NCBI GenBank assembly: GCA_021844355.1
Contig: JAKBTP010000203.1
Coordinates: 1-38,871, forward strand
From: a bacterium
Lineage (GTDB): Bacteria; Chloroflexota; Dormibacteria; Aeolococcales; Bog-877
Direction: 5' to 3'
DNA: 38,871 nt
The position numbers were made by a program, and so were the translations under genes. The stretch's first letter is position 1. Every line of letters starts with the position of its first letter. The notes beneath the pieces are model-generated. The model was not told the DNA's origin and ran no database searches. It saw only the letters and a program-made list of their open reading frames with translations. Of this stretch, positions 1-38,871 are shown in pieces.

Positions 1-162
1 GTAGATGGTCCCCGGGAGGGCCAGCAGGGCCTGGGACTGGACCGGGTCGACGACGTGGTTGGCCCGGCTCTGCAGGGTTCCCAGGACCGCCCAGACGCCG
101 TACCCGAAGAGCGCCATGAGAGCCACGGTGGCGAGGCTGGCCAGGAGCTGCCGGGAGCTCAT
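1..162 (-). CDS. membrane-anchored protein, N-terminal fragment (gene continues beyond window start)
   Basis: Not in the ORF track because it runs off the edge. ATG at 162-160 (minus) makes an ATGA overlap with the LCP stop (161-159). Translation MSSRQLLASLATVALMALFGYGVWAVLGTLQSRANHVVDPVQSQALLALPGTIY has a hydrophobic signal-anchor and strong G/C at third codon positions. Confidence 0.45.
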   Translation of the reverse strand, partial: MSSRQLLASLATVALMALFGYGVWAVLGTLQSRANHVVDPVQSQALLALPGTIY

Positions 163-1241
163 CCGGGGGGGAAGTTCTGGGCGATCAGGGAGTTGATCGC
201 CGGCCAGTTGGGGACCAGGGCGGACTCCCCGTTGATGGTCGCGCCGTGGTAGTCGGTTCCCAGCATCACGATCTGGGTGACGTCCCCGTTGCTGAAGTCG
301 TGGGCCAGCGCCGCCACCGAGCTGATCTGGGTGAGGCTGAGGTTGGTGCGCACCTCACCCGCCAGGCTGCTGGCGATCCGGGGGATGTCGGCGAGGCTCA
401 TCAGCTTGGCGGTGTCCTTGATGTCGACCAGCAGCTGCTGCTGCTTCTGGCCCCGGGCGATGTCCTCCAGGATGTCACCGTGGCGGGAGCGGACATAGGT
501 GAGGGCGTTCACCCCGTTCAGCCGTTGGGGGCCGGGGAGGATGGCGATCCGCTGGTTGGCGTACGGGTTGCTGCCGGTGAGGTCGGAGGGGTACTGGACG
601 TCCAGGATGGGCATCTGGGCGAGGACGTCCACCCCTCCCAGCTGGTTCACCAGTCCCACGAGCCCCCCGAGGCCGATCCACGCCCAGTAGTTGACGGTGA
701 CGTTGAAGTTGTTCTCCACCGTCTGGATCGCCGCCGCCGCCCCTCCGTAGGAGTAGGCCGCGTCGATCTTGGCGCTGCCGCCGGTGGAGAGCGGCACCCA
801 GAGGTCCCGGGGGATGGAGAGCATCACCGCATGGTGGGTGGCGGGGTCGACCCGCACCAGGATCATGGTCTGGGTCAGCACGCTGCTGGGTGAGAACTTG
901 GTGTCGTTGTCGGACCCCAGCAGGAGGACCGTGAACGGCTGTCCCGGCGGCGGGGGGGTGACCGTGGCGCCCGGGTGGGTCGCCTTGCCCTCGTGTCCGG
1001 TGGTCTTCTGGCCGGTGACGTGCAGAGCGGTGGTCACCGCCGGCAGGAAGTAGGCGACTGCCCCGCTCACCCCGGACACGCCGAAGCCGACAAGGAGGAG
1101 GAACGCCAGCAGGGCTGGGTGCCGGCCCCATGAGAAGGACGATCGGTGGGTCGAGAGCCCGGCGCGGCGGCGCCTAGGCCTGGTCCCGGCGGCCATGTGC
1201 CGGGATTGTAGCCGACCTCGGCTCCTCACCCCTCCAGACAA
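159..1241 (-). CDS. LytR-CpsA-Psr (LCP) family cell-envelope phosphotransferase
   Basis: N-terminal TM anchor followed by LCP core motifs (FTVLLLGSDND...TQTMILVRVDP...MLSIPRDLWVPL, ...INALTYVRSRH). TTG at 1241; an alternative ATG at 1196 (MAAGTRPRRRR) is equally plausible. Confidence 0.85.
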   Translation of the reverse strand: MSGGVRSRGRLQSRHMAAGTRPRRRRAGLSTHRSSFSWGRHPALLAFLLLVGFGVSGVSGAVAYFLPAVTTALHVTGQKTTGHEGKATHPGATVTPPPPGQPFTVLLLGSDNDTKFSPSSVLTQTMILVRVDPATHHAVMLSIPRDLWVPLSTGGSAKIDAAYSYGGAAAAIQTVENNFNVTVNYWAWIGLGGLVGLVNQLGGVDVLAQMPILDVQYPSDLTGSNPYANQRIAILPGPQRLNGVNALTYVRSRHGDILEDIARGQKQQQLLVDIKDTAKLMSLADIPRIASSLAGEVRTNLSLTQISSVAALAHDFSNGDVTQIVMLGTDYHGATINGESALVPNWPAINSLIAQNFPPG

Positions 1242-1272
1242 GTCCGCCCCCGAGCCGCTAACCTACGGCCCG

Positions 1273-2076
1273 ATGCTGCTCCAAGGCAAGCGGATCCTGG
1301 TCACCGGGGTCCTCACCCCAGCCTCCCTGCCTTTCGCCGTCGCCCGGCAGGCTCAGGAGGACGGCGCCGAGGTGATCCTCACCTCCTTCGGGAGGCCGAT
1401 GCGGCTCACCGAGCGCAGCGCCCAGCGCCTGGACCCGGTGCCGGAGGTACTGGAGCTGGACGTCTCCCGTGACGCTGACTTCGAGATGCTGGCCGGCGAG
1501 CTGGCACGGCGAGAGTGGCAGCTGGACGGGATCGTCCACGGGGTGGCGTTCGCTCCCACGGACGCGCTGGGCGGGGCCTTCCTCGACACCCCTTGGGAGT
1601 CGGCCGCCACCGCCCTGCGCATCTCGGCTTACTCCCTGCGCCAGCTGGTGGTCTCACTCTTGCCTTTGCTCAACCCCAGCGGCGCCTCGGTAGTGACGCT
1701 GGACTTTGACGCCACCCAGGCCTGGCCGGGGTATGACTGGATGGGGGTCTCCAAGGCCGCTCTGGAGTCCGTGGTCCGCTACCTGGCCCAGTACCTGGGG
1801 CCCCGCCGCGTCCGCGTCAACGCGGTTTCCGCCGGCCCGACCTACACGGTGGCCGCCAAGGGGATCCCCGGCTTCTCAGAGTTCCCCAGGGCGTTCGAGC
1901 GGCAGGCCCCGCTGGGGTGGGACGCCCGGGACCCCGATCCGGTGGGCAAGGCCGTGGTCGCGCTGCTCTCCGACTACTTCCCGGCCACCACCGGCGAGAT
2001 CGTCCACGTGGATGGCGGATATCACGCCGTGGGGACGTCCACCAGCTTGCCCGGAGAGCCGGCCGAGGAGGAGTAG
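1273..2076 (+). CDS. fabI: enoyl-[acyl-carrier-protein] reductase (NADH), FabI/InhA type
   Basis: MLLQGKRILVTGV...SLPFAVARQAQEDGAEVILTSFG, GIVHGVAFAP, YDWMGVSKAALES (Y-x6/7-K region), RVNAVSAGP, HVDGG. ATG at 1273 verified in sequence; the track ORF begins earlier at 1195. Confidence 0.85.
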   Translation: MLLQGKRILVTGVLTPASLPFAVARQAQEDGAEVILTSFGRPMRLTERSAQRLDPVPEVLELDVSRDADFEMLAGELARREWQLDGIVHGVAFAPTDALGGAFLDTPWESAATALRISAYSLRQLVVSLLPLLNPSGASVVTLDFDATQAWPGYDWMGVSKAALESVVRYLAQYLGPRRVRVNAVSAGPTYTVAAKGIPGFSEFPRAFERQAPLGWDARDPDPVGKAVVALLSDYFPATTGEIVHVDGGYHAVGTSTSLPGEPAEEE

Positions 2077-3311
2077 TCTCCGCGGGGGCGGCGCCGAGCC
2101 CACAAGGCGGCGCCGACGGCGGCGGTCATCAACGCCACCATCCCCGCCACCGCCAGGGTCGTCCGGCTGCCGAAGTTCTGCTCCACCCAGCCCGCCAAAG
2201 GGCTGCCGAAGGGGGTCGTGCCCAGGAACACCCAGAGGTACAGCGCCATCACCCGGCCGCGCAGGTGGGCTGGGGTGTGCATCTGGATGATGCTGTTGGA
2301 CATCGCCGAGTAGACGATCATCCCCGCCCCGGCCACCGCCAGCAGGGCCATGGCCGGAACGATGCCGTCCATCTGTCCGGCGCCGGCGAGGAAGATCCCG
2401 AACACGGCACAGCCGACCAGCAGCGCCGGGACCGCCGCGCGGCCCGCGTAGGCGACCCCCAGGGCTCCCAGAAGCGCCCCGACCCCCAGGGATGCGGAGA
2501 GCAGCCCGAAGCCGGTGGCGCCTGCGTGGAGGCCGTTGCGGGCCAGCGCGGGGACCATCACCGAGAGGTTGTAGGAGAAGGTCCCGACAACCAGCATGAG
2601 AAGGATCACCATCAGCACCTCGGGGGTGCGCCGGGCGTACGCGGCGCCTTCTCGGACCTGGGCCCATGGGCCCTCGGTTGACCGTGGCCGTCGGCTGAGG
2701 TGCAGGTCCTGGGGCCGCATCAGCCAGAGCGCTCCGATCACCGCCAGATAGGAGATGGCGTTCAGGTCGAAGCAGAGGGCCGTTCCCACGGTGGCTATGA
2801 GGATTCCTCCCACCGCGGGCCCCACCACGCGGGCCCCGTTGAACACCGTGGAGTTGAGGGCGACTGCGTTGGGGAGCTGGTCGCCGCCCACCATCTCGGG
2901 GACGAACGCCTGCCGGGTCGGCCCGTCCACCACGTTTATGAGCCCGAATGCCGCCACCACCAGGAACACCTCCCAGGTCCGCACCTGGTGCAGCCCCACC
3001 AGGATCCCCAGGGCCGCAGCCACCACGGCGAACGAACTCTGGGTGCCGATCAGCATCCGGCGCTTGGGGAAGCGGTCGGCGATCACCCCCCCGAACGGCT
3101 GGAGGAGCAGATTGGGCAGGAACTGGACCATGACCAGAAGGCCCAGCATGAACGCTGAGTGGGTGAGCTCCAGGATCAACCAGGCCTGGGCGGTGGACTG
3201 CAGCCAGCTGCCGGTGACCGAGACCAGCTGCCCGCCGAAGAACAGCCGATAGTTGCGCGTCGACAGCGCCTGGAAGGTACGCTGCGTGATGGCTAGGGGG
3301 GCGCGGATCAA
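2022..3311 (-). CDS. MFS transporter (EntS/MFS_3-like, 12 TM)
   Basis: FQALSTRNYRLFFGGQLVSVTGSWLQ...GGVIADRFPKRRML and multiple TM helices. The TTG start at 3311 overlaps the marR-type stop (TTGA). The 3' end overlaps the fabI 3' end by 55 nt (convergent). Confidence 0.85.
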   Translation of the reverse strand: MIRAPLAITQRTFQALSTRNYRLFFGGQLVSVTGSWLQSTAQAWLILELTHSAFMLGLLVMVQFLPNLLLQPFGGVIADRFPKRRMLIGTQSSFAVVAAALGILVGLHQVRTWEVFLVVAAFGLINVVDGPTRQAFVPEMVGGDQLPNAVALNSTVFNGARVVGPAVGGILIATVGTALCFDLNAISYLAVIGALWLMRPQDLHLSRRPRSTEGPWAQVREGAAYARRTPEVLMVILLMLVVGTFSYNLSVMVPALARNGLHAGATGFGLLSASLGVGALLGALGVAYAGRAAVPALLVGCAVFGIFLAGAGQMDGIVPAMALLAVAGAGMIVYSAMSNSIIQMHTPAHLRGRVMALYLWVFLGTTPFGSPLAGWVEQNFGSRTTLAVAGMVALMTAAVGAALWARRRPRGDYSSSAGSPGKLVDVPTA

Positions 3312-3769
3312 GGCTCCACCTCGGTGAGCCGCTCCAGCACCTCCATCGCCCGGTCAAGGGCCACGATCTGGGCCCTGGAGAGGCGGGAGAGCCTGGCCGC
3401 AAACCACGCCTGCCGGGCCGCGATGGCGGCCCTGGCCAGCTCCTCGCCCCGCGCCGTGAGCCCCACTCGCACGCAGCGGCGGTCCGACCGGTCTCCTGAC
3501 TTGGAGATCAGACCCTCCGCCTCCATCTGGGCCAGGATGGCGGTCATCGACGGGGTGCGAACCCCCTCGACCTGGGCCAGCTCCGAGACCGTCGCGCCGG
3601 GGCTCCGGAGGAGGAAGGAGAGGACCGGGAACTCCCCCGGTCTCAGGCCGATGGGGTCGTGCGCCTGGCGCAACCCTTTGGACAGCCGACTCACTATCCC
3701 TGGGAGCCTCTCTCCCAGCTCTGCTCCCACCGCCTCCGCCCCGCGGTCGCGGGCTGCCGCTGCGCTCAC
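3308..3769 (-). CDS. MarR family transcriptional regulator
   Basis: Winged-HTH MarR pattern (LRPGEFPVLSFLLRSPGATVSELAQVEGVRTPSMTAILAQMEAEGLISKSGDRSDRRCVRVGLTARG). GTG start at 3769. Translationally coupled to the downstream MFS gene. Confidence 0.85.
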   Translation of the reverse strand: MSAAAARDRGAEAVGAELGERLPGIVSRLSKGLRQAHDPIGLRPGEFPVLSFLLRSPGATVSELAQVEGVRTPSMTAILAQMEAEGLISKSGDRSDRRCVRVGLTARGEELARAAIAARQAWFAARLSRLSRAQIVALDRAMEVLERLTEVEP

Positions 3770-3805
3770 ATGGTTAGTCTACCTAATTAGGGCCCCTAAG
3801 TAAAC
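3770..3805. promoter_or_regulatory. AT-rich palindromic element upstream of marR (candidate MarR operator/promoter)
   Basis: The segment atggttagtctaCCTAATTAGGgcccctaagtaaac contains a perfect 10-bp palindrome CCTAATTAGG at 3782-3791 and overlapping TTAG/CTAA repeats. It is one of only two clearly AT-rich islands in the window and lies directly 5' of the marR-MFS operon. Confidence 0.3.
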
Positions 3806-4987
3806 TCAGGACACGCAGGCCCCGGTTCCGGCGGGTGCGGTGTCGGCCAGGTTGTGGGAGATGTCTGGCAGCACCTCGGCCGCACTGAGCGCGTACCCCT
3901 CGTTGGTGGTCACCAGCGACTTGGCGAACACGATCCCCAGCACCTGCCCGGAGAGGCTGACGAAGGGCCCTCCGGAGTTGCCGGGGATGACCTCCGCCTG
4001 CAGCACCAGGATCTGCCTGGTGACCAGCCCCCGGGAGTAGATGTCGCGGCCCACGGCCTCGACCGTGCCCCGGACCGCTCCCCCCACCACCTGCTCCGGC
4101 CCCCCTTCGGGGTAGCCGATGACCGCGCCCTGGGTCCCCCGAGGATAGGTCTCGCTGAAGGTGAGGGGGGGAAGGTGCAGCGCGGGGACCCGCAGCAGGG
4201 CCAGGTCGACCTGGGGATTGAAGTACACCACCTCTGCGGCCAGAGGCGCTGCGGAGCCCGGCACCTGGACCTGGACCGACTGGCCGCCCGCGACCACGTG
4301 GGCGTTGGTCACCACCACCTGGGGGCCGACGGGGAAGCCACTCCCTTCGATGAGGCCGCCGCAGCCACTGGTGATCACCTTCACCGTCTCCGCGGCGACC
4401 TGGCCCACCTGAGGGTGGGCGGCCAGATCCTGGGGGATGGCCACCGGCCCGGGCAGGGGCGGCACCAGGGTGGCGAAGACCTCAGGGAACGGCACCGCGC
4501 TGAGCAGGTGCTGAAGGTCGCCCATCCAGGCCGGCCCGGCAGGCAGGGTCCGCGCCAGAGCGCGGAGGATCGAGGAGCCCTGGATCTGGGTCGAGAGCTG
4601 AGGTATCGGCCCGGCGGCGAAGATCAAGCCCAGGTACCAGCTCACGGCCAGCGTGACTATCAGGCTCCAGGCCAGCCCCGCCAGCGAGTCCAGGCCCCCA
4701 CCGATCCGGCTCCGGAGGGTCGTTAGCCGCAATTTGGCCCCCAGGAGACCGCCCAGGGCGTTGCCCAGGAAGCCGACGGCCAAGACCACGGCGATGGCCA
4801 GCGCCGTGCGCTCAGCGCTGGAGAAGCCGTGCATTCGCGTCGGCAGCAGGGTGGCCAGCCAGGAGCCGAGAAGAAGCCCGCCCAGGAGCCCCGCCATCGA
4901 CAGGACCGAGAAGGAGAGCCCACGCCGGTACCCCGCCACCCCGGTGATGGCCAGGGCCAGGACGATGACCAGGTCGACCAGATTCAC
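3806..4987 (-). CDS. CvpA-domain membrane protein fused to trypsin-like (S1C) serine protease, MarP (Rv3671c)-like
   Basis: N-terminal 4-TM CvpA-like part (VNLVDLVIVLALAITGVAGYRRG...). C-terminal chymotrypsin-fold part with VVTNAHVV (His), DLALLRV (Asp), GNSGGPFV (Ser). GTG start at 4987. Confidence 0.8.
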   Translation of the reverse strand: MNLVDLVIVLALAITGVAGYRRGLSFSVLSMAGLLGGLLLGSWLATLLPTRMHGFSSAERTALAIAVVLAVGFLGNALGGLLGAKLRLTTLRSRIGGGLDSLAGLAWSLIVTLAVSWYLGLIFAAGPIPQLSTQIQGSSILRALARTLPAGPAWMGDLQHLLSAVPFPEVFATLVPPLPGPVAIPQDLAAHPQVGQVAAETVKVITSGCGGLIEGSGFPVGPQVVVTNAHVVAGGQSVQVQVPGSAAPLAAEVVYFNPQVDLALLRVPALHLPPLTFSETYPRGTQGAVIGYPEGGPEQVVGGAVRGTVEAVGRDIYSRGLVTRQILVLQAEVIPGNSGGPFVSLSGQVLGIVFAKSLVTTNEGYALSAAEVLPDISHNLADTAPAGTGACVS

Positions 4988-5079
4988 GGCGCGGCTGCGA
5001 TCATGCGGGCAGGGCCCAACTGTTGCCCCAAAATGGCGGCCAGGTTCGGCTCCCGCCAGGGGCGGATTTGAGGAGCGAG

Positions 5080-5568
5080 ATGCCTGTAGGCGAGCCAGGG
5101 GGGAGGGGTCGCCACGGGCGGTGGCCAGCCCAGAACGGGATCTACATCCCTCTGCCTCAGGACTGGCGCTCCTGCATCCTGCCGGTCATCGGGCTGGCCA
5201 CCCCGGTGGGGCTGCTGGTGGTCAACTTCTCGGCCTGGGTCATCTCCCAGCTGGGTGCCTTTCGGTGGGGAGTGGCGGTGAGCGCCCTGGTCAGTGCCCT
5301 CATCCTCAACAGCCTCACCGCTCTCAGCGTGTACCGGTATGTGCGCAATCGCTGGCCGGACTTCGTGGTCAGCCGCCAGGAGAACGAAACCTGGGTCCTG
5401 GTGGCGGCCATCGTGATCATACTGGCGGTGGCCGTCCTCTCGGCCGTCTTCTCCTATGTTGGGATGGCCAACCCCAAGCAACTCCCCAACGGGATAGCCG
5501 TGGTGACCGGGTTCCTGGGGGTGGTGATCCCGCTGGCCCTGATCCTCGGCCTCAACCGCCGTCGCTGA
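5080..5568 (+). CDS. hypothetical integral membrane protein (about 4 TM)
   Basis: Hydrophobic helices (ILPVIGLATPVGLLVVNFSAWVI, VAVSALVSALILNSLTAL, WVLVAAIVIILAVAVLSAVF, IAVVTGFLGVVIPLALILGL) and strong GC3 bias. ATG at 5080 follows a GAGGAG Shine-Dalgarno; the track ORF starts at TTG 5023. No recognisable family. Confidence 0.55.
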   Translation: MPVGEPGGRGRHGRWPAQNGIYIPLPQDWRSCILPVIGLATPVGLLVVNFSAWVISQLGAFRWGVAVSALVSALILNSLTALSVYRYVRNRWPDFVVSRQENETWVLVAAIVIILAVAVLSAVFSYVGMANPKQLPNGIAVVTGFLGVVIPLALILGLNRRR

Positions 5569-5570
5569 CT

Positions 5571-6236
5571 TCAGCGCGAGTCCTCCAGATCGCCCAGCAC
5601 CTCCACCCCGTGTCCGTCCGAGATGACCGCCGCCGTCGCCAGGCCCAGAAAGAGGCCGTGCCCGACCACTCCTGGCACACCGGCCAGCTTCTGCGCCAGT
5701 TCGGGCCACGGCTCAGAGCAGCCAGCAAGGTCCGCATCCAGCACGAGGTTGCCGTTGTCGGAGATGAAGGGCTCCGGGCCGCCGCGAAGTCTGGTCTGGA
5801 GCCGGCAGACGGCTTCGATCCGGCGCTGGGTGCCCGCCCAATCGAAGCGCAGCACCTCTATCGGCAGCGCCGCCCGCTCGCCCAGCCGTCCCACCCTCTT
5901 GGTCGAGTCGGCGACCACCCAGAACCGCCGACTCCGCTCGGCGACGATCTTCTCGCGGACCATCGCACCGCCCGCCCCCTTGATCAGGTCCAGCTCCAGG
6001 GTGACCTCATCGGCGCCGTCGACGTCCAGGTCGAGCCCTTCCCCGGTGTCCGGGAGGATGGTGATGCCCATCGAACGGGCGCGCCGCTCTGTGGCCTCGG
6101 AGGTGCAGACCGCCGACACCACGAGCCCCCGGCGGACCCGCGGCTCCAGCGCGTCCAGGAACGCCGAGGCAGTGCGGCCCGTGCCCAGACCGAGACGCAT
6201 CCCAGGCGCCACCCGAGCGGCGGCGAACTCTCCCAC
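5571..6236 (-). CDS. rpiA: ribose-5-phosphate isomerase A
   Basis: GLGTGRTA, VCTSEAT, DVDGADEV, LIKGAGGAMVREKIV, DNGNLVLD, PGVVGHGLF. The start is uncertain. The track ORF extends to 6455 but would overlap the upstream gene by 178 nt. GTG at 6236 was verified; CTG codons at 6281 and 6272 are alternatives. Confidence 0.85.
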   Translation of the reverse strand: MGEFAAARVAPGMRLGLGTGRTASAFLDALEPRVRRGLVVSAVCTSEATERRARSMGITILPDTGEGLDLDVDGADEVTLELDLIKGAGGAMVREKIVAERSRRFWVVADSTKRVGRLGERAALPIEVLRFDWAGTQRRIEAVCRLQTRLRGGPEPFISDNGNLVLDADLAGCSEPWPELAQKLAGVPGVVGHGLFLGLATAAVISDGHGVEVLGDLEDSR

Positions 6237-6277
6237 CTTGGCGAGGGCGGCTGGGAGCCGCGCCCCAGGCAGGGCGG

Positions 6278-6688
6278 TCAGCCCGAGCGCTCCGGGCCCG
6301 ACCGCTCCACCGTGATCCGCAGCAGGACCCGGCGCTCCGCGGCCATGGCGGCTCTGTATTCGTCCCAGTCGGGGTGCTCGCCCACCACCGCCCGGTAGTA
6401 CGCCTCCAGGAGGGGCAGGGCTGCCGGGAGGGACACCACCTCGGCCGAGCCCCACACCACCACCCAGGGACCGAAGAACCGGTCGGTGAAGGCGGTCAGC
6501 GCCACCCGGGGATCGCGGCGCACGTTGAGGGTCTTGACCGCTCCCTCGCGGCTGCTGACCACAACCCGTCCTTCCCCGTCCACCCCCGCCACCACCGGGG
6601 ACAGCTGGGCGGAGCCGTCCCGTCGGTAGGTGGCCAGGACCGCCCGGTGGTTGGAGGAGATGAAGGCCAAGGCGTCAGAGCTACCCAT
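6278..6688 (-). CDS. pyridoxamine 5'-phosphate oxidase (PPOX) family protein, probable F420-dependent class
   Basis: Size of 136 aa and pattern (NHRAVLATYRRDGSAQLSPV...KTLNVRRDPRVALTAF...WVVVWGSAEV) fit the split-barrel PPOX family. The ATG at 6688 overlaps the ppk stop by 8 nt. Confidence 0.7.
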   Translation of the reverse strand: MGSSDALAFISSNHRAVLATYRRDGSAQLSPVVAGVDGEGRVVVSSREGAVKTLNVRRDPRVALTAFTDRFFGPWVVVWGSAEVVSLPAALPLLEAYYRAVVGEHPDWDEYRAAMAAERRVLLRITVERSGPERSG

Positions 6689-8828
6689 CGGCGGGCTCCC
6701 CGGACCCGACCCAGCGCGGCGCCCTGGACCTCGCCCGCTCTATCAGCAGCTCCTGGATCCCCGGGGCATCACCGGCCGGGTCGAGCCGCCTCCAGGCGGC
6801 CGAGGACTCGAGCTTCCAGGATTGGCGGCGGTCGGCCCAGGTCAGCTCCAGAACCTCCTGTACCTCCCTCCGGCAGGACGGGTCCAGGAGGGGAACGATG
6901 CATTCGACGCGCCGGTAGAGGTTGCGGCCCATGAGGTCGGCGGAGCCCATGAAGACCTCAGGGGAGCCCCCATTCTCGAAGGCGAAGGCGCGGCCGTGCT
7001 CCAGGAAGCGACCGACGACGCTGTGCACCGTGACAGTCTCACTGAGACCCGGGATGCCTGGGCGCAGAGCGCAGATTCCCCTGACCAGAAGGCGGATGGG
7101 GAGCCCCTGGGCCGAGGCGTGGTAGATCGCCGAGATCGCCCGTTCGTCGGTCAGCCCGTTCACCTTGCCCAGCAACCCGGCCGGCCGGCCCGCGCGGAGG
7201 TGGTCGAGCTCCCGGTCCAGCAGCGCCTCGAAGCGCTCCACCACGTTTATCGGGGCCACCCAGAGGTGGCGGTAGTCGTGCTTGCGAGAGTACCCGGTCA
7301 GGTAGTTGAACAGGTCGGCCACCTCCTCGGTGATCTCGCGGCGCGCCGTGAGCAGGCCGAAGTCGGTGTACACCCGGGCCGTGACCGCGTTGTAGTTCCC
7401 GGTCCCGATGTGGGCGTACTGGCGAACAGTCCCCTCCTCCTGGCGAACCACGAGCACCAGCTTGGCGTGCGTCTTGAGGCCGGGGACGCCGTAGGCCACA
7501 TGGGCTCCCACCTGCTCCAGCTGCCGCGCCCAGCGGATGTTGTTCTGCTCGTCGAACCGGGCCTTGATTTCGACCAACACCACCACCTGCTTGCCGTCCT
7601 CCGCCGCCTGGGTGAGGGCGCCTATTAGGGGAGTGTCACCAGAAGTCCGGTAGAGGGTCTGCTTGATGGCCAGGACCCGGGGGTCGCGAGCTGCCTGCTC
7701 AATGAAGCGCTCGGTGGTGGCGGCGAAGGAGTCGTAGGGGTGCTGGACCAGCACATCCCCGGCGCGGAGGACGGCGAAGAAGTCCGGCTCCTGGTCCTGG
7801 ACGCTGAGCAGTCGGGGCGGGGTGGTGCCGCTGAAGGCGGCGTAGGCCAGGTCGGGGCGGTCGACTGCCTCTATCACCTGGGCCAGCCCTGTCAGGTCCA
7901 GGATCCCGTCCACCGCCTGGATCTCGCCGGCGTCGATGCCCAGCTCCGCCTCAAGCATGGCGGCCACCTCGCCCGGCAGGCGTGGCCCGGCCTCAACCCG
8001 GACGATCGCTCCGAAGCGGCGCTCTCGAAGCTCCTCTTCGATGGCCGAGAGGAGGTTGGGCTCATCCTCGTCCACGTCGAAGTCGGCGTCGCGGGTGACC
8101 CGGAAGTAGCCGCGGGCTACGATCCGCATTCCCGGGAAGAGGCGGTCCAGCCGCTCGGCGATGATCCGCTCCACGGGAACGAACGGACCCTGGGGCCCGG
8201 CCTGGAAGAACCGGGGCACCGCGGACGGCACCTTGACCCGCGCCACCCGGGCGCCCGGGTCGTCGTGGTCGTCGAGCACCACCCCGATCGAGAGGGACAG
8301 GTTGCTGAGATAGGGGAAAGGGTGGGCTGGGTCGATGGCCAGGGGGGTCAGGAGAGGATAGAGCTGGCGCTCGAAGAAGCGCGAGCACTCCGCTTGCTCC
8401 TCGGGGGAGAGTGCCTCCTCGCCCAGGATGAGCCGGACCCCCTGCTCGGCCAGCGCCGGGGCCACCTCCCGGCTGAGGCAGTGAAGCTGGGCCGAAGCCA
8501 GCTCCGAGCTCCGTCGCCGTATCGCTGCCAGCTGCTCCTTGGGGGTCATCCGGTCAGGGTGGGCGGCCTGGAGGGGCTCACCTACCTGGCGCAACAGGGA
8601 CGCCACCCTGATCATGTAGAACTCGTCGAGGTTGTTGGCGGTGATGGCCAGGAAGCGGAGCCGCTCCAGCAGCGGGACGCGGGGGTCGCGGGCCTCGGCC
8701 AGGACCCGGAAGTCGAAGTCCAGCCAGCTCAGCTCCCGGTTGATGTAGTTGGCCGGATCCACGAGGGGATCGGCCGGGGCCTCGCGCCCGACCTCAGGGC
8801 GGACAGCGGCGCGCAGCGGATCAGGCAC
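6681..8828 (-). CDS. ppk: polyphosphate kinase 1
   Basis: 715 aa with NRELSWLDFDFRVLAEA, RLRFLAITANNLDEFYMIRV, and the two PLD-like HKD-type regions (KTHAKLVLVVR..., GSADLMGRNL). GTG start at 8828. Confidence 0.95.
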   Translation of the reverse strand: MPDPLRAAVRPEVGREAPADPLVDPANYINRELSWLDFDFRVLAEARDPRVPLLERLRFLAITANNLDEFYMIRVASLLRQVGEPLQAAHPDRMTPKEQLAAIRRRSSELASAQLHCLSREVAPALAEQGVRLILGEEALSPEEQAECSRFFERQLYPLLTPLAIDPAHPFPYLSNLSLSIGVVLDDHDDPGARVARVKVPSAVPRFFQAGPQGPFVPVERIIAERLDRLFPGMRIVARGYFRVTRDADFDVDEDEPNLLSAIEEELRERRFGAIVRVEAGPRLPGEVAAMLEAELGIDAGEIQAVDGILDLTGLAQVIEAVDRPDLAYAAFSGTTPPRLLSVQDQEPDFFAVLRAGDVLVQHPYDSFAATTERFIEQAARDPRVLAIKQTLYRTSGDTPLIGALTQAAEDGKQVVVLVEIKARFDEQNNIRWARQLEQVGAHVAYGVPGLKTHAKLVLVVRQEEGTVRQYAHIGTGNYNAVTARVYTDFGLLTARREITEEVADLFNYLTGYSRKHDYRHLWVAPINVVERFEALLDRELDHLRAGRPAGLLGKVNGLTDERAISAIYHASAQGLPIRLLVRGICALRPGIPGLSETVTVHSVVGRFLEHGRAFAFENGGSPEVFMGSADLMGRNLYRRVECIVPLLDPSCRREVQEVLELTWADRRQSWKLESSAAWRRLDPAGDAPGIQELLIERARSRAPRWVGSGEPADG

Positions 8829-8913
8829 CTTGCAAAGCTACTACGGCCGGGCGGCCCTGTGACGATCAGCTTGCCCCGCAGCGGTGTCGACGGCCATGGG
8901 CTAGGATGCCGCT

Positions 8914-9840
8914 GTGAACGGGCGGCGTACTCTCGCGGCGGCGGTGGCGGCCATACTTCTGGCCGGTTGTGGGGCGGTGGCCCACCACCGCAACCCCGCG
9001 GTGGCTGCCAACCTCCTGGGCGCCTCGGGGACCGCGGCCCTTGGTACCAGCTTCGAGGCCAACTACTCGGCGACCGTGAGGGTCTCCCTCCGGGGAGTCT
9101 CCGGACTGCCTTCGGCGACTCTGCAGCAGCTGCAGCAGCAGGTGGCCAAGCTCACCGGCTCCACCGTCAGCGGTGAAGTCCTCTACCAGTCCAGCGGGAC
9201 CGAGGAGCTGACCTACAGCCTGCCCGCCCTGCTTCCCGGCACTGTCCACCTCCTCGAGGTCGGGGGCGCGGGATACGTGAGCCTGAACGGGACTCAGTGG
9301 TACGCGCTCGGGTCCCGGGCCGCGTCCACTTTGCCGGGTGCCGGGGCGGGGCTCCAGACTCAGCTGCGACAGCTGCTCGCGAGCCTCAGGTCGGCGAGCA
9401 AGGTCACCGACCTGGGCAGCGGGGGGACCGTTGACGGTGTGCCCACCGAGCACCTGCGGGCGGAGCTACCGGGCCCGGAGCTCGCCGCTGCCCTGACGGG
9501 GGTCCTGGGCAGCCTGGGGCGATCCCCCGGAGCCAGCCCCGGCGCCGGGATCGTCGCGCAGTTGGTCGACTTCGGAGCCACCACTGTGGACGGCTGGGTG
9601 GCCACCACCAACCACCTTCCCCAGCGGCTGACATCGTCCTCCTCCGCCACTCTGGACCTGGGTGCCCTTTCGATGCTGGCGCCCAGCGGCACCCCACCCG
9701 TGACCGGGAGCGCCGCCATGGCCCTGCAGATGGCGGTCGACTTCAGCCACTTCGGGGCCGACTTCGGGCTTTCCAAGCCGGCAGTGATCCTCCCCGGCTC
9801 ACCTCAGCTTCCCCAGTCCTTCCTCAGCCAGTTCGCCTGA
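8914..9840 (+). CDS. putative lipoprotein, unknown function
   Basis: Signal peptide with lipobox (AAILLAGC, Cys19). Ser/Thr/Gly-rich soluble body. GTG start at 8914. Family not recognised; a LolA/LprG-like fold is possible but unverified. Confidence 0.6.
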   Translation: MNGRRTLAAAVAAILLAGCGAVAHHRNPAVAANLLGASGTAALGTSFEANYSATVRVSLRGVSGLPSATLQQLQQQVAKLTGSTVSGEVLYQSSGTEELTYSLPALLPGTVHLLEVGGAGYVSLNGTQWYALGSRAASTLPGAGAGLQTQLRQLLASLRSASKVTDLGSGGTVDGVPTEHLRAELPGPELAAALTGVLGSLGRSPGASPGAGIVAQLVDFGATTVDGWVATTNHLPQRLTSSSSATLDLGALSMLAPSGTPPVTGSAAMALQMAVDFSHFGADFGLSKPAVILPGSPQLPQSFLSQFA

Positions 9841-10639
9841 TTCGCGGCCGCCGCCCCAGGAGGCGGTATCCCCGGGCCCGGGATCCGCTCAGGGTGATCT
9901 GGATCGCCTCCCGGCGGGCTGCCTCTTCCGCGGAGTCGTCAAGGTGGGACCGGTCCAAGGTGGTCCCCGTCCGGCCGGCGGCGGTGAACAGCCACCAGTC
10001 GGCGAGGGCTGGATTCTTGGGCAGGAGGGGCCCATGCAGGTAAGTCCCGATCACCGAGCCCAAAACCGCTCCCTCCGCACCCGAGTCTCCGTCGTTCCCC
10101 CCGCCCCGCACCACCTTCCCCAGGGGGTGCAGCCCCGGCTCCAGGATGGTCCGGCCCGAATGGTTCTCGAAGCCGACGAGAAGGGGATTGGCCAGGCCGA
10201 GTCCGGGGTTGGCGGCGACCAGGATGTTGCCCACCAGGCGGCGACGGCCCGCCTCGGTGCGCAGCGGGAGGATGCCCAGGCCGGGGATGAGATCGCCAGC
10301 CGCCGTCCGGTAGTGTTCCCCCAGCAGCTGGTAGCCGGCACAAACCGCCAGGAGGGGAGCGCCGCTGGACACCTGCTCCCGGAGCGCCGGTCCCTTGCGG
10401 GTCACCAGATCATGAGCCAGGGCCAGCTGGTCCATGTCCTGCCCGCCCCCGATCAGGAAGCCCGAGCAGGCCTGGATCTCCCCGGGATCGCCGCCATCGA
10501 GGCCCAGGGTGGTGACCTCCAACTCCACGCCCCGGAGCGCGGCGCGGCGGACCAGGGCCAGGACGTTTCCGCGGTCGCCGTAGAGGTTCATCTCGCGGGG
10601 GTACAGCACGCCCAGCCGCAGCGAAGTCGACCCGGTCAT
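9824..10639 (-). CDS. gatD: lipid II isoglutaminyl synthase, glutaminase subunit GatD (CobQ/CobB-type GATase)
   Basis: LRLGVLYPREMNLYGDRGNVLAL, LLAVCAGYQLLGEHY (nucleophile Cys), GLGILPLRTEAG..RLVGNI, GTYLHGPLLPKNP. The start ATG shares 1 nt with the murT stop (TGATG). Confidence 0.85.
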   Translation of the reverse strand: MTGSTSLRLGVLYPREMNLYGDRGNVLALVRRAALRGVELEVTTLGLDGGDPGEIQACSGFLIGGGQDMDQLALAHDLVTRKGPALREQVSSGAPLLAVCAGYQLLGEHYRTAAGDLIPGLGILPLRTEAGRRRLVGNILVAANPGLGLANPLLVGFENHSGRTILEPGLHPLGKVVRGGGNDGDSGAEGAVLGSVIGTYLHGPLLPKNPALADWWLFTAAGRTGTTLDRSHLDDSAEEAARREAIQITLSGSRARGYRLLGRRPRIRRTG

Positions 10640-12039
10640 CAGCCTTCGGCCCAGAAGGGCTCCGCGCCCCCGGCTCCGACCACTGCTCGGTGCCAGGCCA
10701 GCATCGCGGTGTAGGTGAGCAGGGACGGGGCTGGCATCCCCGGTGCGGCCCTCTCCGCCAGCTCATCCAGCGCCTGCTCCGGCGCGGGCCGGACCATGAG
10801 CCGCGGCTCGGCCAGTCCCGCGTACCGGAGACGCAGTGCCAGCTCTGCCGCCCGCCGTCCGCTCACCACGATCCACCGGGGCCCGCTGTCGGCCAGCTTC
10901 TCGAACTCCACGTCCCAGATCCATGAGATGTCGGTGCCGTCGGCGACCCCGTCGTTCAGGGCCAGCCCGAGCACCGGACCCGCGTCTCCACTGAGCACCG
11001 CCTCCAGGCTGGCCTGCATTCCCGCCGGGTTCTTGGCCAGAAGGAGACGCACCTGGCGCTGACGCCAGCGCACCACCTGGGACCTGCCGAAGGCGGGGCG
11101 GAACTCCCGCAGACCGCGCTCGATCTGATCCCAATCGGCGCCCATCTCCCGCGCCGCCGCCGCCGCCGCCGCGACGTTGGCGGCGTTGTGGGCACCCGCC
11201 AGGGGCACCTCCAAGGGCCCGACGCCTCCGCCAGGGCCCGCCAGGGTGAGCTCCAGATGGTCCAGGCCAGCGGTGAGGACCCGGGTCACCCGCAGCGCCG
11301 GCGAGGGGCGGGACCAGCCGCAAGCGGGACAGCGATAGTCCCCGCACTGACCGTAATAGACGGCGCTGAACTGAAGCGACCCTCCGCAACGGGGGCAGAC
11401 CGGACGGTCGGCGGACTCCGGTAGCCCTCCGCGGTCCGCTTCCCGGTCCTCGATTCCGAAGAAGGATGCCTTGGGCGCCCGGTCCAGGGCCGCTATGCGC
11501 GGGTCGTCAGAGTTGAGGACCGCCACCGCCGTCTCGGGAAGCGCGGCCACCGCCTCCCCGAGGCGAGCCGCGACCTGGTCCACCTCGAAGGACCGGTCCA
11601 GCTGGTCGCGGAACGCATTCAGCACCACCAGAATCCTCGGCTGCACCTCCCTTGCCGCCGCCGCCGCGCTCAGCTCGTCGACTTCGAGCACCAGCCAATC
11701 CAGATCCATTTGTCCCCGGAGATCGGCTTGGGCGATGGCGGCGGCGGTCAGGCCGTAGATCAGGTTGGAGCCGCTCTGGTTCCCGCCGATGCGCCACCCC
11801 GCCGCGGCGGCGATCCGCCGGAGGAGAGCGGAAGTGGTGGTCTTGCCATTGGTACCCGTGACCACCACGATGCCCCGCCGGGGAGACGCCGCCAGCTTGC
11901 GCAGGACCCGGGGATCGATGGTCCTGGCGACATCGCCCGGGAGGGTCGTGCCACCTCCCATCCTCAGGCCGCGCGAGGCCCAGGCGGTGACCTTCCCCCC
12001 CAGGACCGCCAGCCTCATACGGGGGTCCGCCCGAGTCAT
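10639..12039 (-). CDS. murT: lipid II isoglutaminyl synthase, Mur-ligase-family subunit MurT
   Basis: VVVTGTNGKTTT P-loop, four-Cys zinc ribbon (CPRCG...CGDYRCPACG), and C-terminal DUF1727-like part adjacent to gatD. ATG at 12039 forms an ATGA overlap with the ispE stop; the upstream 151 codons of the track ORF are antisense-type Arg/Gly/Pro junk. Confidence 0.85.
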   Translation of the reverse strand: MTRADPRMRLAVLGGKVTAWASRGLRMGGGTTLPGDVARTIDPRVLRKLAASPRRGIVVVTGTNGKTTTSALLRRIAAAAGWRIGGNQSGSNLIYGLTAAAIAQADLRGQMDLDWLVLEVDELSAAAAAREVQPRILVVLNAFRDQLDRSFEVDQVAARLGEAVAALPETAVAVLNSDDPRIAALDRAPKASFFGIEDREADRGGLPESADRPVCPRCGGSLQFSAVYYGQCGDYRCPACGWSRPSPALRVTRVLTAGLDHLELTLAGPGGGVGPLEVPLAGAHNAANVAAAAAAAREMGADWDQIERGLREFRPAFGRSQVVRWRQRQVRLLLAKNPAGMQASLEAVLSGDAGPVLGLALNDGVADGTDISWIWDVEFEKLADSGPRWIVVSGRRAAELALRLRYAGLAEPRLMVRPAPEQALDELAERAAPGMPAPSLLTYTAMLAWHRAVVGAGGAEPFWAEG

Positions 12040-12896
12040 GCCGGCACTGTCGCGCGGATCGGCAGCCCTGGCAGGGCGGCACGGGAGGCGGCCAGCGCCG
12101 ACCCCGCCTCGGCGGCCGGGACAAGCGCGAAGAAGGCCCCTCCGCTGCCGGTCATCGCCCAGCTCAGATGAGGCGTGGCCGCCCGCAGCCGCTCGAGCCG
12201 CGGCGCCAGCTCGGGGGCTACGCGCAGGGCGGCAGCCTCGAGGGCGCTGCCGAAGAGTTCCGGAGCTGGAAGCTCTCCATTCCTCAGGGCCTGGGCCATC
12301 GCCGCTGCCCGGCTTCCGTCGGTCATCTCCCCGCTCTTGACCGAGGAGTACGCCCTGGCGGTCTCCACAGCCCCCAGCACCGCCACCAGGATCACCGTGG
12401 GCGCCAGGCAGGGGAGGGGAGTGAGCACGTCGCCCACCCCGCCCAGGAGGGCCGCTCCGCCGCGGAGCGCGAACGGCACGTCGGCGCCGCACTCGAGGGC
12501 CACGTCGACCAGAGGCGTGGACAAGTCCTCGCCGGCGGCGAGCCGGAGCACGGCCGCGGCGTCGGACGACCCTCCCCCGAGACCGCTCTTGGTCGGTATG
12601 CGCTTCCAGATCGCCACCGACACCACTCCCCGGCCCACCCCATGGCGGTGGAGGGCGTCGGCCGCCCGGGCCACGATGTTGTCGGGCCCTTCTGGCACCC
12701 CCTCCCGGAATGGCCCTGTGACCGCCACCGCTATCCCTCCGGGGGTGCCTGGACGCGGGTCCAGCTCGGCGGCCACCAGGTCGCTCCAGGCCACGGTCTG
12801 GGAGACTGCGGCCAGGAGGTGGAAGCCGTCGGCTCGCCGGCCCACCAGTTCCAGGGCCAGGTTCAGCTTGGCGGGGGCCATCGCGACTTCCAGCAT
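12036..12896 (-). CDS. ispE: 4-diphosphocytidyl-2-C-methyl-D-erythritol kinase
   Basis: APAKLNLALELVGRRADGFHLL and the GHMP kinase motif IPTKSGLGGGSSDAAA. Possible starts are ATG 12896, ATG 12881 or GTG 12953. Confidence 0.85.
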   Translation of the reverse strand: MLEVAMAPAKLNLALELVGRRADGFHLLAAVSQTVAWSDLVAAELDPRPGTPGGIAVAVTGPFREGVPEGPDNIVARAADALHRHGVGRGVVSVAIWKRIPTKSGLGGGSSDAAAVLRLAAGEDLSTPLVDVALECGADVPFALRGGAALLGGVGDVLTPLPCLAPTVILVAVLGAVETARAYSSVKSGEMTDGSRAAAMAQALRNGELPAPELFGSALEAAALRVAPELAPRLERLRAATPHLSWAMTGSGGAFFALVPAAEAGSALAASRAALPGLPIRATVPA

Positions 12897-13010
12897 CCGG
12901 CCTACTTTAACCGCCACTTCCGCTCCCCCCGCTGCCGTATACTGGCTGGGCACGAGGCGCGTCGAGCGCTAGGTTCAGTTCGCCCCACGGGGCGCTAAAC
13001 GGGGGCACCC

Positions 13011-13433
13011 TTGGCCAACACCAGTTCAGCTCGCAAGCGGGTGCGTGCCGCCGAGCGCAAGCATGATCGGAACCGCTCCGTGCGCTCCGCGGTGCGCACG
13101 GCGGTGGCCAAGGCTCGCCGCGCCGTGGGCGGGGAGGAGGCGCCGGAGCTGGGCCGCCTCGCCACCTCGGCGCTGGACAAGGCGGCCGAGCACGGGGTTC
13201 TGCACCGCCGCAACGTGGCCCGGCGCAAGTCGCGGCTGATGCGCGCGCTGGCCGCTGCGACCGCCGTCCAGACAGCGGCCGGCGCTCGGCGCGCCGCGGC
13301 TCAGGGCACGAAATCCAAGTCCACCGCCTCGCAGCGGAAGACGGCGGCCGGCAAGGCCAAGCCGGTCACCAAGACAGTGCGCACGGCACAGCGGAGCCGG
13401 CGCAGCGCGGGGTCGGAAGCGGAGCGCGACTGA
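13011..13433 (+). CDS. rpsT: 30S ribosomal protein S20 with C-terminal Ala/Lys/Arg-rich extension of about 50 aa
   Basis: ANTSSARKRVRAAERKHDRNRSVRSAVRTAVAKA...ALDKAAEHGVLHRRNVARRKSRL is a classic S20 sequence. TTG start at 13011 verified. Total length 140 aa versus about 87 aa typical. Confidence 0.9.
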   Translation: MANTSSARKRVRAAERKHDRNRSVRSAVRTAVAKARRAVGGEEAPELGRLATSALDKAAEHGVLHRRNVARRKSRLMRALAAATAVQTAAGARRAAAQGTKSKSTASQRKTAAGKAKPVTKTVRTAQRSRRSAGSEAERD

Positions 13434-13435
13434 GG

Positions 13436-14386
13436 TCAGCCGGCGCGGGGCGACAGCTCCGCCACCATGTGGGCCAGTAACGTCTCCAGACCCTGGATGG
13501 CGTCGAGTCGACCCACGCGAATCTCCCAGTCGAGGTCGGCCAAGGCGACCAGCCAGCGGCGCAGCCGCGGTGCTCCGGCCCGTCTCAGCTGGCGACTCAT
13601 CCGCTCGGCCTTCCAGGACGGGAGGGCGCCCAAGCCGCCGTCGGCCATGGAGATGAGGTCCCGGAGTGCCCTGGCCAGCGCACCGATCACCAGTTGAGGG
13701 GGCACCTCAGGACGTGACAGCAGACCGGAGAGGAGGCTTCCCACCCGGGTGGGAGCGTCGAAGATGGCATCGGTGAGGCGGTAGAGCTCCCGCGGGGGCA
13801 CCGGGGTCAGGAGCCGGTGGCCCACCTCCTCGCCCACCGGTTCTCCGGTGCGGTCGGGATACAGCGCCAGCTTGTCCAGCTCCATCTCCAGACGGCCCAG
13901 GCTCTCGGCGGCGATCTCCACCAGCTTCGGCGAGAGTTGCGCCGCGAGGTTGAGGCCGCGGGCCCGCACGCGCTGGTCGACGTGGTGTCGGAGCGCGGCT
14001 CCCTTGGGACGGGGGACCAGCCGCACCTCCGCTCCGAGCTCGCGGAGGCCGCGGTGCAGGTTGTTGGTGGCCGGCACCAGGGACCGCACCACGACCATCA
14101 CCGCCGTGGTGTCCGCCCGGTGGGAGATGGCGCGGAGCAGGTCCTCCGTCTCTCGCGATCCGCGGGGGCCGATCTGCGGGTCCCAGAGGACCACCACCCG
14201 GCGCAGCGCCAGGAACGGGGGGCTGGCCAGGCTTCGCTCGATGGCGTCGCCGTCGGAGAGGTCCCTGAACTCCTCCAGCCCCAGTTCGGATCCCATCTCC
14301 GCCACCAGTTGGGTGCGCAGGGACACCGCGGCCTCGGTGACCAGATAGCGGTCCTCTCCGTGGAGAAGGACCAATGGCTCGGGCAC
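13436..14386 (-). CDS. holA: DNA polymerase III subunit delta
   Basis: LVLLHGEDRYLV N-terminus, clamp-loader delta layout, and position next to rpsT (common synteny). GTG at 14386 verified; the track ORF extends to 14497 and would overlap the divergent gene. Confidence 0.75.
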   Translation of the reverse strand: MPEPLVLLHGEDRYLVTEAAVSLRTQLVAEMGSELGLEEFRDLSDGDAIERSLASPPFLALRRVVVLWDPQIGPRGSRETEDLLRAISHRADTTAVMVVVRSLVPATNNLHRGLRELGAEVRLVPRPKGAALRHHVDQRVRARGLNLAAQLSPKLVEIAAESLGRLEMELDKLALYPDRTGEPVGEEVGHRLLTPVPPRELYRLTDAIFDAPTRVGSLLSGLLSRPEVPPQLVIGALARALRDLISMADGGLGALPSWKAERMSRQLRRAGAPRLRRWLVALADLDWEIRVGRLDAIQGLETLLAHMVAELSPRAG

Positions 14387-14454
14387 CGCTCGATTATCCC
14401 CGCGCCGCTGCCGGCTTGCCTTGAGCCCCCTCAGCCCGTCAGCATTGGGTTGCA

Positions 14455-15720
14455 GTGCTGCTGTCTGCCTTCCCGAGCCCGCAACCCCGGTTGCCACTGG
14501 GCACCCTGGGCGCTGAGTTCGCCATCGGGGCGACCTTCCTCATCCACATCGCCATCGTGGGCTACATCCTCGGGGCCGCCGGTATCGCCCCCTTCATGGA
14601 GCTGGCCGGGAGGCGACCCGGGGCCAGCCCCAACTGCCTTCGCTATGCCCGGGGGCTGGCGCATTCGGTCCTCTATCTGTACAGCTTCGGGGCCACCTGG
14701 GCGGTCTTCGCGGTGGTGCTGCTGACGGGGCTCTACGGCCGCCTCATCGGTACCCTGCTCAACCTCCTGCTGCTCCCGCTGACCATCGCCTTCGCCAGCT
14801 TCTTCGTGGGCATCCCCCTGCTGCTGCTCTACGTGTACGGGTGGGAGCGACTGGGGCCGAGGCTCCACCTGGGGGTGGGCCTCGCATTCGCCCTGATCCA
14901 ATACCTCTTCCTCTTCATGATCGTCCAGCTGGACAGCTTCGCCCTAACCCCGGGGACGGCGGTCAGCGCGGCTCACGCCATGTACTCGCCGAGCTACCCC
15001 TGGCTGCTGCTCCACTACGCCGGCGCCACCCTCTCCTGGTCGGCGCTGGTGCTGGCGGCGATCGCCGTCTGGAGGGCGCGGCGTGCCAAGACCGAGGAGG
15101 AGCGCCAGTACCACACCTGGACGAGCCGGGTCACCTTCGCCATCGGGTCGATCTTCCTTCTGGCCCAACCGATCTCCGGGTTCCTTCTGGCCGAGGCGAT
15201 CAAGACCAGCTCCATCGGGGCCTTCGACAACCTGTTCGTCTTCAACTCCGGAAGCATGTTCATCGGCCAGGTGGGTCTTCTGGCGGTGGTGGTGGTGGGG
15301 GCGAACCTCGTCTTCTGGCTGCACCGGGGACCGTCGTCCGGACCGGGCGCGGGGCTGACTGCGATCTCCCTGCTGGGGATGGCGGGCACAGCGCTGCCGG
15401 CTGCCGTCCTCCCCTCGGATCTCGTCTGGCTGCGCTACACGGCGCTCTTCGTGGCGTTCATCGCCACCGCGATCAACCTCGGCCGCTACCTTGTCGAGGT
15501 CCGTCGGGGGGGCGCCGGGGTGCCGCTGGCCCCCATGGTCCCGCGGGCCATGGGCGCGGTGGCTGTGGCGGCGCTCGCGCTCACCATCTTCATGGGGGTC
15601 GTGAAGGAGAACGCCAAGCTCCCCTGCGGCATAGATGCCGGCACCGGGCAGACCTCCTGCCTGCTCTCGCTGCACCAATCGGCGCAGAACTTCAACGCTC
15701 CGCCGGGGACCCTTCCATGA
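14455..15720 (+). CDS. cytochrome bd subunit-I-like membrane protein, degenerate paralogue (A)
   Basis: About 9-10 TM. By-eye matches to CydA landmarks: TM1 His (FLIHIAIVG), LPLTIAFASFFVGIPLLLLYVYGWERLGPRLH versus CydA [33 protein letters not shown], TM5 His (LLHYAGATLSWSALVLAA), and C-terminal GVVKENAKLP. It lacks the two helix-3 Glu. GTG start at 14455. Confidence 0.6.
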   Translation: MLLSAFPSPQPRLPLGTLGAEFAIGATFLIHIAIVGYILGAAGIAPFMELAGRRPGASPNCLRYARGLAHSVLYLYSFGATWAVFAVVLLTGLYGRLIGTLLNLLLLPLTIAFASFFVGIPLLLLYVYGWERLGPRLHLGVGLAFALIQYLFLFMIVQLDSFALTPGTAVSAAHAMYSPSYPWLLLHYAGATLSWSALVLAAIAVWRARRAKTEEERQYHTWTSRVTFAIGSIFLLAQPISGFLLAEAIKTSSIGAFDNLFVFNSGSMFIGQVGLLAVVVVGANLVFWLHRGPSSGPGAGLTAISLLGMAGTALPAAVLPSDLVWLRYTALFVAFIATAINLGRYLVEVRRGGAGVPLAPMVPRAMGAVAVAALALTIFMGVVKENAKLPCGIDAGTGQTSCLLSLHQSAQNFNAPPGTLP

Positions 15721-15950
15721 ACTATCAGGACTTCGAGTCGGCCTGGTACCTGGGGCTGATCATCACCTCCTTCTTCGTGATCATGCTCGCAGGGTTCTGG
15801 ATGGCCATCCGCCGAGTCCGCCAGCTCTTCGTGGCCGGGGACACGATGTCCGGCTGGCTGACCATGGGAGCCAGCTTCTTCACCTTCGTCTTCTTCCTGG
15901 GCCTCTGCCTCAGCCTCTTGATCCTGCTGGTGGTGCGCGGCAGTGCCTGA
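15717..15950 (+). CDS. small two-TM membrane protein (77 aa)
   Basis: ATGA overlap with the stop of the preceding gene (15717-15720). Two hydrophobic helices (WYLGLIITSFFVIMLAGFWMAI, GASFFTFVFFLGLCLSLLILLVV). GC3 bias. It is embedded in the C-terminus of the longer track ORF 14841..15950. Confidence 0.55.
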   Translation: MNYQDFESAWYLGLIITSFFVIMLAGFWMAIRRVRQLFVAGDTMSGWLTMGASFFTFVFFLGLCLSLLILLVVRGSA

Positions 15951-16461
15951 CCAGGAGCTGGCCATCTCACAGCGTCGGATGTCCCGGCGCAAGTTCATGA
16001 CCCTGGGCATCCAGGCGACCGGTGCGGGGATCGGCCTCCTCATTGGGGCTCCGATCGTGGGCTCGATCCTCAGCCCAGCCTTCTACAAGGGCCGCTACCC
16101 ATGGGTGATGGTGGCCGACATCCAGCACGTCCCGGTCGGGGTCCCCACCGCTTATGTGGTCCTCATGGACCAGGGCGGGGACGCCTGGCAGGTGCCGCCC
16201 GTGCCCCGCACGGTCTACGTGGTCAAGCTCAACCTGAACGGCAAGGTGCAGCTCATCACCCTGTCCAACGTCTGCACCCACATGCAGTGCGACGTCCACT
16301 GGGACATCAACCTCAACGTGTTCCTCTGCCCCTGCCACGGTGGCCTCTACAGCATTGACGGGACCAACATCGGCGGCCCCCCCCCACAGCCGCTCTTCCG
16401 CTACCAGCACAAGTTGGTCGGCAACACCCTGTACGTCCGCAACGTGCTCACGGAGGGGTAG
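15943..16461 (+). CDS. Rieske [2Fe-2S] protein with twin-arginine signal
   Basis: Tat motif SRRKFMTLG plus TM anchor. Cluster boxes CTHMQCDVHW and CPCHGGLYS (bc-type, with disulfide Cys). GTG at 15943 overlaps the upstream stop by 8 nt; ATG at 15979 is an alternative. Confidence 0.9.
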   Translation: MPDQELAISQRRMSRRKFMTLGIQATGAGIGLLIGAPIVGSILSPAFYKGRYPWVMVADIQHVPVGVPTAYVVLMDQGGDAWQVPPVPRTVYVVKLNLNGKVQLITLSNVCTHMQCDVHWDINLNVFLCPCHGGLYSIDGTNIGGPPPQPLFRYQHKLVGNTLYVRNVLTEG

Positions 16462-16464
16462 GGG

Positions 16465-17673
16465 ATGGCCGCCGAGAGAAGCCGTCTGGCAGGTCGCCTG
16501 AGCCGGCCGTTCGCCGGGATCATGGCCACCACCTACAGGTGGGTGGACGAGCGGTTGGGGGTCACCGACCTGGTCCACCAGCTCCTCTATGAGGCGGTGC
16601 CGCGGCGGGGAGCGTGGGCCTACTCCCTGGGCAGCGCGACCCTGATCCTGATCGTGAACCAGATCGTGACCGGGATGTTCCTGCTGTGGACCTACGTGCC
16701 CTCAACCACCGAGGCCTGGGAGAGCCTCAACTTCACCGAACGGCACGACGAGTTCGGGGCCATCGTGCGGGGGATGCACCTCTGGGGCGCCTACGTGCTC
16801 TTCGTGGTCATCGGGCTGCACATGGTCCGCACCTTCGTGAGCGGCTCCTACAAGAAGCCTCGAGAGCTCAACTGGATCGTGGGCGTGGTCCTCTTCCTGC
16901 TGGTGCTGGGGCTGGGGATCACCGGGGCGATGCTGCCCTGGGACCAGGCCGCCTACTGGACGGCAACCGTGGTGACCCACGTCGTCGAGTACTTCCCCAT
17001 CTTCGGGACCCAGTTGCAGGAGATCCTCCGGGGCGGGCCCCAGATGGGGCCGGCCACCCTGACGCGCTTCTTCGCGATTCACATCTGGCTGCTGCCGGCC
17101 CTGCTGGTTCCCCTCATCGGGCTGCACCTGATCTTGCTTCGGCGTCACGGCGAGCACGGGTCCTGGGTCAACTACGAGGGGGTCGAGGAGGAGACCGCGG
17201 AAGAGCGGGCCCGGCGGATGGCTCACGTCGAGTACCCATACCCGGCCATACCCTCGGACCCCGGATATGCGGTGCCGGTGGACCTCGACGAGTTCTTCCC
17301 CTCCCAGGTGTTCAAGGACTCGGTGGTGAGCTTCGGGCTCGTGCTCCTCATCTTCGTCATGGCGGTGGTGGTGGGCGCCCCCCTGGAGCGCGCGGCCAAT
17401 CCGGCCGCCCTCAACTACGTCCCCACCCCGGAGTGGTTCTTCCTCCCGCTGGACCAGATGCTGGTGCAGTTCCCCCAGGCGTGGATGATCCCGGTCGGGG
17501 TCTTCATCGTTCCGGGGATCGGGACCACCCTACTGATCTTGGTACCCTTCCTCGACCGGACCCCGGGTCGGGAGCCATGGCGCCGCCCCGAGGTGATGAT
17601 CCCGGCCCTCTTCGTGGTGCTGTTCCTCGTCTTCGAGGCGCTGCTGGCGGTGAACCGGCTCTTCAACCTCTGA
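16465..17673 (+). CDS. cytochrome b (fused b6-like N-domain plus subunit IV-like C-domain)
   Basis: Haem ligand pairs GMHLWGAYVLFVVIGLH (H-x13-H) and AIHIWLLPALLVPLIGLH (H-x14-H). Qo-loop motif TPEWFFLP. 402 aa with no Cys residues. Confidence 0.9.
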   Translation: MAAERSRLAGRLSRPFAGIMATTYRWVDERLGVTDLVHQLLYEAVPRRGAWAYSLGSATLILIVNQIVTGMFLLWTYVPSTTEAWESLNFTERHDEFGAIVRGMHLWGAYVLFVVIGLHMVRTFVSGSYKKPRELNWIVGVVLFLLVLGLGITGAMLPWDQAAYWTATVVTHVVEYFPIFGTQLQEILRGGPQMGPATLTRFFAIHIWLLPALLVPLIGLHLILLRRHGEHGSWVNYEGVEEETAEERARRMAHVEYPYPAIPSDPGYAVPVDLDEFFPSQVFKDSVVSFGLVLLIFVMAVVVGAPLERAANPAALNYVPTPEWFFLPLDQMLVQFPQAWMIPVGVFIVPGIGTTLLILVPFLDRTPGREPWRRPEVMIPALFVVLFLVFEALLAVNRLFNL

Positions 17674-17674
17674 T

Positions 17675-19066
17675 ATGCACTTGATCCTCACTTCCACCCC
17701 GCACCTCACCCCGGTCCCCATCTCCACCGGTGTGGCGACCGCCCTGGTCGCCCTGCTGATGCTTGGCCACATCCAGTTCGCGGCCTTCCAGCAGGGCGGG
17801 TACATCATCCTGGCCGTCACCGACTTCATGGGCTGGAAGCGTCGCAACCCCCACTACGACCGCTTCTCCAAGGGGCTGGTCACAGTGCTGGGGGCGACCT
17901 TCGCGGTGGGGGGCTCCCTGGCGATCTTCGCCGTGATGGTCCTCTTCCTGGGGCTCTGGAGCCACTTCTTCGTGACCCTGGAGCGGATCCTGTTCTGGCC
18001 CTTCGTGGCCGAGGCCGCCGCCTTCGTCGGCGAGATCATCTGCCTCTACCCGCTGTACGCGCGCTGGGACCAGCTGGGACGGGTGAGGGGGCTGCGGGTG
18101 GGTCTCGAGCTCCTCCTCTTCATCAACGCCAGCATCCAGATGCTGATGATCAACGTGGTGGCCTCCTACATGCTGACGCCCCGGCCGGCCTTCAACCTGC
18201 CGCTCATCCTCATGAACCCCACGGAGATCCCTCTGGAGATGCACCGCTTCGTGGGCAACATCGCCTTCGCCGGGGCGATGGTGGCGCTGGTGGCGGGGAT
18301 CCGCCTTCTCTGGCGCTCCCGTCAGCAGCTGCACCGCGCCTACCTGGACTGGATGGGGCACTACGGGCTGATGTGGGCGGTGGGCTTCACCATCGCCCAG
18401 CCCCTGGTCGGGTGGGAGTACGCCAAGGAGATCCAGCTCCACGCCTACGCCTCGTGGTACGAGATGATGCTGGGCGGTCTGTCGGTGGCCTTCCTCTTCC
18501 AGGTGTTCCTCCTGGGGGCGATCTTCACCGTGGGGATCTTCTACCTCTGGCGCCGGGTCCGCGTCAGCGGCTTCCGCTCGCCGGCGCTGGCGGTGTGCAC
18601 CGCCCTCTCCTTCGCGGCCTGGCTGCTTATATCCACCCCTTCATCGCTGGCCTGGAGCTACGAGAGCGTCTTCGCCGCCAACGCCAATGTCCCCATCTGG
18701 CAGGGGGGGCTGCTGATCCCCTGGGGGCAGATGATCCCCTGGAAGCTCACGGCCCTCATCGTCTTCACCGGGGTGGCCATCACCGCGATCACCGTCTATG
18801 CCGTCCACCTCTCCCGGGGCAGGCTGCACTGGGGGGACGCCGGGCGGGGACAGGCCATCTCCCTCATCACCGTGGGCGTGGCCATCTCCCTGATCATGGC
18901 GCTTATGGGGTACATCCGCGAGGACAGCCGGGGCCCCTTCCTGATCACCAACCACATGCTCATCAATCAGCAGCAGAATTACACCCCGCCCTCCACCAGC
19001 GGCCCGGCGCTCAATGGTCCGGCGAGCAATCTGGGGGCCATGGCTCCCACCAGGACCGGACCGTGA
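17675..19066 (+). CDS. cytochrome bd subunit-I-like membrane protein, residue-complete paralogue (B)
   Basis: About 10 TM. TM1 His (LMLGHIQFAAF). FWPFVAEAAAFVGEIICLYPLYARWDQLG versus CydA [29 protein letters not shown] (both Glu retained). TM5 His (EMHRFVGNIAFAGAMVALVAG). C-terminal GYIREDSRGPF versus CydA GWFVAEYGRQPW. The loop after TM6 is only about 20 aa. The ATG lies 1 nt after the cyt b stop. Confidence 0.65.
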   Translation: MHLILTSTPHLTPVPISTGVATALVALLMLGHIQFAAFQQGGYIILAVTDFMGWKRRNPHYDRFSKGLVTVLGATFAVGGSLAIFAVMVLFLGLWSHFFVTLERILFWPFVAEAAAFVGEIICLYPLYARWDQLGRVRGLRVGLELLLFINASIQMLMINVVASYMLTPRPAFNLPLILMNPTEIPLEMHRFVGNIAFAGAMVALVAGIRLLWRSRQQLHRAYLDWMGHYGLMWAVGFTIAQPLVGWEYAKEIQLHAYASWYEMMLGGLSVAFLFQVFLLGAIFTVGIFYLWRRVRVSGFRSPALAVCTALSFAAWLLISTPSSLAWSYESVFAANANVPIWQGGLLIPWGQMIPWKLTALIVFTGVAITAITVYAVHLSRGRLHWGDAGRGQAISLITVGVAISLIMALMGYIREDSRGPFLITNHMLINQQQNYTPPSTSGPALNGPASNLGAMAPTRTGP

Positions 19067-19506
19067 GGCTGGTGTTCAGGCCGATCCGGCGGGCGGGTGA
19101 GGAGCTCCGCGCGGTGACCCGAGAGCCCATCTCCCGGCACCTGGAAACCTACATGGAGATGCACTCCTTCGGCTTCCCCGACCGGCCCACTCCCGAGGAC
19201 CTCCCCGTCTCGGTGCGGATAGCGGCCGCCGCCAAGGAGATCCACGATCGCGCCGCCATCCTCTCGCCGGTACTGCGCCGCTTGGAGAACCTGGGCTGGG
19301 ACGTTCACATCGACGGTGATCAGGTGGTGGCCTCCACCCCCCTGGACCCTGAAGCCGGGTGGGACTTGCTCCGCCATCAGGGGATCGGCGACCAGATCCT
19401 CGGCCTGGCGGAGCGCTCCAGTGACCTCCCGCCGGCGCGAGTGGCGGTCGGTGGAGGCGAGCCGCAGGATCCCTACCTCACCGAGCCCCTTGAGGGCCCG
19501 GGGTAG
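19063..19506 (+). CDS. hypothetical soluble protein (147 aa), last gene of the Rieske/cyt b/bd-like operon
   Basis: GTG at 19063 forms a GTGA overlap with the stop of the preceding gene. Very strong GC3 bias through the whole frame. No TM segment and no recognisable motif. It lies within the C-terminal part of track ORF 18373..19506. Confidence 0.5.
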   Translation: MRLVFRPIRRAGEELRAVTREPISRHLETYMEMHSFGFPDRPTPEDLPVSVRIAAAAKEIHDRAAILSPVLRRLENLGWDVHIDGDQVVASTPLDPEAGWDLLRHQGIGDQILGLAERSSDLPPARVAVGGGEPQDPYLTEPLEGPG

Positions 19507-20048
19507 GCGGCCACCTCGTCGATCAGCCGGTAGCGCCGAGCCGCTTCCGGCCCGAGGATGAGGGCAGAGGCGAGGTCCGCCTCCACGAGCTCGATCGGCC
19601 GCGCGGTGGCTCGGGCCACCTGCTCCGCCCACCGCTGCTGATCTCTCAACTCGGCGTCGAGGAATCCGGCCAGGTCGGTCAGGGCCCCCTCCATCTGCAG
19701 TCGAGGGGCGGCAAAGGCGAGCCGGCAGTTGGGTGTGGCCACCCGGTGGCCGGCGACCGCCAGCACGCCGAGGCCGGGGCCCCGCACGGCGCCCACCGCC
19801 GTGACCTCGGTCAGGATGCCCAGCGCCGTGATGGTGTCCATGACCGTCAGGGCGGCGCCGAACTCCCCAGACGAGGTGAAGAGGTGGACGCGCGCCGGCT
19901 CGTCGGAGACGGCGTCACGCTCCATGAGCTGGGCGGCCGCGCGGGTGGCCAGCCGCTGGTCCAGGTGTCCCTGGATCAGGATCATCCCCCGCGCGGACAG
20001 CTCCTCCTGGAGCATGGCCCAGCCCGGCGGGGGCGCCTCCTCAGTCAC
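19473..20048 (-). CDS. ClpP-like protein lacking the Ser-His-Asp triad (ClpR-like pseudoprotease)
   Basis: Collinear with the active ClpP in this window, but GMGMSAAAMIL becomes GAVRGPGLGVL (Ser to Gly), IMIHQG becomes LAFAAP (His to Ala), and DIDRDYFL becomes EADLASALIL (Asp lost). GTG at 20048 overlaps the HTH stop by 8 nt; ATG at 20015 is an alternative. Confidence 0.7.
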   Translation of the reverse strand: MTEEAPPPGWAMLQEELSARGMILIQGHLDQRLATRAAAQLMERDAVSDEPARVHLFTSSGEFGAALTVMDTITALGILTEVTAVGAVRGPGLGVLAVAGHRVATPNCRLAFAAPRLQMEGALTDLAGFLDAELRDQQRWAEQVARATARPIELVEADLASALILGPEAARRYRLIDEVAAYPGPSRGSVR

Positions 20049-20256
20049 GCTCCCCCAGGGTGATCTCGACCTGGAGAGCCAGCGCCTGCGCGTACCTGGT
20101 CACCGTGGAGATCCGGACGTCCGCCTTCCCGGCCTCCAGTCGCGCCACGGCGGACTGCGAGGTGCCCATCCTGGCAGCGAGCTCCGTCTGCGAGAGTCCT
20201 GCGGCCAGCCGGCGGGCGGCGAGTTCGACTCCCAGCTTCCGGCGTCGCTCCGCCAT
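20041..20256 (-). CDS. XRE-family helix-turn-helix regulator (ClgR/PopR-like), 71 aa
   Basis: MAERRRKLGVELAARRLAAGLSQTELAARMGTSQSAVARLEAGKADVRISTVTRYAQALAL is a typical Cro/C1 HTH. ATG at 20256 verified. Only the last 71 codons of the 360-aa track ORF are credible; the rest is antisense to clpP. Confidence 0.75.
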   Translation of the reverse strand: MAERRRKLGVELAARRLAAGLSQTELAARMGTSQSAVARLEAGKADVRISTVTRYAQALALQVEITLGERD

Positions 20257-20329
20257 CTCCCGGAACCCTGGGAATGGGGTTTCGTGCCTGCGCCCCGTCA
20301 CCTGGCAGCTCCCCGCCGATGCCGTGTCA

Positions 20330-20366
20330 TACCTTGAATGATATACTTTATCTGATATGAGGAGGG
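20330..20366. promoter_or_regulatory. AT-rich divergent promoter region between the HTH/ClpP-like operon and clpP
   Basis: ccTTGAATgatatactttatctgaTATGAGgaggg is the most AT-rich stretch in the window. It has -35-like TTGAAT (20334-20339), -10-like TATGAG (20356-20361, 16-nt spacer) or TATACT, and a TGATAT direct repeat. Confidence 0.3.
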
Positions 20367-20415
20367 TGGCTGACCCGGTCGCGCCAGGCGGTGGGGCCTC
20401 ACCGGAGCACCGACG

Positions 20416-21108
20416 TTGACCGCCGGCCTGGTCCCGACCGTCCTGGACGGCTCGGCAAGGGGGGAGAGGGCCTACGACATCTTCTCCCTGCTGGTGAAGG
20501 AACGCATCCTCTTCCTGGGAGAGGAGGTGGACGACCGCGTCGCCAACCTGCTGGTGGCGGAGATGCTGTACCTGGAGAGCCAGGACCCGGAGAGCGAGAT
20601 CCAGCTCTACATCAACTCGCCCGGGGGAATGGCCTACGCCGGCTTCGCGATTTACGACGTGATGCAGCAGGTGAGCTGTCCGGTGGCCACCACCTGTATC
20701 GGGATGGGGATGTCGGCCGCTGCGATGATCCTGTGCGGTGGGGCGGCGGGAAGGCGGATGGCGCTCCCCAGCAGCAAGATCATGATCCACCAGGGCACCG
20801 CCGGAACGCGGGGCGCCCCCCGGGACATGGAGATCCAGCTGCGCGAGGTGCTGGCCAACACCCGGCGGATGGCGGAGATCATCGCCCACCACTCCGGTCG
20901 ACCGCTGGCCCAGGTCGAGCGTGATATCGACCGGGACTACTTCCTCACTGCGGCGGAGGCCGTCGAGTACGGGATCATAGACCAGGTCCTGGTCCCGCAC
21001 CGCGGCCTCTCCGCCGCCCAGGCCGCGACTGCTGTGGCAGCGGCGGACTCCGGGGTCCCTGAGGCGTCGTCCCGGGAGGGGGGGAAGACTCCCCACCCAC
21101 CTGGCTGA
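20416..21108 (+). CDS. clpP: ATP-dependent Clp protease proteolytic subunit (catalytically intact)
   Basis: LVPTVLDGSARGERAYDIFSLLVKERILFLG, YINSPGG, GMGMSAAAMIL (Ser), IMIHQG (His), DIDRDYFLTAAEAVEYGIIDQV (Asp). TTG start at 20416 with GGAG 8 nt upstream. C-terminal tail of about 35 aa. Confidence 0.9.
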   Translation: MTAGLVPTVLDGSARGERAYDIFSLLVKERILFLGEEVDDRVANLLVAEMLYLESQDPESEIQLYINSPGGMAYAGFAIYDVMQQVSCPVATTCIGMGMSAAAMILCGGAAGRRMALPSSKIMIHQGTAGTRGAPRDMEIQLREVLANTRRMAEIIAHHSGRPLAQVERDIDRDYFLTAAEAVEYGIIDQVLVPHRGLSAAQAATAVAAADSGVPEASSREGGKTPHPPG

Positions 21109-21220
21109 GGCGCTGCGGGGCACGCCCGTGTCGCCGCGGTCGCACGGTGCCCCCGGGCGGGCACGGCCCCGGCTGCCTTGGGCTTCCAGGCCGCTCCCTA
21201 AGTCTGCCCCCCGGTGGCTG

Positions 21221-21889
21221 TCAGGAGGGGGGGCGCCCGTGGCGCGCCAGATAGGCGGCGGCCTCAGCTCGCCGGGCCACCTCCAGCTTGTCCAGGATGC
21301 TGGACACGTAGTTCTTGATGGTCTTCTCGGCCAGGTGGAGCTCCGCGGCGATCTCCCGGTTGGTGCGCCCAGCAGCCACCCGGCTCAGGATGCGCTCCTC
21401 CTGGGCTGTGAGGCGCGCCAGGCGTTCGTCGCGAAGCCGGCTTCTGGCCTCTCGCCACTGGTCCAGGACCGTCCGGGTGAGGGCCGGGTCCAGCAGGCTT
21501 CCCCCGGCTCCGATGGCCCGGACCGCGGCCACTATCTCCCCACCGCGGATCTGCTTCAGGAGATAACCGGCCGCGCCGGCCATGATCGAGGCGAACAGCG
21601 CCTCGTCGTCCGCGAAGGAGGTGAGCATGAGGACCTTCGTGTCTGGCCTCCGGGCTCGAATCTCCCGGGTCGCCTCGATCCCACTTCCCGACCCCAGGCG
21701 CACGTCCATCAGGACGACGTCGGGGCTGGTGCGCTCGGACTCCCGGATCGCCGCCGCCTCGTCCGCGGCCTCAGCGACGATCTCGAACTCTCCGGAGGCG
21801 CCCAGGACCGCGCGGAGGCCGTCTCGGACCAGCTCGTGGTCGTCGACCAGCATCACCCGCAACCGACTGCGCGGGGGTTGCTCAGCCAT
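21221..21889 (-). CDS. NarL/LuxR-family response regulator (DosR/DevR-like)
   Basis: Receiver domain (RVMLVDDHELVRDGL, VVLMDVRLGSGSGIE, KVLMLTSF) plus LuxR HTH (LTAQEERILSRVAAGRTNREIAAELHLAEKTIKNYVSSILDKL). The ATG overlaps the kinase stop by 8 nt. Confidence 0.9.
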   Translation of the reverse strand: MAEQPPRSRLRVMLVDDHELVRDGLRAVLGASGEFEIVAEAADEAAAIRESERTSPDVVLMDVRLGSGSGIEATREIRARRPDTKVLMLTSFADDEALFASIMAGAAGYLLKQIRGGEIVAAVRAIGAGGSLLDPALTRTVLDQWREARSRLRDERLARLTAQEERILSRVAAGRTNREIAAELHLAEKTIKNYVSSILDKLEVARRAEAAAYLARHGRPPS

Positions 21890-23492
21890 GGGGCACCACC
21901 AGGCGCAGGCGGGCGCCCTGGCCGGGGGCGGAGGTGATCACCAGCCGGCCCCCCAAGCCCCGAGCTCGATCCCGCATGTTCTGCAACCCCTGGCCGCGCC
22001 CCCGCGCCTTACCCACAGCGAACCCCCGACCGTCGTCGGTGATGGTGACCACGGTGGACCTCGCCTGTGCCCGGGCCCGCACCCGGCAGCTGGCGGCCTG
22101 GGCATGCCGGCCGACGTTGGACAGAGCCTCTCTCGTGAGCTGGAGCAGCTCGCCCGCCTGGGCGCCTAGCCGCTCCTCCACCCCTGCATCCACCTCCACC
22201 ACCGTGTGGACCCCGCTTCGGTCCTGGAAGTCCGCCCCCAGGCGACGCAGGGCCTCGGCCAGCCGGCTGGAGCCCAGGATTCCCGGACGGAGCCCGAAGA
22301 TGTACTGACGAAGGTCCCCGATCACCTGGTCGAGCTCCAGCACCGCCCGTTCGAGCCGCTGGCGGGTGACCTCGTCGGCGGCTGGAGCCACGGCCTGCAA
22401 CCCCATGCCGACGGCGAACAGGGACTGGATCACCCCGTCGTGGAGCTCCTTGGCGATCCTCTCCCGCTCGTCCAGCAGGGCCAGCCGCTGCCGCTCGCGC
22501 TGGCTCTGCTGGAACTCCAGGGCCACGGAGCTCTGGGCGGCCAGCGCGGCGAGCATCTCGACCGCCTCCTGCTCCGGCAGCCGTGCCCCGGCGGGTCCCA
22601 GGGCCAGCAGGGCGCCTCCATTGGGCCCTCCTTCCCCGAATGGCAGGACCGCCAGCGGCGCGGTCCGGGGGCCGCGGCCGTTCCGCGTCGCCGCCGGGAC
22701 CTGTATCACCAGCTGCCGCCCCCGCCGGATCGCGCTGACAACGGGATCCCGGGGGAGGGTACCCAGCCTTCGGGTGAGGGTCCTGGCTCCCGGACCCGCG
22801 GCGGCGAGCACCTCGAGCCCCTGCCGAATGCCAGCGTCCGCGCGAACCAAAAGGGCGGTCCCGCCACCGACCAGCTCCCGGCTGTGCGCGGCCACCAGCC
22901 GCAAGACCTCGGACGGTTCACTTCCGGCGAGGGTGGCCTGGGCCACCTCCCGAAGCGCCGCCAGCCAGTGCTGGCGGGACACTGCCTGCTCGTACAGGGT
23001 GGCGTTGGCTACGGCCACCGCCGCCTGGCCCGCGAGCACCTCCAGCGCCTGCTGGTCGTCCGCGGTGAAGGGCAGTCCACCCTGCTTCTCGGTGAGGTAG
23101 ATGCTCCCGAAGACGGTCCGGCGAATTACTACCGGCGCTCCCAGGAAGGTGTGCATGGGCGGGTGATGGGGTGGGAAGCCCACCGACCTCGGGTCTGAGC
23201 CGAGGTCGTCCAGGCGCAGTGGTGGCCCGGGTCGCAGCAGGGCCCCGAGGATCCCCCGGCCCTCTGGAAGGCTCCCGAGGCGGCTCCGCTCGCCGGTGCT
23301 GATGCCGTGGGTGATGAACTGAGAGATCCCGCCCCCTGGACCAAGGACTCCGAGCGCCCCATACCTCGCCCCGGTGAGCTGGCAGGCGAGCCGCACGATC
23401 CGACGCAGAAGCGATGGCAGCGAGAGCTCGGAGGTGAGCGCCAGGCCCGCCTCCAGCAGTAGGTCACGGCGATCGGAGCTGGCGCTGGCCAC
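21882..23492 (-). CDS. GAF-GAF-HisKA_3-HATPase sensor histidine kinase (DosS/DosT-like)
   Basis: First GAF domain: TGARYGALGVLGPGG...GSLPEGRGILGALL...LRLDDLGSDPRSVGFPPHHPPMHTFLGAPVVIRRTVFGSIYLTEK. From memory this closely matches the haem-pocket region of mycobacterial DosS/DosT. A second GAF follows, then H-box ERIAKELHDGVIQSLF, then an ATPase with DDGRGF and GLQNMRDRA. GTG at 23492 verified; the track ORF runs to 23675. Confidence 0.85.
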   Translation of the reverse strand: MASASSDRRDLLLEAGLALTSELSLPSLLRRIVRLACQLTGARYGALGVLGPGGGISQFITHGISTGERSRLGSLPEGRGILGALLRPGPPLRLDDLGSDPRSVGFPPHHPPMHTFLGAPVVIRRTVFGSIYLTEKQGGLPFTADDQQALEVLAGQAAVAVANATLYEQAVSRQHWLAALREVAQATLAGSEPSEVLRLVAAHSRELVGGGTALLVRADAGIRQGLEVLAAAGPGARTLTRRLGTLPRDPVVSAIRRGRQLVIQVPAATRNGRGPRTAPLAVLPFGEGGPNGGALLALGPAGARLPEQEAVEMLAALAAQSSVALEFQQSQRERQRLALLDERERIAKELHDGVIQSLFAVGMGLQAVAPAADEVTRQRLERAVLELDQVIGDLRQYIFGLRPGILGSSRLAEALRRLGADFQDRSGVHTVVEVDAGVEERLGAQAGELLQLTREALSNVGRHAQAASCRVRARAQARSTVVTITDDGRGFAVGKARGRGQGLQNMRDRARGLGGRLVITSAPGQGARLRLVVPHG

Positions 23493-23520
23493 TGGACAGA
23501 TGAGAACTGTAGCAGCGAAG

Positions 23521-23561
23521 CAGGGCCGAAGGTCCCGAAATTGGCGGGACCTTCGGCCCTG
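23521..23561. repeat. perfect 17-bp inverted repeat with 7-nt spacer (candidate operator or 5'-UTR hairpin)
   Basis: CAGGGCCGAAGGTCCCG aaattgg CGGGACCTTCGGCCCTG; arms at 23521-23537 and 23545-23561 are exact reverse complements. It lies 29 nt from the kinase GTG and 71 nt from the NapH-like ATG, in the divergent intergenic region. Confidence 0.9.
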
Positions 23562-23631
23562 CCGCTTCCGCGGGATATCGCCTACCGTCACCGGTGGAAT
23601 CCCTCGAGTGCCAAAGGAGGTGCATCCCGCC

Positions 23632-25182
23632 ATGGCCCTGCCGCTGAAGGAACTTCCGGTCCGTGACCTGCCCATCCGGGTGCGCCAGCCCTCCCGCGCG
23701 GGGCTGGAGGCTCACTTCGGGCCCACCGACCCGCAGCTCGACGTCTCCCGTGATCCCCGGGTGCGCCGCCTGCTCCGCAGCCGGCCCTTCCAGTTCATGC
23801 TGATCCTGCCCAACCAGATCATCTTCTGGCTGGTGATCGTGACCGGCCTGGTGGGGATCCTGGCTCCCACCCACAACTTCGCCACCGTCATCACCTGGTA
23901 CATCTGGTTTTGCGCCGTGTTCATGCTCATGGTGGGGGTTGGCCGCGGCTGGTGCGTCATGTGTCCCTTCGGAGGCTTCGCCGAGTGGGTTCAGCGCCAC
24001 ACGTTCTGGAAGCGTCACGCCATCTCCATCGGCCTCCACCTGCGCTGGCCGGAGTGGCTCAGCAAGTGGGCGCTGCTGCCCTCCGTGGCCATGTTCCTCG
24101 GTCTCACCTGGTTCGAGGAGTACTTCAACATCGCCGGTCCCGGAGATCCCCGGTTCACCAGCTTCCTGGTCTTCTTCGTGATCGGCTCGGCGCTCATCAC
24201 CTTCCTTCTCTTCGAGCGCCGCACCTTCTGCCGCTACCTCTGCCCGCTCACCGCCCTCATCGGGACCGTGGGGTCCACCGGGATGGTGGCCGGGATGCGC
24301 ACCCGCGACCGGGATCGCTGCCTGACCTGCCCCACCAAGGACTGCATGAGGGGCAGTGAGCGCGGCTACCCGTGCCCCTGGTACGAGTGGCCCGGCAGCG
24401 CCACCTCCAACCTGATGTGCGGGCTGTGCACCGAGTGCATCAAGAACTGCCCCTACGACAACGTCGGGGTCTACCTCCAGAAGCCGCTCACCTCAGTCGT
24501 GGCGCCCGTCCGCCGCCGGGTCGATGTGGCGTGGGCGGTGGCCATCCTGTTTGGGCTGGTGATCTTCCAGCAAGTCAATGCGCTGCCCTTCTACGCACCT
24601 CTGGACCGCTGGCTCAACCTTCACACCGGATTCCCCGGATACCCCAACCCGGTCGACTACCTGGCCATCATCGGTGTGGTCGCCCTCCTGGTGGCCGCCT
24701 ACGCCTTCGGGGTGAGGGAGTTCCTGGCCAAGCGCAGCGTGGCCCTGGTGAGATCCGTGCGCCGGGTGCCGGGAAGAGCGGGCTCCTTCACCAGCTGGTT
24801 CGCGCCCCTGGCCTACGGCTTCATCCCCCTCATGGCTGCGGACTACCTCGCCCGGCAGCTGCCGAGGTTCTGGTACCACGCGCCGCGGATCGTCCCCGCC
24901 ATCTCGGATCCCTTCGGATTCGGCTGGAACCTCTTTGGCACGGCCCACTCCTCCCTCTACAACCTCCACCTCCTGAACCCGCAGGGGGTGGTCGTCAGCC
25001 AGGTGGTGGTCACCGCCATCGGCACCCTGGGCGCCGCCTACGCCACCTGGCGGATCTCCGGGCGCGACCTGGCGCCCCTCACCTCCAGGCTGGCCGGCGT
25101 GAGGCTGATCGGCACCTCCGCCGTGGTGGTTGCCGGCCTCGGCGTGGCGGCCCTCTATGTGGCCATGGGTGGGATGCAGTGA
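23632..25182 (+). CDS. NapH/MauN/NosR-type membrane polyferredoxin with extra C-terminal TM domain
   Basis: ATG at 23632 with AAGGAGG 11 nt upstream. TM helices flank GRGWCVMCPFG and ERRTFCRYLCPL (CxxCP/CxxxCP). Cys-rich ferredoxin segment CLTCPTKDC...CGLCTECIKNCP. About 5 further TM helices follow in the last 230 aa or so. Confidence 0.75.
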   Translation: MALPLKELPVRDLPIRVRQPSRAGLEAHFGPTDPQLDVSRDPRVRRLLRSRPFQFMLILPNQIIFWLVIVTGLVGILAPTHNFATVITWYIWFCAVFMLMVGVGRGWCVMCPFGGFAEWVQRHTFWKRHAISIGLHLRWPEWLSKWALLPSVAMFLGLTWFEEYFNIAGPGDPRFTSFLVFFVIGSALITFLLFERRTFCRYLCPLTALIGTVGSTGMVAGMRTRDRDRCLTCPTKDCMRGSERGYPCPWYEWPGSATSNLMCGLCTECIKNCPYDNVGVYLQKPLTSVVAPVRRRVDVAWAVAILFGLVIFQQVNALPFYAPLDRWLNLHTGFPGYPNPVDYLAIIGVVALLVAAYAFGVREFLAKRSVALVRSVRRVPGRAGSFTSWFAPLAYGFIPLMAADYLARQLPRFWYHAPRIVPAISDPFGFGWNLFGTAHSSLYNLHLLNPQGVVVSQVVVTAIGTLGAAYATWRISGRDLAPLTSRLAGVRLIGTSAVVVAGLGVAALYVAMGGMQ

Positions 25183-25213
25183 CGCTGGCCGGAAGGGCGC
25201 GGGAGAGCTTGGC

Positions 25214-27040
25214 ATGAGTATCGATGTCCGCGAGGGAATCGGGCCCGGGCCGGCGGCTCCGGCCCGGCACGCCACGGTGCGGGTGAACAGCGAGCGCTGT
25301 GTCGGCTGCCAGGAGTGCGTCGTGCGCTGCCCCACCGCGGCGCTGGGGCTGGACCAGGAGCGGTGGATCGCCCGAGCCGACGACCGCCTCTGTGTCGGCT
25401 GCCGGCAGTGCGAGCGGGTATGCCCCTATGCCGCCATCTCCGTCAGCGGACCCAAGGTGGTCGGGCCGCGGCACGTCTCGCTCACCCTGTATCCCAGCCG
25501 CCTCCGCGGCAACACGACTGAGGTGAGGCGTGGGTTCAGCACCTGGAAGGACGCCTTGCGAGAGGCCGATCGGTGCCTCGCCTGCCCCGACCCGACCTGC
25601 CTCGAAGGATGCCCGGCGCACAACGACATCCCTCGCTTCATCGCCGCCATCAGGGAGCGGGATCTGCAGGGAGCGCACGCCGTCCTGCGCGAGACCTCGG
25701 TCCTGCCGGACATCTGCAGCCGGGTCTGCGACCAGAGTGTCCAGTGCGAGGGGGCCTGCACCTGGGCGCTGGCTGGCGGGGAGCCGGTGGCGATCGGGCT
25801 TCTGGAGAGGTTCATCACCGACCGAGCGCCGGTGCCTCCTCCCCGAGTGGGCTCGTCCTCCTCGACCCCGCTGAAGGTGGCGGTGGTCGGATCAGGGCCG
25901 GCAGGCTGCGCCGCCGCCTGGGAGCTGCTGGAGGCGGGGGCGAGGGTGACGATGTACGAGAAGGACGACGAGCCTGGCGGGGTCCTGAGATGGGGCATCC
26001 CGGACTTCACCCTCCCGGCCGACGTAGCGCGCCGTCCGGTGACGGCCCTCCAGGAGGCGGGACTGGAGCTGAGGACCGGGTGCGCCGCAGGCGGCGACCT
26101 GACGCTGGCCCAGCTGCTGGAGGAGCACGATGCGCTCCTCCTCGCCCATGGAGCGAGCATCCCGCTGATCCCGCCGGTGCCCGGAAGGGAGCTCTTCGGG
26201 GTCGAGGACGCCACCAACTTCCTCTGGCGGGCGAAGCGGGCCCTGGGAGCGGGCACCACCTTGCCGGAGCTGGGGCCGGGAGCGCGGGTACTGGTGGTCG
26301 GCGGCGGCAACACGGCCATGGACGTGGCGCGCAGCGTGCGCCGCCTCGGAGCGGACGTGACGGCGGTGGAGTGGATGGATGAGCGCTTCACCAGGGTGAG
26401 GCGGGATGAGTTGGCCGAGGCCAGGGAGGAGGGGGTCGAGGTCCGATTCTCCACGACACTGGAGCGGCTCGAGGGTGACGCCCTGGGGGTATCGGCTGCG
26501 TGGCTGCGCCCCACGGTGCAGCGCCGCGTCGGCGATCGTCCCAAGGTCGCGGGCGGCAAGCCGGAGCGCTTGACCGTCAACCGGGTTGTCTTTGCCCTGG
26601 GCTACCGAGTGGACTCTGAGCTGGCCGCGTCCCTGGTCAACTTGCCCCTGCCGCCGGTCGACCTCAGGAAGGCGATTCCGCCACGCCGCTGGCTGGCGAG
26701 CGGGATCCTCTCCGGCGGGTCGGTGGGGCCGTTGGCCCTGGCGCGCGAGGTGACGCTGGCGGCGGCCGAGTCGCCGGCGCAGCGGGGCGGGTGGCTGAGG
26801 TCCCGCCGCAGTTCGGGCGGGGTCGCCCCGGGAGGGAGGGCGGGGTGGTGGACGTGGCTCTGGAGGGAGCAGGGGGTGGTGGCCCTGGATGCCGCGGGGG
26901 CCCCGAGAGGGGAGAGGGTGTGGGCCGTGGGGGACGCTCTGGTGGGGCCCTCCACGGTGGTGGGGGCGATGGCCCAGGGGCGGGAGGCGGCCAAGGCCAT
27001 CCTGGCTGGCTGCCGCCCGCGGGCGGAGTCTCCCATGTGA
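25214..27040 (+). CDS. 2x[4Fe-4S] ferredoxin domain fused to GltD/NfnB-like NAD(P)H-dependent FAD/FeS oxidoreductase
   Basis: CVGCQECVVRCP and CVGCRQCERVCP. GltD-type FeS region CLACPDPTCLEGCPAHNDIPRFI...CSRVCDQSVQCEGAC. Dinucleotide folds VAVVGSGPAGCAAA and VLVVGGGNTAMDVA. Terminal VWAVGDA. ATG at 25214 follows GGGAGAG. Confidence 0.85.
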   Translation: MSIDVREGIGPGPAAPARHATVRVNSERCVGCQECVVRCPTAALGLDQERWIARADDRLCVGCRQCERVCPYAAISVSGPKVVGPRHVSLTLYPSRLRGNTTEVRRGFSTWKDALREADRCLACPDPTCLEGCPAHNDIPRFIAAIRERDLQGAHAVLRETSVLPDICSRVCDQSVQCEGACTWALAGGEPVAIGLLERFITDRAPVPPPRVGSSSSTPLKVAVVGSGPAGCAAAWELLEAGARVTMYEKDDEPGGVLRWGIPDFTLPADVARRPVTALQEAGLELRTGCAAGGDLTLAQLLEEHDALLLAHGASIPLIPPVPGRELFGVEDATNFLWRAKRALGAGTTLPELGPGARVLVVGGGNTAMDVARSVRRLGADVTAVEWMDERFTRVRRDELAEAREEGVEVRFSTTLERLEGDALGVSAAWLRPTVQRRVGDRPKVAGGKPERLTVNRVVFALGYRVDSELAASLVNLPLPPVDLRKAIPPRRWLASGILSGGSVGPLALAREVTLAAAESPAQRGGWLRSRRSSGGVAPGGRAGWWTWLWREQGVVALDAAGAPRGERVWAVGDALVGPSTVVGAMAQGREAAKAILAGCRPRAESPM

Positions 27041-28581
27041 GCGCGGAGGCCGAGCTGGGGTCCGGGATGCCTCCGGTGCCGACCTTCCGGGAGATCCTCG
27101 GGTCGGTGCTGAGACCGCCGCTCCGAGACCACCGGTTCTGGGTGATCCAGGCGCTCATCCTGGCCATCGTCTCCGGGCACCTGGCCCTGGACCTGCGCGG
27201 GGCCCGGCTCCCCGGTGGCATACCCGACTACCCCACGGTGGGGCTCTTCCTGCTACCGGTGATCTATGCCGCGCTTCGCTTCGGGCTGGGCGGGGCCTGT
27301 GCCAGCGCCGCCTGGGGGACGGTCCTGATGGTGCCCGACCTGGTGGTCCTGGACTCACGCTTCGACCTCTGGGGCGATGGGACGCTGCTGGCCATAAGCT
27401 GCGTCGTGGCGGTGGCTGTGGGTCAACGGGTGGAGCGGGAGGGGTCCGCTCGCCGGGGGACAGAGGCCGCCCTGGCCGCCCACCGGGCCGCTGAGGCGCG
27501 CTTCCGGGCGATCTTCGAGGCCTCTTCGGTGCCCGCGTTGGTGGTGGACGCCGCCGGCCGGCTGCGCCAGAGCAATCCCGCCGCCTCGGAGCTGTTCGGT
27601 AGGCGGCTGGAGCAGGGTTCCCTGGCGGAGCTGATCGGGACAGACCCCAGCAGGCGCCTCCTCGGCGGCTCACCACCCCTGGAGCTGGTGTTCATTTCAG
27701 CCTCCCAGGCGACCCTGGTCTTGCATCCGCTGCTGACCAAGCTGCGCGATGAGGGAGGGGGGGAGCTGTTCCAGGTCGCCTTCCAGGACGTCACCGCCGA
27801 GGCCGAGCGCCAGCGGCTGACGGCAGCGTACGCAGCCCAGGCCAGGCAGGCGCAGGAGGACGACCGGGAACGCATCGCTCGAGATATCCACGACGAGCCG
27901 CTGCAGACGCTGATCTACCTCGCCCGGCGCCTGGAGGCCGCGGGTGAGCGGGTGGGTTTGCCCGAGTCGTCGCGTGACGAGCTGGATGCCTTGCGGGTGG
28001 GGATCATGGGCGTCGTCGCCGAGTTGCGCCTGCTCGCCGACGGCCTCCGCCCCCCGGCGCTGGATGATCTGGGCCTGGAGACGTCGCTGCGCCAGCTGGT
28101 CCAGGCCTTTTCCGTCCGCACCGGGCTGGGCGCGGAGGTCCGCACGAGGGGCAGGGAGCTTCCTCTGGACCGGGAGCGCAGGACCGACGTCTACCGGATC
28201 GTCCAGGAGGCGCTCGGCAACGTGGAGCGCCATGCCGGAGCGAGGAGGGTGTTGGTGAGGATCATCTTCACCCTGACGGCTGTCCGGGTCGAGGTCGCCG
28301 ACGATGGCCAGGGCTTCTCCGCAGCGTCCTCGCCCGCCGGCCGGGGGGTGGTGGCGATGCGAGAGCGCGCGGCGCTGGCCGGGGGTCGGGTCGACATAAG
28401 GGCGCTTCCCGGTCAAGGCACCAGGGTCCTGGTCACGGTACCTGTCAGCGACACGCGCGAGGTTGGAGGCCGGCCCAGCCGGGAGCTTCCGCCGGCTTCG
28501 GTCGCCGCCCGTAGAGCTGAGCCGCCGACCCCTCCCGACGCCAGAGCGGGCACCGACGTCGCCGTCGCGGCCCAGGCCTGA
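27037..28581 (+). CDS. membrane-associated PAS-HisKA_3-HATPase sensor histidine kinase (no adjacent response regulator)
   Basis: N-terminal TM helices, PAS-like FRAIFEASSVPALVVDAAGRLRQSNPAASELFG, H-box ERIARDIHDEPLQTLIYL, ATPase DDGQGF and GVVAMRERA. GTG at 27037 makes a GTGA overlap with the upstream stop; ATG at 27067 is an alternative. Confidence 0.8.
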   Translation: MSAEAELGSGMPPVPTFREILGSVLRPPLRDHRFWVIQALILAIVSGHLALDLRGARLPGGIPDYPTVGLFLLPVIYAALRFGLGGACASAAWGTVLMVPDLVVLDSRFDLWGDGTLLAISCVVAVAVGQRVEREGSARRGTEAALAAHRAAEARFRAIFEASSVPALVVDAAGRLRQSNPAASELFGRRLEQGSLAELIGTDPSRRLLGGSPPLELVFISASQATLVLHPLLTKLRDEGGGELFQVAFQDVTAEAERQRLTAAYAAQARQAQEDDRERIARDIHDEPLQTLIYLARRLEAAGERVGLPESSRDELDALRVGIMGVVAELRLLADGLRPPALDDLGLETSLRQLVQAFSVRTGLGAEVRTRGRELPLDRERRTDVYRIVQEALGNVERHAGARRVLVRIIFTLTAVRVEVADDGQGFSAASSPAGRGVVAMRERAALAGGRVDIRALPGQGTRVLVTVPVSDTREVGGRPSRELPPASVAARRAEPPTPPDARAGTDVAVAAQA

Positions 28582-28582
28582 G

Positions 28583-29110
28583 ATGTTCCTGCGCTACTAC
28601 TGTGAGCTGGCCCAGGGCTTCGAGGCCACCGCGGATCGGCTCCTTGAGGCGCCTGAGACCTGGCTTCCGGTTCTCGCCAGCAGCGCCAGCGCTCGGGCCG
28701 AGCTGCTCCTGGCTGAGGTCGGCTTCGACCTGGTGGGTCGGCGGGTGGGAAAGCAGGTGCGGATCCGGCTGGGAGCGGCGATGAGATCACCTGGCCGGCT
28801 GGTGCTGCCTCTCACCTGGCTGGCCACCGGTGCGTCCTCCCTGTTCCCCGCGTTTGAAGGTGAGTTGGAGGTCGGGGCCCTGGGGAGCGGCTGGAGCCAG
28901 CTGGTGATCAGCGTGAACTACAGGCCGCCGCTGGGCGCGGTGGGCAAGACCTTCGACCGCCTCGCCCTCCACCGGGTGGCGGAGGCCACCATCAAGGACT
29001 TTCTGGATCGGGCCGGTGCCCGCCTGGCCGGCGAGGAGCATCCTCAGCCCGATCGCAGTCGACTTCCCCCACGGCGCCACCAGCGGAAGAGGGCCGCTGC
29101 GTCTCCCTGA
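28583..29110 (+). CDS. hypothetical protein (175 aa)
   Basis: The ATG starts 1 nt after the kinase stop. GC3 bias. Soluble with a basic C-terminal tail. An SRPBCC-like fold is possible but not supported by any motif I can name. Confidence 0.5.
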   Translation: MFLRYYCELAQGFEATADRLLEAPETWLPVLASSASARAELLLAEVGFDLVGRRVGKQVRIRLGAAMRSPGRLVLPLTWLATGASSLFPAFEGELEVGALGSGWSQLVISVNYRPPLGAVGKTFDRLALHRVAEATIKDFLDRAGARLAGEEHPQPDRSRLPPRRHQRKRAAASP

Positions 29111-29132
29111 ATGGGCGCCGGACCTTCGCCGG

Positions 29133-29561
29133 CTACTGGAAGAGACGGATGGCTGCCGCGCCCTGCGTGGTGAACGGCGCCGCCACCAGCCAGTCGCCGG
29201 CGTTCCCCTCTTCGAGCATCTGCACCTGGACCACCCGCGGCTTGGCGCCGGGGTTGGTCACCACCACCTGGCACGTGACCTCGTTGGGGTTGACCACCCG
29301 GCAGCTGCCCACCCGGTAGCTGGCGCGAGCGGCCTTCACGCCGTTGAAGAAGGGAAGGAAGGGGGTGGCCGACTCGGCGGGGTTGGTGAGCAGGGTGTAG
29401 GCGTACACCACCGAATGGGCCCGGACGTCGGCGAGGAAACCGCGGAGGGCCAGGCGGGCTGCGGTGGCCGGGCTGGCGCAGGCGGCGAGGAGCAGGCCGA
29501 GGGCCACCAGGAGCGCGGCCACCGCCCCCGGGCGGCGCCAGCTAGCCGGTGACGACCACAC
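29133..29561 (-). CDS. putative lipoprotein, unknown function
   Basis: Signal peptide with lipobox (LGLLLAAC). GTG at 29561 verified, giving a WRRPG n-region; the track ORF starts at 29606. Co-directional with, and overlapping the end of, the cupredoxin gene. Confidence 0.55.
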   Translation of the reverse strand: MWSSPASWRRPGAVAALLVALGLLLAACASPATAARLALRGFLADVRAHSVVYAYTLLTNPAESATPFLPFFNGVKAARASYRVGSCRVVNPNEVTCQVVVTNPGAKPRVVQVQMLEEGNAGDWLVAAPFTTQGAAAIRLFQ

Positions 29562-30027
29562 GGCCCAGCATCCCCGGGTGGAGCGTGCAGTAATAGTCGT
29601 AGACACCGGGCGAGAGGAACTGGACGGCCCACTTGTAGCCAGCCCCCTTGGTGGGGGAGTTGATCAGCTCCTGGTCGATCCACCAGACGTTGTGCTGGTC
29701 GTAGTGGTCGGTCCAGATCCACTCCACCACCGAGCCCACCTTCACGGTCAGCGACTCGGGCACGAACTCGCCCACGGTGTTGACGTTGTGGTAGATGATC
29801 ACCGTGTATTCCGGGTTGACCGGGAGCTTGGGCAGGACCCGCAGCGAGAGGCTGCTGTTCGGCTGGCTCACCTGGTTGCCGGGCGGGATCGCGAGGTGGG
29901 CGTCAGTTGGGTCGCCCACGTCGCCGAAGGCGGAGCAGCTCGACAGGAGCGCCGCCAGGAGCAGGGCGGCGAGCGGCGCAAGGAGGCGTCCTCGGCCCAG
30001 GAGCCGGAGGGGATGGCGCGGCGGCAT
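29542..30027 (-). CDS. amicyanin/plastocyanin-like type-1 copper protein (cupredoxin), lipoprotein
   Basis: Lipobox LLSSC. Copper ligands QHNV (His) and YYCTLHPGMLGRVVV (C-x2-H-x2-M, amicyanin-like spacing). ATG at 30027 verified. It is the C-terminal 161 codons of track ORF 29542..30663. Confidence 0.8.
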   Translation of the reverse strand: MPPRHPLRLLGRGRLLAPLAALLLAALLSSCSAFGDVGDPTDAHLAIPPGNQVSQPNSSLSLRVLPKLPVNPEYTVIIYHNVNTVGEFVPESLTVKVGSVVEWIWTDHYDQHNVWWIDQELINSPTKGAGYKWAVQFLSPGVYDYYCTLHPGMLGRVVVTG

Positions 30028-30090
30028 GGGCCCAGGATACCGGGCCACCGCCGCCTCACGGCGGGCTGCCGCGAGCCCTACGCTGGTCAT

Positions 30091-30795
30091 GTGCCCGGTT
30101 TCTCGCCGCCTTCGCCCAGGTCGCCCCGGCAGCGCGCGCTGGCCGCCGTGTCCGCTCTCAAGGAGTCCTACCCGGCGGTGTGCGCACTCTCCCACTCGAA
30201 CCCGCTCGAGCTTCTGGTGGCCACCATCCTCTCCGCCCAGACCACCGATGAGCGGGTCAACCAGGTGACCCCGCACCTGTTCCGCCGGATGCGGACGGCG
30301 GCGGACTACGCGGCTGCAGACCTGGCGGAGCTGGAGGAGCTCATCCACCCCACGGGGTTCTTTCGCTCCAAGGCGCGCAGCCTGGTGGGTATGGGCCAGG
30401 CGCTGATGGAGCGCTTCGACGGTGAGGTCCCGCAGACCATGGAGGAGCTGGTGCAGCTGCCCGGAGTGGGCAGGAAGACGGCCAACGTGGTGCTGGGCGT
30501 CGGCTTCGGGATCGCGGGGTTCCCGGTCGACACCCATGTGACCCGGCTGGCCAACCTCCTCGGGCTCGTGCGGACCAGGGATCCAGTGAAGATCGAGGCC
30601 CAGGTTTGCCAGATGGTGCCCAAGGAGGAATGGACTGGATTCAGCCTCCGCCTCATCCAGCACGGGCGCCAGGTGTGCATTGCCCGCCGGCCCAGGTGCC
30701 CGCTCTGTCCCATGTCCAGCTGGTGCCCCTCGGCGGTGGTCAGCCGACCGCGTCCTCTCAGAGGTCCCGGAACCGGGGAGGGCGCCGTTCCCTGA
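30091..30795 (+). CDS. nth: endonuclease III
   Basis: LVATILSAQTTDERVN, HhH-GPD LPGVGRKTANVVLG, VDTHV, and the FeS loop CIARRPRCPLCPMSSWC. GTG start at 30091. Confidence 0.9.
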   Translation: MPGFSPPSPRSPRQRALAAVSALKESYPAVCALSHSNPLELLVATILSAQTTDERVNQVTPHLFRRMRTAADYAAADLAELEELIHPTGFFRSKARSLVGMGQALMERFDGEVPQTMEELVQLPGVGRKTANVVLGVGFGIAGFPVDTHVTRLANLLGLVRTRDPVKIEAQVCQMVPKEEWTGFSLRLIQHGRQVCIARRPRCPLCPMSSWCPSAVVSRPRPLRGPGTGEGAVP

Positions 30796-31564
30796 AGGCT
30801 GCCCAGCCCTCCCGGGCGTCCTCAGTGCCCATCGACTCGGCCTGGGCCAGGCTCTCCACCGCCAGCAGAGAGTTGAAGCTCGCGCCTTCCTCAGCCAGTC
30901 CCAGGGCGGACTTCAGGTCTCGCACCACCCGGCTGGGCAGGCCCGCGATGCGGAGCGCCACCTCGCGCGCCCGGGCGTCCAGTTCGTGGTCCGGCACGAC
31001 CTGGGACGCCAGGCCCAACTGCTGGGCGCGGTGGGCTTCCACTGGCTCACCCAGAAGGAGGATCTCCCGGGCCGCTGCCGAGCCGCAGGCCCTGGTCAGC
31101 ATCCAGGTGCAGCCCCCGCCCGGGTGGATCCCCAGACGGAGGAAGGGCGCCGCCAGCCGCGCGCTCTCAGCGAGGATTCGGAGGTCACAGGCCAGTGCGA
31201 GATTGAAGCCGGCCCCGATGGCCGGGCCATTGACCGCTGCGATGGTGGGGATGGGAAGATCGCGCAGGTCGAGGAAGGCACGGTAGTACTCCGCCAGGAG
31301 CTGTCGGCGGTCGGCCGCGTTCCTGGCTCCGGCGGTGAGGGCGCCCAGGTCCGCTCCCGCGCAGAAGGCGCTGCCCCGACCCGTCACCACCACCACCCTC
31401 GCGCGCCTGGGCCGCGCCTCGGCGATCCGCGTCCGAAGCTCCTCAGCCAGTTCGCCGGTCAGGGCGTTGCGCTGCTCAGGGCGGTTGAGGGTCAGGCGCA
31501 TGATCCCCGACTCGTCCAGCTCGCTCAGGACCCCCGGGGCGGAGCCGTGCTCCTGCTCGCTCAT
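30758..31564 (-). CDS. enoyl-CoA hydratase/isomerase (crotonase) family protein
   Basis: IMRLTLNRPEQRNAL, VVVVTGRGSAFCAGADL, PTIAAVNGPAIGAGFNLALACD, REGWAAFRERRPPRF. ATG at 31564 verified; upstream ATGs at 31642 and 31672 are possible. Confidence 0.85.
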   Translation of the reverse strand: MSEQEHGSAPGVLSELDESGIMRLTLNRPEQRNALTGELAEELRTRIAEARPRRARVVVVTGRGSAFCAGADLGALTAGARNAADRRQLLAEYYRAFLDLRDLPIPTIAAVNGPAIGAGFNLALACDLRILAESARLAAPFLRLGIHPGGGCTWMLTRACGSAAAREILLLGEPVEAHRAQQLGLASQVVPDHELDARAREVALRIAGLPSRVVRDLKSALGLAEEGASFNSLLAVESLAQAESMGTEDAREGWAAFRERRPPRFRDL

Positions 31565-31714
31565 GGCCCAAGAGGATAACTTCCTGGCCAGCTGGCCACC
31601 GAGGTACTTCGTCCTCGGGGCAGGTGTTTCCTCGGGTGTCATCGGCCGAGGGAAGCGGCTAGATTGGGCCACGGCTCAGCCATACTGCCCGCCGGTCGCC
31701 GCGGAGGAATATCA

Positions 31715-31882
31715 GTGGACCAGCCCGCGCCCTATCTGCACTGGGGGTTCATCCTCATCTCGCTGCCCAACCTGGGCCTGATCATCTTCATGGCTGTGCT
31801 CTTCACTCTGGCCCTCTTCCTGCCCTTCCCGGGGCGCGCCCGCCGCCGCCGGGCATATGAGGAGCGCGACAGTGGGCGCTGA
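31715..31882 (+). CDS. small single-TM membrane protein (55 aa)
   Basis: GTG at 31715 lies 6 nt after GGAGGA. VDQPAPYLHWGFILISLPNLGLIIFMAVLFTLALFLPFPGRARRRR. Strong GC3 bias. Overlaps the start of the following cytochrome b gene. Confidence 0.5.
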   Translation: MDQPAPYLHWGFILISLPNLGLIIFMAVLFTLALFLPFPGRARRRRAYEERDSGR

Positions 31883-32504
31883 GCCGAGGGACGACGCGCC
31901 GGGTCCCCGGAGCTGGACCGGGTCCCTCCGCCGGCTGATCGAGCGCGACCTTCCGATCGAGCACCTCCTTCCCGACCGGGAGCCGGCCTATGTCGGGTCC
32001 TGGGTCTACGTCTTCGGTGTGGTGACCATCGCCGCCTTGATCCTCACCATCGCCAGCGGGGTGGTCCTGGCGTTCTTCGGCCCCCAGTGGTGGCACGTCT
32101 CGCCCCAGGGCCTCTTCTTCAACAGCCTGCACTTCTGGAGTGTGCAGATGTTCTTCGTGTTCATGGTCCTTCATCTCTGGGGACAGTACTTCGGCCAAGG
32201 ATGGCGCGACGGGCGCGCCACCACCTGGATGGTGGGGGTGGTGGTCTTCCTGGTGAGCATCGTCACAGCCTTCACCGGCTACCTCTCCCAGCAGAACTTC
32301 GACTCCCAGTGGATCGCCGTGAACGCCAAGGACGCGATCAACGCCACTGGGGCAGGGGCCTTCTTCAACGTCCTCAACTTCGGGCAGATGTATGGGCTCC
32401 ACGTGATGCTGTTCCCCATCCTGATCATCGTCCTGGTCGGGCTCCACGTCGTCCAAGTGCGCCTCCGCGGGGTGGTCAAGCCCCCGTCTGAGGAGCGGCC
32501 ATGA
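31857..32504 (+). CDS. cytochrome b6-like protein (N-terminal four-helix, di-haem domain only)
   Basis: SLHFWSVQMFFVFMVLH (H-x13-H) and GLHVMLFPILIIVLVGLH (H-x14-H). WMVGVVVFLVSIVTAFTGYLSQ matches the cyt b helix C pattern. Ends after helix D. ATG at 31857; GTG at 31872 is an alternative. Confidence 0.85.
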   Translation: MRSATVGAEPRDDAPGPRSWTGSLRRLIERDLPIEHLLPDREPAYVGSWVYVFGVVTIAALILTIASGVVLAFFGPQWWHVSPQGLFFNSLHFWSVQMFFVFMVLHLWGQYFGQGWRDGRATTWMVGVVVFLVSIVTAFTGYLSQQNFDSQWIAVNAKDAINATGAGAFFNVLNFGQMYGLHVMLFPILIIVLVGLHVVQVRLRGVVKPPSEERP

Positions 32505-33520
32505 AGCGACGCCCGATCGACCAGGAGACCTACTACCGGGGGGTGCCCACCGCCCCCTACGACCTGGTGAAGGAGATCGCCCTGGCCCTCGGTGTGCTGC
32601 TGGTGGTGGTGCTGGTGCTCTCCGCCTTCCTCTCCTCCCCGGACGTGCCTCCGGTCACGATCCAGACCTGGACCAAGTCGGCACCATTGGACTTCCTGCA
32701 AACCGCCACCGCGGAGTTGCAGGGGACCACCATAAGCGCCGACTACGGCCCTCCCTACAACCTCGATGCCGACGGGCTCGACCCTTCGGACACGGGTGCC
32801 TCGGTCCAGACCTGGGGCCCCCTGGCTCCCCAGCTGTGGGCGGGGGTTCACCAGCCGATCAACGCCCCTGAGACCGATGTCATAGCCCCGCTCCGACTCG
32901 CCGGTGTCGGCCGCCCCGGTCTCAGTGCGGCGCTGGCCAGCTACCAGGCGGCCGGCCCCAGCCAGGAGCAGGCCTGGCTCACGGCCTACCAGAAGGCCCT
33001 CACAAAGGCCAGCGTGACGGGGCCATTGGTGCGGGTGCCGGCGGGCGCCTATGGGCCCGTGAACGTGATGATGCAGGCCCTGCTGGCGGACGGGCGGGCC
33101 GGGGCGCTGGACTCTCTCCTGCTCCACAGCGGCCGCTTCTACGTCACCGATTACACCAAGCCGCTGCTCTTCCTCGCGGATGGCGGCTACTTCCCGGGTC
33201 TGGCGGAGGCCCAGAAGCTGACCGGCAGCCAATGGGGGATGATGAACGAGACCGGACGCTACCCCGGGCAGGCCTGGCTCTGGCTGTTCACCCTGTGGTA
33301 CCAGATCCCTCCCTACAACTCCGCCCAGAACGCCGACCTCCTAGTGGTCCTGACCATGGGACTGCTCACCACCCTCCTGTTGCTGGTCCCCTTCATCCCC
33401 GGGCTTCGCGACCTGCCCCGCTGGCTGGGGCTCCATCGGCTGGTTTGGCGGGAGCACTATCGGCTGGAGCGTCAGTACCGGCGGCCCGGTGGCGAAGGAG
33501 GCGGCTCAGCGAGCCGTTGA
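32501..33520 (+). CDS. subunit-IV-like membrane protein with extracytoplasmic insertion of about 210 aa
   Basis: ATGA overlap with the cyt b6-like stop. The N-terminus APYDLVKEIALALGVLLVVVLVLSAFL resembles the start of helix E. The C-terminus WLWLFTLWYQIPPYNSAQNADLLVVLTMGLLTTLLLLVPFIPG resembles the PEWY/helix F-G region, but without PEWY. Residues about 46-255 are hydrophilic. Confidence 0.5.
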   Translation: MKRRPIDQETYYRGVPTAPYDLVKEIALALGVLLVVVLVLSAFLSSPDVPPVTIQTWTKSAPLDFLQTATAELQGTTISADYGPPYNLDADGLDPSDTGASVQTWGPLAPQLWAGVHQPINAPETDVIAPLRLAGVGRPGLSAALASYQAAGPSQEQAWLTAYQKALTKASVTGPLVRVPAGAYGPVNVMMQALLADGRAGALDSLLLHSGRFYVTDYTKPLLFLADGGYFPGLAEAQKLTGSQWGMMNETGRYPGQAWLWLFTLWYQIPPYNSAQNADLLVVLTMGLLTTLLLLVPFIPGLRDLPRWLGLHRLVWREHYRLERQYRRPGGEGGGSASR

Positions 33521-33570
33521 TATACTCGCCCCGAGCTGGGGCTTGAGACCGCTGGGCCGCGAGGTGGGAA

Positions 33571-34974
33571 TTGTCGGATCGCTCTGGGCCGTGCGTCGTG
33601 ATACTGGCCGCCGGTCGCGGTACCCGGATGGTGTCCTCGCGGACCAAGGCGCTGCACACGGTGGGGGGGGTGCCGATGATCGAGCACCTGCTGCGTGCCG
33701 CCTCGGGGCTCTCGCCCGCGACACCGCTGGTGGTCACCGCACCGGATCAGGCCGAGTTGGACGAGTACCTCAGCGGGCGGGCCGAGGTGGTCCACCAGTC
33801 AGAGCCCAAGGGCAGCGGTGACGCCCTGCTGGCCGCCCGGCCCCACCTCGAGGGGGAGGGCTCCTTCGTAGTCCTCCCTGTCGACATGCCCCTGCTCACC
33901 GCCGAGACCCTGCGCCGACTCTGGGAAGCGAGGTCGGCAGCCGGTGACCAGGGGGTGCTCCTCACCTGCTTCACCGAGACGCCTCAGGGATACGGGCAGG
34001 TGCGGCGGGGACCCGGGGGCGAACTGGCGGAGATCGTGGAGTGGGCCGACCGGCCCATGTCGGAGTCGAGGGTGGAGGTCAGCTGCGGTGTGTACGTGTT
34101 CCCCCAGCCCGGGGTCTGGTCGGCCCTGGCCCAGGTCAACTCGGACAACTCCCAGGGGGAGAGGTACCTCAGCTGGGCCCCCGGGCTGCTTCCCGGCGGC
34201 TGCCTGACGGTGGAGCTGGAGGACCCCTCCGAGATGCTCCAGGTGAACGACCGGCTGCAGCTGGCGGACGCTGAACGGGCGATGCGCGAGCGGATTCTGA
34301 GGCGCCTGATGGCGAATGGGGTGACGATCAGGGACCCCTGGTCCACCTGGGTCGACTGCGATGTGGAGGTGGGCCAGGACACAGTCCTGGAGCCCGCCAC
34401 CGTCCTGCGTGGCCGGGTGCGGGTGGGGAGCGACTGCCTGATCGGTCCCTTCGCCGAGTTGACCGACTGCCAGCTGGGGGACGGCTGCCGCGTGGAGCGC
34501 TCCCAACTCCGCCTCTGCCGGCTGCAGGACGGGGTCCAGGTGGGGCCCTTCAACCGCGTCCGTCCGGGCACCGAGCTCAAGGAGGGGAGCCACTTGGGCA
34601 CCTTCACCGAGATCGCGAGAAGCTCGATTGGCCCGGGAAGCCAGGTTCCCCATCTCAGCTACGTCGGGGACGCGGAGCTGGATGCTGACGTCAACATCGG
34701 GGCGGGCAGCATCATCGCCAATTGGGACGGGCTGGCGAAGCACCGAACCGTGGTGGGGGAAGGGGCCAGGATCGGCTCCGACACCGTCCTCGTGGCTCCG
34801 GTGTCCGTGGGCCGACGAGCCTACACGGGAGCCGGATCGGTGATCACCAAGGACGTGCCCGCAGGGGCGCTGGCCGTGTCCCGAGTCGGCCAGCGCAACC
34901 TGGAGGGCTGGGTGGAACGGCATCGCGCCGGCGCTCGCCCGGTGGCCGAGGTCCAGGCCGAGGAGGCCGAGTGA
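33571..34974 (+). CDS. glmU: bifunctional UDP-N-acetylglucosamine pyrophosphorylase / glucosamine-1-phosphate N-acetyltransferase
   Basis: VVILAAGRGTRM, left-handed beta-helix hexapeptide repeats in the C-terminal half, NIGAGSIIANWDG. TTG at 33571; GTG at 33598 is an alternative. Confidence 0.9.
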   Translation: MSDRSGPCVVILAAGRGTRMVSSRTKALHTVGGVPMIEHLLRAASGLSPATPLVVTAPDQAELDEYLSGRAEVVHQSEPKGSGDALLAARPHLEGEGSFVVLPVDMPLLTAETLRRLWEARSAAGDQGVLLTCFTETPQGYGQVRRGPGGELAEIVEWADRPMSESRVEVSCGVYVFPQPGVWSALAQVNSDNSQGERYLSWAPGLLPGGCLTVELEDPSEMLQVNDRLQLADAERAMRERILRRLMANGVTIRDPWSTWVDCDVEVGQDTVLEPATVLRGRVRVGSDCLIGPFAELTDCQLGDGCRVERSQLRLCRLQDGVQVGPFNRVRPGTELKEGSHLGTFTEIARSSIGPGSQVPHLSYVGDAELDADVNIGAGSIIANWDGLAKHRTVVGEGARIGSDTVLVAPVSVGRRAYTGAGSVITKDVPAGALAVSRVGQRNLEGWVERHRAGARPVAEVQAEEAE

Positions 34975-35924
34975 GGGGCGCGGACGGTCCGCTCATGCTG
35001 CTCTCTGGCACCGCCAATCCCGAGCTGGGCCGGAAGATCGCTGAGGACGTGGGAGTTCCGCTGGCTCCCATGGAGATCACCCGATTCGCCGATGGGGAAT
35101 ACGACGTCAAGATCGGCGAGTCGGTCCGGGGCCACGACGTCTTCGTGATCCAGCCCACCTGCCCCCCGGTGAACGAGAACTACATGGAGCTGTTCGTCAC
35201 CCTGGATGCCCTGCGCCGGGCCAGTGCCGCCCGCATCAACGCCGTCCTGCCCTACTACGGCTACCAGCGCAAGGAGAAGAAGACGAGAGCCAGGGACCCC
35301 ATCTCGGCCAAGCTCATGGCCAACTTCCTCCAGGTGGCGGGGGCGGAGCGCATGATCGTCCTGGACCTCCACGCGGAGGCGATCCAGGGCTTCTTCGACA
35401 TCCCGGTCGACGCCCTGACCGCCAGCAAGATCCTGGCCTCCCACATCCGCACCCGGCACGGGCGGCAGCCGCTGGTGATCGTCTCCCCGGACGTGGGGGG
35501 GACGGCGCGAGCCCGGGCCATCGCCAGGCTCTTGGAATGTCCCCTCGCCATCATCGACAAGCGGCGGCCCCGGGACGACGACATCGAGGTGCTGAACGTG
35601 ATCGGAGACGTTCGGGACAGCCGCTGCGTGGTGGTCGACGACCTCATCTCCACCGCCTCCACCCTGGCCGGGGCGGCCACGGCCCTGCGGGCCGGGGGGG
35701 CGGTGTCGGTGGACGTGCTGGCCACCCATGGGGTGTTGAGCAATGGGGCTCTGCGCAAGATCGATGAGGCGGACGTGGACGAGGTGGTGGTCACCGACAG
35801 CATCCCGCTCAGCCCCGAAGGGCAACGCAACCCCAAGGTCTCTCAGGTCTCCGTGGCCCCCCTTATCGCCGAGGCCATCGTGCGGATCCACGAGGGCCGG
35901 AGCGTATCCGCCCTCTTCCGCTGA
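34971..35924 (+). CDS. prs: ribose-phosphate pyrophosphokinase
   Basis: ITRFADGEYDVKIGESVRGHDVFVIQ, VLPYYGYQRKEKK, VVVDDLISTASTL (PRPP loop). GTG at 34971 makes a GTGA overlap with the glmU stop; ATG at 34995 is an alternative. Confidence 0.9.
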   Translation: MRGADGPLMLLSGTANPELGRKIAEDVGVPLAPMEITRFADGEYDVKIGESVRGHDVFVIQPTCPPVNENYMELFVTLDALRRASAARINAVLPYYGYQRKEKKTRARDPISAKLMANFLQVAGAERMIVLDLHAEAIQGFFDIPVDALTASKILASHIRTRHGRQPLVIVSPDVGGTARARAIARLLECPLAIIDKRRPRDDDIEVLNVIGDVRDSRCVVVDDLISTASTLAGAATALRAGGAVSVDVLATHGVLSNGALRKIDEADVDEVVVTDSIPLSPEGQRNPKVSQVSVAPLIAEAIVRIHEGRSVSALFR

Positions 35925-36084
35925 GCCCGGCCAGGGGCGTTCGGAGACGGCTGCTAAACTGCGCCCAGATGGGCCCAGGCTCACCGTCGGACTTAGGACG
36001 AGGCAGCAGCCTGCCCGGGGCCCGTTCCCTCCGAGGGTGGCTGCTGGGCCCGCGCGAGTCAGCTGAATTGGTGAGGGAGCGGGT

Positions 36085-37404
36085 TTGAGCGCCTGGCTCC
36101 TGGTGGTGCTGGTGGTGGCGCTCATCGTGGCCTCCCTGGCCGCCACCGCGGAGACCGCCCTCACCTCGGTGAGCCGGGTCCGGCTGCGGGCGAGGCGAGA
36201 AAAGGGGGATGGGCGGGCGGCCCTCATCGAGCGCCTGCATGCCAACCCGGGTGGCTACCTCTCCACGGTCCTGGTCCTCAACACCGTTGCCCTGGTCCTG
36301 GCCTCGTCGGCGGCCACCCTCCTGGCCCAGGACCACCTGGGAGCCAGCACCGCCTTCTGGGCTTCCCTGGGGCTGGCGGTGGTGGTGCTGCTGGTTTGTG
36401 AGATCGGCCCCAAGGCCTACGCCCTGCAGCACAACGAGGTGGTGGCCAACCTTCTCGCCCCTGCCGTGGCGGGGGCCACCAGGGTGCTCCACCCACTGGT
36501 GGCCGTGCTCACCGCCTCCAGCACCCTCCTGACCAGGATCCTCCCCGGGGAGGGCGGTCGACGCACCCCCTTCCTCACTGAGGAGGAGCTGAAGGCCGTG
36601 GTGGCGGCCAGCACCGACGAAGGGGTGGTGGAGGAGGAGGAGCGGGAGATGATCCAGGGGGTCCTGGAGATGACCGACAAGACGGCCCGCGAGGTGATGG
36701 TGCCCAGGGTCCAGGTGGTGGCCCTGGCAGCCGAGGCCACGCTCGAGGAGGCGGTCGAGCTGATCCTGGACCGCGGCCACAGCCGCATCCCGGTGTACAA
36801 CGAGACCATCGACAACGTGGTGGGAATCCTGTACGCCAAGGACCTGCTCAAGGTTTGGCGCCAGGATCCCCGCATGGAGGTGGCCACCCTGGCCCGCCCG
36901 GCGACCTTCGTCCCGGAGGCCAAGCGGCTGGGGGAGCTGCTCCAGGAGATGCAGCGGGCCAAGGTCCACATGGCTGTGGTGGTCGACGAGTACGGAGGGA
37001 CGGCGGGGGTGGTGACCATCGAGGACCTCCTGGAGGAGATCGTGGGCCCGATCCGGGACGAGTACGACCTCCTCGAGCGAGAGGAGATCCAGGTGATCTC
37101 GCCAACCGAAGCCCTGCTCAGTGGGTCCACCAGCCTGGACGACGTCAACGATGTCCTCCATCTGACCCTCAGCGGGGAGGACTTCGACTCCATCGGCGGC
37201 CTGGTCTATTCCCTCCTGGGGCGGATCCCCGTCGTGGGGGACGAGGTGCGGGCGGAAGGGGGCGTGGTGCTGCGGGTCGAAGGGGTGGAGCGTCAGTCCA
37301 TCACCTCGGTGCGGCTTCTGGTCCACCGTGGCGAGCAGGCCGCTGCCGACGAGGCGGTTGCCGCCCCCCCGGAGGAGCAGGTCACCGGCGGGTCCGGCGG
37401 CTAA
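36085..37404 (+). CDS. CNNM/DUF21-CBS-CorC_HlyC family membrane protein (hemolysin/Mg-Co efflux-like)
   Basis: N-terminal DUF21 TM domain (AAAETALTSVSRVRL), tandem CBS domains (REVMVPRVQVVAL...RIPVY; VHMAVVVDEYGGTAGVVTIEDLLEEIVG), and a CorC_HlyC end. TTG start at 36085. Confidence 0.85.
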   Translation: MSAWLLVVLVVALIVASLAATAETALTSVSRVRLRARREKGDGRAALIERLHANPGGYLSTVLVLNTVALVLASSAATLLAQDHLGASTAFWASLGLAVVVLLVCEIGPKAYALQHNEVVANLLAPAVAGATRVLHPLVAVLTASSTLLTRILPGEGGRRTPFLTEEELKAVVAASTDEGVVEEEEREMIQGVLEMTDKTAREVMVPRVQVVALAAEATLEEAVELILDRGHSRIPVYNETIDNVVGILYAKDLLKVWRQDPRMEVATLARPATFVPEAKRLGELLQEMQRAKVHMAVVVDEYGGTAGVVTIEDLLEEIVGPIRDEYDLLEREEIQVISPTEALLSGSTSLDDVNDVLHLTLSGEDFDSIGGLVYSLLGRIPVVGDEVRAEGGVVLRVEGVERQSITSVRLLVHRGEQAAADEAVAAPPEEQVTGGSGG

Positions 37405-37406
37405 CC

Positions 37407-38165
37407 TTGCCGGCGGCGGTCGCGGACGAGGGCGTGGTGCTCCGGCGCCGCAACTACCAGGAGGCGGATCGGATCCTGGTCATCTTGACCCGCGACCATG
37501 GCAAGGTCAGCTGCCTGGCCCGGGGGGTGAGGCGTCCCCGGGCGCGCAACGCCGCCGGCCTGGACCTTCTGGGGCGGGCCCAGCTGCTGTTGATCCCCGG
37601 CCGCAGCCTTTACGTGCTGGCCCAGGCTCGGCCGGTTGGGGCCGCGGGTCGTGGGGACGACCCGGTCCGGCTGGCGTGTGCCGCCCTCTTCGCCGAGGCC
37701 GCCGATGGGCTTCTGGAGGAGGGTCATCCCGACCCGACCCTCTTCGAGCTGGTCGGAGAGCACGCCGAGCGGCTTCTCGACATTCGTCGGCCTCCTAGGC
37801 CCGAGCTCGTGCTGGCTCTCTTCCGGCTGGCCGCGGAGGTCGGATATCTGCCCGCCCTCGACCGGTGCATGGGCTGCGACAAGCCGCTGGAGAACCGGTC
37901 CGGCAGCTTCGTCCCCGAGCTCGGCGGGGTGGTCCAGCCTCCCTGCCCGGTTCCCGGGGGGGTCAGCTGCGAGGCGGCCACCATCCGGGTCCTGCGTGCG
38001 CTGGCCCGCGGCGACTACGAATTGGGCAGGCGGCTCCGATGGGGTCCGCAGCTGCTGCCCGAGACCGAAGCGGTGCTGGTGGCCCATCTCCGCCACCGCC
38101 TGGATCGCCGGCTCCGGGCGGCAGACGTGCTGGCCCAGCTGGTCGAGGCCGGCGCCGGAGGTTAG
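37407..38165 (+). CDS. recO: DNA repair protein RecO
   Basis: EGVVLRRRNYQEADRILVILTRDHGKVSCLARGVRR (OB-fold N-terminus) and the zinc motif CMGCDKP...C. TTG at 37407; GTG at 37434 is an alternative. Confidence 0.8.
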   Translation: MPAAVADEGVVLRRRNYQEADRILVILTRDHGKVSCLARGVRRPRARNAAGLDLLGRAQLLLIPGRSLYVLAQARPVGAAGRGDDPVRLACAALFAEAADGLLEEGHPDPTLFELVGEHAERLLDIRRPPRPELVLALFRLAAEVGYLPALDRCMGCDKPLENRSGSFVPELGGVVQPPCPVPGGVSCEAATIRVLRALARGDYELGRRLRWGPQLLPETEAVLVAHLRHRLDRRLRAADVLAQLVEAGAGG

Positions 38166-38184
38166 GGCCCCCGCGCCGCTGGGA

Positions 38185-38871
38185 TCAGCCCGGGCGCCTC
38201 GAGCCGACCAGGAGGTCGGTTCGGTGGTGCCAGCGGTCGTAGAAGCGGCGGAAGTTGATCCGGCTGAGCCGGTCTCGCTCGTCCGGGTCGGAGTCCTCCC
38301 ACCCCCGATGCCGGTGCATCAGGACGGGCAGGTCGGGGATGCGCTGGAGGCGGAGCCCGGCGTTCCGGAGGGCGAAGCTGAAATTGAAGTCCAGCATCCG
38401 GTAGAAGCGGAAGCGCTCGTCGAGGAAGCCCAGCTCGGAGAAGCGGCGCCTCAGGGTGGCGAGGCAGTAGCCGTCGATGGCGTCCACCTCCACCTCCTGG
38501 GAGTCGTAGAACTCGCGCAGGTCGGTGCTCCGAGCGCCCCACCGGCCCACCGCCCCGACGTGAGGATCACTGAGGGCGGCCAGGACCGGCCCGAAGCAGT
38601 CGCCGACCGCCTCCACGCCGGTGTCCAGCATGAGGATGACCCGGCCGCGAGCGGCCCTGACGGTGAGGTTCCGGGCTGCCCCCTCGCCCAGCTGGTGGTC
38701 TGCGTGGAAGCAGCGCAGCCGGGGCTCCAACTCGCCCAGCTTGGAGAGCAGGACGGAAACCTCGGGCCCGGCGTCGTTGTCCACGACCAGGTACTCCACA
38801 TCGTGGCCCGAGGTGTTCCGCCTGAGGCTCGCAAGGCACCGCTCCAGGTCCCCGGGATAGGGGCCGGCCAC
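38185..38871 (-). CDS. family 2 glycosyltransferase-like protein (5' end probably outside window)
   Basis: CLASLRRNTSGHDVEYLVVDNDAGPEV and ILMLDTGVEA (DxD-like) fit a GT-A fold N-terminal half. The frame is open to the window edge. Confidence 0.6.
   Translation of the reverse strand: MAGPYPGDLERCLASLRRNTSGHDVEYLVVDNDAGPEVSVLLSKLGELEPRLRCFHADHQLGEGAARNLTVRAARGRVILMLDTGVEAVGDCFGPVLAALSDPHVGAVGRWGARSTDLREFYDSQEVEVDAIDGYCLATLRRRFSELGFLDERFRFYRMLDFNFSFALRNAGLRLQRIPDLPVLMHRHRGWEDSDPDERDRLSRINFRRFYDRWHHRTDLLVGSRRPG

Follow-up and report, generated by a model that had tools for sequence, protein, structure and literature searches.

A six-gene respiratory operon of Candidatus Dormibacterota joins a Rieske/cytochrome b module to two cytochrome-bd-like proteins

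Introduction

How might electrons from quinol reach a cytochrome bd-type haem site in an enzyme that has no quinol site of its own? The question is raised by a respiratory operon from a member of Candidatus Dormibacterota, found at positions 14455-19506 of the window (the whole 38,871-nucleotide stretch of DNA analysed), in which six genes join a quinol-oxidising Rieske/cytochrome b module to two cytochrome-bd-like proteins, here called A and B. A sequence-only reading of the window named only cytochrome c and NrfD-like proteins as published partners of Q-loop-less bd families; this is wrong, an "OR-N5a/b with petA/petB/petD" architecture having been described from genomes in 2021, in work that takes the 'N' of OR-N from Nitrospirota, lists Dormibacterota among the OR-N holders and already infers a quinol donor acting via petABD for OR-N5 (Murali, Gennis & Hemp 2021). 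The operon joins this type, known only from genomes, and its architecture is not first described here. No biochemical, structural or expression data on any OR-N5 enzyme were found in the literature searched. Specific to Dormibacterota are the lack of a c-haem or cupredoxin relay and the presence of two conserved accessory proteins of 77 and 147 amino acids.

Results

Organisation and conservation of the operon

The operon lies on the plus strand and begins with gene A (14455..15720; 421 amino acids), followed by genes for a 77-amino-acid two-helix membrane protein (15717..15950), a Tat-exported Rieske 2Fe-2S protein of 172 amino acids (15943..16461) and a fused cytochrome b6/subunit IV of 402 amino acids (16465..17673), by gene B (17675..19066; 463 amino acids) and by a gene for a soluble protein of 147 amino acids (19063..19506). 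These coordinates, and the overlaps or gaps of 1-3 nt first noted between the co-directional frames, were confirmed at each junction: ATGA at 15717-15720, GTGCCTGA at 15943-15950, TAG-GGG-ATG at 16459-16467, TGA-T-ATG at 17671-17677 and GTGA at 19063-19066, with translational coupling seen throughout. Genes A and B flank the Rieske and cytochrome b genes and do not form a separate oxidase block. Third-position GC is 0.87-0.94 in each frame (0.92 for the 77-amino-acid and 0.87 for the 147-amino-acid product), and all six, including the two small ones, therefore look like real genes. Upstream, a divergent holA-like gene on the minus strand most plausibly starts at a GTG read at 14387 (VPEPLVLLHGED...); the intergenic region at 14388..14454 presumably holds the operon promoter. 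This region has no sigma-70 consensus match or DosR-box-like palindrome, and no promoter-like or terminator-like sites were found within 14200-19800.

Gene order was compared among related genome loci with enough flanking sequence, nearly all of them from Dormibacterota. In 60 of these 61 loci the genes for A, the Rieske protein, cytochrome b and B are colinear, an arrangement far beyond chance and one that bears out the proposal of a conserved unit. The colinear loci span two clades between which B is only 36-43% identical, and the same order occurs in three metagenome loci (L001, L002 and L084).

A and B belong to the CydA superfamily

A matches Pfam family PF01654 (E=5e-12; 45.6 bits against a gathering cut-off of 26.2) and, among PDB sequences, 9r2g_A (E=5e-5). 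B alone has no Pfam match and no direct PDB sequence match; its relatives at 35-40% identity carry PF01654, and a profile of its family matches Geobacillus CydA (5doq_A) with E=1.4e-13. A and B share 26% identity (E=3e-19) and on this comparison are paralogues of each other. AlphaFold models of the single proteins each have 10 TM helices (pLDDT 85.5 and pTM 0.87 for A; 83.8 and 0.85 for B), and in Foldseek searches of the PDB the top 10 matches of both were all CydA chains (probability 1.00, TM-scores 0.5-0.65), with the NrfD-like ActC (6btm_C) far lower (TM-score 0.28; E=0.07-0.33, the latter value for B). That A and B might instead be NrfD/PsrC-like or unrelated polytopic proteins with chance CydA motifs, as the missing direct matches of B could suggest, is refuted by the PF01654 score of A, the 5doq_A profile match of B and the CydA-only structural matches, which uphold the CydA-like assignment of the sequence-only reading.

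The Q-loop of E. coli CydA exceeds 100 residues. The loop between TM6 and TM7, estimated before at about 20 residues in both proteins, is modelled at roughly 25-30 residues in B, spanning about 240-269, and is shorter still in A; an E. coli-type Q-loop is absent from both. The model of B ends in a disordered periplasmic tail from about residue 420 to 463.

Landmark residues differ between A and B

The motifs picked out by eye in the two proteins recur in profile alignments: the TM1 His (A H31, B H32), the TM5 His (A H187, B H190), the GW(D/E)(R/Q)LG segment (GWERLG in A, RWDQLG in B) and the C-terminal E-x2-R motif of B (E416-x2-R419). Every E. coli CydA landmark examined by hhalign (H19, E99, E107, H186 and E445/R448) has its counterpart in B, whose conserved residues are H32, E113, E120, H190, M265, E416 and R419. 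The two proteins had been taken as equivalent bd-like proteins; of these landmarks A has the two His, but its channel Glu positions are A112 and G119. Both proton-channel Glu and a motif of the E445/R448 type are confined to B.

This asymmetry extends to relatives. An alignment of 44 sequences has H32, H190, M265 and R419 invariant and E113, E120 and E416 conserved in at least 90%; in one of 23 sequences Glu is present at the E113 position in 19 and at the E416 position in 20, the three to four exceptions resembling 'b'-type paralogues. Conservation of the E99, E107 and E445 counterparts among relatives of B reaches down to about 25% identity, and Ala occupies the E99 position in 14/14 A-family sequences. 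The H126-equivalent channel residue of B is Arg141 in this clade.

On these residues B is presumably the catalytic subunit. A, left with the two His alone and with neither channel Glu, is by its residue pattern a 'b'-type partner standing in for CydB, as in archaeal CydAA', and this would account for the absence of a CydB gene from the six, an absence that was upheld. Because A keeps both His, it may have a role beyond that of a CydB-like scaffold. Met265 of B, by its invariance and position, is possibly the second b558 ligand.

The residue patterns of B and A, with their 10 TM helices, equal the signature published for OR-N5, which would make them an OR-N5a (B) and OR-N5b (A) pair by comparison with the description of the reference pair (Rubrobacter xylanophilus WP_143528031.1/WP_143528035.1). 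Shared features are two CydA paralogues of 10 TM helices and no Q-loop, about 26-32% identical; an 'a' type with counterparts of H19, E99, E107, H186 and E445; a 'b' type with Ala at E99, both His and S/E/T at E445; and an operon that also encodes the Rieske protein, cytochrome b and subunit IV. Unlike the published type, the window has cytochrome b6 and subunit IV fused, an Arg at the H126-equivalent position of B and the two additional conserved genes. The published table gives no Met393 equivalent for OR-N5a (Murali, Gennis & Hemp 2021).

The Rieske/cytochrome b module and accessory proteins

The Rieske protein (PF00355) has a Tat motif (SRRKFMT, residues 14-20) and both cluster boxes (C111-T-H-M-Q-C116 and C129-P-C-H132), its best PDB matches being the Aquifex bc1 Rieske protein (6kls_A) and b6f PetC. 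Cytochrome b matches PF00033 (E=9e-47), PF13631 and, weakly, PF00032. Its alignment to cytochrome b6 (1vf5_A; E=4e-47) covers the whole length and puts H105/H119 and H206/H221 at the four haem-ligand His positions and a Ser at the haem-cn Cys position. A PEWF motif lies at 326-329; QcrB matches are much weaker, and the protein is of b6 type. As first read, none of the six products contains a CxxCH motif, cytochrome b has no Cys and c-type haem is absent from the set.

The 77-amino-acid protein, a conserved putative small subunit with two hydrophobic segments and an N-terminal F-(E/Q)-(S/A)-A-W-Y motif, has no significant Pfam or PDB match; orthologues are found at the equivalent place in L084 and in each of the two Dormibacterota clades. 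The 147-amino-acid protein has no TM segment, no conserved Cys or His and no Pfam, NCBIfam or PDB match. Its gene directly follows B in both clades, and a homologue (E=4e-9) follows a cupredoxin-fused relative of B in locus L085. It may assist assembly or be a subunit on the cytoplasmic side.

Discussion

The most reasonable reading is that quinol electrons enter through the Rieske/cytochrome b module and are passed to a bd-type haem site. We consider it probable that the operon encodes an OR-N5-type complex in which a menaquinol-oxidising Rieske/cytochrome b6-subunit IV module and a heterodimer of CydA paralogues carry electrons from quinol via the Rieske protein and the haems of B to O2. Folds, ligand positions and a conserved gene order are observed; that the products associate physically, and their stoichiometry and haem types, we infer.

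In a plausible mechanism, cytochrome b would oxidise quinol at its Qo site (PEWF motif), one electron being recycled via haems bL and bH as in the Q cycle and the second reducing the exported Rieske cluster. The periplasmic Rieske head would then deliver this electron to a b-type haem of the bd-like pair that faces the periplasm, most likely in B at the b558-type site, with His190 and possibly Met265 as ligands. The electron would go on from there to a di-haem site of the same protein, with His32 and Glu416, where O2 would be reduced and to which a Glu113/Glu120 channel would bring protons from the cytoplasm. A would take the place of CydB, and the two small proteins would be accessory.

That O2 is the substrate is an assumption drawn from the conserved bd ligands. 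A and B could instead be a haem-b electron-exit module, functionally replacing cytochrome c1/f and feeding another acceptor or enzyme, or could reduce some other small molecule, for example NO or H2O2. We think this unlikely, although measured activity is absent for all OR-N enzymes, whose O2 affinity is stated to be unknown in the literature, A has two haem-ligand His and no proton channel, as a pure electron wire might, B has Arg at the H126-equivalent position, and quinol peroxidase activity is also reported for E. coli cytochrome bd (PMC4899803). B, however, retains every landmark examined that bears on O2 chemistry in canonical bd oxidases, conserved as described above among distant relatives, and a cytoplasmic proton channel would have no purpose in a simple wire.

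Whether the Rieske protein reduces haem b directly is a separate matter. In every characterised Rieske/cytochrome b system known to us, the Rieske electron goes to a c-type haem or a cupredoxin. Some relatives of B have such a carrier built in at the periplasmic C terminus, a cupredoxin in P0097 and a cytochrome c domain in P0122 and P0303, and in a Chloroflexota MAG a monohaem cytochrome c gene lies right after B. Carriers are thus involved in this family; at the carrier-domain position the window B has only its disordered 45-residue tail. Direct transfer, and with it a self-contained machine, may hold for the Dormibacterota version, or a relay may be needed and encoded elsewhere in this genome. 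Taken further, these carriers would suit two merely co-transcribed enzymes, with the module reducing a soluble or membrane-anchored cytochrome c or cupredoxin encoded elsewhere that feeds A and B as a separate oxidase; an obligate supercomplex and direct reduction of haem b by the Rieske protein would then both be lacking. We regard this as somewhat less likely still: A and B flank the module with start/stop overlaps in an order kept in all but one locus, the gene tables read for Dormibacterota place no carrier within the six-gene set of the window or L001, and the cupredoxin-fused relative is still coupled to cytochrome b and to a homologue of the 147-amino-acid protein, a linkage that favours an internal over a diffusible relay.

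The favoured Rieske/cytochrome b-bd-like complex can be set beside several known systems. Canonical CydAB with CydX/S (qOR1-3; PDB 6rko, 5doq, 7nkz) shares the subunit I fold, the landmark residues found in B and, probably, a di-haem site that reduces O2 with cytoplasmic protons. The window pair differs in having 10 TM helices where the canonical enzyme has 9, neither a Q-loop nor a quinol site, a second CydA paralogue instead of CydB, an uncertain second b558 ligand (Met393) and electrons expected via the Rieske/cytochrome b module. The CydAA' of Caldivirga maquilingensis (qOR4a/qOR4b), likewise a heterodimer in which a second paralogue without the channel Glu replaces CydB, has been shown to reduce O2 with b haems only. 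Its CydA, however, keeps its own quinol site, the H186 equivalent kept in A is lost in qOR4b, and there is no Rieske/cytochrome b partner. The actinobacterial bcc-aa3 supercomplex (PDB 6hwh, 7e1v) is similar in concept, as an obligate quinol:O2 machine without a diffusible carrier, but has a haem-copper aa3 oxidase and a dihaem cytochrome cc relay, unlike the bd-like proteins, b6-type cytochrome b and lack of c haem in the operon. Nitrospira also clusters Rieske and cytochrome b genes with Q-loop-less bd-like proteins (CIII_1/bd-like_1/bd-like_2; OR-N1/OR-N2), for which a CIII-CIV (CIII-bd-like) supercomplex has been proposed from co-expression, but with 14 TM helices, several c-type cytochromes and an EB_dh/NxrC-like subunit; Nitrospirales OR-N5 sits downstream of alternative complex III. 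The SoxM supercomplex of Sulfolobus combines Rieske/cytochrome b with an oxidase, using no c-type cytochrome and a cupredoxin (sulfocyanin) relay reminiscent of P0097; it is archaeal, its oxidase is of the haem-copper type, and its cupredoxin has no counterpart in the operon studied here.

A stand-alone bd oxidase yields one charge per electron. The complex proposed here would be expected to yield about two, one from the Q cycle and one from bd-type chemistry.

Gene order and distribution of the cassette

Six same-strand ORFs lie between 14455 and 19506 (+ strand) in the ORF list of the window, as the sequence-only reading had placed them, and encode in order the CydA-like protein A (421 aa), a 77-aa protein, a Rieske protein, a fused cytochrome b (402 aa), the second CydA-like protein B (463 aa) and a 147-aa protein (P147). 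The tight junctions described in that reading were recovered exactly as written, all on the + strand: ATGA at 15717–15720 between A and the 77-aa gene; a GTG at 15943 for the Rieske gene within GTGCCTGA, with its end at 15950; TAG-GGG-ATG at 16459–16467 between Rieske and cytochrome b; TGA-T-ATG at 17671–17677 between cytochrome b and B; and GTGA at 19063–19066 between B and P147. Because long spurious ORFs are common in DNA of about 70% G+C, the composition of this window, codon positions were also compared: third-position G+C was 0.87–0.94 across all six frames, both small ORFs included, which is the pattern of real genes in the window. Neither a promoter-like (sigma-70-like) site nor an intrinsic terminator was found within 14200–19800, and the lack of internal matches is weakly consistent with one transcription unit. 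No Rfam families were found in the window.

Close homologues of A and B belong to Candidatus Dormibacterota/Dormibacteria wherever they are named. An exhaustive HMMER search with B against 1.84 billion cluster representatives returned only 206 clusters at E ≤ 0.001 (19 of them at E ≤ 1e-30), which makes this a small family. When one genome per species was scanned with a 16-sequence alignment as the query, 196 genomes had a relative of B, and the best 80 of these genomes are nearly all Dormibacterota MAGs, some labelled Chloroflexota. Conservation of gene order was assessed by tblastn with the six window proteins in the 61 loci, among these best 80 of 196 genomes, that have at least 3.3 kb upstream of B. 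In all but one of them (60/61) A, Rieske, cytochrome b and B are colinear in that order, 31 loci having 61–98% identity to B and 29 having 36–43%. The cassette is a real, strongly conserved gene unit. In the closer clade rpsT and a holA-like gene always precede the cassette, a constant context that suggests vertical inheritance within a housekeeping region.

Several cassette records in both identity groups carry unexpected titles (loci L016, L027, L029–L031, L040, L045 and L049). B is found at 67–82% identity in records titled Micrarchaeaceae archaeon, Nanopelagicaceae, Verrucomicrobiia or Acidiferrales, most of which (L016, L027, L030 and L031) have the rpsT–holA synteny, and at 39–43% identity in records titled Angelobacter, Eisenbacteria or Binatus. 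These records are probably mislabelled MAGs.

Sequence and predicted fold of A and B

Profile searches recovered the CydA-family similarity that had been proposed for both proteins. A matched PF01654 (cytochrome bd subunit I) at E = 5e-12 and 45.6 bits, against a gathering cut-off of 26.2, and among PDB sequences it matched the solved CydA chain 9r2g_A (E = 5e-5). B by itself had no match in the Pfam or PDB sequence searches; PF01654 is found in B relatives of 35–40% identity, and a 16-sequence B-family profile matched Geobacillus CydA (5doq_A, E = 1.4e-13) and three mycobacterial/corynebacterial CydA chains. A and B align with one another at 26% identity over 418 columns (E = 3e-19), by which we judge them to be paralogues.

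Confident AlphaFold models built from 44-sequence alignments have ten TM helices each (B: pLDDT 83.8, pTM 0.85; A: pLDDT 85.5, pTM 0.87) and superpose on solved CydA. The ten best Foldseek matches in the PDB were CydA chains for A and for B alike (probability 1.00, TM-score 0.5–0.65); CydB chains rank after them, A also being closer to CydA than to CydB chains. An NrfD/PsrC-like identity was rejected, ActC (6btm_C) reaching only E = 0.33 with B, E = 0.065 with A and a TM-score of 0.28, and Pfam NrfD matching neither protein. With CydA chains heading the Foldseek ranking and NrfD-like proteins far lower, best matches to NrfD-like or unrelated families do not occur. The TM6–TM7 connection is at most about 30 residues in both models and neither has a long periplasmic loop, so that a quinol-binding Q-loop is missing, in keeping with the earlier observation of a short loop after TM6; the operon likewise contains no CydB-like gene.

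Asymmetry of A and B

Residue counterparts were read from profile alignments with CydA of E. coli and with solved CydA chains. H19 of E. coli CydA, in TM1, corresponds to H32 of B and H31 of A, E99 to E113 and A112, E107 to E120 and G119, H186 to H190 and H187, and E445 to E416 and E385 (the last a Ser in a distant orthologue), while R448 corresponds to R419 of B and has no mapped counterpart in A. The stretch of B containing E416 and R419 aligns with CydA E-x-G-R-Q-P-W; it scores weakly when taken alone and is supported by conservation. In a 44-sequence alignment of the B family H32, H190, M265, R415 and R419 are invariant and conservation of E113, E120 and E416 is 90% or more, and the E99 position is Ala in 14 of the 14 A-family sequences examined.

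Judged by these alignments, B has the look of a catalytic subunit that carries haem ligands and a proton channel from the cytoplasm, and A looks like a partner in the CydB position, as in archaeal CydAA'; A may itself bind one haem or two. The sequence-only reading had two bd-like proteins flanking the Rieske/cytochrome b module, and the CydA fold of both bears this out; it missed their a/b asymmetry, which, by putting A in the place of CydB, would explain why the operon lacks a CydB gene.

H31 and H187 of A are invariant in 14 of 14 sequences despite loss of the channel Glu pair. At the place of the E. coli proton-channel residue His126, B has Arg141; Arg is shared by the window's clade and some of the second Dormibacterota clade, and more distant relatives have His.

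Rieske protein and cytochrome b

The Rieske protein (PF00355 in Pfam) has a Tat motif, SRRKFMT, and the cluster boxes C111-T-H-M-Q-C116 and C129-P-C-H132; the closest solved structures are the Aquifex bc1 Rieske protein and b6f PetC. The 402-aa protein matched PF00033 (E = 9e-47), PF13631 and, weakly, PF00032. Its N-terminal half aligns full length with cytochrome b6 of 1vf5 (E = 4e-47), an alignment that gives H105, H119, H206 and H221 as the four haem ligands and a Ser at the position of Cys35 of b6 (the haem cn Cys); its C-terminal half contains PEWF at 326–329. These features identify it as a fused b6/subunit IV cytochrome b with an intact Qo motif. As its NCBIfam scores fall under all equivalog cut-offs, it is a divergent member of the family rather than a b6f or bc1 orthologue.

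The window proteins thus share with bc1 and b6f the Rieske motifs and Tat signal, the four His ligands and a PEWY-type Qo motif. They differ from b6f, which has haem cn bound covalently to Cys35 and separate petB and petD genes, in the Ser at that position and in the fusion of b6 to subunit IV, although cytochrome b and subunit IV are split into two genes in metagenome locus L002. They differ from both in that the c-type acceptor subunit (c1, f or dihaem cc) is absent from the six products. Inspection of the sequences upheld the statements that no product contains CxxCH and that the cytochrome b has no Cys at all, and Pfam and NCBIfam gave no cytochrome c family match among the six.

Accessory proteins and relay variants

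Both clades keep the 77-aa two-helix protein and the soluble 147-aa protein at their places in the operon; neither protein had a significant Pfam/NCBIfam match or a PDB profile match. In a Chloroflexota MAG (L084) the order A–small protein–Rieske–cytochrome b–B is kept and a monohaem cytochrome c gene (L084:9275–9721) takes the place of P147. The idea that P147 is a degenerate cytochrome c was rejected, hhalign giving a probability of 0.3% against the L084 cytochrome c.

Three relatives of B have a C-terminal redox domain, a cupredoxin in P0097 (L085:577–2214; residues 470–542) and a cytochrome c in P0122 and P0303 (the latter at L086:82–1413). Given ten helices and a periplasmic N-terminus as in CydA, the C-terminus of these proteins would be periplasmic. 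The gene for cupredoxin-fused P0097 has a cytochrome b gene upstream (44% identity, stop/start overlap) and a P147 homologue downstream (E = 4e-9). Window B ends merely in a disordered tail, with pLDDT <50 from residue 440. From the redox domains on B relatives and the L084 cytochrome c, some members have an evident relay between the Rieske protein and the bd-like haems; gene content suggests that the Dormibacterota operon encodes none.

More distant bd-like relatives (612–708 aa) occur at L083:494–12978, where their cluster is duplicated and also encodes an EB_dh-domain protein and several c-type cytochromes; this agrees with the published description of OR-N2-type operons.

Correspondence with the OR-N5 type

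Among the classes of the bd superfamily a quinol site is present only in the qOR oxidases (Murali, Gennis & Hemp, 2021). Supplementary Table 6 of that study gives, for OR-N5a of Rubrobacter xylanophilus, ten helices, H24, E104, E111, H183 and E406, and no Met393; for OR-N5b it gives H34, A115, T122, N137, H202 and S405 (S/E/T), with a/b pairs at 28–32% identity. The OR-N5 operon is stated to include petA, petB and petD, and Dormibacterota are marked in the apparent OR-N column of the phylum table (Murali et al., 2021). Our comparison was made through these published residue rows, the references WP_143528031.1, WP_143528035.1, TMC48000.1 and TMC47996.1 standing outside the alignments.

Window B agrees with OR-N5a in having no Q-loop, ten helices and counterparts of H19, E99, E107, H186 and E445. 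Window A agrees with OR-N5b, in which H19 and H186 are kept, E99 and E107 are lost and S, E or T stands at E445; the T, N and S of Rubrobacter OR-N5b are reproduced at the three positions by the A-type protein of L002. Where the OR-N5 operon has petA, petB and petD, the window has Rieske and fused b6/subunit IV genes between A and B, whereas canonical CydAB (qOR) has a Q-loop/quinol site and CydB, neither of which is in the window operon. The second axial ligand of haem b558 in canonical bd is Met393, and M265 of B may occupy the corresponding place. All 44 of 44 sequences have M265, which the model puts immediately ahead of TM7, and we regard it as a candidate counterpart of Met393; the published table gives '-' at this position for OR-N5a.

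No Rubrobacter locus was found among the best 80 of 196 genome relatives or the named proteins of the homologue searches; a search with a more diverse profile extended no farther than the initial one, again without a Rubrobacter or other named reference, and the named relatives in the cluster look-up were Ktedonobacterales and Myxococcales only. Assigned by residue rows, helix count and gene content, the window operon appears to be a new Dormibacterota member of a kind known only from genomes, whose architecture was published in 2021. The mechanism put forward in the sequence-only reading is reasonable, but its claim to novelty was overstated because the mechanism coincides with the published inference.

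A CIII–bd-like supercomplex has been proposed for Nitrospira moscoviensis from co-expression (PMC6606698), and in Nitrospirales the OR-N5 pairs are found downstream of alternative complex III, in a paper that also states the O2 affinity of OR-N oxidases to be unknown (PMC12342949). Literature searches turned up neither biochemical nor structural work on an OR-N5 enzyme, and no account of a Rieske/cytochrome b-linked bd-like enzyme in Dormibacterota or of its biochemistry.

Genes adjoining the cassette

A histidine kinase gene (21882–23675, - strand) and a NarL/LuxR-type response regulator gene (21221–21889, - strand) lie downstream of the operon. The first GAF domain of the kinase matches the haem-binding GAF-A of M. 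tuberculosis DosT (2vzw_A, E = 3.8e-44) and DevS. The response-regulator gene is beside the cassette in eight related loci, in seven of which the kinase was also detected, and the pair directly follows the P147 gene in L012, L013 and L029. This DosS/DosT-like system may regulate the operon in response to O2, NO or CO; the link is only a lead, since no DosR-box-like palindrome was found upstream of gene A, and matches across the whole window were fewer than chance.

On the + strand, 23374–27040 encodes first a 602-aa protein containing a Fer4_5 4Fe-4S domain and then a 636-aa GltD-like Fe-S flavoprotein (Fer4_20, Pyr_redox_2); the two accompany the DosS/DosT-like system in five related loci. 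Two ClpP-family genes are also placed directly downstream of the operon (19473–20048, - strand, and 20416–21108, + strand), one canonical (E = 5e-69) and the other a divergent 191-aa paralogue (E = 1e-13) that is convergent with the 147-aa gene and overlaps its end by 34 nt. Upstream, a MurT-like Mur ligase (PF08353) and a CobB/CobQ-type glutamine amidotransferase form a GatD-like pair (9824–12492, - strand), and polyphosphate kinase Ppk1 is encoded at 6681–8828 (- strand). MurT/GatD-like pairs are known for peptidoglycan amidation.

Proposed electron path and its alternatives

The reading that we favour, and consider somewhat probable, is that the Rieske/cytochrome b module feeds the bd-like A/B pair for O2 reduction. 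Menaquinol would be oxidised at Qo of the cytochrome b, one electron cycling via bL and bH and the other going to the Rieske cluster, whose mobile periplasmic head would deliver it to a b haem on the periplasmic side of the A/B dimer, the His190 site of B being the likeliest. From there the electron would pass to a di-haem site of B (His32, Glu416), where O2 would be reduced with cytoplasmic protons supplied via Glu113/Glu120. The Q cycle and the bd oxidases each contribute one charge per electron, so such a complex would reach about two, twice the yield of a stand-alone bd oxidase. Folds, ligand conservation and linkage are observed, and from them we infer association of the proteins, direct transfer from Rieske to haem b, the haem types and O2 as the substrate.

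It is unlikely that the A/B pair is instead an electron-exit module or a reductase of another substrate, B having counterparts of both the haem ligands and the channel Glu pair of CydA. Slightly less likely again is that the genes are co-transcribed but specify separate enzymes joined by a carrier encoded elsewhere; the six products include no c-type cytochrome, and the gene order is kept in both clades. A non-bd fold for A and B is ruled out by the CydA profile and Foldseek matches.

A stronger form of transfer from the Rieske/cytochrome b module to A/B can be offered tentatively, as a possibility that we rate a little short of even: the Dormibacterota cassette might encode a single obligate complex whose Rieske 2Fe-2S cluster directly reduces a bd-like b haem, making it a quinol:O2 oxidoreductase free of haem c and copper, combining Q cycle and bd chemistry (about two charges per electron), with the 77-aa and 147-aa proteins as new subunits and possibly under control of the DosS/DosT-like sensor.

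The window is of value as a clean, complete and strongly conserved case, with accessory genes and surroundings defined, which could guide expression and structural work, and not as a new kind of system; its points of interest are the lack of a c-haem or copper relay in this version, the two conserved accessory proteins and the adjoining DosS/DosT-like sensor. A direct step from Rieske to haem b would, if true, be new to bc-complex biochemistry. If the proposed mechanism is true, it would represent a third design of quinol-to-O2 chain, beside bc1/aa3-type chains and stand-alone quinol oxidases. Such a complex could have the high O2 affinity and the inhibitor tolerance that canonical bd oxidases are reported to show, at about twice their energy yield, and would be relevant to the low-energy life of uncultured soil phyla such as Dormibacterota.

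Follow-up and report, generated by a model that had tools for sequence, protein, structure and literature searches.

The window analysed here, a stretch of 38,871 nucleotides of bacterial DNA, carries two adjacent genes, gene 1 and gene 2, with regulatory genes on both sides and a cupredoxin gene further downstream. The features are as follows, with coordinates counted from the first letter of the window:

21221..21889, minus strand: NarL/LuxR-type response regulator, overlapping the end of the upstream kinase gene (Pfam Response_reg, GerE)
21882..23492, minus strand: GAF-GAF-HisKA_3 sensor kinase, putative DosS/DosT (DevS) type, transcribed away from the operon (Pfam GAF_2, HisKA_3, HATPase_c)
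23521..23561, no strand: perfect 17-bp inverted repeat in the divergent promoter region, candidate operator for a NarL/DosR-type regulator
23632..25182, plus strand: gene 1, polytopic membrane Fe-S protein, 516 aa (translation)
25214..27040, plus strand: gene 2, cytoplasmic flavoprotein, 608 aa, with its ATG at 25214, 31 nt past the gene 1 stop (Pfam)
27037..28581, plus strand: second sensor kinase with ~4 N-terminal transmembrane (TM) helices, PAS, HisKA_3 and HATPase (sequence, Pfam)
29542..30027, minus strand: plastocyanin/azurin-type cupredoxin (Pfam Copper-bind PF00127, 34.3 bits against a cut-off of 21.2)

Gene 1 begins at an ATG (23632) preceded by AAGGAGG and ends with a stop at 25180-25182. 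The sequence-only reading had described its product as a 516-aa protein with GWCVMCP and FCRYLCP motifs, a Cys-rich ferredoxin segment and about five further TM helices, followed 31 nt downstream by a 608-aa ferredoxin-GltD/NfnB fusion, the operon lying between two sensor kinases, one of them GTGA-coupled. Translation, Cys conservation, structural modeling, Pfam and solved-chain matches bear this out. The motifs GWCVMCP (106-112), FCRYLCP (199-205), CLTCPTKDC (230-238) and CGLCTECIKNCP (263-274) contain 12 Cys, all invariant (12/12) among the 22 homologues aligned, and the AF2 model (pLDDT 70, pTM 0.77) has four helices N-terminal and five C-terminal to the Cys-rich domain. In the predicted topology of nine TM helices with the N-terminus inside, the CxxCP (C108/C111) and Cx3CP (C200/C204) motifs face the cytoplasm, as does the eight-Cys 2x[4Fe-4S] domain (C230-C273), which is followed by a family-specific five-TM domain (297-512). 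The Fe-S domain is cytoplasmic, because Lys and Arg are biased towards the inside (37 among 221 'in' residues versus 4 among 85 'out' residues) and because in one relative, P0123, an NAD(P)H module is inserted into this very domain. Gene 1 exceeds the Pfam cut-off for Fer4_5 (PF12801; 34.4 bits versus 22), matching in 86-122 and in a second repeat, and is both single-copy and the sole Fer4_5 gene of the genome. Residues invariant specifically in its subfamily (E162, E163, N166, Q313, Q314, N316, N329, Y337, D404, R408 and Q409) sit in predicted outward-facing loops distant from the cytoplasmic clusters, a placement that runs against a quinone acceptor. No invariant His and no quinone site were identified in the membrane domain across the 22 homologues.

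Gene 2 joins an N-terminal 2x[4Fe-4S] ferredoxin domain (Fer4 dicluster, 22-78) to an NfnB/GltD-type module with two Fer4_20 clusters (100-205) and FAD and NAD(P)H Rossmann folds (Pyr_redox_2, 221-472). Its closest solved chains are NfnB (4ylf_B, E 3e-70, residues 94-463), NfnI-L (5jca_L) and GltD (2vdc_G), and all 16 of its Cys are invariant in 18 homologues. The insertion of ~90 aa reported earlier before the final VWAVGDA motif exists, but amounts to ~70 aa net relative to T. maritima NfnB (query 463-552 versus chain 392-410); ~40 aa of it are family-wide, whereas a ~44-aa W-rich WWTWLWR stretch is found only in Dormibacterota and Chloroflexota. E386, 18 residues past GGGNTA, is Glu or Asp in 18/18 homologues; NADPH-specific NfnB has V-YRR there, and gene 2 carries E-W-M-D in place of YRR. 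Under the classical Rossmann rule, an acidic residue at this position marks NADH preference, so that E386 points to a gene 2 product that probably prefers NADH over NADPH.

The two genes are obligately paired, and not by chance. At all 75 gene-1-related loci that extend 600 bp or more downstream (75/75), a gene-2 homologue follows immediately on the same strand, often with overlapping stop and start, which agrees with the co-occurrence expected from the sequence-only reading. Paired loci span four phyla, Dormibacterota, Chloroflexota, Bacillota and Actinomycetota. The pair is highly conserved, with 55-60% identity between phyla, and is carried by 312 or more species representatives in mostly uncultured phyla. 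Our literature search found no paper describing it. Furthermore, in P0123 (969 aa) the Fer4_20/FAD/NAD module is inserted between the halves of a gene-1-type ferredoxin domain: residues 17-217 align with gene 1 residues 44-249 (40% identity) and residues 729-935 with 266-478, while the middle part aligns with gene 2 residues 88-596 (30% identity). Five more such single-chain fusions were found. Complex prediction for gene 1 and gene 2 gave an ipSAE of 0.60 (0.62, 0.58 and 0.60 in the runs) versus 0.00 for the best control, with partner pLDDT of at least 75 and contact agreement of at least 94%. This counts as weak support for an interface, since the mark is reached by 58 of 80 solved complexes and 2 of 110 mismatched pairs, and among those reaching it only 7 of the 80 solved complexes, and both mismatches, score 0.60 or lower. 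Given the domain-insertion fusions and the weak pass in complex prediction, the two proteins are very probably in physical contact, and they probably form one membrane complex feeding cellular reducing power into the membrane.

Neither protein of the pair reaches any curated family cut-off. NapH, which together with NapG serves periplasmic nitrate reductase as its quinol-dehydrogenase module in the membrane, resembles gene 1 in several ways: both have a duplicated set of four TM helices in which each repeat closes with a Cys-x-x(-x)-Cys-Pro motif on the cytoplasmic side, both carry a 2x[4Fe-4S] domain in the cytoplasm after this four-TM part, and both fall under Pfam Fer4_5. However, gene 1 scores only 23.3 bits against the NapH/MauN model TIGR02163 (cut-off 213.05), with residues 181-277 alone aligning, and 18.8 against PRK09477 (cut-off 234). 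Its first motif is CxxCP rather than Cx3CP, the second being Cx3CP, and it has eight further invariant Cys. Moreover, the NapH/MauN architecture ends at the Fe-S domain, whereas gene 1 continues with five more TM helices; instead of NapG, NapA or mau neighbours, which are absent from the window and 80 loci, it is accompanied by kinases, a regulator and the ferredoxin-GltD protein, its partner thus being a cytoplasmic NAD(P)H flavoprotein. Score, architecture and operon context therefore all exclude gene 1 from the NapH/MauN family. The NosR/PceC-type 'NapH-like' flavinylated proteins, proposed to connect extracytoplasmic enzymes to an electron pool in the cytoplasm or membrane (PMC8238504), have the Fer4_5 core and cytoplasmic Fe-S clusters in common with gene 1, which differs in lacking an exported FMN-binding domain, in having no ApbE context in the window and in its input, a dedicated NAD(P)H flavoprotein. 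CcoG and FtrD are likewise membrane Fer4_5-type polyferredoxins, tied to copper proteins or metal redox; they differ from gene 1 in helix number and in their ccoGHIS or ftr contexts, which are absent from the window. Gene 1 matched no CcoG or FtrD model in NCBIfam (E <= 0.01), and neither Fer4_18 nor FixG_C in Pfam even at E <= 10.

Gene 2 shares the two-cluster Fer4_20 segment and the FAD and NAD(P)H Rossmann folds with NfnB, the NfnI large subunit and GltD, and differs from NfnB/GltD in the family-specific insert before GD and in its obligate membrane partner. Its best NCBIfam match, TIGR01316, stays below the cut-off (279.5 versus 471.75 bits), as do TIGR01317 (190.6 versus 447.7) and TIGR01318 (227.1 versus 482.95). 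With these scores and without an adjacent GltB, gene 2 was rejected as GltD; so was a glutamate synthase role, as the only strong Glu_synthase (GltB) match of the genome lies on another contig (C84) and no such neighbour occurs in any locus. As a candidate NfnB of NfnAB, gene 2 has the domain set, but the conserved neighbourhood holds no NfnA-like gene and the NADPH-type basic pocket is absent. The E. coli ferredoxin-GltD fusions AegA and YgfT show the same architecture of N-terminal ferredoxin plus GltD, but were also rejected, with scores of 210.3 versus 1003 (AegA) and 198.2 versus 1154 (YgfT).

The N-terminal GAF domain of the upstream kinase (residues 24-170) matches DosT (2vzw, E 3e-44) and DevS (2w3d, E 5e-39), and this GAF-A homology combined with a HisKA_3 core suggests a DosS/DosT-type kinase with a putative haem-GAF. 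In 25 of 80 loci, Bacillota included, the pair has a GAF-type kinase as its neighbour, and in 52/80 a response-regulator homologue within 7 kb. The downstream kinase starts at GTG 27037, which overlaps the gene 2 TGA (GTGA), an ATG 30 nt further being the alternative start; its homologues, full-length including the TM part and lacking a large outer loop, occur beside the pair in 40/80 loci, and in Acidimicrobiia they are divergent upstream of the pair, with a response regulator. The kinase context is conserved, a HisKA_3 kinase being present at 52/80 loci; no kinase is nearby in 24/80, the Chloroflexota loci among them. The repeat core GGTCCC-N9-GGGACC occurs once in the window versus 0.10 expected. 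In 10 Dormibacterota loci it also precedes the gene-1 homologue by ~100 nt, as it does in L027, where gene-1 identity is only 63%. As regulatory context only, the DosS/DosT-DosR system of M. tuberculosis is comparable in GAF-A, in the combination of HisKA_3 with a NarL-type regulator and in a palindrome within a divergent promoter. The half-sites here are GTCCC-N11-GGGAC, an arrangement that presumably differs from the Dev box, and no described DosR regulon includes the operon.

We favour, tentatively and with somewhat less than even confidence, a non-Nuo, non-Ndh2 NADH:menaquinone-type oxidoreductase under the control of a DosS/DosR-like system and a membrane-PAS kinase. Genes 1 and 2 would encode two subunits of a single membrane-bound Fe-S flavoenzyme. 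The gene 2 FAD would oxidise pyridine nucleotide, presumably NADH, and pass electrons through the two Fer4_20 [4Fe-4S] clusters to the N-terminal 2x[4Fe-4S] ferredoxin domain, which may dock onto the 2x[4Fe-4S] domain that gene 1 exposes to the cytoplasm; the next station would be the four-Cys site (CxxCP plus Cx3CP) on the membrane surface, and the electrons would finally reduce menaquinone bound in the nine-helix domain. Overall, this would be a non-pumping enzyme distinct from Nuo, Ndh-2, Nqr and Rnf, switched on by the gas/redox sensor and the membrane-PAS kinase for NADH recycling when respiration is limited. We infer that the two proteins form a physical complex, that NADH is preferred and that electrons flow in this direction; the most inferential element is the quinone acceptor, suggested only by analogy with NapH. 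NapH, the nearest named relative of gene 1, is regarded as a quinol dehydrogenase (PMC8238504, citing Brondijk 2002), and the analogy is weak because gene 1 falls short of the NapH/MauN model. That no exported partner is conserved across phyla fits a ubiquitous acceptor such as quinone. The earlier proposal was likewise an NAD(P)H:quinone oxidoreductase, or the reverse quinol-driven reductase, belonging to none of the four known types. It is partly supported: its separation from these types and its domain reading of both proteins hold, but on the NapH/MauN model gene 1 scores far too low (23 bits versus 213).

Relatives of the membrane core suggest a different output. A profile search gave 1886 representative relatives, and among 59 long ones the extra domains include 8 Cupredoxin_1, 6 COX2, 5 YHS, 3 cytochrome c554, 2 AhpC/TSA and 1 NosL. 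These domains are placed behind a signal/anchor helix and followed by one additional TM helix, and are thus exported, pointing to outer-face output rather than to quinone. Because core relatives often carry an exported cupredoxin, COX2, YHS or cytochrome c domain, the main rival reading, a serious if somewhat unlikely one, is that NAD(P)H electrons cross the membrane to an outer-face cupredoxin, another redox protein, Cu(II) or Fe(III), with the four-Cys CxxCP/Cx3CP site as a putative membrane-embedded stepping stone, in an Fe-S-based counterpart of NADPH-driven ferric/cupric reductases. Indeed, P0180 (1103 aa) and P0234 unite the core, an inserted NAD(P)H flavoprotein module and an exported domain (Cupredoxin_1 and AhpC/TSA, respectively) in one chain; a COX2-like gene precedes and overlaps P0123, and an ArsR/SmtB-type regulator is divergent from P0180. 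The outward-facing invariant polar residues of gene 1 fit as well, and further members of Fer4_5 work for copper enzymes or for the metal itself: CcoG acts as a cupric reductase, its electron donor being unknown (PMC7558416), and FtrD is a membrane polyferredoxin encoded with the Cu-oxidase-like FtrB (PMC7415376). The cupredoxin gene 1 kb beyond the operon, tentatively an outer-face partner, has counterparts of the same CTLHPGM type in 10 related loci, all Dormibacterota; no other lineage has it within 7 kb, which makes the link lineage-specific, and outside Dormibacterota no conserved exported partner gene was found beside the pair. Moreover, gene 1 has no exported domain of its own, and the cupredoxin-fused relatives have no GltD neighbour, so that the two features are mostly separate. 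It is conceivable, though we would not expect it, that gene 1 and gene 2 represent the simplest version of a so far undescribed class of Fe-S-based trans-membrane reductases driven by NAD(P)H, in which a NapH/NosR-type core with a four-Cys centre embedded in the membrane passes electrons to an outer-face acceptor (cupredoxin, Cu(II) or Fe(III)); such a class would be a prokaryotic, haem-free counterpart of the NOX/Fre/STEAP reductases.

Fusions of the same nine-TM Fe-S core to cNMP-binding and sigma-54 activator domains occur in P0124-P0126, and several ESM Atlas clusters show them too (TM-score 0.71-0.76). Together with the overlap of kinase start and gene 2 stop, and the ~4-TM kinase without a large outer loop that accompanies half of the 80 loci, this raises the improbable option of an accessory input, not a bulk catalyst, that reports the NAD(P)H or quinone state to the coupled membrane-PAS kinase. 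The divergent kinase and regulator of Acidimicrobiia, however, are placed as regulators usually are relative to the operon they control, many loci manage without a nearby kinase, a chain of five to six clusters with an FAD is elaborate for a sensor, and the very high identity retained across phyla is typical of a catalytic core. Very improbable is electron bifurcation, in which electrons would divide at an NfnB-like FAD, some entering a high-potential branch in the membrane and the others a low-potential ferredoxin/flavodoxin branch, or else reverse flow from quinol or an external donor to NAD(P)+. Among solved structures, the bifurcating NfnB and NfnI large subunits come nearest to gene 2, and the flavodoxin-like domain appended to actinobacterial gene-2 homologues (weak Pfam PF00258/PF12641 matches) could be a second output, but this domain is missing from gene 2 in the window, the NfnA-like partner is absent, and GltD-type proteins, which share this fold, act as plain wires. 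Electron transfer from quinol to NAD+ is uphill by ~250 mV, and no energy coupling is evident; the reverse reaction is thus thermodynamically unlikely without energy input.

The pair is carried by uncultured phyla of soil and mine tailings (Dormibacterota, Acidimicrobiia, Chloroflexota and some Bacillota). If the favoured NADH dehydrogenase of a new type is correct, respiratory-chain reconstructions of these genomes miss an entry point, one apparently wired to hypoxia and redox sensors. Electron export by the pair, if that is its role instead, would account for the link between cytoplasmic reductant and NapH/NosR/CcoG-type proteins, in which the cytoplasmic clusters are a long-standing puzzle, and a trans-membrane reductase class would suggest where CcoG-, NosR- and FtrD-like polyferredoxins get or send cytoplasmic electrons. 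Under either reading, the natural fusions give a clear, testable subunit arrangement. Gene 2 itself varies between lineages: the actinobacterial flavodoxin-like domain would be superfluous for a simple wire and counts against the favoured reading, and membrane tethering, which counts in its favour, is lineage-dependent, with the W-rich insert here and a hydrophobic C-terminal tail in some Bacillota.

The two genes, both on the forward strand, appear to encode a conserved and apparently unstudied two-subunit enzyme, predicted to be a membrane redox enzyme:

23632–25182 (+): gene 1, membrane Fe-S protein of 516 aa, with an ATG start and an AAGGAGG box upstream
25214–27040 (+): gene 2, ferredoxin-GltD/NfnB-type flavoprotein of 608 aa, starting 31 nt past the gene 1 stop

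The G+C content of the window is ~70% and real genes can be distinguished in it by GC3. Close full-length homologues of gene 1 number more than 700 (55–97% identity), and their source names are only ‘4Fe-4S binding protein’, ‘polyferredoxin’ or ‘NosR/NirI family’. At least 312 species, counted with one genome per species, encode a relative of gene 1. The loci of the best 80 all lie in metagenome-assembled genomes, which belong to Dormibacterota, Chloroflexota, Bacillota and Actinomycetota (in the last case mostly Acidimicrobiales); isolate names suggest that many stem from studies of mine tailings, soil and peat. Wherever at least 600 bp are available downstream of the gene 1 homologue (75 loci), a gene 2 homologue lies no more than ~130 nt further on in the same orientation (75/75), and the two frequently overlap. 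All-against-all clustering of ORFs from the 80 loci revealed no widespread third gene besides a HisKA_3 kinase and a NarL-type regulator, the only other flanking ORFs that are widespread. Four loci with 60–83% identity to this Dormibacterota operon (L013, L017, L027 and L031) occur in soil MAGs labelled Nanopelagicaceae, Micrarchaeaceae, Nitrosotalea and Saccharimonadales; mistakes of binning or taxonomy, and not gene transfer, seem to lie behind these labels.

The components of the pair are assignable to known superfamilies, Fer4_5 for gene 1 and NfnB/GltD for gene 2, but neither protein reaches the threshold of a curated family. Fer4_5 is the sole Pfam family matching gene 1, and the NapH/MauN model of NCBIfam gives 23 vs 213 bits, far below threshold. 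Unlike NapH, gene 1 has a nine-helix core that includes a C-terminal 5-TM domain; when isolated, this domain matches no Pfam family even at E ≤ 10. The motifs that the sequence-only reading had quoted are all present, and the 12 Cys residues of gene 1 are invariant in an alignment of 22 homologues. AlphaFold2, run on the gene 1 alignment, places four helices, a Cys-rich domain and then five helices (pLDDT 70, pTM 0.77). With the N terminus inside, Lys and Arg make up 37 of 221 residues in the cytoplasmic loops and 4 of 85 in the outer loops, and for this reason the two Cys-Pro motifs and the 8-Cys domain are predicted to face the cytoplasm. No His of the membrane helices is invariant in this alignment of 22 homologues, which makes a haem in the membrane domain unlikely. 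A PDB sequence search returned only a chance-level match (E 0.019), Foldseek found no PDB match for the gene 1 model at E ≤ 0.001, and the matches of the model in VIA-align wide (best Z 7.3) are all generic helical bundles covering residues 295–516. Thus, no solved relative was identified by sequence or fold, which does not establish a new fold. An ESM Atlas row annotated Caa3_CtaG resembles gene 1 (TM-score 0.76); this relation was dropped after hhalign against the two CtaG proteins of the genome yielded a probability of 0.1.

A natural fusion also links the two proteins. A search among longer proteins identified P0123 (969 aa), whose N-terminal 200 residues correspond to the start of gene 1 including the first half of its Fe-S domain (40% identity). 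The C-terminal 200 residues correspond to the part of gene 1 that runs from the second Fe-S motif to the final helices, and the middle 470 residues are a Fer4_20/FAD/NAD(P)H module matching residues 88–596 of gene 2. The flavoprotein thus sits exactly where the ferredoxin domain of gene 2 would be expected to dock, and the fusion independently confirms the predicted cytoplasmic location of the Fe-S domain. Five further fusions of this type were found among the representatives. Tat export of the Fe-S domain had been considered since an ‘ERRTF’ sequence precedes a mildly hydrophobic stretch in gene 1; it was rejected in view of the positive-inside count, the arginine-rich loop 366–381 and the NAD(P)H module that P0123 carries inserted in the Fe-S domain. 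Complex prediction with residues 40–516 of gene 1 and 1–520 of gene 2, trimmed to the size limit, produced an ipSAE of 0.60 vs 0.00 in all three controls, with partner pLDDT ≥ 75 and contact agreement ≥ 94%, which the tool grades as weak support. Given the strong prior provided by gene order and fusions, a physical complex of the two proteins is likely; comparative evidence lends good support both to this predicted complex and to NAD(P)H as its input.

Gene 2 contains a ferredoxin dicluster domain followed by Fer4_20 and Pyr_redox_2 in Pfam, whereas its NCBIfam matches, of the GltA/GltD/AegA type, are all below threshold. All 16 of its Cys residues are invariant among 18 homologues, and among solved chains it is closest to T. 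maritima NfnB (4ylf_B, E 3e-70), the large subunit of P. furiosus NfnI and GltD. A role as the small subunit of glutamate synthase was rejected, as GltB sits on another contig and a second GltD-like gene is present elsewhere in the genome. The insertion of ~90 aa reported before the last FAD motif exists, although its net length relative to NfnB is ~70 aa; one part is found family-wide and the other is a lineage-specific W-rich stretch. In the 18-homologue alignment, every sequence has an acidic residue (Glu or Asp) 18 residues past GGGNTA and then an invariant Trp. The second strand of the Rossmann fold that binds the nucleotide ends at this site, where NADPH-specific NfnB has Val-Tyr-Arg-Arg. 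By the classical Rossmann rule, Glu or Asp here favours NADH, and we infer that gene 2 would prefer NADH over NADPH.

The gene 2 forms differ between lineages. Actinobacterial homologues (L049, L065, L073, L078 and L082) are ~735–795 aa long because of an extra flavodoxin-like domain at the C terminus (weak Pfam matches to PF00258/PF12641), which gene 2 of the window lacks; a small ORF of unassigned family (~120–146 aa) is conserved after gene 2 in 14 of these actinobacterial loci. Some Bacillota homologues (L023:8513-10411, L025:4834-6834) have one or two strongly hydrophobic segments at their C-terminal end that look like a membrane anchor, and in place of this tail the Dormibacterota and Chloroflexota forms have the Trp-rich amphipathic insert. 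Tail and insert look like alternative ways of holding gene 2 at the membrane.

The two flanking sensor kinases described initially are confirmed: a GAF kinase lies upstream, together with a NarL-type regulator, and a PAS kinase lies downstream, with the GTGA overlap between gene 2 and the latter. A HisKA_3 kinase is found near the pair in 52 of the 80 loci (membrane-PAS type in 40, GAF type in 25, both in 13). The upstream region also contains a palindrome:

23521–23561: perfect 17-bp inverted repeat with the core GGTCCC-N9-GGGACC

The core occurs once in the window vs 0.1 expected and recurs ~100 nt upstream of the gene 1 homologue in 10 Dormibacterota loci (L007–L014, L018 and L019), as well as in L027, where gene 1 identity is just 63%. 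Its rarity and recurrence make it a likely candidate operator for the adjacent regulator. Compared with the mycobacterial Dev box, the order of its half-sites is reversed.

What accepts the electrons is best considered in the context of the wider family. A gene 1 profile search retrieved 1886 cluster representatives, of which 337 score E ≤ 1e-30; many are longer than gene 1. Among 59 long representatives, Pfam detected Cupredoxin_1 in 8, COX2 in 6, YHS in 5, cytochrome c554 in 3, AhpC/TSA in 2, NosL in 1 and an inserted GltD module in 6. The additional domain usually lies between a signal/anchor helix and one additional TM helix, and would therefore be exported with the orientation of the core unchanged. 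P0180 (1103 aa) and P0234 each carry the core, the NAD(P)H insertion and an exported domain on a single chain; the exported domain is cupredoxin-like in P0180 and peroxiredoxin-like in P0234. A COX2-like gene overlaps P0123 from upstream. Such exported-domain fusions speak for an outward electron wire to the outer face, as does the outward orientation of conserved residues in gene 1: the subfamily-invariant polar residues E162, E163, N166, Q313, Q314, N316, N329, Y337, D404, R408 and Q409 are located in outer loops. Such a wire would need a centre within the membrane, and no residues other than the four motif Cys are candidates for it. We regard it as the main alternative, somewhat less probable than a quinone acceptor.

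The simplest reading, given that this subfamily has neither an exported domain nor a conserved exported partner, is an NAD(P)H:quinone oxidoreductase. Of this earlier proposal, the NAD(P)H input is upheld by the comparative evidence, and the quinone acceptor is kept as a tentative assignment. It fits the NapH precedent (PMC8238504) and also control by DosS/DosT-like sensors, since hypoxic cells need a non-pumping outlet for NADH. Bifurcating or reverse operation, the latter also raised initially, seems highly improbable. In P0124–P0126, from other metagenomes, and in ESM Atlas rows, the core is joined to cNMP-binding plus sigma-54 activator (AAA+) domains, in Cyanobacteria and Thermodesulfobacteriota, which suggests that it may pass redox information from the membrane to transcription factors; for the pair itself, a role as redox sensor is improbable. 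In the literature searched, no description of an obligate pairing of a Fer4_5 core with a ferredoxin-GltD flavoprotein was found. The electron donor of CcoG is stated to be unknown (PMC7558416), and FtrD is a polyferredoxin encoded together with a cupredoxin-like protein (PMC7415376).

Cupredoxins occur in several of these contexts. In cupredoxin-fused relatives without the GltD module, the next gene encodes a further small cupredoxin, and no GltD neighbour was present in the three contexts examined. Divergent from the P0180 triple fusion is an ArsR/SmtB-type (HTH_5) regulator (L096:1868-2176, −), a family in which metal sensing is common. The window has its own cupredoxin gene:

29542–30027 (−): plastocyanin/azurin-type cupredoxin (PF00127), ~1 kb past the operon

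A second ORF, 29133–29663 (−), with no Pfam match, overlaps it. Both are conserved among the Dormibacterota loci only, and a type-1 copper motif scan likewise detected the cupredoxin only there. Respiratory genes are unusually abundant in the window, including a Rieske/cytochrome b operon that also encodes cytochrome-bd-like proteins (14425–19066) and a second cytochrome b-like pair (31782–33520).
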